Positions 1-56,549 of a DNA stretch of 56,549 nt are shown piece after piece. How positions within the stretch are numbered: position 1 is the stretch's first letter; each line of letters opens with the position of its first letter. The notes beneath the pieces are model-generated. The model was not told the origin of the DNA. It ran no database searches and worked only from the letters and a program-made list of their open reading frames with translations. This stretch comes from a virus (taxonomy: Duplodnaviria > Caudoviricetes). Made by a program: the position numbers and the translations under genes. Location: positions 1 through 56,549 of the IMG/VR virus record IMGVR_UViG_3300036846_000279, one strand, 5' to 3'.

Positions 1-127
1 CAGGATATAAGTGGCTAAAACCACCGTAGTTTACGCCTCTGATGGCACCATTGAGATTTCGGCTCCTTCAAATCCGAATATCCCACCCTACCCTGTGGTG
101 GTTTTGGACACAAGTGGCGCGATTTCC
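1..127. repeat. Exact 127-bp direct repeat, copy 1 (copy 2 at 54758-54884); marks genome circularity or an assembly branch point
   Basis: caggatataag...gcgatttcc is identical at both places, then diverges (acaagtgc vs gtaagtga). Confidence 0.95.
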
Positions 128-142
128 ACAAGTGCAACCTAG
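11..142 (+). CDS. 43-aa hypothetical protein (MAKTTVVYASDGTIEISAP...), copy 1
   Basis: GTG start; ORF has the same length in the second copy (54768-54899) despite a changed C-terminus. Confidence 0.55.
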   Translation: MAKTTVVYASDGTIEISAPSNPNIPPYPVVVLDTSGAISTSAT

Positions 143-227
143 TAACCCTAGTAACCCTAGTAACCCTAGTAACCCTAGTAACCCTAGTAACCCTAGTAAC
201 CCTAGTAACCCTAGTAACCCTAGTAAA
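138..227. repeat. Tandem repeat (CCTAGTAAC)x9 plus CCTAGTAAA
   Basis: Read directly; a further CCTAGTAAA at 237-245; absent from the second copy of the locus. Confidence 0.95.
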
Positions 228-252
228 CATGAGCCACCTAGTAAAGCCCCGG

Positions 253-310
253 TAATTATATTGGGCTTGTAGGTGCTTGGGCCGCCCGCCCTACAAGCCC
301 AACATAATTA
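253..310 (+). promoter_or_regulatory. Long stem-loop upstream of the fibre gene (terminator or RNase III-type site)
   Basis: taattatattgggcttgtagg...cctacaagcccaacataatta inverted repeat, conserved at about 54910-54967. Confidence 0.6.
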
Positions 311-326
311 AGCTAAACCACTCCCC

Positions 327-2780
327 ATGTCAACTCAACACCTAGTTATTGATCCCGCTACCGCCGTCCGTGTGAATGATGGTGTGCCGCCTAATTCGCT
401 TGGCGAAGATACCGATCTGTATGTCGATGATGACACTGGTATCTGGTACGAGCGTCAGTCAGGAGTATATGTAGCTCTGCCCGGAGTTAGTGGTACTAGC
501 TCAATATCCTATTCAGGACATTGGTCTTGGCAAGCTGGGACTGGCGCTCCTTCAACGGGAGCCATCAACATTGATACAACAACGTGGGCTGCCGCAGCGC
601 ATGTTTTGATCAACAAGATTAATACAGCAGGCACGGATACATCGCGGGCGCTTGAGACAATCAATGTTGGGGATGATATTGAGCTACAGGATGCTGCTAA
701 CTCGGCAAACTGGGGTCGCTACAACATTACAGCTTTGCCTACTGACAACGGGACGTATCTCTCATTCCCTGTAACGTATGTTGGTGGGGCAGGAGTTATC
801 CCAGGCAATAACAGAGACACGATACTTGCACTTATTACACAAGGTGCTGTGCAAGGTCCACCTGGCGCAACTGGTCCACAAGGACCAACAGGTCCACAAG
901 GCCCGAAAGGTGATACAGGCTCACAAGGAGCAGCAGGCACGCCAGGTGCAACAGGACCAACAGGTGCAACAGGAGCACCAGGTGCTCAGGGTGTTAAAGG
1001 TGATACTGGTTTAACTGGTGCAACTGGCCCGCAAGGTCCACAAGGACCTATTGGTAATACTGGCCCAACTGGCCCAACTGGTCCAGCATCTACAGTACCA
1101 GGTCCAATAGGTCCAGCTGGTCCAACAGGCTTAACAGGCCCAACAGGTGCTACGGGATCACAAGGCCCACAAGGTGTACCTGGCACAACTGGAGCAACAG
1201 GTCCACCTGGTGCAGATAGTACAGTACCAGGTCCAACTGGTCCTACTGGTGCAACAGGCGCACAGGGTAATCCAGGTGCAACTGGTGCTACTGGACCACA
1301 AGGTCCTATTGGTAATACTGGTCCACAAGGCCCGATAGGAAATACTGGCCCAACAGGTGCAACTGGTGCAACTGGTAGTCCAGGTGCAACAGGTGCAACA
1401 GGACCAGGAGTACCCGTAGGTGGTACAGCAGGCCAGATACTAAGTAAGCTTAGCAGTACTGACTATGCTACTCAGTGGATATCTGAAGCAAAAGTTCTCA
1501 ATGGCACGCTTGCTACGCGGCCTGGTGCAAGTACAGTCCCGATAGGGACACTGTACTACGCTACCGATACTGACGTTGGCTACGTCAGCGATGGTGTCTC
1601 GGTTTGGACACCCGTTATCTATGGTATCCCACCGGGTGGCACAACGGGACAAGTCCTAAGTAAGAATAGCGCCACTGGTTTTGATGTTGGTTGGTCTACT
1701 CCGACTGGTGGTAGTGGCGGCGGTGGAGCGGTTGTACCAATTGCTGATATTATCCTAGCTTCGCCTACAGCATCATTCGATATTTCGAGTATCCCATCAG
1801 GCTTTGCTGATCTGATACTCCATACAGAACTCCGTGATGATAGTACGGGTGCCGGTCTTACTGCTGCTAGTATCCGTTTTAATGGCGATGCAGGTACAAA
1901 CTACGATCTTCAATATGGAGAAGCTCAGGGTAATGCTTCCGGTGCTGGCGAAACATATGCGAACACATCTTTGGGTGTAGCTCTGGAAGGAACGAATGGA
2001 AACGCCGCTGGATTGTTTTGTGAATCTGATCTGAGTATTCCAAACTACTCAGGAACTATTGCTAATAAGACGGTTCTTGGTGTTACAGTCTCTAAGATTG
2101 GCGTAACTAGCGGTAGCCAACGTACACGTACTGTTGGTGGACACTGGCGTAGCTCTGCTGCGATCAACCGCATTACGATCACACCTAATCTTGGTAGCAA
2201 CTTCATTGCCGGATCTAGAGTTACGCTGTATGGTGTATATGGCACCGTACCTTCAACAACTCCACCAGTACTCACAGCCCCCGTACCTGCCACAACACTT
2301 CCCGCATCGCCTGGCGATGGTCAGCAAGCAATTCTTGTAGATAACACAACTACGCCAACATATGTTTGGACATTTCAATGGAGTGCAGCCGCAGCTAAGT
2401 GGTTTGCTATTGGTCCTACTCCACTAGCGAACGAGAACCCAACCGCAAGTGCTCTTGCTAACGTTGGTGCGACTTGGACACCGCTTACAAACAGTCCAAC
2501 AATAACAATCCCGCGCGCTGGACGCTATGATCTCACGTTTGGTGGCTGGCAACAGGGTGGCTCTTGTAACGTAGCTATCAATAGTGCAAGTATTATCCCG
2601 AGTGATGCTGATAGCATAGCTGTTTCTCAGTCAACTGGTATGTACGCTTCCTGTTCGCGCACGATTTTTAACCGGCAATGTGCCGCAGGCGATGTTTGCA
2701 CACTTCGCTATCACGGCAACTTGTCGGGTTGGTCATTTCAGAGCGCGTTTCTTGCGGTTATCCCGATTTGGGTTACGTAA
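327..2780 (+). CDS. Collagen-like (Gly-X-Y) virion fibre / receptor-binding protein, version A
   Basis: Long GXY run; two GGTxGQxLSK fibre motifs; Mtd-N-like GTLATRP...YYATD module; beta-rich C-terminal domains. Confidence 0.85.
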
Positions 2781-2783
2781 CAC

Positions 2784-4190
2784 ATGGCTAAAGCGATTCC
2801 ATCGGCTGAACCTGGTATTGATATGAAGGCTCTATTCAAGAAGATTGAATTTGAGCCTCATAGTCCTGCTCAGTGGGAGTATTGTAGCTCACCTAGCCGG
2901 TTTAACATCCCTTGCTGTGGGCGTCGTTGGGGTAAATCGCAGGCAGCAGGTCATCGTATGACTTACAAGCTTTTCGTGCCTGACTCGTACAACTGGATTG
3001 TCGGTCCTACGTATAAGCTCGGTGAAAAAGAGTTCAGAGTTGTGTGGCATGACTTCAGGAAGCTCGACGTGCTGAAGTATTGTAAGAAGTCCTACTCAGC
3101 TAAGCAAGGCGATATGCGAATTGAAACCCCTTGGGGTGCTGTTCTCGAAGTTGTGAGTGCAGATAAACAGGATTCCCTCCTGGGTGAAGGACTCTCACAT
3201 GCGATTATGTCTGAGGCTGCTCGTCATCATCGCAGTACGTGGGAACAATTCATCGAGCCTGCTTTGTCTGATCTTCTCGGAACTTGCGATTTCCCCAGCA
3301 CCCCAAAGGGCTTCAATTGGTATCACGGCCTGTGGGATCTTGGACAAAGAGGGCTTGGAAATGATGGATCAACATATAAATCATGGCAATTCCCAAGCTG
3401 GACAAACCCAATTCGCTATGCTGGCGGGCTTGAGAATGATGAAATTAAGCGGATCAAATCCATCGTCAGCAAGCTTTGGTTCGATCAGGAGTACGGAGCT
3501 AGCTTTACTGCTCTTAGCGGCTCCATCTATGAAGAATGGTCCGACCAAATTCATGTTAAAAATCATGAATTTAACCCCAATTGGCCCAACTTCTTGGCCT
3601 TCGACTATGGATTCGCAAATCCATTTGTCTGTCTAGACATTCAGATCACACCATCAGACGACGTGATTGTATGGCGTGAATATTACGTCAGCTACAAGAC
3701 GAATTACGACCACGCTCAAACGTTGAGGGACCGTGACAATCCAGACGGTTATCGTATTGATGGTGCTTGGGGCGATCCTCGTGATCCAGATGCAGCGTTG
3801 ACTCTATCGACTATCCTTAACACGTATGTCGGTAGTCAAGATGTTCTGTGGGGCAACGGCGTTGAAGAAATTAAGCGTATGCTCAAGATCCCCAAGCTGT
3901 TTGTCTCGCCTCACTGTCCAAACCTCATCAGGCAGATGAGTCAGCTCCATGTTCGTGAGATTGCACACGCTACCTCGAATCTAAATGAAACAACGGGAGA
4001 CAGGAACATTCAACACAAGGTAGATGACCATGCTGCTGACGCTTTGCGTTACTTCATTGGTCCCTACTACGTGATGGGAGCTAACTCTCACCTGGAGGAT
4101 ATCTATGGACAGAACTATTACAAGTCAGAAAGCCATGATTTCTTCACGCTCAATTCAGGCATAACTTTGGATACCAGGGTAACGCTATGA
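2784..4190 (+). CDS. terL: Terminase large subunit
   Basis: Walker A CGRRWGKS, STPKG motif, C-terminal RNase H-like nuclease (AFDYG...DDHAADALRY). Confidence 0.95.
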   Translation: MAKAIPSAEPGIDMKALFKKIEFEPHSPAQWEYCSSPSRFNIPCCGRRWGKSQAAGHRMTYKLFVPDSYNWIVGPTYKLGEKEFRVVWHDFRKLDVLKYCKKSYSAKQGDMRIETPWGAVLEVVSADKQDSLLGEGLSHAIMSEAARHHRSTWEQFIEPALSDLLGTCDFPSTPKGFNWYHGLWDLGQRGLGNDGSTYKSWQFPSWTNPIRYAGGLENDEIKRIKSIVSKLWFDQEYGASFTALSGSIYEEWSDQIHVKNHEFNPNWPNFLAFDYGFANPFVCLDIQITPSDDVIVWREYYVSYKTNYDHAQTLRDRDNPDGYRIDGAWGDPRDPDAALTLSTILNTYVGSQDVLWGNGVEEIKRMLKIPKLFVSPHCPNLIRQMSQLHVREIAHATSNLNETTGDRNIQHKVDDHAADALRYFIGPYYVMGANSHLEDIYGQNYYKSESHDFFTLNSGITLDTRVTL

Positions 4191-5782
4191 GTAACTGGTT
4201 CACAAGATTGATGGGCTTCCCTGAAAGGCCGCGCCCTGCACAACCAACACGTAACCTAGCTGTGCCGCCTACAACAGTTGCGCCTGCACAGCCCGCACAA
4301 GGTACTTCAGCTAGGAAAGCTACTGTTGGGACTTCATATACTGCTAAAGGCATGGCTGGTGTAGCGCCACCTTCGCTTGATACGGAGCTTGGTAGCTCCC
4401 AGCCAACAAGAATTATCGAGCAAGTACCGGATCTACTGCCAGGATATCCGAGACTTGTAACCTACAACGCAATGATGAATGATGCTGGCGTCGATGTTAG
4501 CATCAGGGCAGCTAAAACTCCTGTTCTTGGAGCTGAATTCTTCGTTGAAAGTTTCAGTGATGACCCCCAAGATCAGGAGATTGCTGAGTTTATCTGGGCA
4601 AATCTGGCTGAAGGAATGAGCGCACCGTTCCTAAACTCTCTTGAAGATATCCTACAGTTCTATACTGATGGATATTCTGTCCTTGAGAAGGTTTATGAGA
4701 TGCGTGAGTGGTCGCCCAGGCGTAGCAAGGCTAACACACGTCAGTATACGATGCTCCAGAAGCTCGGTTATCGTCCAGCAAGCACAATCCTCAGGATCGA
4801 CTACGACGATAACGGTGGTCCGCTCGATGTAGTGCAAAACGCGATTCAGGCAGACAACTCGATTACCGAAGAGACTTTGGATATCTCAAAGATCATCATC
4901 TTCACGTTCTCTAGGCGTGGTGGTGATCTAACTGGTCGTTCTCTGCTTCGCACCGCGTATCCACACTGGTATTACAAGACACACTTGTATAAAATTGATG
5001 CAATCCAGAAAGAACGCAACTCTCTCGGCATTCCGAAAGGTATGCTGAAACCGGGCTACACTCAGAACGACAAAGTGGCTCTGAGAACGTTGCTAAGCAA
5101 CTTGAGAAGCAACGAAGAATCGTTTATGATCCTCACGCCCAACATTGACGTTGAGTTTACTGAGGTAAAAGGCCAGCTAGCCAACGTTTTGGAGTCTGCT
5201 TCTCACCACAACATGATGATTCTCATGAATGTGTTGGGTCAGTTCCTTGGTTTGGGCATAGATCATGGTAGTGGTGGAGGCAAAAACACTGGTAGTACAC
5301 AAGCTGATTTGTTCATGAAGTCGCTCAGATACGTGGCAAATTATATCGCTGACTGCATTAACATGTATCTGATCCCTGAATTGGTCGTCTGGAACTACCC
5401 AACTACCAACTTCCCAAGGCTACAGGTGCGTAACGTTGGAGAAACTAAGGACATTCAGATGCTCGCAGCCGGCCTTGCTAATCTCGCAAGTCAAGGTCTG
5501 GTCACAATGGACTTCGAGACAGAGCAATGGGTTAGGCGCGCATTTGATATGCCTGCAAAGCAGACTGTTCCAGCCGAAGAAGCTGGTGAAGCTGGCGTCA
5601 ACGATACTCTACCACCAGGCGAAGTATTGCCAACACCAGGACAACCAGCTCAACCTCAGCCACCCGGTCCACCAAATAAGCCAACTCCACCAACACCAGG
5701 GAGTAATGGAAGTGGAAAAGGCTCAGTTCCAAACAGAGTCAGACCCGGGAATGTTGGCAAGTCGCCAACTTCGCCTAATTAA
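4187..5782 (+). CDS. Portal protein (Mu gp29/DUF935-like)
   Basis: Follows terL; GYSVLEKVY and GRSLLRTAY motifs; Pro-rich C-terminal tail. Confidence 0.85.
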   Translation: MSNWFTRLMGFPERPRPAQPTRNLAVPPTTVAPAQPAQGTSARKATVGTSYTAKGMAGVAPPSLDTELGSSQPTRIIEQVPDLLPGYPRLVTYNAMMNDAGVDVSIRAAKTPVLGAEFFVESFSDDPQDQEIAEFIWANLAEGMSAPFLNSLEDILQFYTDGYSVLEKVYEMREWSPRRSKANTRQYTMLQKLGYRPASTILRIDYDDNGGPLDVVQNAIQADNSITEETLDISKIIIFTFSRRGGDLTGRSLLRTAYPHWYYKTHLYKIDAIQKERNSLGIPKGMLKPGYTQNDKVALRTLLSNLRSNEESFMILTPNIDVEFTEVKGQLANVLESASHHNMMILMNVLGQFLGLGIDHGSGGGKNTGSTQADLFMKSLRYVANYIADCINMYLIPELVVWNYPTTNFPRLQVRNVGETKDIQMLAAGLANLASQGLVTMDFETEQWVRRAFDMPAKQTVPAEEAGEAGVNDTLPPGEVLPTPGQPAQPQPPGPPNKPTPPTPGSNGSGKGSVPNRVRPGNVGKSPTSPN

Positions 5783-5951
5783 AGGGCAGTACTACACAGA
5801 CGGCTTTGACTTGTTCTTCGTGAAGGATATTGTGACTGACAAGCTCCTTATTTTGGTTGAGGATTGCAAGACCAATAAGGCTTCGTGGGTTTCAATGGAA
5901 GTAGCAAGTCAATTGTTCCTCTCCTTGGTCATGCTTGAGAATGGAGTGTGA
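5751..5951 (+). CDS. Small hypothetical protein (66 aa)
   Basis: Fills the gap between portal and protease; stop overlaps the next start. Confidence 0.5.
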   Translation: MLASRQLRLIKGQYYTDGFDLFFVKDIVTDKLLILVEDCKTNKASWVSMEVASQLFLSLVMLENGV

Positions 5952-7816
5952 TGGGATTGCGGGATTATGTGAAAGTACTTACAAAGATTCGGGAGACTCC
6001 CTGGCTCATCACACAGGAAGGCTTGGAAGTCATCCTTGGTATCGTCAATGAGCGTCTTGCAAATGGTAAGCTCACTGACGAGGAAATTCAGGCTAGACTC
6101 GGAATGCCTGGGTCTGGCGAGTCTAGCCTGAATAAAAACGGAAACAGCAACGGGTATAGCCAAAACATCGGAGTACTGCCTTTGCAAGGTCCGCTGTTTG
6201 GTAAGGCAAATCTCATGACTGAGATGAGCGGAGCTACATCGCTTGAGATGTTCCGCCAAGATTTCAGGACTATGATGGCTGATCCAGGGATCACGGATAT
6301 CATCCTCGAAATTGATAGTCCTGGCGGAACTTCTGAGCTAGTGCAGGAAGTAGGAGACGAAATTTTCGCAGCTAGGGGAGTTAAGCCAGTCTACGCACTA
6401 GCAGATACTACCGCCGGTAGTGCTGCTTACTGGCTTGCTTCGCAGGCTGACAAGCTCTACGCAACTTCTAGTGGAATGGTGGGTAGCATTGGTGCATATA
6501 CCGTCCACGAAGATCAATCCGGTCACGATGAACAACAGGGTAGGCACTATACTTATGTATCTGCGGGAGAATACAAGACCGAGGGTAATCCACATCAACC
6601 GCTCTCGGATGAAGGGAGAGAATATAGACAAGAAGTGATCGATGAACTATATGGGGATTTTGTATCCGCTGTCAGTAAAGGACGTAATAAGTCGGGGGGC
6701 GAAGTTATGTCCGATTTCGGTGGCGGGCGTATGCTTACAAGTAAGTCTGCGCTCGCCGCCGGAATGATCGACGGTATTATGTCTATGGACGATCTTGTAG
6801 GTCAGATCGGTTCTGCACCACAACAGGTAACGATCACAAACCAGTCAGGTGTCGCGTTTGCGTCAGGTCAACTGACAGATGGAGTTGTGACGTTGGACGC
6901 CTACACCACTCCTGTGGGGCTTTTGAATGAATGGCCCGCAAGAAATGATTGGTCAGATGCTCGTTTGGAAAGCAAGGATATGGAGCATAGTGAGCCTGGT
7001 ACAGGTTCACCACCTGCGCCAAGAATTGATGAATCGGGTGCAGATGATCTAGCTATTCAGGGTCGTTGGCGTAGGGATCAGTTGCCGCGTGATCCTAACG
7101 ATCCAACATCACCGACACCTAATCCACCACCGCCGCATACAAAAGCTTGGAAGGAGGATAGTAAATTGAGTGCAGTTGAAAGTACAGCGAAGACCGCAGA
7201 AGAGATTGTTGCTGAGCTACGCACAGGACTCAATCTCAAGCCTGACGAGGATCTAGTAAGCAACGTCAGGAATCTGTTTGAGGAGTCACAGGCTCTTGAG
7301 GCTAGCGTAGCTGCTGCTTCTCAGGAAGGTGAGTTTGCAACGAAGTATCCGGCTCTTTGGGCTGAGCATCAGGATCTTCTGAATGATAGGGCTGAGAGTA
7401 GGGCTAAGTTGTTTGCAGCCAACGTTCAGACTATCGGCCAGATGGAAGGCGAGGTTCTCAAGCCTTCTAAGCTCGGTCTGAGTGCTCTTGCAGTTGAGGA
7501 AATCGCTCAGTGTCACATGAAGTTTGCTGCTGGTCATGCTTCACTGGCTGACTTCGAGAATGTTGTGACTCGTATTACGCAGGGTGGTATTGTTCAGTAT
7601 GGTGAGACTGGTAGTGCTCGTCAGGCTGAGCTTCCTGCATCGTTTGATCCTAGCACCGCTGAGGGTGTTGTCGGTGTTCGCAAGGAATTCGCACAGAAGG
7701 TTGCGGAAATTCAGAAGAATGACAATCTGTCATATCCGCAGGCACTTAGTGAGGCAACCAAAGCGTATCCTGAACTCGCCGCAGCGTATCGCATGGCAGT
7801 TCCGATCAACAACTGA
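5948..7816 (+). CDS. Head maturation protease (S49/SppA family) fused to scaffold domain
   Basis: IDSPGG, GSAAYWLAS, VGSIG and AGEYKTEG motifs; helical C-terminal third. Confidence 0.9.
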   Translation: MMGLRDYVKVLTKIRETPWLITQEGLEVILGIVNERLANGKLTDEEIQARLGMPGSGESSLNKNGNSNGYSQNIGVLPLQGPLFGKANLMTEMSGATSLEMFRQDFRTMMADPGITDIILEIDSPGGTSELVQEVGDEIFAARGVKPVYALADTTAGSAAYWLASQADKLYATSSGMVGSIGAYTVHEDQSGHDEQQGRHYTYVSAGEYKTEGNPHQPLSDEGREYRQEVIDELYGDFVSAVSKGRNKSGGEVMSDFGGGRMLTSKSALAAGMIDGIMSMDDLVGQIGSAPQQVTITNQSGVAFASGQLTDGVVTLDAYTTPVGLLNEWPARNDWSDARLESKDMEHSEPGTGSPPAPRIDESGADDLAIQGRWRRDQLPRDPNDPTSPTPNPPPPHTKAWKEDSKLSAVESTAKTAEEIVAELRTGLNLKPDEDLVSNVRNLFEESQALEASVAAASQEGEFATKYPALWAEHQDLLNDRAESRAKLFAANVQTIGQMEGEVLKPSKLGLSALAVEEIAQCHMKFAAGHASLADFENVVTRITQGGIVQYGETGSARQAELPASFDPSTAEGVVGVRKEFAQKVAEIQKNDNLSYPQALSEATKAYPELAAAYRMAVPINN

Positions 7817-7830
7817 GGGGGTGAATATAA

Positions 7831-8232
7831 ATGGCATGGGGAAACTTCCTACTTGATGTAGGTTTCAACGTTGCACCTGCCTCAGGCGGTCTTACGAAGT
7901 TTCGCTTCGTAAAGCTAAGCGGTAACCCCGAGGAAGTCACTGTTGTTGCAGCTATCGCTGATGATCCTATCGGCATTTCTCAGTATAGCGTTACGGCTGC
8001 TGAGATTGTCAAGGACAAGGGTTGCTCTTGTCGCGTTTGGGGAATCAGTGAATGCGAAGCTTCTGGCGCAATTCCAGTAGGTGCTCGTTGTACGCTTGAA
8101 ACTAACGGTACTGTAAGTGCTATGGTAGCTGCAAGTGGTAAGCGTATTGTTGGTAAGTGTGTTGGCTCTCCTGCCGTCAATGCTGGGGATCGCATTTCTT
8201 TGCTGATCTTCCAGGATGGCGCGCTCGCTTAA
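7831..8232 (+). CDS. Capsid decoration/cement protein
   Basis: Small Gly/Ala/Val-rich beta protein directly upstream of the capsid gene; strong RBS. Confidence 0.7.
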   Translation: MAWGNFLLDVGFNVAPASGGLTKFRFVKLSGNPEEVTVVAAIADDPIGISQYSVTAAEIVKDKGCSCRVWGISECEASGAIPVGARCTLETNGTVSAMVAASGKRIVGKCVGSPAVNAGDRISLLIFQDGALA

Positions 8233-8256
8233 GGATAAAAGGAGGAGGTGAGATAA

Positions 8257-9279
8257 TTGTACGATCCTGGTACCCTATATATTGATCCGATCCTAACCAA
8301 CTTCTCAGTTGGGTTTCGGGACCAGTCACTCTATGGCGATCAAATCATGCCAACAACGCCGGTCCGCACGAAATCGGGTCAATACCGCGTCTTCGACCGT
8401 TCAGCGTGGCTCATCTTTGAAAGCAGGCGTGAGCCGGGTACGGTAGCACATGAAATCGCAGGAGGCAAGTGGAGTTACGATGTGTTCCAGGTTCAGGAGC
8501 ATTCACTCCAGGTTCCCATCAGCGATGAAGAAAAGCAGACGTTGTATTCACAGGGCGGTCTTGCTGATCCAGTCTTTGGTGGTGCTTTGCAGCTTGACCC
8601 CGAAGTAGATGCAGTAACACTAGCTACCAGATCACTCATGCTTGCACATGAGGCTAAGGTATCCGGTGTTGTGCGTAACCCTGCCAACTATCCGACTAAC
8701 AACAAGATTGCTCTGTCGGGTACAAGTCAGTGGGATAACTACACGTATGGTACGCCTGGTATTCCTACTACGGTTGTGTCTGATCCTGTTGGCGTCATCA
8801 TGCAGGCTATGAGGACAATTCGTACTGCTACCGGACGTTGGCCTAACACGTTGGCTATCCCTGCGATGGGACTTAGCTATATCGAGAACCATCCTCGCGT
8901 AGTTGATCGGTTCAAGACATTTAGCTTGTCGGAGCCTGACGCATTCCAGACGTTGACAGGCTTTGAAGGTCAGATCCTCTTGGTCGATTCGCTGTACAAC
9001 GCTGCAAACAACATGGATGCAGTAAACAACATCACGTACTTCTGGGGTAAGGACGTCTGGCTCGGCATCGTAGATCCTAACCCGACTACTATGTCGTTCA
9101 CGTTTGGCAAGACGTTCTCATGGCTCTATCCTAGTGGTGACATTCGGCCTACGGATAGATGGCGTGAAGAGCCTCGCAAGTCTGATCTGGTTCGTACCAG
9201 TTGGAACTATGACACGAAGATCGTGTCTAGCATCGCTGGCTATCTCATCCAGAACGCATTTAGCGCAACTGCCTTCTAG
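8257..9279 (+). CDS. Major capsid protein (HK97 fold)
   Basis: 340 aa; position; IDPILTN and W...SDP motifs; strong RBS AGGAGGAGGT before a TTG start. Confidence 0.9.
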   Translation: MYDPGTLYIDPILTNFSVGFRDQSLYGDQIMPTTPVRTKSGQYRVFDRSAWLIFESRREPGTVAHEIAGGKWSYDVFQVQEHSLQVPISDEEKQTLYSQGGLADPVFGGALQLDPEVDAVTLATRSLMLAHEAKVSGVVRNPANYPTNNKIALSGTSQWDNYTYGTPGIPTTVVSDPVGVIMQAMRTIRTATGRWPNTLAIPAMGLSYIENHPRVVDRFKTFSLSEPDAFQTLTGFEGQILLVDSLYNAANNMDAVNNITYFWGKDVWLGIVDPNPTTMSFTFGKTFSWLYPSGDIRPTDRWREEPRKSDLVRTSWNYDTKIVSSIAGYLIQNAFSATAF

Positions 9280-9290
9280 GGGGTGAAACT

Positions 9291-9752
9291 ATGGCATATG
9301 CATGGACGAATCTCCTCACGTATGACGAGAATGGTAAGATGAATAAGATCCCGCCTGGTGATGAGGTAACGGCGGCTGATCTGAGTATCACTGATGAGGA
9401 GTTTGCAGAACTCGAATTCATCGGTGCTGTTCGTGAGCAGGATTATCCTGTTCCCGAGGGATACGATGGTAGTCCTGTCGAGTATGCTAAGGAGCAGCTC
9501 TTCAACATGGCTCAGGAAGGTGAGGGTTTTTTTCCTCCCCTAGAAGTAGCCCAACTGCCAGCGTATCAGGAAGCGATGGACAAGATCGGATATGATCCCG
9601 AGAAAGGTCCAGAAGAGCAGAGCTTGAAAGACACTGTAGATGAGGATGCAGAAGAAGTTGCTGCTGCAACTACTGAGGCATCTGCTTCAGCAGTCAAGCC
9701 TCCAACACAGCCGGCGTCTACAAGCGCAGGTCCTACTGGCTCACTAAGTTAA
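9291..9752 (+). CDS. Acidic hypothetical virion-associated protein
   Basis: RBS GGGGTGA; lies within the head operon. Confidence 0.7.
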   Translation: MAYAWTNLLTYDENGKMNKIPPGDEVTAADLSITDEEFAELEFIGAVREQDYPVPEGYDGSPVEYAKEQLFNMAQEGEGFFPPLEVAQLPAYQEAMDKIGYDPEKGPEEQSLKDTVDEDAEEVAAATTEASASAVKPPTQPASTSAGPTGSLS

Positions 9753-9768
9753 TCGGGTAGGGTGAAAC

Positions 9769-10245
9769 ATGGCTGAGATACTAGCCAGCTTAGACGACAT
9801 TAACGCGAATCTTCCTTCTGAGGAAAACGTGGTAGTTGAGGCTACCACAGCTAACTCTGACTTGATTCAGGTAAGTGTCGCGCGTATTGTGCGAGGTTAT
9901 CTCAGCAGTACGCTAACCAGCGAAATCCTGATGAGCTGGTCATCGCCCGATGTGACACCACAGATCATCAGGGAAATCGCTGGAAAACTGATCGCAGCAC
10001 AGTTGTTCTTCCAAGAAACGTCTAAGTCTTCGCTAGACATTGATCCAAATAGCTTTGCCCAGCTTTTGTATAACCAGGCAATAGCTCTGCTAACTGGCAT
10101 CGTAGCTGGTAGTATTTGGATTGATGTTCCCGAAGGTGGTCTTCCCATACCCGACACAGGAATGTCTACTCTCGATTTCTTTCCTGTAGATCAGACGGAT
10201 ATGGTGTTCTCAAAGGGTATGAAGCTCTACGGACAGAATATCTAG
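9769..10245 (+). CDS. Head-tail adaptor (Mu gp36-like)
   Basis: Position; IVRGYL...Y..AI.LL..I..G pattern. Confidence 0.65.
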   Translation: MAEILASLDDINANLPSEENVVVEATTANSDLIQVSVARIVRGYLSSTLTSEILMSWSSPDVTPQIIREIAGKLIAAQLFFQETSKSSLDIDPNSFAQLLYNQAIALLTGIVAGSIWIDVPEGGLPIPDTGMSTLDFFPVDQTDMVFSKGMKLYGQNI

Positions 10246-10248
10246 GCT

Positions 10249-10743
10249 ATGACTTTCCGTATCGTTGATTTCGGTGATGCAACTAAGGTGGCGAGGAAAC
10301 TCAAAACCTCGGGTAAGCTAGCAGAAAATACAAAGCCTATCATGGAAGAAATTGCTGATGATATGCTACGTATCGAAGCTATCGTATTCAGTTCAGGTGG
10401 TCGTCGAGGCGGCGGAAGTTGGGCAAGGCTTAAGCCAGATACCGTCCGTAAGAAAGGTGACACAGAAATACTCCGTACAGAGAATGCCAACCCCGGCTAC
10501 TCAGACATCGGTGGTAATGCTCTATTTAAGAGCTTGACTGAACGTGATGCTCCGTTCCAAATTCTGGACGTGACTGCTGTGTCAGTAGAACTTGGAACTG
10601 ATAGACCGTGGGCATTCGTGCATGAGTATGGAAGTGCCAAGAAAAAGATCCCCGCTCGTCCGTTTATTAGATTCCTCCCGACTGATATTGCAAAGTGGAG
10701 TAGATGGATCGGGAGTTATGTAACGGAGCCGTTTCGTAAGTGA
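10249..10743 (+). CDS. Virion morphogenesis protein (Mu gpG / P2 gpS-like)
   Basis: W..LKP.T and VHEYG...IPARPF motifs. Confidence 0.8.
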   Translation: MTFRIVDFGDATKVARKLKTSGKLAENTKPIMEEIADDMLRIEAIVFSSGGRRGGGSWARLKPDTVRKKGDTEILRTENANPGYSDIGGNALFKSLTERDAPFQILDVTAVSVELGTDRPWAFVHEYGSAKKKIPARPFIRFLPTDIAKWSRWIGSYVTEPFRK

Positions 10744-11360
10744 CAAGCTCAGTCATCAGCCCGCAGTTTAGTAAGATCTTCGTTGCTTCTGATTTGGAGC
10801 AGTCAATACTCGACTCTTTGAGTACATGGTTTCCCACGTATCTCAGAGAAATCGAGCGTCAGACAGGTATCACTGTAGGCTCAACCAAACCTCCAGTAAA
10901 CTACAGCAACCGCAACAAGTTCGATACTCTAGCTGGTGAAGCTGTACCCAAAGTCGTGTGTATCAGTCCTGGGACTGTTGGCGGTCCGATAGTTAGTGGA
11001 CGATCAATTTCTATGACTTGGGCTGTAGGGGTTGGTGTGGTAATGGCCGCTAGATCTGAAGGGCTTGCTAATAAGCAAATCAAGATCTACGGCGCTGCTG
11101 CGAGAGCAATCGTACTACAGCAGTTCCTAAGGACAGGCGTAGTAGTCGATATACAATTCCTGTCTGAGAACTACGAAGATCTGCCAGTACGTACTCAGAA
11201 TCAACACGCCAGAGCTGCTGGTGTTTACTTTGCAATGAATGTCTCGGATATCGTTAGAAAAGGTGGAATGGGTATCGGACCATTGGAGCCTGACGAAGAT
11301 CCTTACACGTATGGTGAAGCTGAAACAATCATCATTGACCTTGAAAAGGAGGATCAATGA
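10740..11360 (+). CDS. Tail completion/terminator protein
   Basis: Position between neck and sheath genes. Confidence 0.55.
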   Translation: MTSSVISPQFSKIFVASDLEQSILDSLSTWFPTYLREIERQTGITVGSTKPPVNYSNRNKFDTLAGEAVPKVVCISPGTVGGPIVSGRSISMTWAVGVGVVMAARSEGLANKQIKIYGAAARAIVLQQFLRTGVVVDIQFLSENYEDLPVRTQNQHARAAGVYFAMNVSDIVRKGGMGIGPLEPDEDPYTYGEAETIIIDLEKEDQ

Positions 11361-11575
11361 AGCGCCGTTATGTTGGTAACTACGCTCGCGAAATCAAGGT
11401 CGGTGATGCCTATGTTCAGACTGCTCCTGGTGATTTCATCGAGCTTGACGCCACAAACGAAGAAGAGACAGAGAACAAAGAACTGATTGACAATGGGACT
11501 CTGATCCCTGCTAATGGTGAGACAGTAAAGCCTGTTCCGGTAGCCTCAAGTAAGGTGGAAGGGGGTGACAAGTAG
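11357..11575 (+). CDS. Hypothetical protein
   Basis: Strong RBS AAGGAGG; coupled to its neighbours. Confidence 0.7.
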   Translation: MKRRYVGNYAREIKVGDAYVQTAPGDFIELDATNEEETENKELIDNGTLIPANGETVKPVPVASSKVEGGDK

Positions 11576-12996
11576 TGCCGCGTCCTGGTGTAGATGTTAG
11601 TATTCTAGAACTACCTGGTGCTGTATCTGTTCCTACTGATACTGGCGTTTGGTTTGTTACTGGAATCACTGAAAGAGGTCCACTGACTCCTTCACTGGTA
11701 CAGTCTCTCAACGACTTCAACAACCAGTTCGGTCAGAGAGTCAGCTATTCCATCATCTACGACTGCATGGAAACGTATTTCCGCGAAGGTGGTAACTCAG
11801 CTTACATCGCGCGTGTTGTTGGTCCTGCCGCAGCTGTGGGGACTTTGAATCTTCCCGACGCTTCCGCAGCGATTTCACTTGTCGCAAATGGTAATGGTCC
11901 GGGTGCTTGGTCAGCTAACTACAAGATCGCTGTAATTGCTGGTGTCACTCCTGGGACATACATCATTGAGGTTGAAGATCTACTCGGCAACATCTTGGAA
12001 AGCTCAGGAGAATTGCCGGATCAGCCTTCTGCTGTTGCGTGGAGTCAGTATTCAAACTACGTTCGTATTACTCAAGGCGCGGCTCTTGATAACCCTGCAC
12101 CTATGGCTGCTACTGCACTTAGTGCAGGTAATGATGATAGAGCTAATGCTACTGATGCTCAGTATCAGGCTGCTCTTGATTCGTTTGGTATCGGTCTTGG
12201 GCCGGGTCAGGTTTCTTCGCCTGGTCGCACTACTGCCACAGCATATGCACAGTTGGTTGCTCACGCAGACGCCAAGCGTCGTGTAGCAATTCTGGACGGG
12301 GCTAACACTCCTACAGCGGCGACTCTAATTAGTGCGTTTTCAACCATCACTGATAGATTTACTGCTGTTTTCGCACCTTGGATGATTATCCCTGGTGTCG
12401 TAGTTAACACGACTAGGACTGTTCCTCCGTCTCCGTTTATCGCTGGACTGTGTTGCCAGAACGATCATCTACTTGGTCCTAACGCAGCTTCGGCAGGTAA
12501 CGATGGTCAGTCAGCGTTTGCTCTCGATCTGACTCAGCCTGACTGGAATGATACCGATAGAGCAAATCTGAACAACAACGGCATCAATGTCATCCGTAGA
12601 ATGTATGGCGGAATTCGTAACTACGGTTGGCGTTCTCAGGCTAACCCGAACAGTGATAGAAACTGGCTGAGCTTTGGTAACAGTCGGTTGTATATGGCTA
12701 TCGCCGCTGAGCTTGATCAGGCTGGCGAGAATTATATGTTCAGTGAGATTGATGGGCAGCAGGGACTTACAATCCAGATGTTTGGTCAGGCTCTTAACTC
12801 GGTGCTTGACTCACACTGGCGCGCAGGTGAATTGTTTGGTACTGCTGCTCAGGCTTACTCGGTTGATGTAGGCCCCACAGTCAACACTCTACAGACAATC
12901 GCAAACCTCGAACTTCATGCGGTTTGCTATGTTCTGATGAGTCCGTTTGCTGAGTGGGTAGAAATTCAGGTTGTCAAGAACAAGATCGGTCAGTGA
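11575..12996 (+). CDS. Contractile tail sheath protein
   Basis: N-terminal RPGV; GPGAW, VPPS, GINVIR and PFAEWV motifs typical of sheaths. Confidence 0.92.
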   Translation: MPRPGVDVSILELPGAVSVPTDTGVWFVTGITERGPLTPSLVQSLNDFNNQFGQRVSYSIIYDCMETYFREGGNSAYIARVVGPAAAVGTLNLPDASAAISLVANGNGPGAWSANYKIAVIAGVTPGTYIIEVEDLLGNILESSGELPDQPSAVAWSQYSNYVRITQGAALDNPAPMAATALSAGNDDRANATDAQYQAALDSFGIGLGPGQVSSPGRTTATAYAQLVAHADAKRRVAILDGANTPTAATLISAFSTITDRFTAVFAPWMIIPGVVVNTTRTVPPSPFIAGLCCQNDHLLGPNAASAGNDGQSAFALDLTQPDWNDTDRANLNNNGINVIRRMYGGIRNYGWRSQANPNSDRNWLSFGNSRLYMAIAAELDQAGENYMFSEIDGQQGLTIQMFGQALNSVLDSHWRAGELFGTAAQAYSVDVGPTVNTLQTIANLELHAVCYVLMSPFAEWVEIQVVKNKIGQ

Positions 12997-13014
12997 GGAA
13001 GGAGGTTGGTATAA

Positions 13015-13473
13015 ATGGCTGCGCCTGTTCAGTGGACTGCACCTACTAGGCAAGATACATGGCAGATCACGGTTCATCTTGGAGGAAACACCACAGGTGT
13101 TTGGGACAAGAGAACTGGTGGTGAGCTGGATTCAGAGGAAACCAAGTATAGCCCTGGTGGAATGAATCCTCAGCTTTCACTCGGTGGTCGTCATGTTCCT
13201 GGTAACGTTGTGCTACAGAGGATCTATGATCGCGTTGCCGATCATGCTATTTTGCAGGACTGGCTTGACGGTGTAGGTCATGAAGTAGTTGATGTTTACA
13301 CTCAGCCTATGGACCCGAACGGCAATGTGTATGGTCCGTCTATCTATCACACAGGAAAGCTCAAGAAGGTTGCATTTCCTGATGTGGATAGCGAATCAAG
13401 CACCGCTGCCTTGTTTGAAATCGAGGTATCTATCGGTGCCGATCCTAAGATGGCTGCATTCCCAGGTTACTAA
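13015..13473 (+). CDS. Tail tube protein
   Basis: 152 aa directly after the sheath; gp19-like GNVVLQR and terminal IEVSI pattern. Confidence 0.8.
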   Translation: MAAPVQWTAPTRQDTWQITVHLGGNTTGVWDKRTGGELDSEETKYSPGGMNPQLSLGGRHVPGNVVLQRIYDRVADHAILQDWLDGVGHEVVDVYTQPMDPNGNVYGPSIYHTGKLKKVAFPDVDSESSTAALFEIEVSIGADPKMAAFPGY

Positions 13474-13493
13474 GCTAGTCAGGAGAGAGAAAA

Positions 13494-14081
13494 GTGAGTA
13501 GTTTCGACGAGGATGAAGGCGCCGAAACTGTAATCCTGAAACGAGAAGAGTTTAGTGATGATGGTCCCACAATGTTTAGGGATGCATCGTTGGTCGATCT
13601 TCTCAAACAGGATCTACAGGAGATTACAGAAAACAAAGAGGTATATATCTCCGTTGTGGGATATGAGAAAACTGGTCTAGCAGTTAGATATCATCTGCCC
13701 GAGAACGGTAAGGAGCTTGACAACATCGGGCGTAAGGTGATGCGTGAATACAAAGACCAGTTTTCTCGCAACCTCTATATCGGGATTGACACGATGATTC
13801 ATCTATGTATGGGTCTATACATCAAGCCTCCCGGTATTTCTGAAGAGTACATTGAACTTGATCCAGAAATGGAAGGCTCACCTGTGGGGTTTGATTACAG
13901 ACTCGCGGGTATTCTCGGTATGGATCAAGACGGTAGTACCGCACGTCTGGTAGTCAAAAAGGTCTTCGGTAACAACGATCTAGCTATTATCGGTCATGCT
14001 GAGAAGCTCAACCGTTGGTTGATGAATACCAAGGCTGATCTCAGCTTGGAGTTGTGGCAAGTGGGGGAAGCCCAAGAATAG
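13494..14081 (+). CDS. Tail assembly chaperone
   Basis: Between tube and tape measure; ends in a slippery GGGGGAA. Confidence 0.7.
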   Translation: MSSFDEDEGAETVILKREEFSDDGPTMFRDASLVDLLKQDLQEITENKEVYISVVGYEKTGLAVRYHLPENGKELDNIGRKVMREYKDQFSRNLYIGIDTMIHLCMGLYIKPPGISEEYIELDPEMEGSPVGFDYRLAGILGMDQDGSTARLVVKKVFGNNDLAIIGHAEKLNRWLMNTKADLSLELWQVGEAQE

Positions 14082-14266
14082 TCGAATCAGCCGCACAGCT
14101 AGCTTTTTTCGGCTTAGACCCATTCAAGTTTCTTAACTGCCGTGATCCCGTAGAGAGAATGATCTTCATAGAGATGGCCAAATATCTCCAAAAGATGCAC
14201 GAAGTTAGGGATCACAACCTAGCTGTAGAAATTGCAAATCAAGTAGGACGCTTGTTCAAAAAGTAA
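14054..14266 (+). CDS. Tail assembly chaperone, probable -1 frameshift extension
   Basis: Overlaps the preceding ORF in the -1 frame across GGGGGAA at 14063-14069. Confidence 0.65.
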   Translation: MASGGSPRIVESAAQLAFFGLDPFKFLNCRDPVERMIFIEMAKYLQKMHEVRDHNLAVEIANQVGRLFKK

Positions 14267-14280
14267 TGACTGGAATGTGA

Positions 14281-16272
14281 ATGCCATTCGCTAGTCTTAG
14301 TGCAGGCGAGAGAATTCGCGTCATCCTAGAACTTCTAGGTGGTGCTGAATACGTCGCTAAAACTGATGCAGCGTCAGCGGCTACTGCGGGTTTCGGTGAA
14401 AGAGTCAAATTCGCAGGAGATCAAGCTGTCAAAGCTAGCAAGAAGACATTTGCATTCCAGCAGGGAATCTTTACCCTAAGACGTATCGCATTCTATAGCA
14501 CTCTCGCACTTGGCGCTTTGGGATTTGAAGCAATCAAGATGGGGCTTTCATTTGATGCCTCAATGCAGAATGCTACAATCGCGTTTCAGGGATTTCTTCC
14601 AAACGCACGAGCGATTAAAGATGAACTCCATGGATTGTATGTTTATGCAGCGCAAACGCCGTTTCAGTTTCCAGATCTTGTAATTGCTACAAGACGGCTT
14701 TTGCCATTCATTGGTAATGTAAAAGTCACTAATCAGACTGTTCGTGCTCTCAGTGATTCACTGGCTGCGGCAGGTACGCCTACTGGACCAGCTTTGACAA
14801 GAGCTACGCTACAGATAGCTCATATGGCTAACGTCGGTAGACTGACAGGCCAGATTCTTCTGAGCTTGGGTCGTGATAACATTCCGATGATGAAAGCTCT
14901 GCAAGCTGCGTTCCACAAGACTGGTGCTGAAATCAGAGCAGCGATTAGTTCTGGAGCTATTGATGCTCAGACGGCCCTCACAGCTCTAATTCAGTATACG
15001 CAGACGACGCCTGGTTACATCAACAAGGCTGTAGAGTTCTCACGACATTCGGTTACTGGTGCATTCAGCACGTTCAAAGATCTCGTTCGTTTTGCATTCG
15101 GTTCAAGCACAACGGGTGTTTTCAATGGAGCACTCTCAGTACTGAATAAGATCAACGATGCTATTCTGCCACTGGTAAAAGGCAATAAGCCCGTCACTAT
15201 TACAAATCTGGCCCAGGCCATTGATAGAGGTCTAACACCAAAAACCCATATTCTAATCAATACATTCATTGCGTTACAGACGACGTTGAAAGATGTATAC
15301 TCATTCTTTAAAACTGTTGCGGGAGTGGTTTCATCACTTGCGAATGCTTTTGATTATCTAACAGGGAAGACTCATAGTACAGGTCTAGCCGCCAGGACTT
15401 TTGGTCATATCTTGGGGGGAGTTGTCATTGTAATTCTTCTCGCTGAGGCTAAGACAATTCTTCTGCGTAACACTCTTATAGTCTTGAGTGCGGGCGTATG
15501 GCTAGCTAATACTGCTTGGATTGTTTTTACTGGTAGACTTCTCTTCGCAGAAAAAGAAATCACTGTTGTCCAAACACTTTTGTACAAACTTAGATTGGCA
15601 ATCATTGCGACTTCTAGTGCGCTCTGGGATCTAATTGGACCATTCATAATCGCATTCGGCTGGGAAATTGCAATTGTGGCAGTAACTCTGATCTTGGCTG
15701 GTGCGTTGATTTACCTCTACTTCAAGTGGAAATGGTTCCATGATCTAGTTAATAGCACAATAGAGATCATGTGGAAGTATTGGTATATTCTAGGGCTACT
15801 CACCCTAATGATTCCAATCTTTGGGCCGTATATCTATATAATCGGTCTGTTGGTTAAGTACTGGAAGTACGTGAAAGATGCCATCGAAGCAGTCGTTTCT
15901 GCCGTTCAGACTCTTTTCCATTGGTTTACTAGGCTATTCAACATCAATACCAAAGGTGGAGTGCTTGGTGTACTAGAAAGATTGGGCGGAATAGTTACTA
16001 ATCCAGTGGGCTCCTTAGCTGGTGCTGTGGGTCTACATTTCCAAGCCGGTGGTATCATGCCAACCACGGGAATGGCTATTGTTGGTGAGCATGGTCCTGA
16101 AGTTGTGCATCTACCAGCAGGATCACGAATCAGTCCTAGACCGAATACAGATTCAGTTTTTGATCCACAAGCTACCAGTAGTCAGCCAATCACGATTCAG
16201 CTAGTTCTGAATCGCAGAGTCCTTGAGGAAGCAATAGTGGATATTCAGCAGAGGCGTAATGGCCGCTCCTAG
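14281..16272 (+). CDS. Tape measure protein
   Basis: AAQTPFQFPDL tape-measure motif; hydrophobic/Trp-periodic central region; C-terminal VGEHGPE. Confidence 0.9.
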   Translation: MPFASLSAGERIRVILELLGGAEYVAKTDAASAATAGFGERVKFAGDQAVKASKKTFAFQQGIFTLRRIAFYSTLALGALGFEAIKMGLSFDASMQNATIAFQGFLPNARAIKDELHGLYVYAAQTPFQFPDLVIATRRLLPFIGNVKVTNQTVRALSDSLAAAGTPTGPALTRATLQIAHMANVGRLTGQILLSLGRDNIPMMKALQAAFHKTGAEIRAAISSGAIDAQTALTALIQYTQTTPGYINKAVEFSRHSVTGAFSTFKDLVRFAFGSSTTGVFNGALSVLNKINDAILPLVKGNKPVTITNLAQAIDRGLTPKTHILINTFIALQTTLKDVYSFFKTVAGVVSSLANAFDYLTGKTHSTGLAARTFGHILGGVVIVILLAEAKTILLRNTLIVLSAGVWLANTAWIVFTGRLLFAEKEITVVQTLLYKLRLAIIATSSALWDLIGPFIIAFGWEIAIVAVTLILAGALIYLYFKWKWFHDLVNSTIEIMWKYWYILGLLTLMIPIFGPYIYIIGLLVKYWKYVKDAIEAVVSAVQTLFHWFTRLFNINTKGGVLGVLERLGGIVTNPVGSLAGAVGLHFQAGGIMPTTGMAIVGEHGPEVVHLPAGSRISPRPNTDSVFDPQATSSQPITIQLVLNRRVLEEAIVDIQQRRNGRS

Positions 16273-17152
16273 AAAGAAACCACCAGCTCATCGTGTTCCA
16301 CAAGCTAAGCCTAAGGCTAAAGCTCCACCCCATCGCATTCCATCAGCTAAGCCTAAGAAAAAAGCTCCGCCTAAGCATGTTCCGCCTAAGCCCAAGCCTA
16401 AGCATATTTCAACAGGCGGTAGAACTGCTCCAGCACCACCTAGTTTTGCGCCTATTCCAGCACCAAAGTATTTCGTAACCTTTCAATCTACAGGCATCAC
16501 GCCTGTGGTGGTCTTGTTAGGAACGACCCCGATCACCATAAGTGGAGGTTATGGAGGTTGGACTGTAACAAGCAGAGAACGTAGAGTAGGACTGACTACA
16601 TGGGCTGGTCGTGATCCGTTACGTATGCAGGTGCCAATCTTATTTGACGGCTTTGCCAATAAGATCAGCCAAGAGCTAGCTATTTCTCGGTTGAGTAGAA
16701 TGGCTGTTGGGACTGCAACACAAGAAGAACCTCCACTTGTTACAGTTGGCGGGCCTGGTGTCCCAAAACCCACAGGACCAACTCAATGGGTTATTGAGAG
16801 TCTCACTTGGGGAACCAATGTCATTTGGGATTTCTCATATCTAGGCGTAATGTCACGTCTGCGTCAGGATTGTACTGTCAATCTGTTGCAGTACGTGGCA
16901 GGCGACAGAGTAGCTTTTAAGAACCTCAAGGTTGGCACGGGTATTCAAGCTGCGCCCAAGAGTACCAAGGTAGCTCCGAAAGGTTGGCAACAAACGGTTA
17001 CCGCAAGACAAGGTGATACGCTCAAGAAGATTGCAGCTAGAGTGTATAAGCCTGCTAACCCAGGAGACTGGAAGCTTATTAGTAAGGCTAATAACATTCG
17101 TGATCCCAACCACATCAAAAAAGGCACCAAGATCAGGATTCCGAAGAAGTAA
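16259..17152 (+). CDS. LysM-domain tail tube initiator/baseplate protein with Lys/Pro-rich N-terminus
   Basis: C-terminal GDTLKKIAARVY...W..I..ANNI.DPNHI..G..IRIP is a LysM domain. Confidence 0.85.
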   Translation: MAAPRKKPPAHRVPQAKPKAKAPPHRIPSAKPKKKAPPKHVPPKPKPKHISTGGRTAPAPPSFAPIPAPKYFVTFQSTGITPVVVLLGTTPITISGGYGGWTVTSRERRVGLTTWAGRDPLRMQVPILFDGFANKISQELAISRLSRMAVGTATQEEPPLVTVGGPGVPKPTGPTQWVIESLTWGTNVIWDFSYLGVMSRLRQDCTVNLLQYVAGDRVAFKNLKVGTGIQAAPKSTKVAPKGWQQTVTARQGDTLKKIAARVYKPANPGDWKLISKANNIRDPNHIKKGTKIRIPKK

Positions 17153-19362
17153 TGGCTAAGAAAAACGTACCCAAGCAGCCATCTGCAATCCAACAGCTTC
17201 GTCCATCAAAGCTGAATCAAACTCAGCTTGAATTGCTGGGCAACGATATTGATCTGAGTGATCTTTATCTCGCGTTCAATCACAAAGATATCAATATCGA
17301 AGAAGCCGTGACTGACATTACTGTTGATCGTAGCATCGAGAGTTCCAGTACCGTGACTGTGGAGGTTTTGGACAGGGATCGCGTGCTATTGACTTCTGGG
17401 CGTTTGTCAGCTAGGCAAGATATCGAGATTGATGGGCTGTACTTTAGGCTTACGGCGGTCAGAAAAACTGGCCCTGTTATCGAGCTATCCTTTGAGGATC
17501 GTGAGATTGCTCTGCTACGAACCTATGCTAAACTAATCAAACAATCGGGTGCTACTGCTCGCGGAAGTGTCACAAGAGCACAATTCATTCTACGGATGAT
17601 TAAGGAAGTCAAAGAGGTTAAGATTCCTTGGATTATCCCTGAATTGAATATCCCACAGCCTATAGATGGAGCCTCACAAGTTCTGCCAACTCTACAGCAG
17701 ACAGCTCAGCGTGGATTGGGTATCCCTAAGGTCAATGATCTTATGGTTAAAACCAAGCATATGAGCGAAGAGCAGCGTAAAAATGTCAACATGATTATTA
17801 ACGCTGGTCGCTCTAGGATTTATCCACGTCCTGTGATAGTCATGGCGATCATGTGTGCTATTCAGGAGAGCAGTATCACAAACCTGTTGCCTTGGCCTAT
17901 GGGTGGTGGACACGCAAGCGATACACCTGGCTACAATCCTGTAGGTGTTTTCCAACAGATTCCTTGGTACAATGGAAATAGAACTGCTTGGCCAGCAAGC
18001 CGAGATGTTACCAAGGACGCTATTGGATTCATGTCGGTTTGCGTAGGAAAATATAAAGCTGACCTTCATGGACATTATGGTGATATCATTGAGTCGGTCC
18101 AGCATTCCGGCAATGATGGACAAAAGACCTATGGGCAATGGAAGACTCAGGCAGAACGTATTGTAGACGCTTTCGGGTTTACTAAGGATGCTTCGACCGC
18201 AAATAACACACAGCAAGGTGCTATTGTTGGAGCATCAAACTACGAATTTTACCGCGGACTTCCGCCGAATAGTGTTATCCGTAAGCAAAAGTATAACGGG
18301 CGTTGGGGTCATGAGGATAGCTGGACTGCTATTCAAAGATTGGCCCGCGATGTAGCCTGGCGTGCATTCTTCGTGAGTGGAACATTCTACTATATCTCCG
18401 AAGATGATCTGTTCAGAGCGCAGCCGATCGCTGTTGTCAACGAGGAAGTAGATGGAGTTATATCTCTCGATGGCAACTACGACGAGTACAGCAAAAGTGC
18501 CGATCTGACTCTTCAGTGTCAGATGGATCGGTGGGCTGCTCCGCCAGGATCAATCGTGCAGATTACAGATATGGGACCTTGGGATGGGCGTTGGCTAGTC
18601 AACGATATCTCCAAATCACTGTTTGATCCTCAAGGTACTATCACACTCAAGAAGCCTATGCCTAAGCTGCCTGAGCCTAGTGGTGGAAACCTCGTTAAGG
18701 GTCAATCTCAGTCTCTTTGGACTCTTAAACCTAAGGCATTGAAATGGCAATCAGGTAGAGGTTCTTCGAGAACTCCTGTAGGTGATAGAACCTCACTGGC
18801 AAATGAGTTGCTAACGTTCCATGATCTTGGTCAGTGGAGAGACGATAACGGTAAGGGTCTGGATCAGATCAGAAGAACTGCTGCTGGCATGATGGTATCT
18901 AGCCAAGATCCTAGAGTAGGACAATGTTATCTTCAGGCAGATGTGTTGAGAGTAGTTGTTTGGCTAATTCATCAGGGATGGAAAGTCGGTACTTTTGCTT
19001 GGTGTTCTGACCATAGTGATGATTCAAACTGGGCATTAGGTGGTGCTCATGGTCATGCCGGTGGTTGGGCTGTAGATATATCAAGCCTGAATGGTTTGGC
19101 TATCAATCAATACACCAATCAATGCTACAAGAATGTGTATCAGGTAGACACGCTTCTACGTAATAGCAATCCGCCTCTACTGCCTCGCCAGCTAATTACT
19201 GGTGGTTACGGAAATGTTCGTAACATGACTTTGAGCGCATTCTGTATACCGGCTGCCGATTCATTTTATGGAGCAAAAACGATGGGTGAGCACTGTAACC
19301 ATATTCATGTAGGATATGGTATGAGAGCAGCCGATGGACATTATGCGTGGCCTGGTGCTTAA
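17152..19362 (+). CDS. Baseplate hub (gpD/gp27-like) with putative cell-wall hydrolase domains
   Basis: Hub pattern (EDSWTAIQRLA, GRWLVNDI); AIQESS..GVFQQ lysozyme-like insert; C-terminal H..G.AVD...HCNHIHVG. Confidence 0.7.
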   Translation: MAKKNVPKQPSAIQQLRPSKLNQTQLELLGNDIDLSDLYLAFNHKDINIEEAVTDITVDRSIESSSTVTVEVLDRDRVLLTSGRLSARQDIEIDGLYFRLTAVRKTGPVIELSFEDREIALLRTYAKLIKQSGATARGSVTRAQFILRMIKEVKEVKIPWIIPELNIPQPIDGASQVLPTLQQTAQRGLGIPKVNDLMVKTKHMSEEQRKNVNMIINAGRSRIYPRPVIVMAIMCAIQESSITNLLPWPMGGGHASDTPGYNPVGVFQQIPWYNGNRTAWPASRDVTKDAIGFMSVCVGKYKADLHGHYGDIIESVQHSGNDGQKTYGQWKTQAERIVDAFGFTKDASTANNTQQGAIVGASNYEFYRGLPPNSVIRKQKYNGRWGHEDSWTAIQRLARDVAWRAFFVSGTFYYISEDDLFRAQPIAVVNEEVDGVISLDGNYDEYSKSADLTLQCQMDRWAAPPGSIVQITDMGPWDGRWLVNDISKSLFDPQGTITLKKPMPKLPEPSGGNLVKGQSQSLWTLKPKALKWQSGRGSSRTPVGDRTSLANELLTFHDLGQWRDDNGKGLDQIRRTAAGMMVSSQDPRVGQCYLQADVLRVVVWLIHQGWKVGTFAWCSDHSDDSNWALGGAHGHAGGWAVDISSLNGLAINQYTNQCYKNVYQVDTLLRNSNPPLLPRQLITGGYGNVRNMTLSAFCIPAADSFYGAKTMGEHCNHIHVGYGMRAADGHYAWPGA

Positions 19363-19616
19363 TGCCAGACTTTCGCGATTTGATGCCAGATCCTCCAGAG
19401 CCTTGGGTGGTCTGGAATGGAATTGTCTCAAAAAACATTACAAACTTCGCCGACCTATTGATGGTAATTTTGCCTGATTGGGATGACACACTTGAATGGG
19501 GTCCTTGTCGCTGGCAACCTAGGGACGCAGTTACTCTTCCAAAAAAGGGCGATGAGTGTTTAGTGTTGCTTGACAACAATCGACAACCGTGGGTCGTAAC
19601 GTGGTGGCCTTTTTAG
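19362..19616 (+). CDS. Short baseplate spike / gpV-like OB-fold protein
   Basis: LPKKGDECLVL...PWVV motif; ATG overlaps the hub stop. Confidence 0.65.
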   Translation: MPDFRDLMPDPPEPWVVWNGIVSKNITNFADLLMVILPDWDDTLEWGPCRWQPRDAVTLPKKGDECLVLLDNNRQPWVVTWWPF

Positions 19617-19644
19617 TTCGCGAGGTATGAAGGGGGTGAATGCG

Positions 19645-19740
19645 ATGAAGTTCGGTACTATGGTGGTTAGCGTAAGTGATATTGCACTCGTAGTGATTGC
19701 GATCTTTGTGGTACTCGCGTATTTCAACGGTTGGGGATAA
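19645..19740 (+). CDS. 31-aa single-TM membrane peptide (MKFGTMVVSVSDIALVVIAIFVVLAYFNGWG)
   Basis: RBS AGGGGGTGA; stop overlaps the next ATG; not in the ORF track. Confidence 0.6.
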   Translation: MKFGTMVVSVSDIALVVIAIFVVLAYFNGWG

Positions 19741-20108
19741 TGGCTACCACAGCAGATATTCCACACTTCGATCATCCGTTTAGATTTGGTCCTAGTCTAG
19801 CAGTTGTAGTTGAGCAGGACAGTCCTGAAGACATTATCAATTGTGTTGCAGCTATTCTCCGTACAGAGCTTGGGGAGAGAGTAGATTTGCCCGAGTTTGG
19901 TATCAATAGTCCTGTGTTTGAAACTCAGCCAATTGATATCGCTCCTATCATTGAATTGATCGTTGAGCAGGAACCTCGGGCTGTTGCAGTAATCGACCAA
20001 GAACAGGACGTGATTGACCAACTGATTGTCAATCTGCTAGTCAATGTTACTCAAGCAGAAACACCTAATGTTCAGGTCCAGTTTGGGGTAGAGAATGTCC
20101 AGTCTTGA
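19740..20108 (+). CDS. Baseplate wedge protein (gp25/gpW-like)
   Basis: ILRTELGER...PEFG and EQEPR motifs. Confidence 0.85.
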   Translation: MATTADIPHFDHPFRFGPSLAVVVEQDSPEDIINCVAAILRTELGERVDLPEFGINSPVFETQPIDIAPIIELIVEQEPRAVAVIDQEQDVIDQLIVNLLVNVTQAETPNVQVQFGVENVQS

Positions 20109-21282
20109 AACTGAATACATCACACTCCCTGTAGACACTGACCCACAGGATATTCTGAATGATGCGTACACTTTTATTCAGACAGTTATCCCAGGCTGGA
20201 CACCTTCTGATGGACACCTAGATGTTTGGCTGTTGCAGAGTATTGCATCTGTGGCGTCTGAATCACGCGACGTAGCAAGCGCAGTCACACGCTCAATCTT
20301 TCGATGGTATGGAGCATATCTTATCGGACTGCCACCGATTGATGCAACAGCAGCTACGTCAACGACTACGTGGACAATGGTAGACAATCAGGGATATCTG
20401 ATTCCCGCTGGTACTCAGGTAGGAATTATTGATCCTGATGGTAACATCATCCCGTTTGAGACTACGGATGATGTTTCAGTCTATCCGGGTAGTACTGCTA
20501 CCGCTGTGGGGGCTGTTACAATCCAAGCCTCTGATCCTGGTGCTGATGGTAATGCTATCGGTACAGCAGGCAGTCAAATCAATCTGATTGATCCTCTGGC
20601 GTTTGTCGATACAGTTACGCTTGAAGCGGTTACATCTGGTGGACAAGATGCTGAGAGCGATGACGCTTATCTCAATCGTCTGAGTGCTCAGTTGCAATTG
20701 CTAGCTCCGCGTCCTATTGTGCCTGAGGATTTCGCTATCTTTGCTCGTAATATTCCAGGAGTGTATAGAGCTACAGCTATTGATCTTTACAATCCTGGTC
20801 CGCCAATTGTGACAAATGCTGATAGAACAGTCAGCGTCGCTATAACCGATGAGAATGGTCAGCCATGCTCAGCTTCGGTTAAAGCTGCTGTTGATGCAGA
20901 CTTGCAAGCACGTAGAGAAGTGAACTTCAACGTCTTCGTGATTGATCCGACATACACCACAATTGCGGTGACTACTACAGTTCAAGGTCTTTCGGGTTGG
21001 GATGCTCCGACTACTCAATCAGCTATTGTGACAGCTCTGCAAGCCTACTTCAATCCTGCAAACTGGGGACAATCAGATTCCGACCCACAAGCCTGGATTA
21101 ACACACCCACTGTCAGATACCTTGAAGTCTCTCAGGTAATCAACAGTGTACCAGGAGTCGATTATATCGTCAGTCTGACAATTGGCGCACCCACTATGGG
21201 TACTGCTGATCTTACTATGGCTGGCGTAGCTCCGTTGCCTGAACCTGGTACTATGACAGTGACAGTAACGCCTGGTCCATGA
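20095..21282 (+). CDS. Baseplate J-like protein
   Basis: IPAGTQV, GGQDAESDDAYLNRL and IPGVYRA motifs. Confidence 0.9.
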   Translation: MSSLETEYITLPVDTDPQDILNDAYTFIQTVIPGWTPSDGHLDVWLLQSIASVASESRDVASAVTRSIFRWYGAYLIGLPPIDATAATSTTTWTMVDNQGYLIPAGTQVGIIDPDGNIIPFETTDDVSVYPGSTATAVGAVTIQASDPGADGNAIGTAGSQINLIDPLAFVDTVTLEAVTSGGQDAESDDAYLNRLSAQLQLLAPRPIVPEDFAIFARNIPGVYRATAIDLYNPGPPIVTNADRTVSVAITDENGQPCSASVKAAVDADLQARREVNFNVFVIDPTYTTIAVTTTVQGLSGWDAPTTQSAIVTALQAYFNPANWGQSDSDPQAWINTPTVRYLEVSQVINSVPGVDYIVSLTIGAPTMGTADLTMAGVAPLPEPGTMTVTVTPGP

Positions 21283-21941
21283 GTACGCCTACGCCACCTA
21301 CACTAGAGAGCTTTGCACAGCAGCTCTATGATTCTATGGAGCCTATGCAATTCGCTGAAGCTGATTCTTCAGTAGGCTTCGCTTTGGCATACTTCTGTGG
21401 ATCAATTGGTACAATGTTCCAAATGCTAGAAGATTATGGACGTGACCAAACTCTAGCTGATGGCTCAGATGCACCAGGCTGGTCACAACTCGTAGATATC
21501 GAGAGAACGCCGGATGAGGCACTTCCGTGGTTTGGTCAGTTTACTGGAGCACGATTTCCTCCAGGGCTTACCTCAGATCAGCAGAGAGCGTATATTGTCA
21601 ATGCTCCACAGTGGCGTAGAGGTACACTCAGATCGTTCCAAGATGTAGCTAGTATCTATCTGACAGGGAATCAGACGCTAATCATCAAGGAACGCTATGA
21701 CCCTGCTAACCCAACTGTTGATAGTCCTGGGCATTTGACAATCTACACATACGCTCCCGAAACTCCAAACCCCACAGCAGTCCAGAATGCGTTGATGGCT
21801 GTTAAGCCGGCTGGTATCATCTTGCATTACCAGGACTTGACTGGTCAGTTGTATTCGACGGTTAAGGCCAACTTTGCAACGTATGCAGCAGTCAATACCA
21901 AGTATGCTACCTACGACGAAATGCGTCAGGCACCGCCGTAA
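21279..21941 (+). CDS. Baseplate/tail protein I-like
   Basis: ALPWFGQF, RRGT and VKPAG motifs; follows J. Confidence 0.75.
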   Translation: MSTPTPPTLESFAQQLYDSMEPMQFAEADSSVGFALAYFCGSIGTMFQMLEDYGRDQTLADGSDAPGWSQLVDIERTPDEALPWFGQFTGARFPPGLTSDQQRAYIVNAPQWRRGTLRSFQDVASIYLTGNQTLIIKERYDPANPTVDSPGHLTIYTYAPETPNPTAVQNALMAVKPAGIILHYQDLTGQLYSTVKANFATYAAVNTKYATYDEMRQAPP

Positions 21942-21961
21942 GATGAAAGGACGGTGATGGT

Positions 21962-23053
21962 ATGGGTTCAGTAACGACTAGACTAAAGCTACGTTATCCG
22001 CTTCTTTCTGATCCGGCAGATGTGCCTACCGATATCACGAATCTAGCGAATGACATTGATATAGCTGTAATCTACAACCAGGGTGCTCAGTCTGCTAGAC
22101 CACCATCAGCATCAGGTACGCCTGGTATTGCGGGACGTATGTTCTACAATACCGATACAGGAATCAGTACTGGTGATCTACAGTTTGATTTCGGTCAAGG
22201 CTATCGCAAGGTTACTATGTATAAGACCGATGGAAACTTGGATCTTACTGCTGCTGCTCAGCTACAATGGTCACTTGATACAATTCTGCATCGCATGGCT
22301 CCTGGTGTTCTACAGACTGATGGGCTGTTCAAAGCTCTCCAAGGTGTGTATGTCGGTGAGCTTACTACTGCTCAGCGTGATGCTCTACCTGCTGGCGCTA
22401 GACCAAGAGGCACAATCGTATTCAACACCGATAGCGTAAGACTGGAAGTAAACATCGGTTCTGATGCCGTACCTAACTGGTCTGCCATTGGTAGCGGTGG
22501 AGTAGTAGCTTCTGGAACGTTGGCAACAAGACCTGCGTTTAACGCTACAAACGCTCCAAATATGTACTACGCCACAGACCAGGACGTGACGTATCTCAAT
22601 ACTGGTGCAGCTTGGCAACGTAGCGGTGCTCAGCCTGGTGATCTGTTCTTCACCATGAACGATGTAGCTAACGTAGGTCGTGTGCTGTTGACTGGTCAGG
22701 CTTGGCCAGCTACTACAGGTCTTTATGCCGACTTGTATGCCAAATGGTCAGCTAAGTTCCCAGGTAACCTGCCCGATATGCAGGGTCGTATGCCAGTAGT
22801 CAAAGGTACACATGCAGACGTGAATGGTATTGGTAAAACCGAAGCTGGTAACTTGCCTGCCAACCAGCGTAGATTCGTTCATAAACACACTGTGGTAAGC
22901 AATGCTCAAACGCAAGTTAGTGGTAATGGTCCTCCTGGTGGTTATGGTACTCCTGTGCTAGCGAATGCAACTACCACTGTTGGGCCACAAACAGGCTTTG
23001 AACCTACTGATGGTCCGGCAGCATTCACAGTAAACGTGGAAGCCAAGCTCTAA
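21962..23053 (+). CDS. Tail fibre with collar-like domain
   Basis: PGDLFF...YADLY...NLPDMQGR collar pattern; shares the GTLATRP...YYATD module with the collagen fibre. Confidence 0.75.
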   Translation: MGSVTTRLKLRYPLLSDPADVPTDITNLANDIDIAVIYNQGAQSARPPSASGTPGIAGRMFYNTDTGISTGDLQFDFGQGYRKVTMYKTDGNLDLTAAAQLQWSLDTILHRMAPGVLQTDGLFKALQGVYVGELTTAQRDALPAGARPRGTIVFNTDSVRLEVNIGSDAVPNWSAIGSGGVVASGTLATRPAFNATNAPNMYYATDQDVTYLNTGAAWQRSGAQPGDLFFTMNDVANVGRVLLTGQAWPATTGLYADLYAKWSAKFPGNLPDMQGRMPVVKGTHADVNGIGKTEAGNLPANQRRFVHKHTVVSNAQTQVSGNGPPGGYGTPVLANATTTVGPQTGFEPTDGPAAFTVNVEAKL

Positions 23054-23073
23054 CCTGTGGGGGTGTTTGAATA

Positions 23074-23286
23074 GTGGCCCGCGCTAGAAAAGCTCGCGCG
23101 CCTATTAAGATCAAGAAATCAAATCAAGGTAAGCTGCGCCGCAGTACGCGCACGAAGAAAGGTCAGAAGATTCCAGTGAGTACGCTTCAACGGTTGAAAA
23201 ACTCCAAGAATCCAAAGACACGTAAACGCGCTACATTCGCTCTGAATGCTAGAAAGTGGAAGCATACAGGCAGGAAGAAAAGCTAA
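23074..23286 (+). CDS. Highly basic 70-aa protein, possibly DNA-binding or condensing
   Basis: Very Lys/Arg-rich with no acidic residues; KRATFALNARKW motif. Confidence 0.7.
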   Translation: MARARKARAPIKIKKSNQGKLRRSTRTKKGQKIPVSTLQRLKNSKNPKTRKRATFALNARKWKHTGRKKS

Positions 23287-24158
23287 TGACTGAATGGTGG
23301 GAGAAAGCTTATCCAGGCGGTAAAATGGTAGCGGTCAAGGGATTTCCTAGACCACTATATCCGCCTGATGCAGCACCAAACTACAAGCCATCAACCGATG
23401 GTAGCGATGTAGAAGCATATAAGCGCACAGTTAGTCGAGCGGGTCGTTGGGTTTGGCAGAAATTCGATCAAGCCTACTCCAACAACTTTGCTCATGGAAA
23501 GCCGGGTGGAAATGTACCCGAGACAGGTATCGCAGGGGTACAACGTCAGAATGGCCTTCAAGACACTGGCTATGTAGGAGAGAAAACTTTCAATCTACTG
23601 CGTTCTATCATTATTCCTAAGCCTCTACCGCACGCAGGAGAGTATGCAATGGATGCAACTGCGGTAGAACTGATTAACGCAGCATGGGAGAGATTCAAGG
23701 GTAAGGAAGATCAAACCCCCACAGGCAAGATTAGTCTCGGCTCAGTGGGTGAAGGTCCAAGTGTGCGTGAATATGATCTAACTCACGCTACTTCAGGTAT
23801 TCCACTTTATCCAGCATTTGATGCAGTTTGGTATACCGGCAAAAATGTGCTCGCGCCTGAGGGCATGAAAGTAACACGAGTTGGCACCGCGTCACATGGT
23901 ATTGCGTTTTATGCTGATGGTGATTCGGGATTACGTTGGTGGTTCGGACACTTAGATTACCAACCCACCGTAGGACGTTATTTTGCTCGCGGTGATATTG
24001 TCGGGCATGTAGCATATCACTCCGACTCGCCGCACGTCCACGTAGGTGTAAACGTTGAACGTCTGTGGGGCGCAGGAAAACAAATGAGCCATCATACTAA
24101 CTATACGCATGGTGGGCCATTGATAGGCGCTCAACTCGATGCAGGTCACGCCCTTTAA
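23286..24158 (+). CDS. Endolysin: N-terminal peptidoglycan-binding-like region plus C-terminal M23 peptidase
   Basis: VQRQNGL..TGYVG..TF (PG-binding); AFD, FGHL, GDIVG and PHVHVG (M23). Confidence 0.8.
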   Translation: MTEWWEKAYPGGKMVAVKGFPRPLYPPDAAPNYKPSTDGSDVEAYKRTVSRAGRWVWQKFDQAYSNNFAHGKPGGNVPETGIAGVQRQNGLQDTGYVGEKTFNLLRSIIIPKPLPHAGEYAMDATAVELINAAWERFKGKEDQTPTGKISLGSVGEGPSVREYDLTHATSGIPLYPAFDAVWYTGKNVLAPEGMKVTRVGTASHGIAFYADGDSGLRWWFGHLDYQPTVGRYFARGDIVGHVAYHSDSPHVHVGVNVERLWGAGKQMSHHTNYTHGGPLIGAQLDAGHAL

Positions 24159-24176
24159 AGGATCAGATAGCCCTAA

Positions 24177-24353
24177 ATGAAGCGAGCCAGAAAGCAGGCG
24201 TATCTAATTATTCTGGCGGTGATTGCGTTGGTCCTTGCAATCATTGTGATTTTCACCGCTCACAATTTAGATATCAAGGCGCTCGGCGTGGTTGCGATAG
24301 TTGGAGGGATAGCAATGGTGATTGTATCGTTACCAGATAACGGAGACAAATAA
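24177..24353 (+). CDS. Candidate holin (58 aa, two TM helices)
   Basis: MKRARKQAYLIILAVIALVLAIIVIF...LGVVAIVGGIAMVIVSL directly after the endolysin; not in the ORF track. Confidence 0.65.
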   Translation: MKRARKQAYLIILAVIALVLAIIVIFTAHNLDIKALGVVAIVGGIAMVIVSLPDNGDK

Positions 24354-24364
24354 GTCTAGACAAA

Positions 24365-24421
24365 GTTAGAGGGCGCGCCCAACGATCTCTCTCCCGTATG
24401 GTGCGGCGCCCTCTAACCCTT

Positions 24422-24423
<2 letters not shown>
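24365..24423. terminator. Stem-loop between the convergent genome arms, probable terminator
   Basis: gttagagggcgc...gcgccctctaac, flanked by short T runs on both strands. Confidence 0.65.
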
Positions 24424-24955
<532 letters not shown>

Positions 24956-25143
24956 TTACTAGACATGTGGGGATGACTACTTGCGCTCCCACTGAGTTGC
25001 ACAGTGACCCACATGGAGCTAGTTATCTATCGCTGATTGCACCTTCCTTTCCTGTTTGCTTTTGTTGTAGGCGGGGGGCAAGAAATCGCTATCCGGGGAG
25101 GTGGCTAGCGACTTATGCCCCCCACGGTGCTAAACTAACTAGC

Positions 25144-25332
25144 TTATTCGTCGGCTTCTGTATCTTCAACGTCGATGCAAAGAACACCGTCGTCGATATA
25201 GACAGATGAAACCATCATCTTGGTAGCGTCGGGCTGACGAAAAACCGCCACAGGAATGGCAGGCTGTTCTTTGTCACCTGAGAACTCTTCAACTGCAACA
25301 AAACCAAGATTGGCTTCTCCAGCCTTAGTCAT
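25144..25332 (-). CDS. Small hypothetical protein (likely start MTKAGEAN)
   Basis: ORF track; GGAGG upstream of the internal ATG. Confidence 0.55.
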   Translation of the reverse strand: MTKAGEANLGFVAVEEFSGDKEQPAIPVAVFRQPDATKMMVSSVYIDDGVLCIDVEDTEADE

Positions 25333-25333
25333 T

Positions 25334-25807
25334 CTAATCCTCCCACTTGTCGAGACGGATAGCAAAGAGCTTCTGTCCGCCATTATATTGAAAGCCGCTT
25401 CCAAAGGTGAACCACTGTAGAAGGTGTCGTGTAGCATCCATCGCATGTGGTTTACCCCTGACGTATAGGTCTTTGTTTTTCAGCACTATATCAGTATAGT
25501 AGCTCTTACCTTGTGCTGCTTTCTGTATATGGATCGCTACCTGACCCTGGGTCAATCCGTAGAGTCTAGCTACTCCGATAGCTTGTACCGGAAAGAGATT
25601 GAGTCCCGTCTTACGTTGTGCTACGCCTCCCCGAAACTCAAAATCTTCGATTATCAGATGACGAGGTTTGAATCCGTCTAGGCGCCTCCATAGGTCGTCT
25701 ACATCATCAACCGCCTGAAATGGGTAGTACATAAGTCTACCGTCAGGCGAAATCTTAGCATAGCAATATCCAGACTGTATGCCTGGATCAATGGCAATGA
25801 TGTTCAC
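25334..25807 (-). CDS. RuvC-like Holliday junction resolvase
   Basis: IIAIDPG..SG, IIEDF and HAMDA motifs. Confidence 0.8.
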   Translation of the reverse strand: MNIIAIDPGIQSGYCYAKISPDGRLMYYPFQAVDDVDDLWRRLDGFKPRHLIIEDFEFRGGVAQRKTGLNLFPVQAIGVARLYGLTQGQVAIHIQKAAQGKSYYTDIVLKNKDLYVRGKPHAMDATRHLLQWFTFGSGFQYNGGQKLFAIRLDKWED

Positions 25808-26343
25808 TAATAGCCCGCCAGTCTTTCCAATTCTTCCTCCCGTTTTCTCTGATCTTCTCTGAAGTTACGCCTATAGTCAGTGTCACTATCGCCATGCCGC
25901 TTGTAATAATCTTTCTCTGTCTGTGGGGTTTTTGGTTCCACACCCCGCGCGACTGCACCATATTTAATTGAGTCACGACTGTGAACTACACCATCGTCTC
26001 TCAATTGTCGCAAAAGAGCCATAGCCTTTCCAACCGTGGATTTTCTAACGTATGGCTTCTGACCATTGAGTAGCCTACGGAGGCTTGAACGATTATAAGG
26101 AATCTGCCTAGACGCCTCTTGGAAACCAATTCTTCTAACAATTTCCTCGAAGATGAAGAGTACGCGATCTCTGGGTATCCACGAACCAGGCTTATCAAGA
26201 TGACTCTTGATATTCTTAGTCGGCTTACGACGACCACAACACGGACAGTATTCGCCATCTAGGATCGTAACACTTTCTATGATGTGTTGGATCTCTTCTG
26301 GCAACTCATCAAAAAACTTCCTGCTCCCGTTTACTCTGGACAT
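25807..26343 (-). CDS. Putative HTH DNA-binding protein with a Cys cluster
   Basis: CPCCG; FQEASRQIPYNRSSLRRLLNG is HTH-like. Confidence 0.55.
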   Translation of the reverse strand: MSRVNGSRKFFDELPEEIQHIIESVTILDGEYCPCCGRRKPTKNIKSHLDKPGSWIPRDRVLFIFEEIVRRIGFQEASRQIPYNRSSLRRLLNGQKPYVRKSTVGKAMALLRQLRDDGVVHSRDSIKYGAVARGVEPKTPQTEKDYYKRHGDSDTDYRRNFREDQRKREEELERLAGY

Positions 26344-26344
26344 T

Positions 26345-28795
26345 TTAAGCTGCGATCTGTTCGTAATCGTTCAAGGTTCCCCAATCGTAACCAACTGACA
26401 GATCAGCTACATATGGAAAATCCCATTCTATAGCTTCTAGCGGTGTGTTTTCCATCTCAGACTTGATGAGATGCGCTACCTCGTCTACATGGCTTTCGCG
26501 ACAGTTCACTACGATGTTGTCGTGAACCGTGATACGTGGCTGAGCAATACGCCAGTCGAGCTTTTCTGCAATGTTGCATAGCGCCCAAAGAGTAATATTT
26601 GCCGCAATGTTTTGCGGCAAAAAGTTGATACCCTGCTTGACAACATGCAGTCTACCTCCTTCATCGGCGGGGATAACATAGAACCTACGCTTATGACCGA
26701 ACGGAGATTGTATCTCACCTTCAGTCATCACACGTTGTTCCATTTCCTTAGTCCACTCGTAAACCTTTGGGAATCGTGACCACCAAAAGTCAATGTATTC
26801 CTGCGCTTCACTCTGCGGCATGTAATACATTTGAGCAAACGAGAATGCTGACTGCCAATACGCTACACCGAAGTTGATGTTCTTAGCACGAACATACTGT
26901 TCATAGGTGTAGTTCTCACCATAGAATTGAGACGCTACCTCTCTATGTAGGGATCGTCCTGTGTCGGTGTATATTGCCTTAAGCTCGTCATCACCTGAGA
27001 GAACGGCGATGGTACGAAGCTCGGCTTGAGACAAGTCAGCAGAAAGAAAAACGCATCCTGAATCTGGAACAAAGGTACGCCGAATGTTTGGGAGTCCTTC
27101 TTTTGTTCTGGTGATGTTCTGGAGATTAGGTCTGCTTGAACTGAGACGACCTGACTCTGTGCCATGTATCTTAAAGTCAGTATAAATTCGTCCGTCTTTT
27201 CCACGACGAAGCACCATACCTTCCAGATATGTCCCCCGCTGTTTGTCAAGTTCTTTGAACTTGTCGAGCAGACTAATAAACTGGCCGATGGCTTCTCTGT
27301 CTACATTTCTAGTTGATCTGTAGTCATCACGAAGGATCTTCTCACGAACAGATTTATCAGTGGAACGCTTACCTTGATTCTCAATCCTCGGTCGCTTCAG
27401 GTTGTGAGTAATACCCCACGACTCATAGAGCAACAGTTCTAGTTGCTTAGGCGAATTGGGGTTGAGTTTTGGGTCCCCCGAGATTTCTTGCATACTGTGG
27501 CGCCACTCTTTGAGAGTAGGCCAAACTTCGCCTTCAAGGATATCGCAAGCTTGTTCGGCATCGTAAATGATTCCCTGAGCTTCAACCCTTGACAGGGCTT
27601 CGCTGAGTCGAATGAGTAGAGATTTATAGGGTCTATCCCAAACGCTGTCATTGATAGCCCTTTCTTTTAGAACGGGGAATAGTGCTCTAGTACCAGCACA
27701 GTCTTTCCCGTTGTATTCGTACAAATCAATACGACTGCGTAGATCGGGTAACTCACCAGTACGTTTGTAATGCCTCACTGACGCGGGTTCATACTTAGGC
27801 CAACCTAGCTCATCTTTCAGTAGCCATTCAAGTGAATGACCACCAGCGCCAGATTCAGGATCACCAGGACGTTCATCAAGACACCAGCTCAATAGCATAG
27901 AATCCTCATCTACGCGAGCTGCAATGTCAAAGTGCCTGAGAACCTTTACGTCATACTTCCCGTTATGCCATAGATATCTCAGACCTTCAATTGTAAGCAA
28001 CGGTTCTAGAAACTCTTGCCTGAAATCTTCATCTTGAACTACTGGTACACCAAAGACAACCGCGCGCTCGGGTCTAGTCGAAAACCCCACAGCAGTCATC
28101 CCTGTATAGAAACCCTCGATATCGCAAGAAACCAATCTTTCATCATCAGAGTAGAATGAACCGGCTTTAACAGAGAGTTGATCGTATATCTGCCTAGCCC
28201 AATCTCTAGCCTCGTCTAGCTTTTCTGTCCATCTAACCATAGGCATCTCAGGCTGCGGAAGAGGATTAATAGCCAGTCTGAAGTCACGTACTAACTCAGG
28301 GAAGTTACCATCATCACGCAACACAACGGCAGGGTTATTTGTAACGATGACTCGTTGAGTCTTGTCACTCATTGGACTGTCACGATAATGCACGTAACCG
28401 CGATTCCTGGCAACGTTGGGATCGCCTGTAACGGCCTTAGCCGCCTCACGACCAGCAGCTATAACAGTGGTAACCTCGGCAATCTCAGCCTCTAAGCGTG
28501 GCTCACAGCAAGCCTGAGCGAACGCAAAGCCTGACTCAGTACCGTCAGACTGACAGAGTACCACATTTGTAGCTATTACTTCATCTCGTGAAGTACCATG
28601 CAATTGCAGCAAATGGTCTAGTACCTTACCACTAGGACCACTAAACGACTTACCTGCCATAGACTCGTAATGCCCAGGACTACGAGACACCACAGCGATA
28701 GTAGCATCTTCAGGGCCAGTAGTTAGAGCTACTGGCTTATGTTTGAATGGGCATTGTTCGCATAGTGCGAACGGAGCCTTAGGCAGCTTTGACAA
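26345..28795 (-). CDS. Family A DNA polymerase with N-terminal UDG family-4-like domain and 3'-5' exonuclease
   Basis: Motif A ADLSQAELR, motif B RAKNINFG, motif C VHD; exo DIE/HNGKYD/YNGKD; N-terminal CxxC...PG..E...FSGPSG; TTG start after GGAG. Confidence 0.93.
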   Translation of the reverse strand: MSKLPKAPFALCEQCPFKHKPVALTTGPEDATIAVVSRSPGHYESMAGKSFSGPSGKVLDHLLQLHGTSRDEVIATNVVLCQSDGTESGFAFAQACCEPRLEAEIAEVTTVIAAGREAAKAVTGDPNVARNRGYVHYRDSPMSDKTQRVIVTNNPAVVLRDDGNFPELVRDFRLAINPLPQPEMPMVRWTEKLDEARDWARQIYDQLSVKAGSFYSDDERLVSCDIEGFYTGMTAVGFSTRPERAVVFGVPVVQDEDFRQEFLEPLLTIEGLRYLWHNGKYDVKVLRHFDIAARVDEDSMLLSWCLDERPGDPESGAGGHSLEWLLKDELGWPKYEPASVRHYKRTGELPDLRSRIDLYEYNGKDCAGTRALFPVLKERAINDSVWDRPYKSLLIRLSEALSRVEAQGIIYDAEQACDILEGEVWPTLKEWRHSMQEISGDPKLNPNSPKQLELLLYESWGITHNLKRPRIENQGKRSTDKSVREKILRDDYRSTRNVDREAIGQFISLLDKFKELDKQRGTYLEGMVLRRGKDGRIYTDFKIHGTESGRLSSSRPNLQNITRTKEGLPNIRRTFVPDSGCVFLSADLSQAELRTIAVLSGDDELKAIYTDTGRSLHREVASQFYGENYTYEQYVRAKNINFGVAYWQSAFSFAQMYYMPQSEAQEYIDFWWSRFPKVYEWTKEMEQRVMTEGEIQSPFGHKRRFYVIPADEGGRLHVVKQGINFLPQNIAANITLWALCNIAEKLDWRIAQPRITVHDNIVVNCRESHVDEVAHLIKSEMENTPLEAIEWDFPYVADLSVGYDWGTLNDYEQIAA

Positions 28796-29348
28796 GTACG
28801 TTCTCCAGTTTCTCGTACAGTTCCTCAACCGTACCATTGTTGTCTATATGATAGTCGAAGTCTGTCATTATCGTCTCAGACCTGTGGGGGTCTTGTTCAA
28901 CGAGCTGCCTCGGGCGACTAACCTTAATGATTGTGCCTCCGAGATAGTGAATACGCGCAGCCTCATTGGTGAACCTAACATCAGTGACTATGATGTTCCG
29001 TCCATCGTAGAAGCCATCAGCGGGCATAACTAGATCTACCCAAAAGTCATCACCAATCTCGGGAATATCTCTATGTGCCTCAGTACCGTAGTACTGGTGA
29101 AATTGACGAAATGTCATTTCCCTAATTGGTTCCCATTCTCCCGGCGCATGACGAATACCAAGCACCACAGTCACACGATGATCGTCTTTGTATCTCTCCA
29201 CAACCGAGTAAGGGATATCGAACAGACTAGCTATAGACTTCTTCATGGGGTGCGCGAATGCCACGCGCTCAAACCCATGTTCCTTGACAAAGTACGCACC
29301 CGCTGTATCTTTGCCTGAGTGTTTGTTTCCTGCAATACCTATAATCAT
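28779..29348 (-). CDS. Deoxynucleoside monophosphate kinase
   Basis: IIGIAGNKHSGKDT P-loop; GTE..R, DVRFTNE and HRSE motifs. Confidence 0.9.
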   Translation of the reverse strand: MIIGIAGNKHSGKDTAGAYFVKEHGFERVAFAHPMKKSIASLFDIPYSVVERYKDDHRVTVVLGIRHAPGEWEPIREMTFRQFHQYYGTEAHRDIPEIGDDFWVDLVMPADGFYDGRNIIVTDVRFTNEAARIHYLGGTIIKVSRPRQLVEQDPHRSETIMTDFDYHIDNNGTVEELYEKLENVLVKAA

Positions 29349-31531
29349 GTGGGCCAATATCTCCAACCTGTGCCGGATCGTTCTTTTGTAACTAGACCAC
29401 GCTCTTCAAGCGTACCCAAAATAAGATCCGCGTCTCGTTTATCGAGTTTATAACGCTTCATAATCGAGCCTCTAAGAATTCCGGGCTTATCGACTATGAT
29501 CTTATAGACCTTCTCCATCATTCGCTCTCTTGGTAGAGTACCTGCATTTGTTATCAATTGAATTGAGTGTCTTCCCCACCTTTGAATGTACCATGCCGCA
29601 TTAAGCACATCACCTTCCTCAACGATTATTTTGTTGTCTGCGGGAACCTGACGCTCTGCCGCAAACAGTACAGAAAGCTTAAGCATTGATTTGGATAATC
29701 GACTGAAGGTTGGTTGTGCCATAGCTCTGATAGAGCTTTCTGCGGCTAGCTTATCCATTCTCAATTCAAAGTCCTGAAACATTTTCCAGGCATCAAGAGT
29801 TGGGTCTGCCACAAATCTCTGAGGCATCCTTACTTTCTGCCCACCGATCTTTGCCACCACTTCTGTGGAGTATAATTCATAGATATCTGCTATACGAGCT
29901 AGAATCAAAGATCGTTTGTTCGTACCAATTTCTGTAGGTGGTCCTGTGGGTTTGATCCTTTCAAAGTCAGGATCACCAGACACAACTAGAAATCTCGGCA
30001 AAAATCCACTGGTGACATATTCCTCGTTTACTGATTCGTAGACTCTATCTCTAACTCCACCACCGAAGAAAATAAAAATCGGATGCTCAATACTGATTGT
30101 CTCTTTGCGAAGCTTCCGACGAAACACTGGTGGACAGTCGTACAACTGAGTCAGTGTCTCTGGCATCCCTGACAAATATTCCTTGCGACGCATAGATTCA
30201 AAGAGTCCAGAGATTTCGTCTTTGAAGAATACGCTTGTCTTGTTGGGTCTTACAGCTAACGCTTCTAGAATACCCTCAGCAGATCCTTCTGTGGCTACAA
30301 TCATTTCTGGATCAATAGCCATCACAAAATCTACTGCCATCTTCATCGCAGTAGTCTTTCTAGTGAGAGTCGAATCGCCAAGCAACATACCCCAAAGGTT
30401 CGGAGAGATTTTGTCATACTGTGTTTCAATTGTTACACTGTTAGCAATAACAGCACTTAGCAACATAGCAGCCGCAAGTTCATGGTATTCCTCAACCGCG
30501 TCTGTAGCTTCAACAGCCCAATCTTTGTATTGATCTATGAAGGTAGTGCTGTGGGGTTCTTTGACAAGTTCCAGCATTTCGAGAGCCGTAAACCCATCCT
30601 CACCACCATAAGCTATATAAGACTTATGCGCTTTAGTTACATCACGCCACAGATGCTCAGGCGGTCTACCATCACGCGCATATTTATTACATGGAGCGCC
30701 CAACATAACGGCAAAAACTTCCTCCGGCTCCATTCCAGCCTCAAAGCAGATATGGATAAGCTTCCATACAAGTGTAGACCAATCATCGTCATACCCAGGC
30801 TCTTGGAAGTAAGCTATACTAAAGACTGATTTGTTAAGAGCAGTTCTGTACTTATAGATTACGGCCTCATCTATTGGCAGCTCATTCAGATTGGGCATTT
30901 CAGAATATCCGGGTGGTGGCTTCTCATCTTCCACCATAGGCAAGACCGTATCGAATAGAGCTGGCGGCGCTTGTGTTTCTAGAGCGCGCACAATATCTAT
31001 TCCAGGCTTGTTTTTATACTTGAAATTGGTAGTCAGCGGGACTCGCATAAGCTGCGTCAAATCCCAACCTGACTTATCGGCGCCTACATAGTAAGCCATT
31101 CGCCTGCTGTAATTCTCAGCTAGCCTGGGTTCCAATTTGGTAGTAGTACGCCAGTAGGCTTGCCATTTATCATCCGATGAGCTTACCAAAATTCCTGGCG
31201 GAATTGTTTTAAGCAGCTCCGAATCGGGACTAACCCCATCTAGATCAGACCAAATGAAGTTTGAAGGCAAAGCGTTAGCCTTGATACGCTGTGGGTTCTC
31301 TAGAAGATTCACACAGAAGTAAACGTTGAGCTTTTCTTCGTACTTGAGAATATGATTCTCGACCTTCAGAAACTCATCAGGCCATACAAAGAATGATTGC
31401 TTGAACGTTGTCTTAGGCATATCAGGATGGGTGGTGGCTACTGTAAACCACCCTTCTTGATCGCCAAAAAGAAGCTCAAAGAACATGAGCCTAATCTTGC
31501 TTTTGGGATTCTCTGGGGCGAATCTTGGCAT
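29345..31531 (-). CDS. Primase (RepB/prim-pol-like) fused to helicase-like (DUF3987-type) domain
   Basis: WSDLD, SS...QAYW and MRVP.T.N.KY motifs; C-terminal RKTT, DE and GFLPRF; winged-helix end. Confidence 0.8.
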   Translation of the reverse strand: MPRFAPENPKSKIRLMFFELLFGDQEGWFTVATTHPDMPKTTFKQSFFVWPDEFLKVENHILKYEEKLNVYFCVNLLENPQRIKANALPSNFIWSDLDGVSPDSELLKTIPPGILVSSSDDKWQAYWRTTTKLEPRLAENYSRRMAYYVGADKSGWDLTQLMRVPLTTNFKYKNKPGIDIVRALETQAPPALFDTVLPMVEDEKPPPGYSEMPNLNELPIDEAVIYKYRTALNKSVFSIAYFQEPGYDDDWSTLVWKLIHICFEAGMEPEEVFAVMLGAPCNKYARDGRPPEHLWRDVTKAHKSYIAYGGEDGFTALEMLELVKEPHSTTFIDQYKDWAVEATDAVEEYHELAAAMLLSAVIANSVTIETQYDKISPNLWGMLLGDSTLTRKTTAMKMAVDFVMAIDPEMIVATEGSAEGILEALAVRPNKTSVFFKDEISGLFESMRRKEYLSGMPETLTQLYDCPPVFRRKLRKETISIEHPIFIFFGGGVRDRVYESVNEEYVTSGFLPRFLVVSGDPDFERIKPTGPPTEIGTNKRSLILARIADIYELYSTEVVAKIGGQKVRMPQRFVADPTLDAWKMFQDFELRMDKLAAESSIRAMAQPTFSRLSKSMLKLSVLFAAERQVPADNKIIVEEGDVLNAAWYIQRWGRHSIQLITNAGTLPRERMMEKVYKIIVDKPGILRGSIMKRYKLDKRDADLILGTLEERGLVTKERSGTGWRYWPT

Positions 31532-31546
31532 TAAGGGGAGGAAAAA

Positions 31547-31583
31547 TAGGGTGACAGCCCTGGCTACAAGACTGTCACCCTAT
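31547..31583 (-). terminator. Intrinsic terminator after the SSB gene
   Basis: atagggtgacag...ctgtcaccctat hairpin followed by TTTTT on the - strand. Confidence 0.75.
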
Positions 31584-31593
31584 CGTAACCAGT

Positions 31594-32097
31594 TTAGAGC
31601 AAGCCGCTGCTAGCTTCTACTCCAGCGATTGAGCCAGCAGGCTTGACTCCCTTAACTGGATTGTTAAACTCATCAGCGATGAGGTTACCCTGTCCATCTC
31701 TGCGCTGTTCCTTACCAAGCACAACAACGCAACCACGACCGATGTAATCCTCAAAGTCTGGATCAAAGCTCCCGCTCATCACAGACTCTTCCGAATCACC
31801 AAGAGCCATAAAAAAGCGAGCAAGCATACCCTTCAGCTTAGCTGCCTTATTAGGATCGTAGCTATCGGGAGGAATGACATACTGTACCCAAGCCCGCTTA
31901 TTCTCCACTTCAGGATCAGTCAGCTTAAACTGAACCTTTACCATCGGAGTGCCAGCAGGCATCTTACCTGTGCCGGATGCGTTCTTGACTGCATCCATCG
32001 TAATCTCGAAAACCTCTGCGTTATACCTACCAGGCTCTACTGCCTCAAAGCCTTTAAGGTCAGCATCAGCGAGATTAAGGGGACCAAATGCACTCAT
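31594..32097 (-). CDS. Single-stranded DNA-binding protein (DUF669-like)
   Basis: F.AVEPGRY, GTPMVKVQF and NPVKGV motifs; follows the AAA ATPase. Confidence 0.7.
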   Translation of the reverse strand: MSAFGPLNLADADLKGFEAVEPGRYNAEVFEITMDAVKNASGTGKMPAGTPMVKVQFKLTDPEVENKRAWVQYVIPPDSYDPNKAAKLKGMLARFFMALGDSEESVMSGSFDPDFEDYIGRGCVVVLGKEQRRDGQGNLIADEFNNPVKGVKPAGSIAGVEASSGLL

Positions 32098-32137
32098 GTT
32101 ATGCTCTCTCCTTCTGGGTGTTTGATTAGCTTTTGGC

Positions 32138-32986
32138 TTACAGTTCAACTGTTGTTACTGTGCTGTGAATCAGATCCCACATTTGTGGAACCGAGGTATT
32201 CTCCATCAAAGTACCAAGAGCACTTGTTCGATCTTTCGCTACTACCCTCCGAGTTCCTTGGACTTGTAGCTTTCTAACGATCACCCCGCTTCCTGGCTCG
32301 ATTTCAGGATAAAGGTAGCCTACGATATCCATAAAGCCTGGAATCTCTGTACGTAGCTTACCAGCAAATCCAGGGAAGTATTTGGTAGGTTGACCTTCTT
32401 CTTGAAGTGTTCCAAGCTGAGCGGTGAAAATGGTATGAGCGGGAAGATCACGAAATGCACGTACAATAGTTCGCATATGAACTCTTGACTTTCCCCACTC
32501 GCGTTGCGACGGAACATCTTTATCAACTTTATCGGGATTCCTTCCATACGCTTCCTTCATGATGAAGCGCATATCAAGGTCTGCAAGTTCAGGCAACGAA
32601 TCGAGCATCAGTGTCTTGTAATGCATCGTTCCGTTTTGAATGCTGTGGTAAAGGTCGTTATGCAACTTCTCAAGCTCAGGCATAGACCTTACCGTTACCA
32701 CGTCAACGCCTTGCCTGTGGCGAAGTGTAGTAACACCGCCTTCAATATCAACTACCAACAACGGACGAGTACGCTCATCATCATCGGCAGTACCACCAAG
32801 CCATGTTTTACCTGCTCCTGGCTCACCATACACAAGAAGGTTAAGCCAGTCAACAATCTGGCTAGGTGGCTTGACTTGTAGAAGCTCACGTAGCTCAGTC
32901 GTTCCATTGACTGCTACGCTATGTTCCTCGACTGTGGCGGTTTCTGACATAGGAACCGCTTGCTCAGTCACTTCTTCAACTGACAT
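32138..32986 (-). CDS. AAA_24 / Sak4-like ATPase
   Basis: YGEPGAGKT, VDIEGG, LDS, DIVGYL and AKDR motifs. Confidence 0.85.
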   Translation of the reverse strand: MSVEEVTEQAVPMSETATVEEHSVAVNGTTELRELLQVKPPSQIVDWLNLLVYGEPGAGKTWLGGTADDDERTRPLLVVDIEGGVTTLRHRQGVDVVTVRSMPELEKLHNDLYHSIQNGTMHYKTLMLDSLPELADLDMRFIMKEAYGRNPDKVDKDVPSQREWGKSRVHMRTIVRAFRDLPAHTIFTAQLGTLQEEGQPTKYFPGFAGKLRTEIPGFMDIVGYLYPEIEPGSGVIVRKLQVQGTRRVVAKDRTSALGTLMENTSVPQMWDLIHSTVTTVEL

Positions 32987-33375
32987 TAGCTTAGCACACC
33001 TTTCGCTACCAGCATTTCGTTCATTATTCTTACTAGGTGAGTTGAACAGTAAGGAATGCCTTGGAACTTGTAGTACGTGGGTGAACTACAACCACGACTA
33101 GCACAACGCATTTCATTATCTGTTATTCTCAATGGACCTAGCTGTGGCTGAGTTGGATACTTCTTGCGTGGACTTTCCTCTGTTACTCCGTCCGCAAGTT
33201 TCTGCCACTTAGGTCTACGATCAACCTTTTCCTTAATAACGGAGCTGAGTAGTGAGGTTACTTCCTCACTACTCAGCCCCTTGATCTTACTAATGCCTAC
33301 GTTTTCTATAGGCATTGTTGATCCTTGCTGGTCCTGCTTTGAGCTTTTTTGATCCTCGTTTGTTGGCTGTGGCAT
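32986..33375 (-). CDS. Hypothetical protein with C-terminal Zn-binding motif
   Basis: CASRGC...YCSTH; start uncertain. Confidence 0.6.
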   Translation of the reverse strand: MPQPTNEDQKSSKQDQQGSTMPIENVGISKIKGLSSEEVTSLLSSVIKEKVDRRPKWQKLADGVTEESPRKKYPTQPQLGPLRITDNEMRCASRGCSSPTYYKFQGIPYCSTHLVRIMNEMLVAKGVLS

Positions 33376-33468
33376 AGAATACTGTTTTTCCCTTTTTTAG
33401 TCCGTATGTTTTAATCATTGCTCTTCTAGCTTTTTGCGCTGACTTACTGTAGTTCTTGATGGGCATTG

Positions 33469-34476
33469 TTAGTGATGCTCTACCTGCGGCGGATATACTG
33501 CCGCTTCATCAGGAACCCAAGCATAAGTAAGCGCCCTTCCGAGAATCGTAACGATCCATCTACCAGGCAAACCTTCTGTAGGATACACAGGTGCTCTCTT
33601 ATCAGAAGGCTCACCAAACGGATTTGTTACGAAACTCCAATTGAGTACTCCATCAACCTCTACCCAACACCAAAAACCATCCCTAAGATCGGGAAGCTCA
33701 GGCGGCGGAGGTACATCTGTTTCCAAATCCCAACCAGGAAGTGAGTTAGGCGGAAGCACAATAGGATGCTCAGGCTTAGCATCTGGATAGAAGATCGGAT
33801 GACTAGGATGAGCACCACTATCCCCACCACCATCAACAGGCGGCTTAGGCCAAATTTCAGGCGGAATAGGATGCTCAGGATGACCAGGCCACCAAGGTGG
33901 TGTATCTGGCGGAAGTACAATAGGATGCTCAGGCATATCAATACCTGAACCAGGAGGCCAGATTTCTGGAGGTAGATAGATAGGATGAGACGGCCTATTA
34001 CCACTATCTATCGGAGGCGGCAAAACAATGGGATGCTCCGGGTGATCTGGATTAGGCCAAATCTCAGGCGGAATAAAGATAGGATGCTCAGGACGAGCAC
34101 CACTATCAGGTGGTGGAAGCACAATAGGATGCTCAGGGCGAGCATCTGGCGGAAGTACAATAGGATGCTCAGGATACGGAGGCCAGTAAATCGGATGCTC
34201 AGGCTTAGCACCTTCATCTACTGGTGGTACTTCACCAGCACCATCAGGCGGTGCAATTGCCTCACCATACCAGTTAAATGTTCCCTGCTCTCCTGTGTTG
34301 CGATAGACACTCCAACCCCAAAAAGTTGGACCCTGTGACTCTGCATCAGAGTTATGCCAACCCGCAACTAGATGATCGCCTGCATCACGACCAGCTACAT
34401 ATTCAGCGACCCAACCAACATGATCGCCATACTGATCGTGGTAGACAATCTGACGTCCAACATCACCTTCTGCCAT
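33469..34476 (-). CDS. Proline-rich protein with ten P[ES]HPI repeats
   Basis: Repeats visible in protein and DNA (taggatgctcagg); RBS AGAGGT. Confidence 0.8.
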   Translation of the reverse strand: MAEGDVGRQIVYHDQYGDHVGWVAEYVAGRDAGDHLVAGWHNSDAESQGPTFWGWSVYRNTGEQGTFNWYGEAIAPPDGAGEVPPVDEGAKPEHPIYWPPYPEHPIVLPPDARPEHPIVLPPPDSGARPEHPIFIPPEIWPNPDHPEHPIVLPPPIDSGNRPSHPIYLPPEIWPPGSGIDMPEHPIVLPPDTPPWWPGHPEHPIPPEIWPKPPVDGGGDSGAHPSHPIFYPDAKPEHPIVLPPNSLPGWDLETDVPPPPELPDLRDGFWCWVEVDGVLNWSFVTNPFGEPSDKRAPVYPTEGLPGRWIVTILGRALTYAWVPDEAAVYPPQVEHH

Positions 34477-34556
34477 GCGTAACCTCTTTCTTTCATAGTT
34501 TGTTTTACTGGGGACAAACTACTGAGGTACGTTAGCCTCCTTCCCGTTTGAGATGG

Positions 34557-34703
34557 CTACTTAATGAGGAGCCTGATTACTGCTAGAATCACCACAGTCT
34601 CAATACTGAGCACAAAAATAACAAAGCTCAGCCTGAGGATGAAACGCAGCCATCTGTCCTCACGATTAAAGCTAGCAGTTTTACTGAAATCAAACAGATC
34701 CAT
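34557..34703 (-). CDS. 48-aa membrane protein
   Basis: ATG overlaps the upstream stop; hydrophobic C-terminal half. Confidence 0.5.
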   Translation of the reverse strand: MDLFDFSKTASFNREDRWLRFILRLSFVIFVLSIETVVILAVIRLLIK

Positions 34704-35932
34704 TACCTGTCTTTGGCTGTGACGTAGTTATCCCGTAGGAGTTGCGAATAATCCCCACCGTCTTCTCTGGCGATACACGGAATGCGAAATACACAGTTGA
34801 GACATTGGTAAGTGTTTGAGATGTTCGGGTAGATACGCGGGTCACCAAGCATATCCAACGCTTCCAAGTAGATGCGATACCCTGCATTGTTGAGCTGGTG
34901 ACGATTACGTCTGACCGCCTTACGGATGATGAATTGCTCATCCCCTACCTCTCGAAGGTAGTCCACGTAGGCTTCTTGCTTTTCGGACAAGCGTACACCC
35001 GGTATGTGAGTCTTGATCCACTCTTGTAGCATATCGTAAGTCGTGGACTCCGTGTCTCTGGCAACAGAGAACATACCGTTTTTGAGTTCTGTAGGCGGCG
35101 ACGGATATGCTTTTCGCAAAGTGTTATAGATGACTTCTTCAAGTGGCTCACCTTTATGAGGAAGGTTATAGTATTGAGCCTCAACTTCTGCGGCCCAAAG
35201 ATAACTGGTACACTGTTCATCGGTTTCCAGCTTAGCGAAGTATTCTTCTCCTACTTTCTCCGCTGTCTTGTGGTCGATAATACCCATCTTACCACTAGGC
35301 TTAACCGTCAAACCATCCAATCTTCCTCTAGCGTGAACCTCCAACTCTTTACCGTAGTTGGGTGATTCTTCACGAACATCAATCCGCTTGAGAATACAGT
35401 TGTTCTCGTAGTCCCAAATCGGAACTGAGAAATCATGCTCAGTCATAAAGACTATGAAGTCATCATTCACTACCGCATACTGCTTGTAGAACTTCATCAT
35501 TTCGATACCCAAGACCTTAAGAGCTTCAAACTCTTCATGGTCAGGATCAGGAATGATATCCTCCAAGCCTCTCACAATCCACAGACTAACATCGTCTGGC
35601 TTAGGACGAGGCTTTAGATCGTAAACCTTATCGAGCCATTCAAGCTCTACAGTCCCGCCACGCCATTGAATATCGAACCATGTCATCCATGCTTCGACAG
35701 GATCACGACTAAAGCCAGGATTGTAATAGTGTTCCAAGGCCCAATGAATACCCGTACCAAACCACATGGGGATATTCACCCCATGAACATCAGCACGAAT
35801 AGAAAGGTTGTTACGAGCGGGACTAGACCAGTCCCAATATCTGCGACACCGCTTAAACGATGCCCGATCACTGTTGTGAATCGGCACTACGTCCCATTTA
35901 CTAGGTATCTCTGGAGGCTTAAATGCCCCCAT
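34703..35932 (-). CDS. PD-(D/E)XK Cas4/RecB-like exonuclease
   Basis: SFKRCRR, FGTGIHWALE, GRLD, IIDHKT, Q..SY and C..CVF...C motifs. Confidence 0.88.
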   Translation of the reverse strand: MGAFKPPEIPSKWDVVPIHNSDRASFKRCRRYWDWSSPARNNLSIRADVHGVNIPMWFGTGIHWALEHYYNPGFSRDPVEAWMTWFDIQWRGGTVELEWLDKVYDLKPRPKPDDVSLWIVRGLEDIIPDPDHEEFEALKVLGIEMMKFYKQYAVVNDDFIVFMTEHDFSVPIWDYENNCILKRIDVREESPNYGKELEVHARGRLDGLTVKPSGKMGIIDHKTAEKVGEEYFAKLETDEQCTSYLWAAEVEAQYYNLPHKGEPLEEVIYNTLRKAYPSPPTELKNGMFSVARDTESTTYDMLQEWIKTHIPGVRLSEKQEAYVDYLREVGDEQFIIRKAVRRNRHQLNNAGYRIYLEALDMLGDPRIYPNISNTYQCLNCVFRIPCIAREDGGDYSQLLRDNYVTAKDR

Positions 35933-35936
35933 AGAT

Positions 35937-36485
35937 TTAGAAGTTGAGTCTTGCGAAATCACCAAATGCCTCTCTCGCTGCTTCATCATAGGCTCTAGCT
36001 GCATCTTCTTCATCAGTAAAAGAGCCTAGATATCTGCGTTTGCCATTAGCTTTAATTTGTGCCATCCATTTTCTGTTTTTGATAAGCCAAGTTACGCCTC
36101 TGTATTGCGAGGTCGTGTTAGGCGGTCTATCTCTATTAACCATATTCTGTGATCTTGTGGCGAGACGCATGTTCTCACGTCTGCAATCAAGACCGTTCCC
36201 GTTTATATGGTCTACTTCCGAATCACCTGGGCCAAGACCTAAAATGAATCTATGCAAGTAAGTCAGTCTTGGCAAGCCTACGGAATTTGATATACCATAT
36301 TCTTTTCCGTGCTGAAGAGTGTATGACCAAATATGTTCAGACACTCTTTCGTAATCTTCTTCACTTACTAAAGCTACTTTTCCCTGACTCAGTGGAATCT
36401 GTCTCACAGATTTACGAGATGCCGTATCCGCGGCTTCTGTAAGAGCTGTCATTCCTGCGATAGGTGCCACTTGTCTCCCGTCCAT
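35937..36485 (-). CDS. HNH endonuclease with AP2 domain
   Basis: LHRFI...VDHINGNGLDCRRENMR; SQYRGV...YLGSF..EEDAARAYD. Confidence 0.92.
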   Translation of the reverse strand: MDGRQVAPIAGMTALTEAADTASRKSVRQIPLSQGKVALVSEEDYERVSEHIWSYTLQHGKEYGISNSVGLPRLTYLHRFILGLGPGDSEVDHINGNGLDCRRENMRLATRSQNMVNRDRPPNTTSQYRGVTWLIKNRKWMAQIKANGKRRYLGSFTDEEDAARAYDEAAREAFGDFARLNF

Positions 36486-36503
36486 AATTCGTGGCGAAGG
36501 GGC

Positions 36504-36532
36504 AGTCTAGCATAAATGACTCCGGTTGTCAA
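36504..36532 (-). promoter_or_regulatory. Sigma70/SigA-type promoter
   Basis: TTGACA-17 nt-TAGACT with extended TG. Confidence 0.8.
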
Positions 36533-36750
36533 GGGCTGTGGGGAAATTTTTATCCTGGGGTAACTGTGAAAGGTAATAGATATCTCAGAAATATTACTCA
36601 GCTAGGTAGTTACTTTGTGACAATGAGCACAATGACTCCAGCGGCGCGGGAGTTTGTGCCATTCGTCACTAACTTTCCAGCGACTCCTTGCGGAATACCC
36701 TTTCCGAGATAGCCACGAAAGATTGCAGCTATCTCAGAAAGATTACTCAA

Positions 36751-36918
36751 CTAACTAGCTTTATCCCAGAAGTTCCACCACCACCATACGAACCAAATAG
36801 CGACAAGTGGAATACCGACGCCAATAGCCCATAGGTTGTGGGATGCAAGCATTGCCGTTATAGAGATAATACTGATGGCAACAGTTCTCTTCTTATTTGG
36901 GGGTCTGAACTGATACAT
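36751..36918 (-). CDS. 55-aa Trp-rich membrane protein
   Basis: MYQFRPPNKKR...AIWFVWWWWNFW; abuts the upstream stop. Confidence 0.55.
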   Translation of the reverse strand: MYQFRPPNKKRTVAISIISITAMLASHNLWAIGVGIPLVAIWFVWWWWNFWDKAS

Positions 36919-37233
36919 CTAAAGACTCTTCACCCACTCCCAAACATCGCTACGTTTGGTGAGCGTGATCCTGTTCTGCTTCGGATTCCTGTATTGCCTA
37001 CGGACTCTAATCATAGGCCGAGGACTGAGAAATCCTGTGAAGAAGAATTGCCTACCATCAGGCAACTCTGTAAACCAGCTATTCGATCCTGGATCTAGAC
37101 GTGTGGACTTGATTACATGACCAGGACACTCCAGATTGAGAGCCAGAGATAGCTCCATAACCAGTGGCTCTAGAGCCTTTGCATGATGCCGAATAGCATA
37201 CACCACTGGATGCATGTTGTTTTTTCTTTTCAC
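36919..37233 (-). CDS. Hypothetical protein
   Basis: ORF track; tight gene packing. Confidence 0.65.
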   Translation of the reverse strand: MKRKNNMHPVVYAIRHHAKALEPLVMELSLALNLECPGHVIKSTRLDPGSNSWFTELPDGRQFFFTGFLSPRPMIRVRRQYRNPKQNRITLTKRSDVWEWVKSL

Positions 37234-37248
37234 TTTTAGCTCCTATTT

Positions 37249-37656
37249 TTACCATTTTCTTCTTGAGACACGAAACAGAAACTCACGTCTTAGAAGATTA
37301 GCATGTTCGTCGTCGGCATTGTCGTACACATCGCCGAACTTCTCAAGAGTCTTACCACGTACAACTTCACGACCAAGATCAGTCAGTTCCCACTGACCTC
37401 TGACCTTAGCCTTTTCTAGCAGGCCCAACCTACTCATATGCGAAAAGCGAATTGACACGCAACGAATTGCGTGCCAATGCCAATCTGGATCACGTTTACC
37501 TCTGGGCCAGATTTGCAGAGCAACTTCTTCGATATCCGCAAGACCATCACTGTTACTCAAATCTCTCGCAATCGCTAGTAATTCACGATCTGAGAAATCA
37601 GTGATTCTTAGTGATGGGCCGCTACCGTTCCTGTTGTTATTCCTTCCACGCGGCAT
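37249..37656 (-). CDS. Winged-helix protein (Mrr N-terminal-like)
   Basis: MSRLGLLEK...RGQWELTDLGR. Confidence 0.6.
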   Translation of the reverse strand: MPRGRNNNRNGSGPSLRITDFSDRELLAIARDLSNSDGLADIEEVALQIWPRGKRDPDWHWHAIRCVSIRFSHMSRLGLLEKAKVRGQWELTDLGREVVRGKTLEKFGDVYDNADDEHANLLRREFLFRVSRRKW

Positions 37657-38053
37657 AAGCGTGCCCGCCACCTTGCACACTACGAGTAGCACGAATCAGA
37701 TTGTTCTCACGCAGCCATGCCATTGATTTACCAGCGGTGGAAGGATGAAGCTCAGTAACGTTGGCAATCTCTGTGACTGTCCAATCTTCCTTCTCTGAGT
37801 CGTTCATCACTTTGAGAAGCTGGTCAGCAGTCGGTGGCTTACCTGTGGGGTTTTTGCTATTGCTGCTGCTACGCTTACCAGTGTTCTTCTTACCAGCAAG
37901 CACAGTGAGAGTTTTCTCAACACGCTTGTATTCACGCTTAGCTGTATCAAGTTCCTTTTCCAATCTAACGACATTCAAGGAAAGATCAACAGCAGCACTT
38001 TCGAGGGATTCTTTTACCCTAGTCAGAACCTTGTCTACATCTACTTCTGACAT
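37637..38053 (-). CDS. Coiled-coil plus winged-HTH protein
   Basis: N-terminal heptads; WTVTEIANVTELHPSTA...L...NLI. Confidence 0.7.
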   Translation of the reverse strand: MSEVDVDKVLTRVKESLESAAVDLSLNVVRLEKELDTAKREYKRVEKTLTVLAGKKNTGKRSSSNSKNPTGKPPTADQLLKVMNDSEKEDWTVTEIANVTELHPSTAGKSMAWLRENNLIRATRSVQGGGHAYAAWKE

Positions 38054-38085
38054 TTTCTCTCCCGTTTAGCTGTGGGGTTTTTAGC

Positions 38086-38247
38086 TTAGGTCAGTACGAC
38101 TTTAATCTCGTCGTCTTCAAACCTTACGTCTTTGAGATGGAGCTTTGTAACAACTTCACCTGAAAGCCAAAACGTGACTGACTCTTCACCATGATCGTCG
38201 ATAAGTAACATCAAGTCTTCGACCATGTTAGCTTCATTAGGCTCCAT
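38086..38247 (-). CDS. Small acidic hypothetical protein
   Basis: GGGAGG upstream of MEPNEA. Confidence 0.6.
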   Translation of the reverse strand: MEPNEANMVEDLMLLIDDHGEESVTFWLSGEVVTKLHLKDVRFEDDEIKVVLT

Positions 38248-38258
38248 TGTTGCCTCCC

Positions 38259-38429
38259 TTAGTAGACGAGACACACTTCGATAATGACAGCGTTCTCGGT
38301 CTTGTCGTAGTTGATATCGGTAATCATCATGCGATTACCTTCATCATCAAAGATGATGAGCTTACGATCAGGCTGCGACTCCATCTGAGCCTTCAATTCC
38401 TCAGTAGCTTCTTCATGTGTCAGTTTCAC
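38259..38429 (-). CDS. 56-aa hypothetical protein (MKLTHEEATEEL...)
   Basis: GTG start after AACGGGAG; fills the gap; not in the ORF track. Confidence 0.55.
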   Translation of the reverse strand: MKLTHEEATEELKAQMESQPDRKLIIFDDEGNRMMITDINYDKTENAVIIEVCLVY

Positions 38430-38644
38430 ATCTGCTCCCGTTCTTCAAGATACTCTTCGATGTTTTCGATCATGGCCTTGATTGTGTCTTGGGTCATAAA
38501 TTCGTGGAAAGAATCCATATCCTCAATGTCTCCGTGGATATGGATAGCCACATTTCCATCCCAAACCTTGCTAACCATAATCGACTTGAAGAAATCAAGT
38601 GCTTCTTTCGGATCTTCAAAGACTACCGTAACGGAAATCATCAG
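38426..38644 (-). CDS. Small acidic hypothetical protein
   Basis: ORF track; coupled to neighbours; start uncertain. Confidence 0.55.
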   Translation of the reverse strand: MMISVTVVFEDPKEALDFFKSIMVSKVWDGNVAIHIHGDIEDMDSFHEFMTQDTIKAMIENIEEYLEEREQM

Positions 38645-38847
38645 CAGATACACTCTGTGGTCAAAGCCTTGAAATGCGCTGCTGGCTTTTCTTCATCAGA
38701 GTAAGTTGCTGTGATCCACCAATTAGTTTCCGTTCCATCAATGGGTCCGAAATCAATCATATCCAACTTGACTTCGACACCACGCTTAGCAGCCTTTTCC
38801 TTCATTCTCATAAGCGAATCGAAGTTGCATGGCGTAAGCTCACTCAT
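38641..38847 (-). CDS. Hypothetical protein
   Basis: ORF track; coupled to neighbours. Confidence 0.6.
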   Translation of the reverse strand: MSELTPCNFDSLMRMKEKAAKRGVEVKLDMIDFGPIDGTETNWWITATYSDEEKPAAHFKALTTECIC

Positions 38848-39020
38848 AGGGACCTACCTTGTTACGCTTGGCAAAAGCGTCTGCCACGATAACACCCGAT
38901 AAAACTCGTGGCAGATTCTGCATCAGACCACAAGTGCATACATCACTTGTGAGTCCCTTCTCACATTCTTCAGAGTGATACACATACCTTCTGAAGAATT
39001 CAACGATCGACATATCTCCG

Positions 39021-39275
39021 CTACTCATCATCATCATCATCATCATCATCATCTTCATCAGTCGGTGCGATTCGATCCCCAAAAGGGCCACTAGCACTCT
39101 CAGTAACAAAGATATTAGTAAGCCCGTTTGGTTCATCAACACGCATTACAGCCATCTCATGCTCTATGCTTGGATTAGACAGAAAGAGAAAATCATGAAT
39201 GTCTCCAGCTATCTTCAAGATTTCCTCTTCTGTCTTATCCCTAATGACGAATTCCAACTGGTAATCATTCATCAT
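39021..39275 (-). CDS. Acidic protein with poly-Asp tail
   Basis: (GAT)n run at the 3' end; likely start MMNDYQ. Confidence 0.55.
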   Translation of the reverse strand: MMNDYQLEFVIRDKTEEEILKIAGDIHDFLFLSNPSIEHEMAVMRVDEPNGLTNIFVTESASGPFGDRIAPTDEDDDDDDDDDE

Positions 39276-39726
39276 CTTCGTCGTCTTTCTGGACTCCGAA
39301 GATCTTTGCAAGCACCTTTTGTTTGGCTTCTTGGTAGGCTTGTGCTGCATCTTCTTCTCGATCAAATCGACCAAGAAAGATTGGCTTATAATCTATACTT
39401 ATCATCGCCTTCCATTTCTTCCTTGAAGATTCCCAATGATAACCTTTAGCCTCACGCCAGCGAAGATGCTGATTGTCGCTATTTGTTCCCACTTTTAGAT
39501 TCTCTCGTCTGTTATCTAGACCATCATCATTCAAGTGAAGAACTATTTTGCCGCTTCCTGGCTTTGCTATGAACTCGTGCATACTAAGCCACGGATTACC
39601 ACTCTCATATGCGTACCAATGACCTTGCCAAGTAACTCTAGCAATCCATTTACGTTGTGATACACGTTCGTAATCTTCGTCAGAAACGAGAGCTGTTTTG
39701 CCCTGAGTTAGGCTAATCTTCCTCAT
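39265..39726 (-). CDS. Second HNH-AP2 endonuclease
   Basis: ISLTQGKTALVSDEDY, HLNDDGLDNRRENL and FLGRF..EEDAAQAY; paralog of 35937-36485. Confidence 0.88.
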   Translation of the reverse strand: MRKISLTQGKTALVSDEDYERVSQRKWIARVTWQGHWYAYESGNPWLSMHEFIAKPGSGKIVLHLNDDGLDNRRENLKVGTNSDNQHLRWREAKGYHWESSRKKWKAMISIDYKPIFLGRFDREEDAAQAYQEAKQKVLAKIFGVQKDDEDDE

Positions 39727-41293
39727 CAACCTGGGACCCGAAGATTTGCATGAACCAGCCATGCTTGGTATTGACTGCATCAAGCACTCTGTAGTCTACA
39801 GTATTCCTGGCTCTGATGTAGATAAGCTGTGCAGGCTGAGTCTGTCCTGGTCTAAACACTCGACCTATAGCCTGCTTATTCTTAGCAGGCGACCAATGCT
39901 GATCGAGGAAGATAGCTCTGTGGGCGCTTGTGAGGTTGATTGATTCACTACCTACATCAAGCGTACACATGAATACCTGATGCTTCTTGGCAGGGAATGT
40001 CTCCTTCCACATCTCAAACCGCTGCTGTTCATTCATCTCAGCTCGCAGATGGAGATAAGGAATCTTAGCCTTAGTCAGTCTACCTTTCAGCAACTCCAGT
40101 GGATCTTTGAAGTTACTGAACACAACGATCTGATCCTTACGTTCCTCATCCCATTCCAGTGACTCGATAACCTCCATCGCAGCATCAAGCTTAGAAGACG
40201 GATCTTCGAGTTTAACCTGAATCACACGCCTACCCATTTTCCAATCGAATTCATCCCGAATTACCTTCGGAGTAGCGACTGAAATCTGACGCAAACGATT
40301 GAGCATTGATAGAACGTTAGGTGACTGCAACGGCTCACCTTGCTGATCGAGAGTCTGAAGGTACTTCAGAATCTCATCATACATCTTACGCTGAGTAGCG
40401 TTAAGATCAACAGGCACAACCGTTTCGATAGGCTCAGGAATGTTGGGGAAGCATTCAAGCATAGTACGCCTAACGCCTACCCTCTTAACTAGATCCCTGA
40501 ATTCAGCCTCACGCTGAGGTTTGATACCTACGATCTTACGATAGCCACCATCGTAATCCTCTTCACAGTAAGCCTCACGGAACTTCCAATAAGACGAGTA
40601 AGTCTTAGGATACAAGAAGTTCAGCAGCGACCAGATTTCCGCAGGGTTATTGACAAACCCGGTTCCAGTCATAATATGCTTATACTGCGCTTTGAGTTTC
40701 TTGATGTTCTTCGTCCACTGTGTATCCTGGTTCTTCATACGGTGAGCCTCATCGACAACCACCATATCCCAATGCATACGAAACAGAACGTTACACTTTG
40801 GGATCACCATTTCAAACGTACCATCATCGTTAATGATGGGCATTCCATGCTCGTCCTTAGCTTGACGAGGAATACATGCTTTGTTGGTGAAGCAGTTATA
40901 GTGAGCCACAACCACCACAGGATGCATGTTCAGTGGATCAGGCAACTTCACATCAACCGGAACAGGCTTACCACCGACAACCAACTGAAACTTCGTTGTG
41001 CTGGTAGTAAAAACTGTCCAGTCAGGCAATACCTCCGGCAAAGATTCGTAGTACGTTCCCTTACCAGATTTGGTTGTGATAACCAAGATGCGCGGATTAG
41101 GGACGTGACGAGTTTTATGACTCCAAAGCCACTCAGCAGTTGAAGTCTTCATCGCGCCCATCTCACTGAAGTTAGCAGAACTATCCTGCTCAATCAGCCT
41201 AGTCAAATCTTCACGCTGGAAATCGTGCATGAAGAACTTACCACCTGGCTTCTTCCTCAGTAGAGGCTGCCGCACCAGCATTTCTTCACTCAT
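39713..41293 (-). CDS. SNF2-like (SF2) helicase
   Basis: VVDEAH, MTGT, VVFSNF, ESINLT and QAIGRVFRPGQ motifs. Confidence 0.9.
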   Translation of the reverse strand: MSEEMLVRQPLLRKKPGGKFFMHDFQREDLTRLIEQDSSANFSEMGAMKTSTAEWLWSHKTRHVPNPRILVITTKSGKGTYYESLPEVLPDWTVFTTSTTKFQLVVGGKPVPVDVKLPDPLNMHPVVVVAHYNCFTNKACIPRQAKDEHGMPIINDDGTFEMVIPKCNVLFRMHWDMVVVDEAHRMKNQDTQWTKNIKKLKAQYKHIMTGTGFVNNPAEIWSLLNFLYPKTYSSYWKFREAYCEEDYDGGYRKIVGIKPQREAEFRDLVKRVGVRRTMLECFPNIPEPIETVVPVDLNATQRKMYDEILKYLQTLDQQGEPLQSPNVLSMLNRLRQISVATPKVIRDEFDWKMGRRVIQVKLEDPSSKLDAAMEVIESLEWDEERKDQIVVFSNFKDPLELLKGRLTKAKIPYLHLRAEMNEQQRFEMWKETFPAKKHQVFMCTLDVGSESINLTSAHRAIFLDQHWSPAKNKQAIGRVFRPGQTQPAQLIYIRARNTVDYRVLDAVNTKHGWFMQIFGSQVDEED

Positions 41294-41313
41294 TTGTTAC
41301 CTCCCTTCGTGCC

Positions 41314-41754
41314 TTAGCTAACAAAGTAGTTTTCCCAATGATTGCCACCATCTTGCTGACCATCAGGGAAGACTATCACGTAAGGCTTCTTACGCTTTCT
41401 AGCAAGTCTAACGACCTGCCATGTACCTGAGCCACGATGTAGCTCAGACTTGTTGAACGGAGCAATCACCACAACATTGCTAACTCTCACAATGTTCTGA
41501 TTCCTAATTGAATAGGGCTGCGGAGGTTCAACTTCCGTAGCATTGCAGTAGGCTCTCTGCTTAGGATTCTCAGGAGGATGCAGACGAATATTGTAACCAA
41601 GATCCATAGCAATACGATGGACCTCTTCGTCTGACCCTTCACAATCACCATGATTGAGCCAAGTACCTAATTTAGCAGAGCTAAGCAGCCGTGAGATTAC
41701 GGCTGTTTGAGCAGGTGTCATACCCCTGCGAGTTCCGCTGAATCCTACTTCCAA
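41314..41754 (-). CDS. SLOG/DprA-like Rossmann-fold protein
   Basis: VGFSGTR, HGDCEGSD, RNQNIV and SGTWQVVRLA motifs. Confidence 0.7.
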   Translation of the reverse strand: MEVGFSGTRRGMTPAQTAVISRLLSSAKLGTWLNHGDCEGSDEEVHRIAMDLGYNIRLHPPENPKQRAYCNATEVEPPQPYSIRNQNIVRVSNVVVIAPFNKSELHRGSGTWQVVRLARKRKKPYVIVFPDGQQDGGNHWENYFVS

Positions 41755-41785
41755 AGTTGTCTCCCGTTCGAGCTATATTGCTTAC

Positions 41786-42190
41786 TTATGATAACTCACT
41801 GAGAATATGAGCTAAAGCGTCTGTCTTGCTCATACCCTTTTCACGATACAAATAGACGTATCGCCGTGAGTATCTTCTACAGCTTTTGTATTTTCTACAG
41901 AAGATGGCGTTGCGTTTACCTCGCTTTATTCGATTGCCACACACAATACAAATAGGGCGCGCTGGCCCAAGTGAGATAGCATCAATTGCTTGCCAAACTG
42001 ACAAGCCACGCGAGATGTAATATTCAAGATGATCTGCGTTAAGCCTTAGATACCCTTCTACTGTGTCTCTTAGCTTGGGTACGCATTCTTCACAGAATCC
42101 TGAATCAGTTTCACCTTCGTAGAATTTCCCGCAATTAGGACAGACATAGCTTTCTGTTTGCCCTAAACTTTGAGTAACGGAGGAGCGCAT
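41786..42190 (-). CDS. Zinc-finger hypothetical protein
   Basis: CPNC..CEEC and CIVC..FC...C. Confidence 0.65.
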   Translation of the reverse strand: MRSSVTQSLGQTESYVCPNCGKFYEGETDSGFCEECVPKLRDTVEGYLRLNADHLEYYISRGLSVWQAIDAISLGPARPICIVCGNRIKRGKRNAIFCRKYKSCRRYSRRYVYLYREKGMSKTDALAHILSELS

Positions 42191-42210
42191 TTCCCCAGAA
42201 TGCGAACTAG

Positions 42211-42480
42211 TTAAATGCGCTTCACTCCGTTACTACGACTGTCACCCGAAACGGGAGAAACGGATGACACCGCATGACACAGGGTAGCATAATTGCTAGC
42301 CTTTGTCAAGTCATTCGCTTCACCAGTTACACCATCAGTCGCGGGTCCCCAAGTTACACCATCATTCGTGAGAACCACACGATAGCCACGATTGAGGATA
42401 TCTTCAATCTCATCATATCCCCAAATCGCAATCTCATGGTCAAGAAACTTGCGCTCAGTTGTGTAATCAACTGCGGTCAT
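42211..42480 (-). CDS. Hypothetical protein
   Basis: RBS AAGGAG. Confidence 0.65.
   Translation of the reverse strand: MTAVDYTTERKFLDHEIAIWGYDEIEDILNRGYRVVLTNDGVTWGPATDGVTGEANDLTKASNYATLCHAVSSVSPVSGDSRSNGVKRI
42281..42309 (-). promoter_or_regulatory. Sigma70/SigA-type promoter inside a CDS
   Basis: TTGACA-17-TACCCT with extended TG. Confidence 0.7.
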
Positions 42481-42502
42481 AATAAGCTCCTTGTTTACTG
42501 TG

Positions 42503-42585
42503 GGTGAGCTTGTTGAGTCTCAATCTACCCTCCCCAGAGAACTAGACTGAGACTCAACAAGCTCACCTAGTTAGACTAGGTGAGC
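42503..42585. repeat. Intergenic long stem plus overlapping short hairpin
   Basis: ggtgagcttgttgagtctca...tgagactcaacaagctcacc overlapping gctcacctag-ttaga-ctaggtgagc. Confidence 0.85.
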
Positions 42586-42604
42586 CTGCTTAGTTGGCTT
42601 AACC

Positions 42605-42928
42605 TTAGACTGCAACCTCGTCGGCAACCTCAGCCGTCTCAGTCTCATCGACAAGGCCAGAAGCCTGAAGGTTGATGAGGTAAACCTGATCCTCATTAGC
42701 GATAACCTTCACGTACTCGCTACCCTCCTTAGCCTCCTTGTTTTCCTTCGCGTTCTCGAAACCCTGCTTAAGAGTCGTAGCCTTTTTGTCCTTCAGTTCC
42801 GGCCACGTCTCGTTTACCAGAACACCCTGCTCGCCTGATGCGAGAAAAGCATTCAGCTTCTCGATATACATACCCTTCGTGCGAGTCTTGCTAAGAAGGG
42901 CTGCAATCTGATCGGCGGTAAGTGCCAT
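42605..42928 (-). CDS. Hypothetical protein, paralog of 50700-51035
   Basis: Shared KL..F..S.E.G....E.WP...K.A.TL.QGF..A pattern. Confidence 0.75.
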   Translation of the reverse strand: MALTADQIAALLSKTRTKGMYIEKLNAFLASGEQGVLVNETWPELKDKKATTLKQGFENAKENKEAKEGSEYVKVIANEDQVYLINLQASGLVDETETAEVADEVAV

Positions 42929-43035
42929 ATGTTTTAACTCCCTTTCGTTGTTTTGCCATTCGGCAATTGATTTACGTGCAATCGCTGTAACTCTCTCCGT
43001 TCCAGCGAAACCTTTTTAACTCCCGTTACCTGACC

Positions 43036-43527
43036 TTACTTGGTAACCTCGCTGTCACGCTCTAGCTGTGACAACCGATTTTCGTGATTCCTTAGTGCCT
43101 GACTGATATTTATACCTCCTTGTGATTCGCGCCACGCTTCCAACCGTCTCACGCGGGTTTCAAGCTCTACTAGAAGTGTAGCAGGGTTCGCGCCGTGAGT
43201 CAAGCCCTCGAATGTAAAATCTTCCGGGGGACGATACAGCCGCACTTCCGACCCTACCCCCCGAGCGCCTCTCTTTACTATCTGAATTGACCCACTTTGG
43301 ATAAGCATTCGTCGAATCCTAGAATAATAGGCTGACGAGATTCCCAATTGATTGAAGAGTTCCGTGACCTTTCCGACAAACACATGAACGTCGTCTTCCT
43401 GGTAACTCCGCTCTAGCATAGCGTCATACAACCTTCGTGCATGAGTAGCGATTGCTAGCTCTTTCTCTTCAGCGGGCTGTTCAGGCTGAGCGGGCTGAGC
43501 GGACTGACTGGTTTCTACTTCACTCAT
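43036..43527 (-). CDS. Winged-helix plus coiled-coil hypothetical protein
   Basis: LFNQLGISSAYYSRIRRML...GSIQIV. Confidence 0.6.
   Translation of the reverse strand: MSEVETSQSAQPAQPEQPAEEKELAIATHARRLYDAMLERSYQEDDVHVFVGKVTELFNQLGISSAYYSRIRRMLIQSGSIQIVKRGARGVGSEVRLYRPPEDFTFEGLTHGANPATLLVELETRVRRLEAWRESQGGINISQALRNHENRLSQLERDSEVTK
43175..43203 (-). promoter_or_regulatory. Sigma70/SigA-type promoter inside a CDS
   Basis: TTGACT-17-TACACT with extended TG. Confidence 0.7.
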
Positions 43528-43834
43528 CTGTATCACTTCCTACCTGCAATTGGTTGGGGTTTATAGCCATCCAACCTTCGAGAAAACAGATCCGACACAT
43601 AAACTGTCCACTAACCATAGCCACGACAGTCTTGTGTTTATCTCTCAGATCTGGACAATCGGGATTCTCACATATTGCTAGCTCACCAGTCTCTTCATCG
43701 AGAATCTTGTGAGCTAGCAAGAACCATGTTTTGTAATCCCTAACCGATGTATCTGGACCAGTCTTGCGTTTTCCACCACGCTTCTTCTGTGGTAGAGCTA
43801 GCAAGGCTTTAATCTGATCTGCCGATAGGCTCAC
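43520..43834 (-). CDS. Zn-binding hypothetical protein
   Basis: CENPDC...CRIC; N-terminal LSADQIKALL. Confidence 0.7.
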   Translation of the reverse strand: MSLSADQIKALLALPQKKRGGKRKTGPDTSVRDYKTWFLLAHKILDEETGELAICENPDCPDLRDKHKTVVAMVSGQFMCRICFLEGWMAINPNQLQVGSDTDE

Positions 43835-43851
43835 TACTGAGCCGCCTTTCT

Positions 43852-44160
43852 TTAGCTACCGAAACTGGGGATCGGTGGCTGAGCAGTCTGTACAGGCTCA
43901 GTAGGCTTAGGCGTCACAGCACTTACGGCATTCTGATCTTCCGTAAGACTGACTCCACCCTCAACACGCTCAGGCACAACCTTGTAGCTGTTTGCGATAG
44001 ACTCCTGAATGACTGCAATACCAGCCTCAAGAGCCTTACCGAGAACTTCCATGTTAGGAAGCTCACGACCATTAACACTCAAGCCGATTTCACACTCGAC
44101 TTTAGTGTAACGATCCCGAGTTTGCAAATCGAAGTTCTGACGAATACCTGTCTTAGGCAT
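43852..44160 (-). CDS. Hypothetical protein
   Basis: RBS GAAAGGT. Confidence 0.7.
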   Translation of the reverse strand: MPKTGIRQNFDLQTRDRYTKVECEIGLSVNGRELPNMEVLGKALEAGIAVIQESIANSYKVVPERVEGGVSLTEDQNAVSAVTPKPTEPVQTAQPPIPSFGS

Positions 44161-44191
44161 ATCTACCTTTCATTTCTCCCGTTTATGGGAC

Positions 44192-44401
44192 TTACGGACT
44201 TACCAGAACAGGCTGCTCAGGCACAGTCTCTTCAATCGCAATCATGATTGAATCACTAGCCTTAGCAACCGTTGCTTCTTTCGTACCGCGAGTCACTGTA
44301 ATCTGCCGTGACATATTCGCGGAGACTTGATCTACAGCGTTACGAATGTCACGCCAAAAGATCTCGTCTTCAGTATTTACTACGTTACCTTTACTAGCCA
44401 C
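44192..44401 (-). CDS. Hypothetical protein
   Basis: ORF track; coupled to neighbours. Confidence 0.6.
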   Translation of the reverse strand: MASKGNVVNTEDEIFWRDIRNAVDQVSANMSRQITVTRGTKEATVAKASDSIMIAIEETVPEQPVLVSP

Positions 44402-44696
44402 GATCCAACCAATGCCTATTCATGGCTTTAAGCTCAAACCAACCGCAAGGAACAGTACCTTCGATAGGACTGACCCAAGCAAAACCAGGCCGCTTATCGT
44501 AGTTAATCTTGTATTCCCTACCGTTGTCAAGCCTAACCTTCGGAAGCTTATGCTTGAAGGTTGCAATCAGAACAGTCTTGTTCAGCGGATTCAGCCAATC
44601 GTAATACTTATCCTTCTCATTGGCTTTCTCCACTGACGGACTTCTTGGTTGCACAGGTTGGTTCGCAAGAATACGATTGCCTTTAACTTGTGGCAT
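44394..44696 (-). CDS. Hypothetical protein
   Basis: ORF track; coupled to neighbours. Confidence 0.65.
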   Translation of the reverse strand: MPQVKGNRILANQPVQPRSPSVEKANEKDKYYDWLNPLNKTVLIATFKHKLPKVRLDNGREYKINYDKRPGFAWVSPIEGTVPCGWFELKAMNRHWLDRG

Positions 44697-45010
44697 TATC
44701 CATCCTCGCCTTGTAGTTCTCTGCTTAGAGCAGACATTCTACCTTCAGCCAATCGAGTCATACTTGTACTCAACTCAATCAGCCTTACCAGAACTGTCTG
44801 ACATTCCCTGACATTCCTTAGTACCGTATCTGCTGCTCTAAATGTCCTATCATCGGGCATCGAAAGCAATATACTGACAGGTACTACTTGTTCAGTTATC
44901 TTGTCATTCAATTCTAGAACTTCACCAACGAGAGCCTGATTATCCAGCATGAACTGCTTGAGATATTCAGCCTCAAAAGCGATTTGTTCCGCTCTTTTCT
45001 GAGTAGGCAT
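44696..45010 (-). CDS. Hypothetical helical protein
   Basis: ORF track; coupled to neighbours. Confidence 0.65.
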   Translation of the reverse strand: MPTQKRAEQIAFEAEYLKQFMLDNQALVGEVLELNDKITEQVVPVSILLSMPDDRTFRAADTVLRNVRECQTVLVRLIELSTSMTRLAEGRMSALSRELQGEDG

Positions 45011-45023
45011 TAACTCTGCCTAC

Positions 45024-45209
45024 TTAATCCTCGATCTTGCAGTACCAACCCTCGGGCAGCATATCGTTGATAACGTTCTCGACCTTACCAAGGTCAAGTT
45101 CGTTAACCTCAACTTCAATACCACGCTCAGCCAAATCAATATTTGGCTCACCCGAAACATCAGGACCCATGATCCTGAGCCGGTAACTAACAATACGAGT
45201 TGTACCCAT
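45024..45209 (-). CDS. Hypothetical protein
   Basis: RBS AGGAGGT. Confidence 0.7.
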   Translation of the reverse strand: MGTTRIVSYRLRIMGPDVSGEPNIDLAERGIEVEVNELDLGKVENVINDMLPEGWYCKIED

Positions 45210-45311
45210 GTTACCTCCTAACCAAGGTAGTACCTAAATGCGATTACCGCCTCAACTGTGAGGATAAGTACCGCTGCATAGACTACTACCCATTTGGTCA
45301 TTGTGGTCTTG

Positions 45312-45390
45312 CTAACTTCAGCTAATGCTAAAGTTAGTGGAACGGCTAGCGCCGCACAGAGAGCCGCTCCACTAACCCTAGTGGGTTAGC
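45312..45390. repeat. Overlapping-hairpin element ending in CTAACCC-TAGT-GGGTTAG
   Basis: gttagtgga...tccactaac stem; includes the TAA stop of the 45386-45571 gene. Confidence 0.8.
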
Positions 45391-45571
45391 CGGGAATCCA
45401 ATCATCCCAATCTTTATGACTTCCATTCCCGTTTGTTGAAGTTTTGTCCTTGATTTTTTGCGGTGTCCTGTGGGGTTTTTTACGAGTGGGCGTGATTTTT
45501 ACGTGATCGATTCTATACAAGATAGAACCTAACACAACTATCACTATCACTATCGTTCCAAACACACCCAC
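45386..45571 (-). CDS. Small membrane-anchored protein
   Basis: N-terminal hydrophobic helix. Confidence 0.6.
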   Translation of the reverse strand: MGVFGTIVIVIVVLGSILYRIDHVKITPTRKKPHRTPQKIKDKTSTNGNGSHKDWDDWIPG

Positions 45572-46085
45572 TATGCAATGTCCTTGAGGAACTCAAAGCC
45601 AATTACAACCATAGCTTCTGTTGCCCGTTTCTTCATGTTACTACTAGGCACCATACTACCCGGCAAATCATCTTTGGTGAAGATAGTTCCAAAGACAAAA
45701 TCAGGATGCTCTTTTACCTTGTCAAACAGGCTGTAAATTGATTCAGGTTCACTCATCGACTTTAACCTCGATTGTTGCAATCTGACAGTTCTCAGTTGCA
45801 GCGATACCTTCTGCCCATTCTCTACAATCATGGAGCGCGTCTTCCTTGTTAGGATAAGGCAATCCAGAATCGTAGAGAATCACAGTGAACGTGTAGTTTT
45901 CCACTACAGACCTACCTGTTCGCAAACATCGTTCATGTAACCTCGAAGCTTACGAATGTCGTCTTTTACTGCTTGTTCATCTTCCTCAGTCTTTACAGTC
46001 CAACTGTGGAGTCTTGTCTGAAGCACCACTGTTCGATGTTGCAGAGCAAACAGCGAAGCTTGTAGTCTATCAATATCCATTTCCA

Positions 46086-46640
46086 CTAGCTTGATTCTCC
46101 CGTCCATGTTACTCTACCACGACACTTTGCACAGCGATAACTAATCCCGCTTTGTGCTCTGCGGTGTCTTGTGGAACCCATCTCATGTTTCGTTCCACAG
46201 CTACAAGTGTAGCGAAACTTCTTGGTCTTCTTAGCTGGTACTACATCGTACTGATGACAACGATCTGCTGGCAAATTCAGCCTATGCATGATGTTTGCCC
46301 ATTCCCAACCATGACTCTTTGCCTTAGGATACAAGTCATGGACTACACAATGTGCAATCTCATGCGGCAGAACTTGATTGACCATATCATCGTAGTACCT
46401 TGGATCGTTAAGCATCGTGCTATTCAATCTGATAAGCCTTGTGCCATAAGCATAACCGGCAGTAGCACCTTTCAGATCATAGACAATCTTAGCACGTTCA
46501 AGCTTAACACCCAGTGATACCTCAAGAGCTGAATAGACAAGCTCAGCCTTACTTTCAATCTCCGCAACTTTGCGGCTGTCTACGGTGCCAAGCAGATTTA
46601 TAATCTGCTCAGTTTGTAATCCCACCAGTGAGCCAGTCAC
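46086..46640 (-). CDS. SprT-like zinc metalloprotease
   Basis: TAGYA, HEIAH, HGWEW and C-terminal YTCSC...YRCAKC. Confidence 0.9.
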   Translation of the reverse strand: MTGSLVGLQTEQIINLLGTVDSRKVAEIESKAELVYSALEVSLGVKLERAKIVYDLKGATAGYAYGTRLIRLNSTMLNDPRYYDDMVNQVLPHEIAHCVVHDLYPKAKSHGWEWANIMHRLNLPADRCHQYDVVPAKKTKKFRYTCSCGTKHEMGSTRHRRAQSGISYRCAKCRGRVTWTGESS

Positions 46641-47308
46641 GCTAGGCCGAGCTTGTTGAGTAGGTCCAATTCATCACTACTCGCCTGACCATACAAGCGA
46701 GCAGCACAAATTGGCCCAATACCTTGAAGCCTTGAATCCTTATCTGTGAGAATTCTGTTACAGACACCGCAACGTCCAAGCCTCATACCATATTCATTCA
46801 TAGCTGTGACTGGATCTTTAGCGATTTCTGCCAGAACTGCCTTACGATGGTCAGGACTCTTCACTGGATAGAAGAAATCACTTGCCTGAACTGCCAGGAA
46901 AGTGTAACCTTCCCAACGATCCTTGCCTTTGTTAACCCGAAAGAACTTTTCCTTACCATCTGTCGGATCAACGATAAAGAAGTAACCAGGCTCAACATCA
47001 CAATCTACCTCAGCCATAGGAACTCCCGTTGGGTGTGGGGTAGTTGGCTGAACCGGCTGGTTTGGTTGAATAGCATCGGGATCACTAATCAGTGGCCGAG
47101 GCTGCTCAACAGCAGGCTTAGCTTTCTTAGGACAAGCAAGCAACGTCTTAATGACTGCACTTGCTTGCTCCATACTAAGCCGCTTGATATCACCAGTCAA
47201 CAGAAACTCTCTTTGAGCTTCATTCAGACTGGACATATCCTGGCTAGCAATCAGATCCCCAACAAACTTAAGTTGCGGAGCCGAAATACTACCGGGCGTA
47301 GTATCCAT
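46637..47308 (-). CDS. DUF6011-like domain protein
   Basis: C-terminal CGVCNRILTDKDSRLQGIGPICA. Confidence 0.75.
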   Translation of the reverse strand: MDTTPGSISAPQLKFVGDLIASQDMSSLNEAQREFLLTGDIKRLSMEQASAVIKTLLACPKKAKPAVEQPRPLISDPDAIQPNQPVQPTTPHPTGVPMAEVDCDVEPGYFFIVDPTDGKEKFFRVNKGKDRWEGYTFLAVQASDFFYPVKSPDHRKAVLAEIAKDPVTAMNEYGMRLGRCGVCNRILTDKDSRLQGIGPICAARLYGQASSDELDLLNKLGLA

Positions 47309-47430
47309 AGTACCTCCCGTTATTTACCTGTGTTAGTTACAACACAGGATTGAGCCTAGCAACGAGCGATAGTCGGTATCCCCTCAGACACAACCCTCAA
47401 ACTTGCTGCTAGACTCAATTCTGTGTTGCT

Positions 47431-47595
47431 TTATGCTGCTGTTGCTGCTTTACGGTCATAACATTGATGCCGTCCCTTTTCATCAATGACATAATGCCTT
47501 CGCAAACGTCCATCACGAAGGACAGCAATCGGTCTTTCGCAAGTTACACAACGCTTAAAGCGTTCATTACCAAACTTCAAGATAACTTCTGTCAT
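47431..47595 (-). CDS. 54-aa Zn-ribbon-like protein
   Basis: RBS GAAAGGAGG; CVTC...H...C; not in the ORF track. Confidence 0.65.
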   Translation of the reverse strand: MTEVILKFGNERFKRCVTCERPIAVLRDGRLRRHYVIDEKGRHQCYDRKAATAA

Positions 47596-47765
47596 GCTGT
47601 CCTCCTTTCGTTTTCAAGTTAGGTTAGTGAAGTAACAAGAGACAGGGTTCTTACGCTTACCGCCGCCCTGTATTCCTGCTGGCACAGGCAGACGCTTTAT
47701 TCTCTATCCTGCCAGAGATAAGAGTCTTTGTCGCCTCTTTATTAACTCCTGTTACTTCACTAACC

Positions 47766-47903
47766 TTACTTGTTGACCTGAGTTTTCCAAGCGTTGCGTT
47801 CTGACCTTTTCAAGTGCCGTCTTTCTTGTCTGCGACCCTTGCCAGAGTCACCATAGACACGACAGCAGCCATAAGAACATCTGACTGCTTTGTTACCTAG
47901 CAT
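47766..47903 (-). CDS. 45-aa basic protein (MLGNKAVRCSYGCCR...)
   Basis: AACGGGAG upstream; downstream of the promoter at 47951-47979. Confidence 0.6.
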   Translation of the reverse strand: MLGNKAVRCSYGCCRVYGDSGKGRRQERRHLKRSERNAWKTQVNK

Positions 47904-47950
47904 TTTCAATTCTCAACTCCCGTTCTGGACGCACTTTCCCCGTCTCGACC

Positions 47951-47979
47951 AGTGTAGCACCATATCAGGTTCTTGTCAA
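47951..47979 (-). promoter_or_regulatory. Sigma70/SigA-type promoter
   Basis: TTGACA-17-TACACT with extended TG. Confidence 0.85.
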
Positions 47980-48107
47980 GCAGGATTTACGATTTCCTTA
48001 CATCTTGGTTCCTGCGGATTCAGCGGTATGCTAATATCCATTCCTATACCGTGGCCCTATTTAACAAGACCTCCCACAGGTGTGATGCTTTGGTGATGTA
48101 AGTTAGA

Positions 48108-48175
48108 GTTGGTGAGATAGTAGGATGACTAGGGTAAGGGGGTCCTACTATCTCACTAACCCTAACCGGGTTAGC
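48108..48175. repeat. Overlapping-hairpin element
   Basis: gttggtgagatagtagga...tcctactatctcactaac plus CTAACCC-TAACC-GGGTTAG. Confidence 0.8.
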
Positions 48176-48269
48176 CGAGCTTTGTGCCGATTAGATATAG
48201 AGCACAAGCCCAAATACCAAACGCAACAGCAGTTCCGACGATAGCAAGGATCTGTGTGCTAGTCAGCAT
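48171..48269 (-). CDS. 32-aa membrane peptide
   Basis: MLTSTQILAIVGTAVAFGIWACALYLIGTKLG; stop lies inside the hairpin. Confidence 0.5.
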   Translation of the reverse strand: MLTSTQILAIVGTAVAFGIWACALYLIGTKLG

Positions 48270-48271
48270 GA

Positions 48272-48571
48272 CTAATAAACAGTGCTTGCAGACTCAGGAG
48301 ATTCCTGAGCAGCTACCAGATTGAGCAGATAAGTCTCCTTGGGGAAACGCATCTTACTCATCTGAAGCTTCACCGGATCGTACTGGTAATTCTTACGTGC
48401 CCAACTTGAGTTAGGCTTGGCATACCTACATGCCGCGATATAGACACACGGCGTGAAGAGTAGCCAACCAAGAATTACCATAGTTGTCTTGCCTTTCTGA
48501 ACACCTACAACAGACGCCCAAATGAGCGTACCGAGATAGGCGAGCAGAAAGACTGCAACCGCTGCTCCCAT
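48272..48571 (-). CDS. Membrane protein (two TM helices)
   Basis: Hydrophobic N-terminal half; AACGGGAG upstream. Confidence 0.7.
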   Translation of the reverse strand: MGAAVAVFLLAYLGTLIWASVVGVQKGKTTMVILGWLLFTPCVYIAACRYAKPNSSWARKNYQYDPVKLQMSKMRFPKETYLLNLVAAQESPESASTVY

Positions 48572-48782
48572 AGATTGTCAACTCCCGTTTTGTGAGAACT
48601 TAACTTGAGCGGAACAATTCTTGTAATTGCTCCATAAGGCCAGTGGCTTATCCCTGGCTAATAGTGGACCAAGCGACAGTAGCGTTCCCTAGGCTACTAC
48701 TCTCATGCCCTTGAGTTAGCTTGGTTTTTGCCACTGACCTTATGCAGCAATTGATTTGTATTGTTAACTCTCCCTCTATGAC

Positions 48783-48921
48783 GATGGCTTGTTTGGCTTG
48801 CAAGATGTTGCCCGCAGGTCATCTTCCAAATCTGCATCCACACATTGACATTCATTCGCTTTGGCCGCTTGAGGCTCTATTTCAGCCTGGCTGTTTGATT
48901 AGACACGATTGTGTCGCCATC
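48783..48921 (-). ncRNA. Candidate multibranch structured RNA
   Basis: Closing gatggc/gccatc stem with several internal hairpins; no credible ORF; strand inferred from neighbours. Confidence 0.4.
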
Positions 48922-49086
48922 AGCGTTTTTTATCACGGGTCTTCCGCCTAGTCAGCGTTAGCTGTGTTGTGGAGGTACAAACGAGTTATTAGTTCGGGGG
49001 TTAGATCGTTCACTCAATTCGTGAGGATTGGAGAACGCTGCATAGACCTATTGGCCTAGCGTTGAAAATAACCCCCGAACCTTGTC

Positions 49087-49208
49087 ACCTTTTCATTGTT
49101 GAACTGTGAAAAGGTTAGTGCAGGGTAGCTTACTCGCGCTAGGACGCTATTAACTTACCAGGTTACCTAGTTGAGACAACTACCCTGCACTAACCCTTTC
49201 GGGTTAGC
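49087..49208. repeat. Overlapping-hairpin element
   Basis: ggttagtgcagggtag...ctaccctgcactaacc plus CTAACCC-TTTC-GGGTTAG. Confidence 0.85.
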
Positions 49209-49253
49209 TTACTAGTTAGGCGCTGCGTTTAAAGCGCGTACAACTAGTCTTTG

Positions 49254-49400
49254 TTACTGATCGAGCCTTCCTTTGTCTTCACCATCACGAGCACCGGAAA
49301 CTTTGCACTTGCAAGTAGACCACTTGGAGTTCCAGCACTTAACGGAATGACCGTTCCGCAATTCCTTGCGGCGCCTGGCAATCCTTGCTTCAGTTGCCAT
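49254..49400 (-). CDS. 48-aa basic Cys/His protein (MATEARIARRRKEL...)
   Basis: RBS GAAAGGAG; not in the ORF track. Confidence 0.6.
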   Translation of the reverse strand: MATEARIARRRKELRNGHSVKCWNSKWSTCKCKVSGARDGEDKGRLDQ

Positions 49401-49419
49401 TCGTAACTCCTTTCTTAAG

Positions 49420-49730
49420 TTATTGAGCTAAGTTGCGAATGTGCGTTTCCCTAGCAAGTCTAGGTCAGGCCGCACCCCCTGGTATCCCCGTTTGGTTAGG
49501 GGACAACCGCTCCTAATAACATGGTGTCTTAGCCATTGAGACATAGCGCCATAAGCGTTACCTCGTTAGCCGTTCCAGATCCATTCGTCTGGCCTCAGTT
49601 AGTAGGTAGTTGTCAGTTTTGTTTGCCCGCTCAGAGTCATACTGAGTCAAGTCACAGACTTGCATCGCTCACAGTTTAGATGTGATTACGAATCTGCCGC
49701 TATCATACCGCATAGCTACCGGGCATTGTG
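49420..49730 (-). ncRNA. Candidate multibranch structured RNA (about 310 nt)
   Basis: tgcccg/cgggca stem closing four hairpins, plus at least four further hairpins; no ORF of 60 aa or more. Confidence 0.5.
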
Positions 49731-49828
49731 TTAACTCTTGGAAGAGTTAGTGAGCAGTCAGAGCTACTTTCCCCGGCGATCAACCCGGCGAGATTCAGTT
49801 GACTGCTCACTAACCCTTCCGGGTTAGC
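49731..49828. repeat. Overlapping-hairpin element
   Basis: taactctt-gg-aagagtta / gttagtgagcagtca...tgactgctcactaac / CTAACCC-TTCC-GGGTTAG. Confidence 0.85.
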
Positions 49829-49852
49829 CTTACTCAGTCTACAGATTTGTTG

Positions 49853-50347
49853 TCAGACCGAGACGTTCAGGAATGCGATTTTATCGCACTGGTACTCGTA
49901 CACTTCCTTGGTTGTCTCAGGGACGATTTCCACCCCTGTCACAACTTTCTTACAGACTACCTGACGAGTTGAGTAAAACTCGACTCGACCGATAGAAGTC
50001 TCACTGAGGATGACTTTGAATTCATCATCAGTGTACTTCTTTTCCACCTTGTAGCCTTCCCTACGTGCCCACTGAACGACTCTGGCAAACTCTTTGATAG
50101 TTGCCTCTTCATCCAGAGGATAGCTACCGTCTTCGTCCGCTGTGTTGTGATACTTAGCAACGTTGACGTAAGCATTGCCCGTAGACCGAGAAGCCCCATA
50201 AGGAATCTCGATACCTTCAGCGAGAACTTCACGCCAAAAGTTCTGATTCTTGATGAGCTTCTCAAGACCTTCCCGACAATCCCTGTCATACTTGACCAAT
50301 TCCATGTCAGGTGAGTTGGCGGGGTGGACTGAGCTGCTTTCACTCAT
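49853..50347 (-). CDS. Hypothetical early protein
   Basis: RBS GAAAGGA; own promoter candidate TGGCAA-17-TACACT upstream. Confidence 0.75.
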   Translation of the reverse strand: MSESSSVHPANSPDMELVKYDRDCREGLEKLIKNQNFWREVLAEGIEIPYGASRSTGNAYVNVAKYHNTADEDGSYPLDEEATIKEFARVVQWARREGYKVEKKYTDDEFKVILSETSIGRVEFYSTRQVVCKKVVTGVEIVPETTKEVYEYQCDKIAFLNVSV

Positions 50348-50436
50348 AGATTTTCCTTTCTGTTTCCCGTTTACTTGCTAAGCAAAGTGTAGCACATGGC
50401 TAAGCACTTTGCCAGGCAAGCCTGGTTAAGTTCTTG

Positions 50437-50583
50437 TTAATCTTCCCAGTAGTCTGGGTGATCGTCGTCGCCTGAGGCGATACGATCATAGACGGCTTGC
50501 TTGATCGACTCATCCGATCCATACAGCAAACCTTCGCAGTCACCAAGTTCGTGACCGCAGCATGGGAAATCCTCGCATGCCAT
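50437..50583 (-). CDS. 48-aa acidic Cys-rich protein (MACEDFPCCGH...)
   Basis: AAAGGA upstream; not in the ORF track. Confidence 0.6.
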   Translation of the reverse strand: MACEDFPCCGHELGDCEGLLYGSDESIKQAVYDRIASGDDDHPDYWED

Positions 50584-50608
50584 ATTGTTGACCATCCTTT
50601 TCTATTTC

Positions 50609-50677
50609 ACTCTTTAACTTGCAAGAGTTAGTAAGTAACTAACTTAGTTAGTTACTTACTAACCCTTGCGGGTTAGC
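50609..50677. repeat. Overlapping-hairpin element
   Basis: gttagtaagtaactaact/agttagttacttactaac plus CTAACCC-TTGC-GGGTTAG. Confidence 0.85.
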
Positions 50678-50699
50678 AGGATGGGCTTAGCTTGGTTAG

Positions 50700-51035
50700 C
50701 TAAACCTCCTCGGTGACCTCGGCTTCGTCGGTTGCACCGTTGACAGCCAGACCAGCGCGCTCCTTGTGCAGAATGAACACACTACCATCATTCTGAAGAA
50801 TGCGAATCTGATCGGCAACCTCAGCCTTCTTTGCAGCGGTAAGGAAACCCTGGTAAAGAGTTGAGGCATTCTTCTTGCCAAACTCCAGCGGCCAAGCCTC
50901 AGCAGGATTGATTCCTGCCTCATCAGAATTGATGAAGTCCAGAAGCTTAGGACCATAGGTGTTGCGCTGGCGCGACTCACCCATGAGCTTCTCAATCAAC
51001 TCAGGAGGAAGACCAACAAAGTTGGACTCAGACAT
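50700..51035 (-). CDS. Hypothetical protein, paralog of 42605-42928
   Basis: Perfect RBS AAGGAGGTGA. Confidence 0.8.
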   Translation of the reverse strand: MSESNFVGLPPELIEKLMGESRQRNTYGPKLLDFINSDEAGINPAEAWPLEFGKKNASTLYQGFLTAAKKAEVADQIRILQNDGSVFILHKERAGLAVNGATDEAEVTEEV

Positions 51036-51398
51036 TTATTTCACCTCCTTCGGTGAATTTAGGTTGTTTGTTGCTTGGTCTTGCTTGGTAAAGCCAATGT
51101 AGCACAGCGGCTTTTCCATGGAATCACCCGAAAGGGGGATTTCATGCAAAAGCGGCTTATCGCTGAAAACTCCCGAAAATCCCTGAAAATCGTTTACAAA
51201 GAAAGTTCCTGGTTTTGTAGTAGTATCTTAGGTGTAGTAGGTATTAAGTAGTTAAGGAATATTCCTTAATTCCTTAAAGGATTAGTGGGGGCTGCAAGGG
51301 TAAAGCCTACTATTGTAAGCTTTCTTGACAACAGACCCGAACAGACGTTCTACCTACTTGCCTGGTTCCTGGGTTTTCCGTGCTTTCTTACTGACCCC

Positions 51399-51427
51399 AC
51401 CTTAGCAGACTCAGGGGCTTTTGTCAA
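51399..51427 (-). promoter_or_regulatory. Sigma70/SigA-type promoter
   Basis: TTGACA-17-TAAGGT with extended TG. Confidence 0.75.
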
Positions 51428-51435
51428 GTCTTGGG

Positions 51436-51669
51436 CTAAATAAGCCCAAGACTTGCCAGAAGTCTCTGATCCCCCTTCTTTTTGTTGGTAGCCTTGGTTT
51501 TCTGGACTTGGTAGCAATCCTCGCATTGTCTGCGGGACTGACCAAGACTGTTGAACCGCGCGACGAGAAATTCCGTCTCGCAATCCTTGGTTGAACAAAC
51601 AAGGATACCCACCTTGTTGTTCTTCATCTTCTGCGCCTTGACTTCAGGCCGCATTGATGTTTTGGCCAT
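51436..51669 (-). CDS. Small basic Zn-ribbon protein
   Basis: CSTKDC...CEDC; RBS GGAGGAAGGA. Confidence 0.7.
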   Translation of the reverse strand: MAKTSMRPEVKAQKMKNNKVGILVCSTKDCETEFLVARFNSLGQSRRQCEDCYQVQKTKATNKKKGDQRLLASLGLI

Positions 51670-51703
51670 CTCTGTTTTCCTTCCTCCGTTCTTTGTCTTG
51701 CTT

Positions 51704-51760
51704 GGTGATACCTACAAGGTAGCACTTGTCTACCTTCTAGGTATCACCCGTTAGGGTGAT
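51704..51760 (-). promoter_or_regulatory. Hairpin-embedded extended -10 promoter cassette
   Basis: ATCACCC-N4-GGGTGAT overlapping a long stem that holds TGcTACCTT. Confidence 0.6.
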
Positions 51761-51761
51761 C

Positions 51762-51899
51762 TTAGTACCACTGGTGGGTTTCGATATCCTCCAGCGTCGT
51801 ACCCATATCTTCCAGCATGAAGAGCAACTCTTCCTCATTGTCTGCAAGACCTTCGTTGAGCAACTCGGCGATGAGTTGATCTTTGCGGGACTTGGTCAT
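51762..51899 (-). CDS. 45-aa acidic protein
   Basis: RBS GAAAGGA; start MTKSRKDQ. Confidence 0.65.
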   Translation of the reverse strand: MTKSRKDQLIAELLNEGLADNEEELLFMLEDMGTTLEDIETHQWY

Positions 51900-51934
51900 C
51901 TGAGTTTTCCTTTCTGTGTTCTCTTGCTTGACTT

Positions 51935-51991
51935 GGTGATACTCACAGTCTAGCACTTGGTTAGACTCTGAGTATCACCCTTTCGGGTGAT
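51935..51991 (-). promoter_or_regulatory. Hairpin-embedded extended -10 promoter cassette
   Basis: ATCACCC-GAAA-GGGTGAT overlapping a long stem that holds TGcTAGACT. Confidence 0.6.
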
Positions 51992-52000
51992 CTTACTTGC

Positions 52001-52102
52001 TTACTTCGCGCGCGGAAGTTCGTTGACGTGTGAAGCGTAGTTCGTCTTGCGAGGTGAACGCGGCTTCACAGTCGCGACAGCGCGATGGGAAACTTGAAAC
52101 AT
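52001..52102 (-). CDS. 33-aa basic peptide
   Basis: RBS GAAAGGA; lies between two cassettes. Confidence 0.5.
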   Translation of the reverse strand: MFQVSHRAVATVKPRSPRKTNYASHVNELPRAK

Positions 52103-52217
52103 GGATTGTCCTTTCTGGCTTGTTTCGTGCTTGACTTGCTACGCACACTGTAGCAGGCTTGCTACAGTCTGCGAGGCTAGTTGTATTAAGCTAGTGTTTA
52201 GTTGGTGCTGGTGGGGA

Positions 52218-52619
52218 TTATTCCCCACCAGCAGGATTGCGCGCTGCCCATTCCTGAGCGAATTGCTTGCGCGCGGTAACGTGGCGCTTGACTGATTCCT
52301 CGCGCTTGACGGCTTTTTCAGTCCTGCCGAATCCGTGCGCAGACTCAACCGAGGTTACGCCGTTTTTGGTGACTTTGACAGTATGTCCAGCCGCGCCGCG
52401 ATGGGCGATGCCGAATGTCCTACCGCGCATACCGCGCGTCCAGCAATCATCGCTGGCGCGATATGTGCGGTTTTTCTCGCTAGGCTCACCAGTAAGCCCG
52501 CGTGAGTGATGGTAGTCAGTCTCCACAAGGGATTCCTGCTCCGCCACCAGACGCGCGTAACGGCGTCTACGGTCGTTATCGGTGATTGCCTGCATACGCT
52601 CCGCGTATGACATGCGCAA
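52218..52619 (-). CDS. Arg-rich hypothetical protein
   Basis: RBS AGGAGG. Confidence 0.65.
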   Translation of the reverse strand: MRMSYAERMQAITDNDRRRRYARLVAEQESLVETDYHHSRGLTGEPSEKNRTYRASDDCWTRGMRGRTFGIAHRGAAGHTVKVTKNGVTSVESAHGFGRTEKAVKREESVKRHVTARKQFAQEWAARNPAGGE

Positions 52620-52937
52620 ACCCTCCTAGGTTGTCGGTGCCTGACGTGCTGGACGCAAGGTAGCTCAGGCTGCACAGCCGTCGTATCACCCTTTTGGGGG
52701 ATTTCATAGTGAGGCTACTAACGTGGACAGCCTACTAAGCAGACTCAGGCGAGCATCGCCGTGGAGGCATCTGTAAGCCACGCTCACGCCCTCGCAGCCT
52801 GAGTGAAGGGAATCACCCTAGCGAGGCATCGATCGCCTGAGCGTGGCCTATACGCAGCCTGGAGCGATTGTAAAGGGACTGTAAAGCTGAAAGCGTGCTT
52901 GATCGGGAACTGTCTTCGGAATTGTACCGAGCACTAT

Positions 52938-53321
52938 CTATGTTTGACTTAGATATTTCAGTGCCCTTTCCAATCCTTCAACGTTGTCTCCCAGCAACGC
53001 AATCCCATGATTACATCTCCTACATAGAAGTCCTCTGACCTTGCCAGTCTCATGGCAATGATCCACATGCAGGAGTACTCTATCTAATTCTCTAGCAGCA
53101 ATGCCTTCCCCACCACAAATAGCACAGAGCCCATTCTGCTTATTGTAAAGCTCATCATAATCCTCAATGGTTATTCCATAGAGCTTTTTTAGATTAGTAG
53201 CTCTATGGCTTAAGTAGTCCCTCTGTCTTCTTACTCCTTTTTTCCTGCCTCTTCTTTTATCCCTCTGTTCATATGCAAGCAAATCTGCTATCTGAGCCGG
53301 CGTTAAAGCTGCCATTCCCAT
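52938..53321 (-). CDS. Endonuclease VII-like protein
   Basis: YGIT..Y...QNGLCAIC...VDHCHETGKVRGLLCRRCN. Confidence 0.92.
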   Translation of the reverse strand: MGMAALTPAQIADLLAYEQRDKRRGRKKGVRRQRDYLSHRATNLKKLYGITIEDYDELYNKQNGLCAICGGEGIAARELDRVLLHVDHCHETGKVRGLLCRRCNHGIALLGDNVEGLERALKYLSQT

Positions 53322-53347
53322 AAGAGCCTCCCGTTCGCTAGATAACC

Positions 53348-53376
53348 AGCATAACACAAACTCCTGGCAAAGTCAA
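53348..53376 (-). promoter_or_regulatory. Sigma70/SigA-type promoter for the endonuclease VII gene
   Basis: TTGACT-17-TATGCT with extended TG. Confidence 0.8.
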
Positions 53377-53467
53377 GTCTTGGGGAGCGATCCAACAGAG
53401 TAGCAATGCTAGAATACCGGCGACCACACTTCCACAGGTCTATTCACATTTCAAAGGAGACACAGTA

Positions 53468-54256
53468 ATGTCAGCAACAGAGGAAGACCCTACAAATGAG
53501 GAACAAGCACAAACGGAAGAAGATGAGGACGGAACAGAAGACGAAGACGAGTCAGAAGACGAGGACGAATCAGATAGCGGATCGGGCTCAACAGGAACAA
53601 GAAAAGAGACTAGCACTATCAAGAGCCCGAGCACAGAAGAGGAATCAACTCTAACACAAGTAGCTGACCCCACCAAGCCTAAACTACCACCACCGCCTAG
53701 CTCACCTTTGGCTGCGATTATTAAGGAGGCACAAACCCATCATGGCAACAGGGAAAGCACCAGCCCCAAGTCAATCAACCACAGCGACACATCAAGCAGC
53801 GATGACGAAGCCTCCGAACACGAAGACAGTATCGAAAGGCGGAAGTTCGACAGGCCCAACAGGCCAGAAGTGCTAGCAAGTAAAAGTGAACCAACCGAAC
53901 CGACCTACGAAGAACTTATTAAGGACCCCGAGCTGACTGAGGAAAGTTTGCAGACTACGCTCAATGCTTATGCCAATGCGATTAAGCAGGAGTATGAGCT
54001 GTCTGTCAGGGAAGCGCCTGATAATGTCGAGGAATACACACGCGACTTTTTCAAGCGGAATGTTCACAGCGCCGCAGCTCAGATCGTCTGGCTAGCTAAC
54101 AACGCTGAGTCTGAATCCGTAAGGCTTAAGGCTGCTGTCACAGTTGTGCATGAAGCTCTTACCGACGCCCGAGCAGATGGCGACCCCATCAAGAACCTGC
54201 TCCAAGAGCTTACCAACAACGATAAAAAACCACAGCCCCAGCCACAGAACAACTAA
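53468..54256 (+). CDS. Protein with acidic disordered N-terminus; C-terminus possibly terminase small subunit
   Basis: RBS AAAGGAG; first gene of the + arm; helical AESESVRLKAA motif; function inferred from position. Confidence 0.5.
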   Translation: MSATEEDPTNEEQAQTEEDEDGTEDEDESEDEDESDSGSGSTGTRKETSTIKSPSTEEESTLTQVADPTKPKLPPPPSSPLAAIIKEAQTHHGNRESTSPKSINHSDTSSSDDEASEHEDSIERRKFDRPNRPEVLASKSEPTEPTYEELIKDPELTEESLQTTLNAYANAIKQEYELSVREAPDNVEEYTRDFFKRNVHSAAAQIVWLANNAESESVRLKAAVTVVHEALTDARADGDPIKNLLQELTNNDKKPQPQPQNN

Positions 54257-54376
54257 CAAACAACCACAAAACTAATCAGCGAGCAACCCATCAAACTAGA
54301 TCCCGGCCTTACAAACAAGCTAACGATCGAGATAATCAACCCAATAACTCTCGAACGACCGCGATTTCTGCTTAAA

Positions 54377-54775
54377 ATGGATCCAATAACATCACCTGCA
54401 TATCAGATTGTCCCAGGATTGCCTGTCAATATCGACATTTCTGCGTACTCAGGTGATACTTGGAGCCAGAAGTTCAGACTTAAATCTGGATCACCACCAA
54501 TCACTTTTGATCTAACTCCATACACCATAATCTGCTGGATTGAGAGTGGATACAACGACGAAAGCTACGAACTTACTACCACCATTCTCGATCAGACAGA
54601 TTCCACGTCAGACACATTTGGCTGCTTTATCCTTAGTCTGCCCTCGGATATGTCACCATATCCCCCACCGGCTAACTATGCCTACGATTTAAAGCTAAGT
54701 GATGGCAATACACCACCCATAATCACCACTTGGCTAGCAGGCAGATTCTTCCTAAACCAGGATATAAGTGGCTAA
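54377..54775 (+). CDS. BppU-N-like beta-sandwich virion protein, probable fibre adaptor
   Basis: GDTW...DLT.Y...YAYDL...GRF pattern; precedes the collagen fibre. Confidence 0.6.
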   Translation: MDPITSPAYQIVPGLPVNIDISAYSGDTWSQKFRLKSGSPPITFDLTPYTIICWIESGYNDESYELTTTILDQTDSTSDTFGCFILSLPSDMSPYPPPANYAYDLKLSDGNTPPIITTWLAGRFFLNQDISG

Positions 54776-54884
54776 AACCACCGTAGTTTACGCCTCTGAT
54801 GGCACCATTGAGATTTCGGCTCCTTCAAATCCGAATATCCCACCCTACCCTGTGGTGGTTTTGGACACAAGTGGCGCGATTTCC
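54758..54884. repeat. Exact 127-bp direct repeat, copy 2
   Basis: Identical to 1-127. Confidence 0.95.
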
Positions 54885-54899
54885 GTAAGTGATACATAG
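54768..54899 (+). CDS. 43-aa hypothetical protein, copy 2
   Basis: Same ORF as 11-142, ending SVSDT instead of STSAT. Confidence 0.55.
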   Translation: MAKTTVVYASDGTIEISAPSNPNIPPYPVVVLDTSGAISVSDT

Positions 54900-55002
54900 A
54901 AACCCCCGGTAATTATATTGGGCTTGTAGGTGCTTGGGCCGCCCGCCCTACAAGCCCAACATAATTATAAACTAACCAACTAATACACTCCCTCAGCCCC
55001 AG

Positions 55003-56549
55003 ATGACTCAACACGTAGTAATTGATCCAGCAACCGCCGTCCGCGTAGGGGATACTACGCCGTCAGATTCGCTTGGCGAAGATACCGACTTGTATGTCGA
55101 TGATGCCACTGGTATCTGGTATGAGCGTCAAGGTGGAGTATATGTAGCCTTACCTGGTGGCGGTGGTGGTGCAGCAGGTCCACCTGGCCCAACTGGTCCA
55201 GCAGGTCCACAAGGTCCACCTGGTCCAACAGGACCAGCATCTACAGTACCAGGCCCAGCAGGTCCAACTGGTCCACAAGGTGCAACTGGTGCAACTGGTG
55301 CAGCCTCTACAGTACCAGGTCCACAAGGTCCCAAAGGTGATACAGGTGCGACAGGTGCAGCATCTACAATACCAGGCCCACCTGGCGCAACAGGCCCACA
55401 AGGTGCAACAGGAGCAACAGGACCTCAAGGACCAATAGGTAATACGGGCGCGACAGGCGCCACAGGTGTACAAGGCCCTAAAGGTGATACTGGCGCAACG
55501 GGTGCTACTGGTGCTGATTCAACCGTACCAGGTCCTCCAGGTGCTACTGGTGCTACAGGTGCTACAGGCCCACAAGGCCCGATAGGTAATACAGGCCCAA
55601 CAGGCCCACAAGGAAATCCCGGTGCAACTGGTTCACAAGGACCAGCAGGTAGTACAGGTGCAACAGGACCAGCAGGCCCAGGAGTACCCACAGGTGGTAC
55701 AGCAGGTCAGATACTAAGCAAGTTAAGCAGTACTGACTATGCTACTCAGTGGGTTACTGAGGCAAAGATCCTCAACGGTACACTTGCTGCCAGACCTGGC
55801 GCGGGTACTGTTCCTATTCAAACACTGTACTACGCTACCGATCAAGATATCGGTTACGTCAGCGATGGTGTCTCGGTTTGGACTCCTGTTATCTATGGTA
55901 TACCGGCTGGTGGCACAGCGGGCCAGGTACTAAGTAAGAACTCACCCACCAGTTTTGACGCTGGTTGGTCTACACCTACTGCTGGTGGCGGTGGCCTAAC
56001 ATACAAAGGCGATTGGGTAGCAGGCAGCTACAACGATGGCGATATTGTTGTCTACAACGGCATAGCGTACGTCGCAGATAAGGCAACATCTGCTACGCCC
56101 GTTCCCTGGCAACAAGCAGGCGGCGCAACTATTCCTGTTACGGTACTTCCTGCTACGCCATATGATGGTCAGCCGGTAACACTTGTCGATAACTTGACAA
56201 CACCCACATACTCTTGGGGATTTGTATGGAGTGCCTCTGCTGCTAAATGGATATTTACAGGTGGAGCGCCGCTTATCGTGGAAGTGACGACAAACGAGAC
56301 TCGCTCGGGTACTGGTACTTTCGGCGATCTGGCTACGGTCGGTCCAACATTCACAACTCCGCGAGCCGGTGATTGGATTGTGGGTTGTGGTTGCGACTCA
56401 CAGATCAATGCAACGGCACAAAATGCTTTCGGTATTTCTTTTGCGGGCGCAGTACCAGTTTTGAATACACCTTTTTCTGCTACGATTGACCACAGAACAA
56501 CTGGACAGGTAATGACCGGATCACTTGCGCCACATAAGAAAGTTGCGTT
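55003..56549 (+). CDS. Collagen-like fibre protein, version B (truncated by the window end)
   Basis: [15 protein letters not shown]... is homologous to 327-2780; frame appears open to the end; missing from the ORF track because it has no stop. Confidence 0.85.

Follow-up and report, generated by a model that had tools for sequence, protein, structure and literature searches.

Paired arm-sharing RNA hairpins in the spacers between early genes of an uncultured soil phage

The window analysed here is a 56,549-nucleotide stretch of DNA from an uncultured soil phage, and the spacers between its early genes hold a family of paired, arm-sharing RNA hairpins that our analysis confirms as real. Each of the eight spacers, read on the coding (−) strand, has two of them: H1, which is short and follows a stop codon, and H2, a long one that reuses the 3′ arm of H1. 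An earlier note on this DNA had proposed both the shared architecture and the arm sharing; all eight elements were found again at the positions given there, each long stem (14–25 Watson–Crick pairs) having 5–11 nt in common with its short palindrome. The note also had most of the elements begin at or just after a stop codon. H1 does follow a stop, but the gap is not constant, ranging from 0 to 46 nt. The palindromes occur as often as had been claimed: CTAACCC-N4/5-GGGTTAG five times, against 0.00 expected from 100 shuffles, TCACCC-N4-GGGTGA (the ATCACCC type) twice, against 0.00, and GCTCACCTAG-TCTAA-CTAGGTGAGC once.

Two of the elements are of the ATCACCC type. At 51935–51991, H1 occupies 51974–51991 (ATCACCC GAAA GGGTGAT) and H2 51935–51979, with 17 pairs and a G.G mismatch; at 51704–51760, H1 (51743–51760) begins 1 nt past the TAA at 51764–51762, and H2 (51704–51748) has 18 pairs, again with a G.G mismatch. 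These are the two of the eight elements with an extended −10 promoter inside H2, namely TGCTAGACT at 51947–51955 and TGCTACCTT at 51716–51724 (TGCTASNNT sites at 51955 and 51724). Both are placed in the loop and 3′ arm of H2, and RNA started there would therefore lack the H2 5′ arm.

The five CTAACCC-type elements follow in the sense direction. At 50609–50677, H1 (50659–50676, loop GCAA) is joined by an H2 of 22 pairs (50621–50669), which takes in the H1 loop, and by a third hairpin, H3 (50609–50628). The element at 49731–49828 likewise has an H1 (49810–49827, loop GGAA), an H2 of 20 pairs (49740–49820) and an H3 (49732–49749), and is followed by about 330 nt without an ORF of at least 40 codons. 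At 49087–49208 we find H1 at 49190–49207 (loop GAAA) and H2 at 49108–49200 (21 pairs); a covariance model recovers this element at 40 bits though it lay outside the seed. The remaining two are at 48100–48175 (H1 48156–48174, loop GGUUA; H2 48102–48166) and 45312–45390 (H1 45372–45389, loop ACUA; H2 45328–45381; third hairpin about 45312–45337). In both, as had been noticed, a TAA lies within GCTAAC in the H1 5′ arm; at 48171 it ends a 32-codon ORF (48270–48172) and at 45386 the ORF 45386–45571. Third hairpins, which the earlier note mentioned for several elements, do exist. The last of the eight, the 42503 element (42501–42585), lies behind a 107-aa gene, with H1 at 42561–42585 (GCTCACCTAG..CTAGGTGAGC) and an H2 of 25 pairs at 42501–42569.

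The family exceeds these eight. A long hairpin without H1 at 47615–47772 (25 pairs, 104-nt loop) has the family's foot, GGTTAGTGAAG / CTTCACTAACC, and holds in its 5′ arm the stop of ORF 47903–47766. The 3′ arm of the long hairpin at 47340–47428 includes a −10-like TGCTAGGCT, and a short hairpin lying 3′ of the long one (47327–47348) shares an arm with it. The hairpin at 51411–51469 (feature 51403–51469) lies at the stop of ORF 51669–51436, and its 3′ arm contains the −35 of a promoter-like TTGACA-N15-TGCTAAGGT. At 51076–51140, ahead of a 111-aa gene, a degenerate ATCACCC-type palindrome (51120–51140) precedes a hairpin of 9 bp whose loop contains the −10 TGCTACATT. Further members are 52134–52181, 52206–52233 and, where the two gene arms converge, 24365–24417. 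This last hairpin has the GTTAG..CTAAC(CC) foot of the family and a weakly T-rich tail on each strand, and is likely an end-of-arm terminator.

Are such structures more frequent than chance would allow? Helices of at least 12 pairs number 32 in the window, against 1–8 in 10 mononucleotide shuffles, and 20 of the 32 fall within 42.5–52.9 kb, as do 16 of the window's 25 longest inverted repeats. An arm-sharing short hairpin lies upstream, in the sense direction, of 9 of the 22 long helices of the early arm, compared with 49 of 554 in unrelated viral loci.

Is the pairing itself maintained? In the five CTAACCC copies, 7 of 15 H2-foot pairs show compensatory changes and one pair is G.U in four of the five; of the 74 cells, 97.3% are paired, a value reached by none of 500 shuffles. 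In the two ATCACCC copies, 5 of 18 pairs are compensatory, and the sole loss is an apical pair in one copy. The observation that stem interiors differ while pairing is kept is borne out. Mismatches in long helices are G.T rather than A.C by 10:2 in the early arm of the window and by 29:12 in 28 relatives (p = 0.0115). Strand-biased mutation could account for part of the G.T excess. On the (−) strand the H1 loop is GNRA in four of the eight copies (GAAA, GGAA, GCAA, GAAA), as claimed, the others being ACUA, GGUUA, UAAC and UCUAA. Because of the compensatory changes, the predominance of G.T over A.C and the GNRA loops, the pairing looks to be under selection, acting on RNA of the coding strand.

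Four of the seven compensatory H2-foot pairs connect the H1 loop with a partner further downstream. The covariation of the loop with this partner shows that selection acts on the alternative fold as such. The two folds had been called mutually exclusive, and indeed both the loop and the 3′ arm of H1 covary with the downstream partner, so that the folds compete.

Could the short palindromes instead act as DNA, either as operators or ‘stoperator’-like roadblocks for a dimeric DNA-binding protein or as cruciform signals? Perfect 18-bp palindromes do recur in the early region beside stop codons and promoters, and the first early gene encodes endonuclease VII. We nevertheless regard this as highly improbable: the distance between half-sites is not fixed (4 and 5 nt here, 6 and 7 nt in relatives), the palindrome spacer covaries with distant sequence, the elements have a strict strand polarity, and in a cruciform the opposite strand would have an A.C mismatch where the G.U is conserved.

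How do the two folds compare in stability? The full H2 has at least 20 pairs in six of the eight copies; with H1 formed, some 9–17 pairs of the stem remain. Predicted energies favour the full H2 by 2.7–13 kcal/mol in the window copies (about 0 for 42503), whereas in the orthologous copies of relatives H1 plus a short H2 is favoured by 1.6–14 kcal/mol. The preference being opposite, the copies have no switch set-point in common. Arm-sharing pairs follow the orthologous 107-aa gene in 6 of 13 phages under a strict Watson–Crick rule, and in 9 of 13 when G.U is accepted and the pairs are judged by eye; their sequences are unrelated among phages. Over the relatives as a whole, arm sharing (22 of 207) is barely higher than background (49 of 554), and the sequence family of the elements is confined to this phage and one relative. 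A search of Rfam with the elements gave no match. The earlier view that they belong to no described family therefore stands for the sequence but not for the kind, which is near the cassettes and terminators considered below.

If H1 and the H2 foot were recognized by an RNA-binding factor of phage or host, such as an antiterminator of the boxB/N type or a specific endoribonuclease, this would account for an H1 sequence that stays constant beside drifting H2 interiors. All five CTAACCC copies have the same H1 stem, and a nearly identical one (CTARCCC..GGGYTAG) is present in two relatives with helicases of only 47–66% identity; there are the GNRA loops, and a 16-nt GGGTTAGTGAGATAGT stretch is common to the window and G003. 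Against such a factor, which we think quite unlikely, no RNA-binding or antiterminator family was found in 30 proteins scanned with Pfam or 20 with PHROGs, the loop varies in sequence and in length (4 to 7 nt; GCAA, UUCG and UGCG are among the loops of relatives), and one genome holds two or three H1 sequence classes.

Might the choice of fold set access to the Shine–Dalgarno sequence, or couple termination at the stop codon to re-initiation? In relatives H2 often reaches towards the next gene's Shine–Dalgarno sequence, ending 0–12 nt before it, and two window copies have a stop codon in the H1 5′ arm. The ESAS of Cluster K mycobacteriophages, inverted repeats with 17-bp consensus arms and a 4–13 bp spacer that are tied to the 13-bp SAS, are described as occupying the same place (PMC3203893). 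As characterized in that source, they resemble our elements in their variable spacer, in their place immediately before ribosome-binding sites, in belonging to the non-structural genome half of an actinophage (that ours is an actinophage is a hint only) and in being conserved with a gene family; our elements differ in their free interiors, longer stems and a second hairpin that shares an arm. Translational control is nonetheless very unlikely in our judgement, as the Shine–Dalgarno sequence is unpaired in every fold, 130–510 nt without a gene follow three window copies, and the stop-to-H1 gap varies over 0–46 nt.

Termination by hairpins without a U-tract is disputed, and this counts against taking the elements as plain non-canonical intrinsic terminators or attenuators (I- or V-shaped or clustered hairpins) in which arm sharing is a by-product of the repeated foot motif. 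We hold that explanation to be possible but doubtful. The hairpins lie 0–46 nt from stop codons, and the absence of a U-tract is upheld, none of the 10 terminator-like matches in the window coinciding with an element; canonical terminators are not above chance in either arm. The convergent-arm hairpin at 24365–24417 carries the same foot. The lysin points the same way, in that matches to its Rpf-type domain come from actinophages in 120 of 123 named records, a hint of an actinobacterial host. WebGeSTer's account defines I-shaped terminators by at most 3 U in the trail and V-shaped ones by a second hairpin that starts at the end of the first, and reports experimental support in mycobacteria, Streptomyces and actinophages (PMC3013805); hairpin clusters have also been proposed as terminators (PMC8355165). 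The likeness to these descriptions lies in hairpins near a stop, at most 3 U in the trail and a second hairpin starting where the first ends. Here, however, the two hairpins are not adjacent but overlapping, and selection maintains two partners for the arm they share, as the covariation of the H1 loop with its downstream partner indicates; a simple tandem terminator needs no selected alternative fold. Moreover, elements 50609, 45312 and 42503 have no recognisable promoter ahead of the next gene, and therefore cannot be full terminators.

Promoter-like motifs are far above chance: TTGAC-N14–16-TGCTA occurs six times against 0.53 expected, and at least three further hairpins of the region overlap promoter-like sites. 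This recalls the PeSL (promoter-early stem-loop) cassettes of T4-type phages (PMC2839356; PMC4122927), which join a sigma-70-type promoter to a stem-loop able to overlap the −10 or −35 box (PMC2839356). The proposed PeSL analogy holds up as a close one in kind. As PeSLs are described there, both are intergenic units of an ORFan-rich early region, both join such a promoter to a stem-loop overlapping −10 or −35, and copies within one genome are alike; there is also a hint here of an indel of one unit. The differences, set against the same descriptions, are an unrelated phage lineage with no sequence similarity, a recognisable promoter in only two of the eight listed elements, two or three hairpins that share arms where a PeSL has one, an alternative fold backed by covariation, and long stems (17–25 pairs) that are not G/C tracts.

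Are the elements, then, portable homology selected at the DNA level for the shuffling of ORFans, as the PeSL definition (PMC2839356) has it? The region from 53.3 to 44.7 kb is ORFan-rich, 19 of the 23 genes upstream of 44696 having no homologue in 15 relatives, although the relatives' loci extend only 10 kb upstream of the helicase and some ‘ORFans’ may be coverage gaps. At four places elements separate a conserved gene from an ORFan. The unit 51662–51764 recurs at 51892–51995 with 77–78% identity, and one contig of a second soil metagenome (X2; contig depth 3.7, matched at 80% likeness) skips 51672–51931, exactly one element and one small gene. In another contig from the second soil run (depth 3.4), both 51944 and its pairing partner 51970 are absent, which speaks for the RNA-level reading given below; each of these microvariants comes from a single contig of depth below 5. 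The phage itself was detected in two DNA soil runs, and no RNA run carries it. Cassette shuffling, which the earlier note had offered, thus gains one weak hint from the X2 contig and the ORFan-rich setting. It is unlikely to be the basis of the elements: the CTAACCC copies have only 18–24 nt in common, their H2 interiors being unrelated, which leaves little homology for recombination, and the compensatory changes, G.U bias and GNRA loops speak for RNA as the level of selection. The likeness to integron attC sites is not supported, since H1 loop length varies, two arm-sharing hairpins stand in place of one imperfect one, and no tyrosine recombinase was found among 30 proteins scanned with Pfam and 10 more scanned only with PHROGs.

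Long intercistronic stems in early transcripts have other precedents. T7 early-region RNase III sites are such stems with internal loops; the predicted stems of our elements are near-perfect. In lambda sib retroregulation, RNA must run past a shorter hairpin before the RNase III substrate can form, a logic that would also be that of our elements; sib is one site, whereas here one arm has at least eight copies.

Our best reading, held tentatively and at a little under an even chance, is that the elements act in RNA, as transcript-boundary modules of the ORFan-rich early arm in a phage using the host RNA polymerase. A fast-folding H1 (7–10 bp, often with a GNRA loop) would form on the sense RNA directly behind a cistron. 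Once the H2 3′ arm was transcribed, H2 would capture the H1 3′ arm, and in the CTAACCC copies the H1 loop too, giving a duplex some 20 bp long or longer. The module would insulate adjoining cistrons, attenuate read-through without a U-tract, and define and protect mRNA ends, most likely by way of an RNase III-type cut in the full H2; H1, and H3 where present, could then re-form as terminal hairpins. The opposite energy preferences of window and relatives' copies, the near-background arm sharing over the relatives as a whole, the varying stop-to-H1 gap and the three elements that cannot be full terminators weigh against this reading. In the two elements with an extended −10 in the H2 loop and 3′ arm, this would be the promoter of the next gene. 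The nearest kinds are, on this best reading, the T4-type PeSL cassettes and tandem terminators without a U-tract; what is new here is a selected choice between two folds.

How are the intergenic elements of the early arm built? The eight that an earlier note had listed were all recovered, at 42503-42585, 45312-45390, 48108-48175, 49087-49208, 49731-49828, 50609-50677, 51704-51760 and 51935-51991. Read on the coding (-) strand, each begins 0-46 nt past a stop codon with a short hairpin, H1, in which arm a and arm a' form 7-10 pairs around a loop L. The long hairpin, H2, comes next and overlaps it: its 5' arm starts within a', so that long stem and short palindrome do have an arm in common, as claimed, and its 3' arm terminates in a'', a near copy of arm a. 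In the five copies of the CTAACCC type, H2 additionally pairs the H1 loop with a downstream partner, L'. The full H2 has at least 20 pairs in six of the eight copies and 17-18 in the other two; once H1 has formed, about 9-17 pairs are left in its stem. The short palindromes are beyond chance, with five copies of the CTAACCC type and two of the ATCACCC type against 0.00 expected. The two ATCACCC units (51935 and 51704) have stretches of 64 nt and 39 nt in common at 77-78% identity, the CTAACCC copies merely 18-32 nt. An origin as a MITE or by target-site duplication was rejected, since the repeat layout does not fit.

Long helices are concentrated in this region. The window holds 32 helices of 12 pairs or more (ten shuffles gave 1-8), and 20 of the 32 lie within 42.5-52.9 kb, as do 16 of its 25 longest inverted repeats. 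Among 22 long helices of the early arm, nine share an arm with a short hairpin on the 5' side and six on the 3' side; the corresponding counts at unrelated viral loci are 49 and 42 of 554. This measure loses its power to discriminate when G·U is permitted in the short hairpin (161/554 in the controls), and an RNALfold-style scan in 160-nt windows was uninformative, stable local folds being found everywhere. The hairpin family exceeds the eight listed elements: further long hairpins of like style lie at 47615-47772, 47340-47428, 51411-51469, 51076-51140, 52134-52181, 52206-52233 and 52774-52850, and one with the same GTTAG/CTAAC foot lies at 24365-24417, where the two gene arms converge. Three early-arm stretches of 330 to 510 nt (49400-49731, 48752-49087 and 51100-51436) have no - strand ORF of 40 codons or more; they hold more hairpins (e.g. 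48992-49080) and an AT-rich repeated patch near 51230-51290. On the + strand the H1 at 48156-48174 reads CTAACCCTAACCGGGTTAG, a short stretch of vertebrate telomere repeat units; we attribute this to coincidence and not to contamination, because the hairpin is located inside a contig-spanning element.

Is the pairing under selection? Four CTAACCC-type copies of the window were aligned with one from the related genome G003; the set was kept to these five because MAFFT alignments of 11 and then of six copies misaligned the 3' arms. In the foot of H2, 7 of 15 pairs carry compensatory changes, including all four loop-L' pairs, and 97.3% of the 74 cells of the alignment are paired, values reached by none of 500 shuffles. 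The ATCACCC copies are alignable paralogues with compensatory changes in 5 of 18 pairs, a result matched by 21 of 500 shuffles; the apical pair alone is lost, in one copy. A further hint comes from a single low-depth contig (depth 3.4) of a second soil run, in which position 51944 and its pairing partner 51970 are both missing. The earlier note had proposed that the two folds are mutually exclusive, and the covariation supports the H2 pairing of the H1 loop with L'. The partner with which the H1 loop covaries is a competitor of H1, and we therefore conclude that the competition of the two folds is itself a selected feature.

At which level, RNA or DNA, does this selection act? One pair of the H2 foot is G·U in four of the five copies, where the opposite strand would give an A·C mismatch. 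Counted within long helices, under a search rule symmetric for both strands, G·T outnumbers A·C by 10 to 2 in the early arm of the window and by 29 to 12 in the corresponding arms of 28 relatives (p = 0.0115), an excess to which strand-biased mutation could contribute. Four H1 loops on the sense strand are GNRA (GAAA, GGAA, GCAA, GAAA), as had been noticed before; the remaining four are ACUA, GGUUA, UAAC and UCUAA. The compensatory changes, the G·T excess and the sense-strand GNRA loops together argue that the elements function in the sense RNA, not in DNA. A reading of the elements as DNA operators is weakened by the strand bias, by loops that vary in length and by the fact that the loop covaries with a distant partner; the same three observations weigh against integron attC sites, with which an analogy had been drawn. 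An attC site carries its R''/R' core sites in a single imperfect hairpin, used by the integron integrase. The layout here differs, being two overlapping hairpins with loops of variable length, and no tyrosine recombinase was found among 30 proteins scanned with Pfam and 10 others scanned with PHROGs alone, so the attC identity is not supported. DNA hairpin promoters of the N4 type and single-strand initiation sites were rejected, being opposed by strand bias and GNRA loops.

Which of the two folds would prevail? By calculation, the copies of the window favour the full H2 over the combination of H1 and a shortened H2 by 2.7 to 13 kcal/mol, the two being about equal at 42503; H1 would therefore form first in transcription and be displaced later. 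In the orthologous copies of the relatives, H1 plus short H2 is favoured instead, by 1.6 to 14 kcal/mol. A set-point common to all copies is thus lacking; what they share is a middle segment with two partners.

How widespread is this arrangement? A helicase profile search gave 43 related viral loci, the closest of which are 63-70% identical in the helicase. A covariance model built from the five CTAACCC-type copies scores its seed copies at 60-77 bits and two non-seed copies (window 49105-49211; G003 2869-2941) at 40-41 bits. All other relatives score at most 20 bits, and 80 unrelated loci holding the identical 18-nt palindrome at most 28 bits. A collection scan with a 14-base palindrome had found at least 119 stretches; the 80 listed hold one site each, are chance matches and were used as controls. 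From these scores we conclude that the sequence family is limited to the phage of the window (six copies) and G003 (two). One rival reading is that a sequence-specific RNA-binding factor recognizes the elements. The architecture is more widespread than the sequence. In 6 of 13 phages the orthologue of the 107-aa gene (42928-42605 in the window) is followed on its 3' side by an arm-sharing hairpin pair under strict Watson-Crick pairing, a count that includes L137, a relative whose two hairpins are both long; by eye, with G·U allowed, the count is 9 of 13. The hairpins there have unrelated sequences, several pairs that are G·U on the sense strand, and loops that include GCAA, UUCG and UGCG. Arm sharing over all relatives scarcely exceeds background (22/207 vs 49/554). 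A different intergenic hairpin family, with flanks TGAAT...ATTGAGCTACGTAG, occupies 9155-9960 of another relative, L166; the hairpin feet seem to be genome-specific in each phage of the clade. In the relatives H2 frequently stops right at the next Shine-Dalgarno sequence, and control of translation by the elements is a further rival; a role of this kind has been suspected for ESAS repeats in mycobacteriophages of Cluster K (PMC3203893).

A separate non-coding core of about 80 nt is 82.7% identical between the window (48620-48757, -) and G003 (locus L126, 1322-1465), two phages whose helicases are just 47% identical. It is enclosed in both by an outer stem of 23-26 bp, of unrelated sequence. 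The core looks like a conserved small RNA that would be freed from its long flanking stem; it gave no Rfam or tRNA match, and a model of it (R2) found matches in the window and G003 only, and in no other relative examined.

Do the elements belong to a known class of terminator or processing site? Rfam gave no match at gathering threshold over the whole window and, at an E-value limit of 1 over 41500-53700, just generic long-hairpin (miRNA precursor) models far below gathering; the earlier points that no described family was recognized, as far as Rfam goes, and that a clear U-tract is lacking both hold, the tails not being U-rich. None of the 10 canonical (L-shaped) terminator-like sites in 41500-54000 falls on an element, and such sites do not exceed shuffles in either gene arm. 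Plain terminators lacking a U-tract are another rival. By the WebGeSTer definition, an I-shaped terminator is a hairpin near the stop codon with at most three U in its trail, and the V shape has a second hairpin from the end of the first (PMC3013805); hairpin clusters too have been proposed as terminators (PMC8355165). The elements have the I or V geometry, and on this reading they would terminate transcription. The genes following 50609, 45312 and 42503 have no recognizable promoter, so these three cannot be full terminators.

Processing is the other possibility. An RNase III site needs double-stranded RNA of about two helical turns, a length that the full H2 reaches. T7 early transcripts undergo processing, and lambda sib is a case of retroregulation. 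Because of the length threshold and the analogy with these two systems, we favour RNase III-type cutting of the full H2, after which the products would refold into terminal hairpins.

Where does transcription start? Predicted host-type promoters are clear in the window: there are six TTGAC-N14-16-TGCTA sites (0.53 expected), five on the - strand, and an extended -10, TGCTA(C/G)NNT, stands ahead of many early genes. Primary 5' ends would come 6-8 nt after the promoter-type sequences TGCTAGACT and TGCTACCTT. In elements 51935 and 51704 the extended -10 lies inside the loop and 3' arm of H2, so RNA started there would lack the 5' arm. Hairpins at 51076-51140, 51403-51469, 52134-52181 and 47340-47428 overlap a -10 or -35 box. 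None of the other six listed elements showed a convincing promoter. The motif CTCACTA, which we take to resemble T3/T7 promoters, was rejected as a phage RNA polymerase promoter, being present in both arms, with no such polymerase in the scanned proteins.

Recombination cassettes of the PeSL kind are another rival (PMC2839356 and PMC4122927). Like PeSLs, the elements occupy spacers of an early region that is hyperplastic and rich in ORFans: of the 23 genes between 53.3 and 44.7 kb, 19 lack a homologue in 15 relatives, whose loci reach just 10 kb upstream of the helicase, and elements sit between these genes upstream of 44696. The PeSL combination of a sigma-70-type early promoter with a stem-loop is clear here in two of the listed elements, 51935 and 51704, and in the hairpins 51403-51469, 51076-51140 and 52134-52181. 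PeSL copies conserve about 100 bp and recombine with one another, compared with blocks of 64/39 nt (ATCACCC) and 18-32 nt (CTAACCC) here. One hint of such an exchange is a single low-depth contig of the second soil run (depth 3.7) that omits 51672-51931, exactly one element and one small gene. Two more joints from the X1/X2 comparison of the soil runs, 45903 to 46741 and 48418 to 50848, have short sides or unidentified inserts and were left aside. Among metagenome contigs the helicase search gave 16 loci, none above 67% identity, and a 164-aa protein had no match, so these contigs offer no near-identical strain for breakpoint mapping. A scan with a 223-aa protein found no relative.

What kind of phage carries these elements? 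The window is an entire IMG/VR record of 56,549 bases, estimated to be 95% complete, from a tailed phage present in two soil metagenome runs only, both of DNA. The + strand carries the terminase, portal, major head and tail-fibre genes. The - strand, whose gene arm extends from about 53.4 kb to 24.4 kb, carries those for DNA polymerase, primase, exonuclease and helicase. Megablast matched the element region to no cultured phage, and the helicase is less than 31% identical to any record, the nearest cultured phages included. The proteins scanned (30 against Pfam, 20 against PHROGs, 10 in both) included no recognizable integrase, RNA polymerase, sigma factor or RNase. The replication module contains two genes for HNH endonucleases (35937-36485 and 39265-39783, -), one of them with an AP2 domain, which are likely homing endonucleases. 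The first gene of the early arm (52938-53321, -) codes for a member of the endonuclease VII family (Pfam E = 3e-22), an enzyme type that cuts branched and cruciform DNA, which is curious given the long palindromes of that arm. An identical 58-nt hairpin (21-nt arms, 95% complementary) lies at 253-310 and 54910-54967, each copy just 5' of a collagen-like tail-fibre paralogue (327-2780; 55003-end). An Rpf-type transglycosylase domain is present in a lysin-like protein (24422-24931, -), and 120 of 123 phage-record matches of this domain are to Mycobacterium, Rhodococcus and Streptomyces phages, a hint that the host is perhaps actinobacterial, despite 47% G+C. A scan of genome contigs returned a single 1.5-kb contig of a Saccharimonadales MAG, too little for naming a host.

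The best-supported reading is that the elements are an RNA-level boundary module that limits read-through and defines or protects mRNA ends, joined in some copies to the next promoter. A more ambitious version, which we consider improbable as a whole, takes them for switches programmed to refold, a device for retroregulation present at each early gene boundary. A transcript that is trimmed or stops early would retain H1 and a short H2 and stay stable; read-through RNA would form the full duplex of at least 20 bp and be cut by an RNase III-type enzyme, both products refolding as terminal hairpins, H1 upstream and a further hairpin, H3, downstream. What happens to the mRNA of each cistron would then follow from what the polymerase does next, and the conserved G·U in the competing helix would tune the exchange.

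As far as the available portions of the literature go, the nearest described kinds are PeSLs, SAS/ESAS repeats and non-canonical terminators; arm-sharing hairpins with covarying alternative folds were not found in those portions, in searches not targeted specifically at that phrase. In the early regions of lytic phages, dense with uncharacterized small genes, little is known of what delimits the transcripts, a few model phages apart. Here, in an uncultured clade of soil phages, covariation backs a pair of competing folds at gene boundaries, a testable case for post-transcriptional insulation or retroregulation independent of U-tract terminators. The finding would extend the PeSL idea, of portable promoter/hairpin units around ORFans, past T4-like phages and, if the host is an actinobacterium, it bears on whether hairpins lacking a U-tract end transcripts there.
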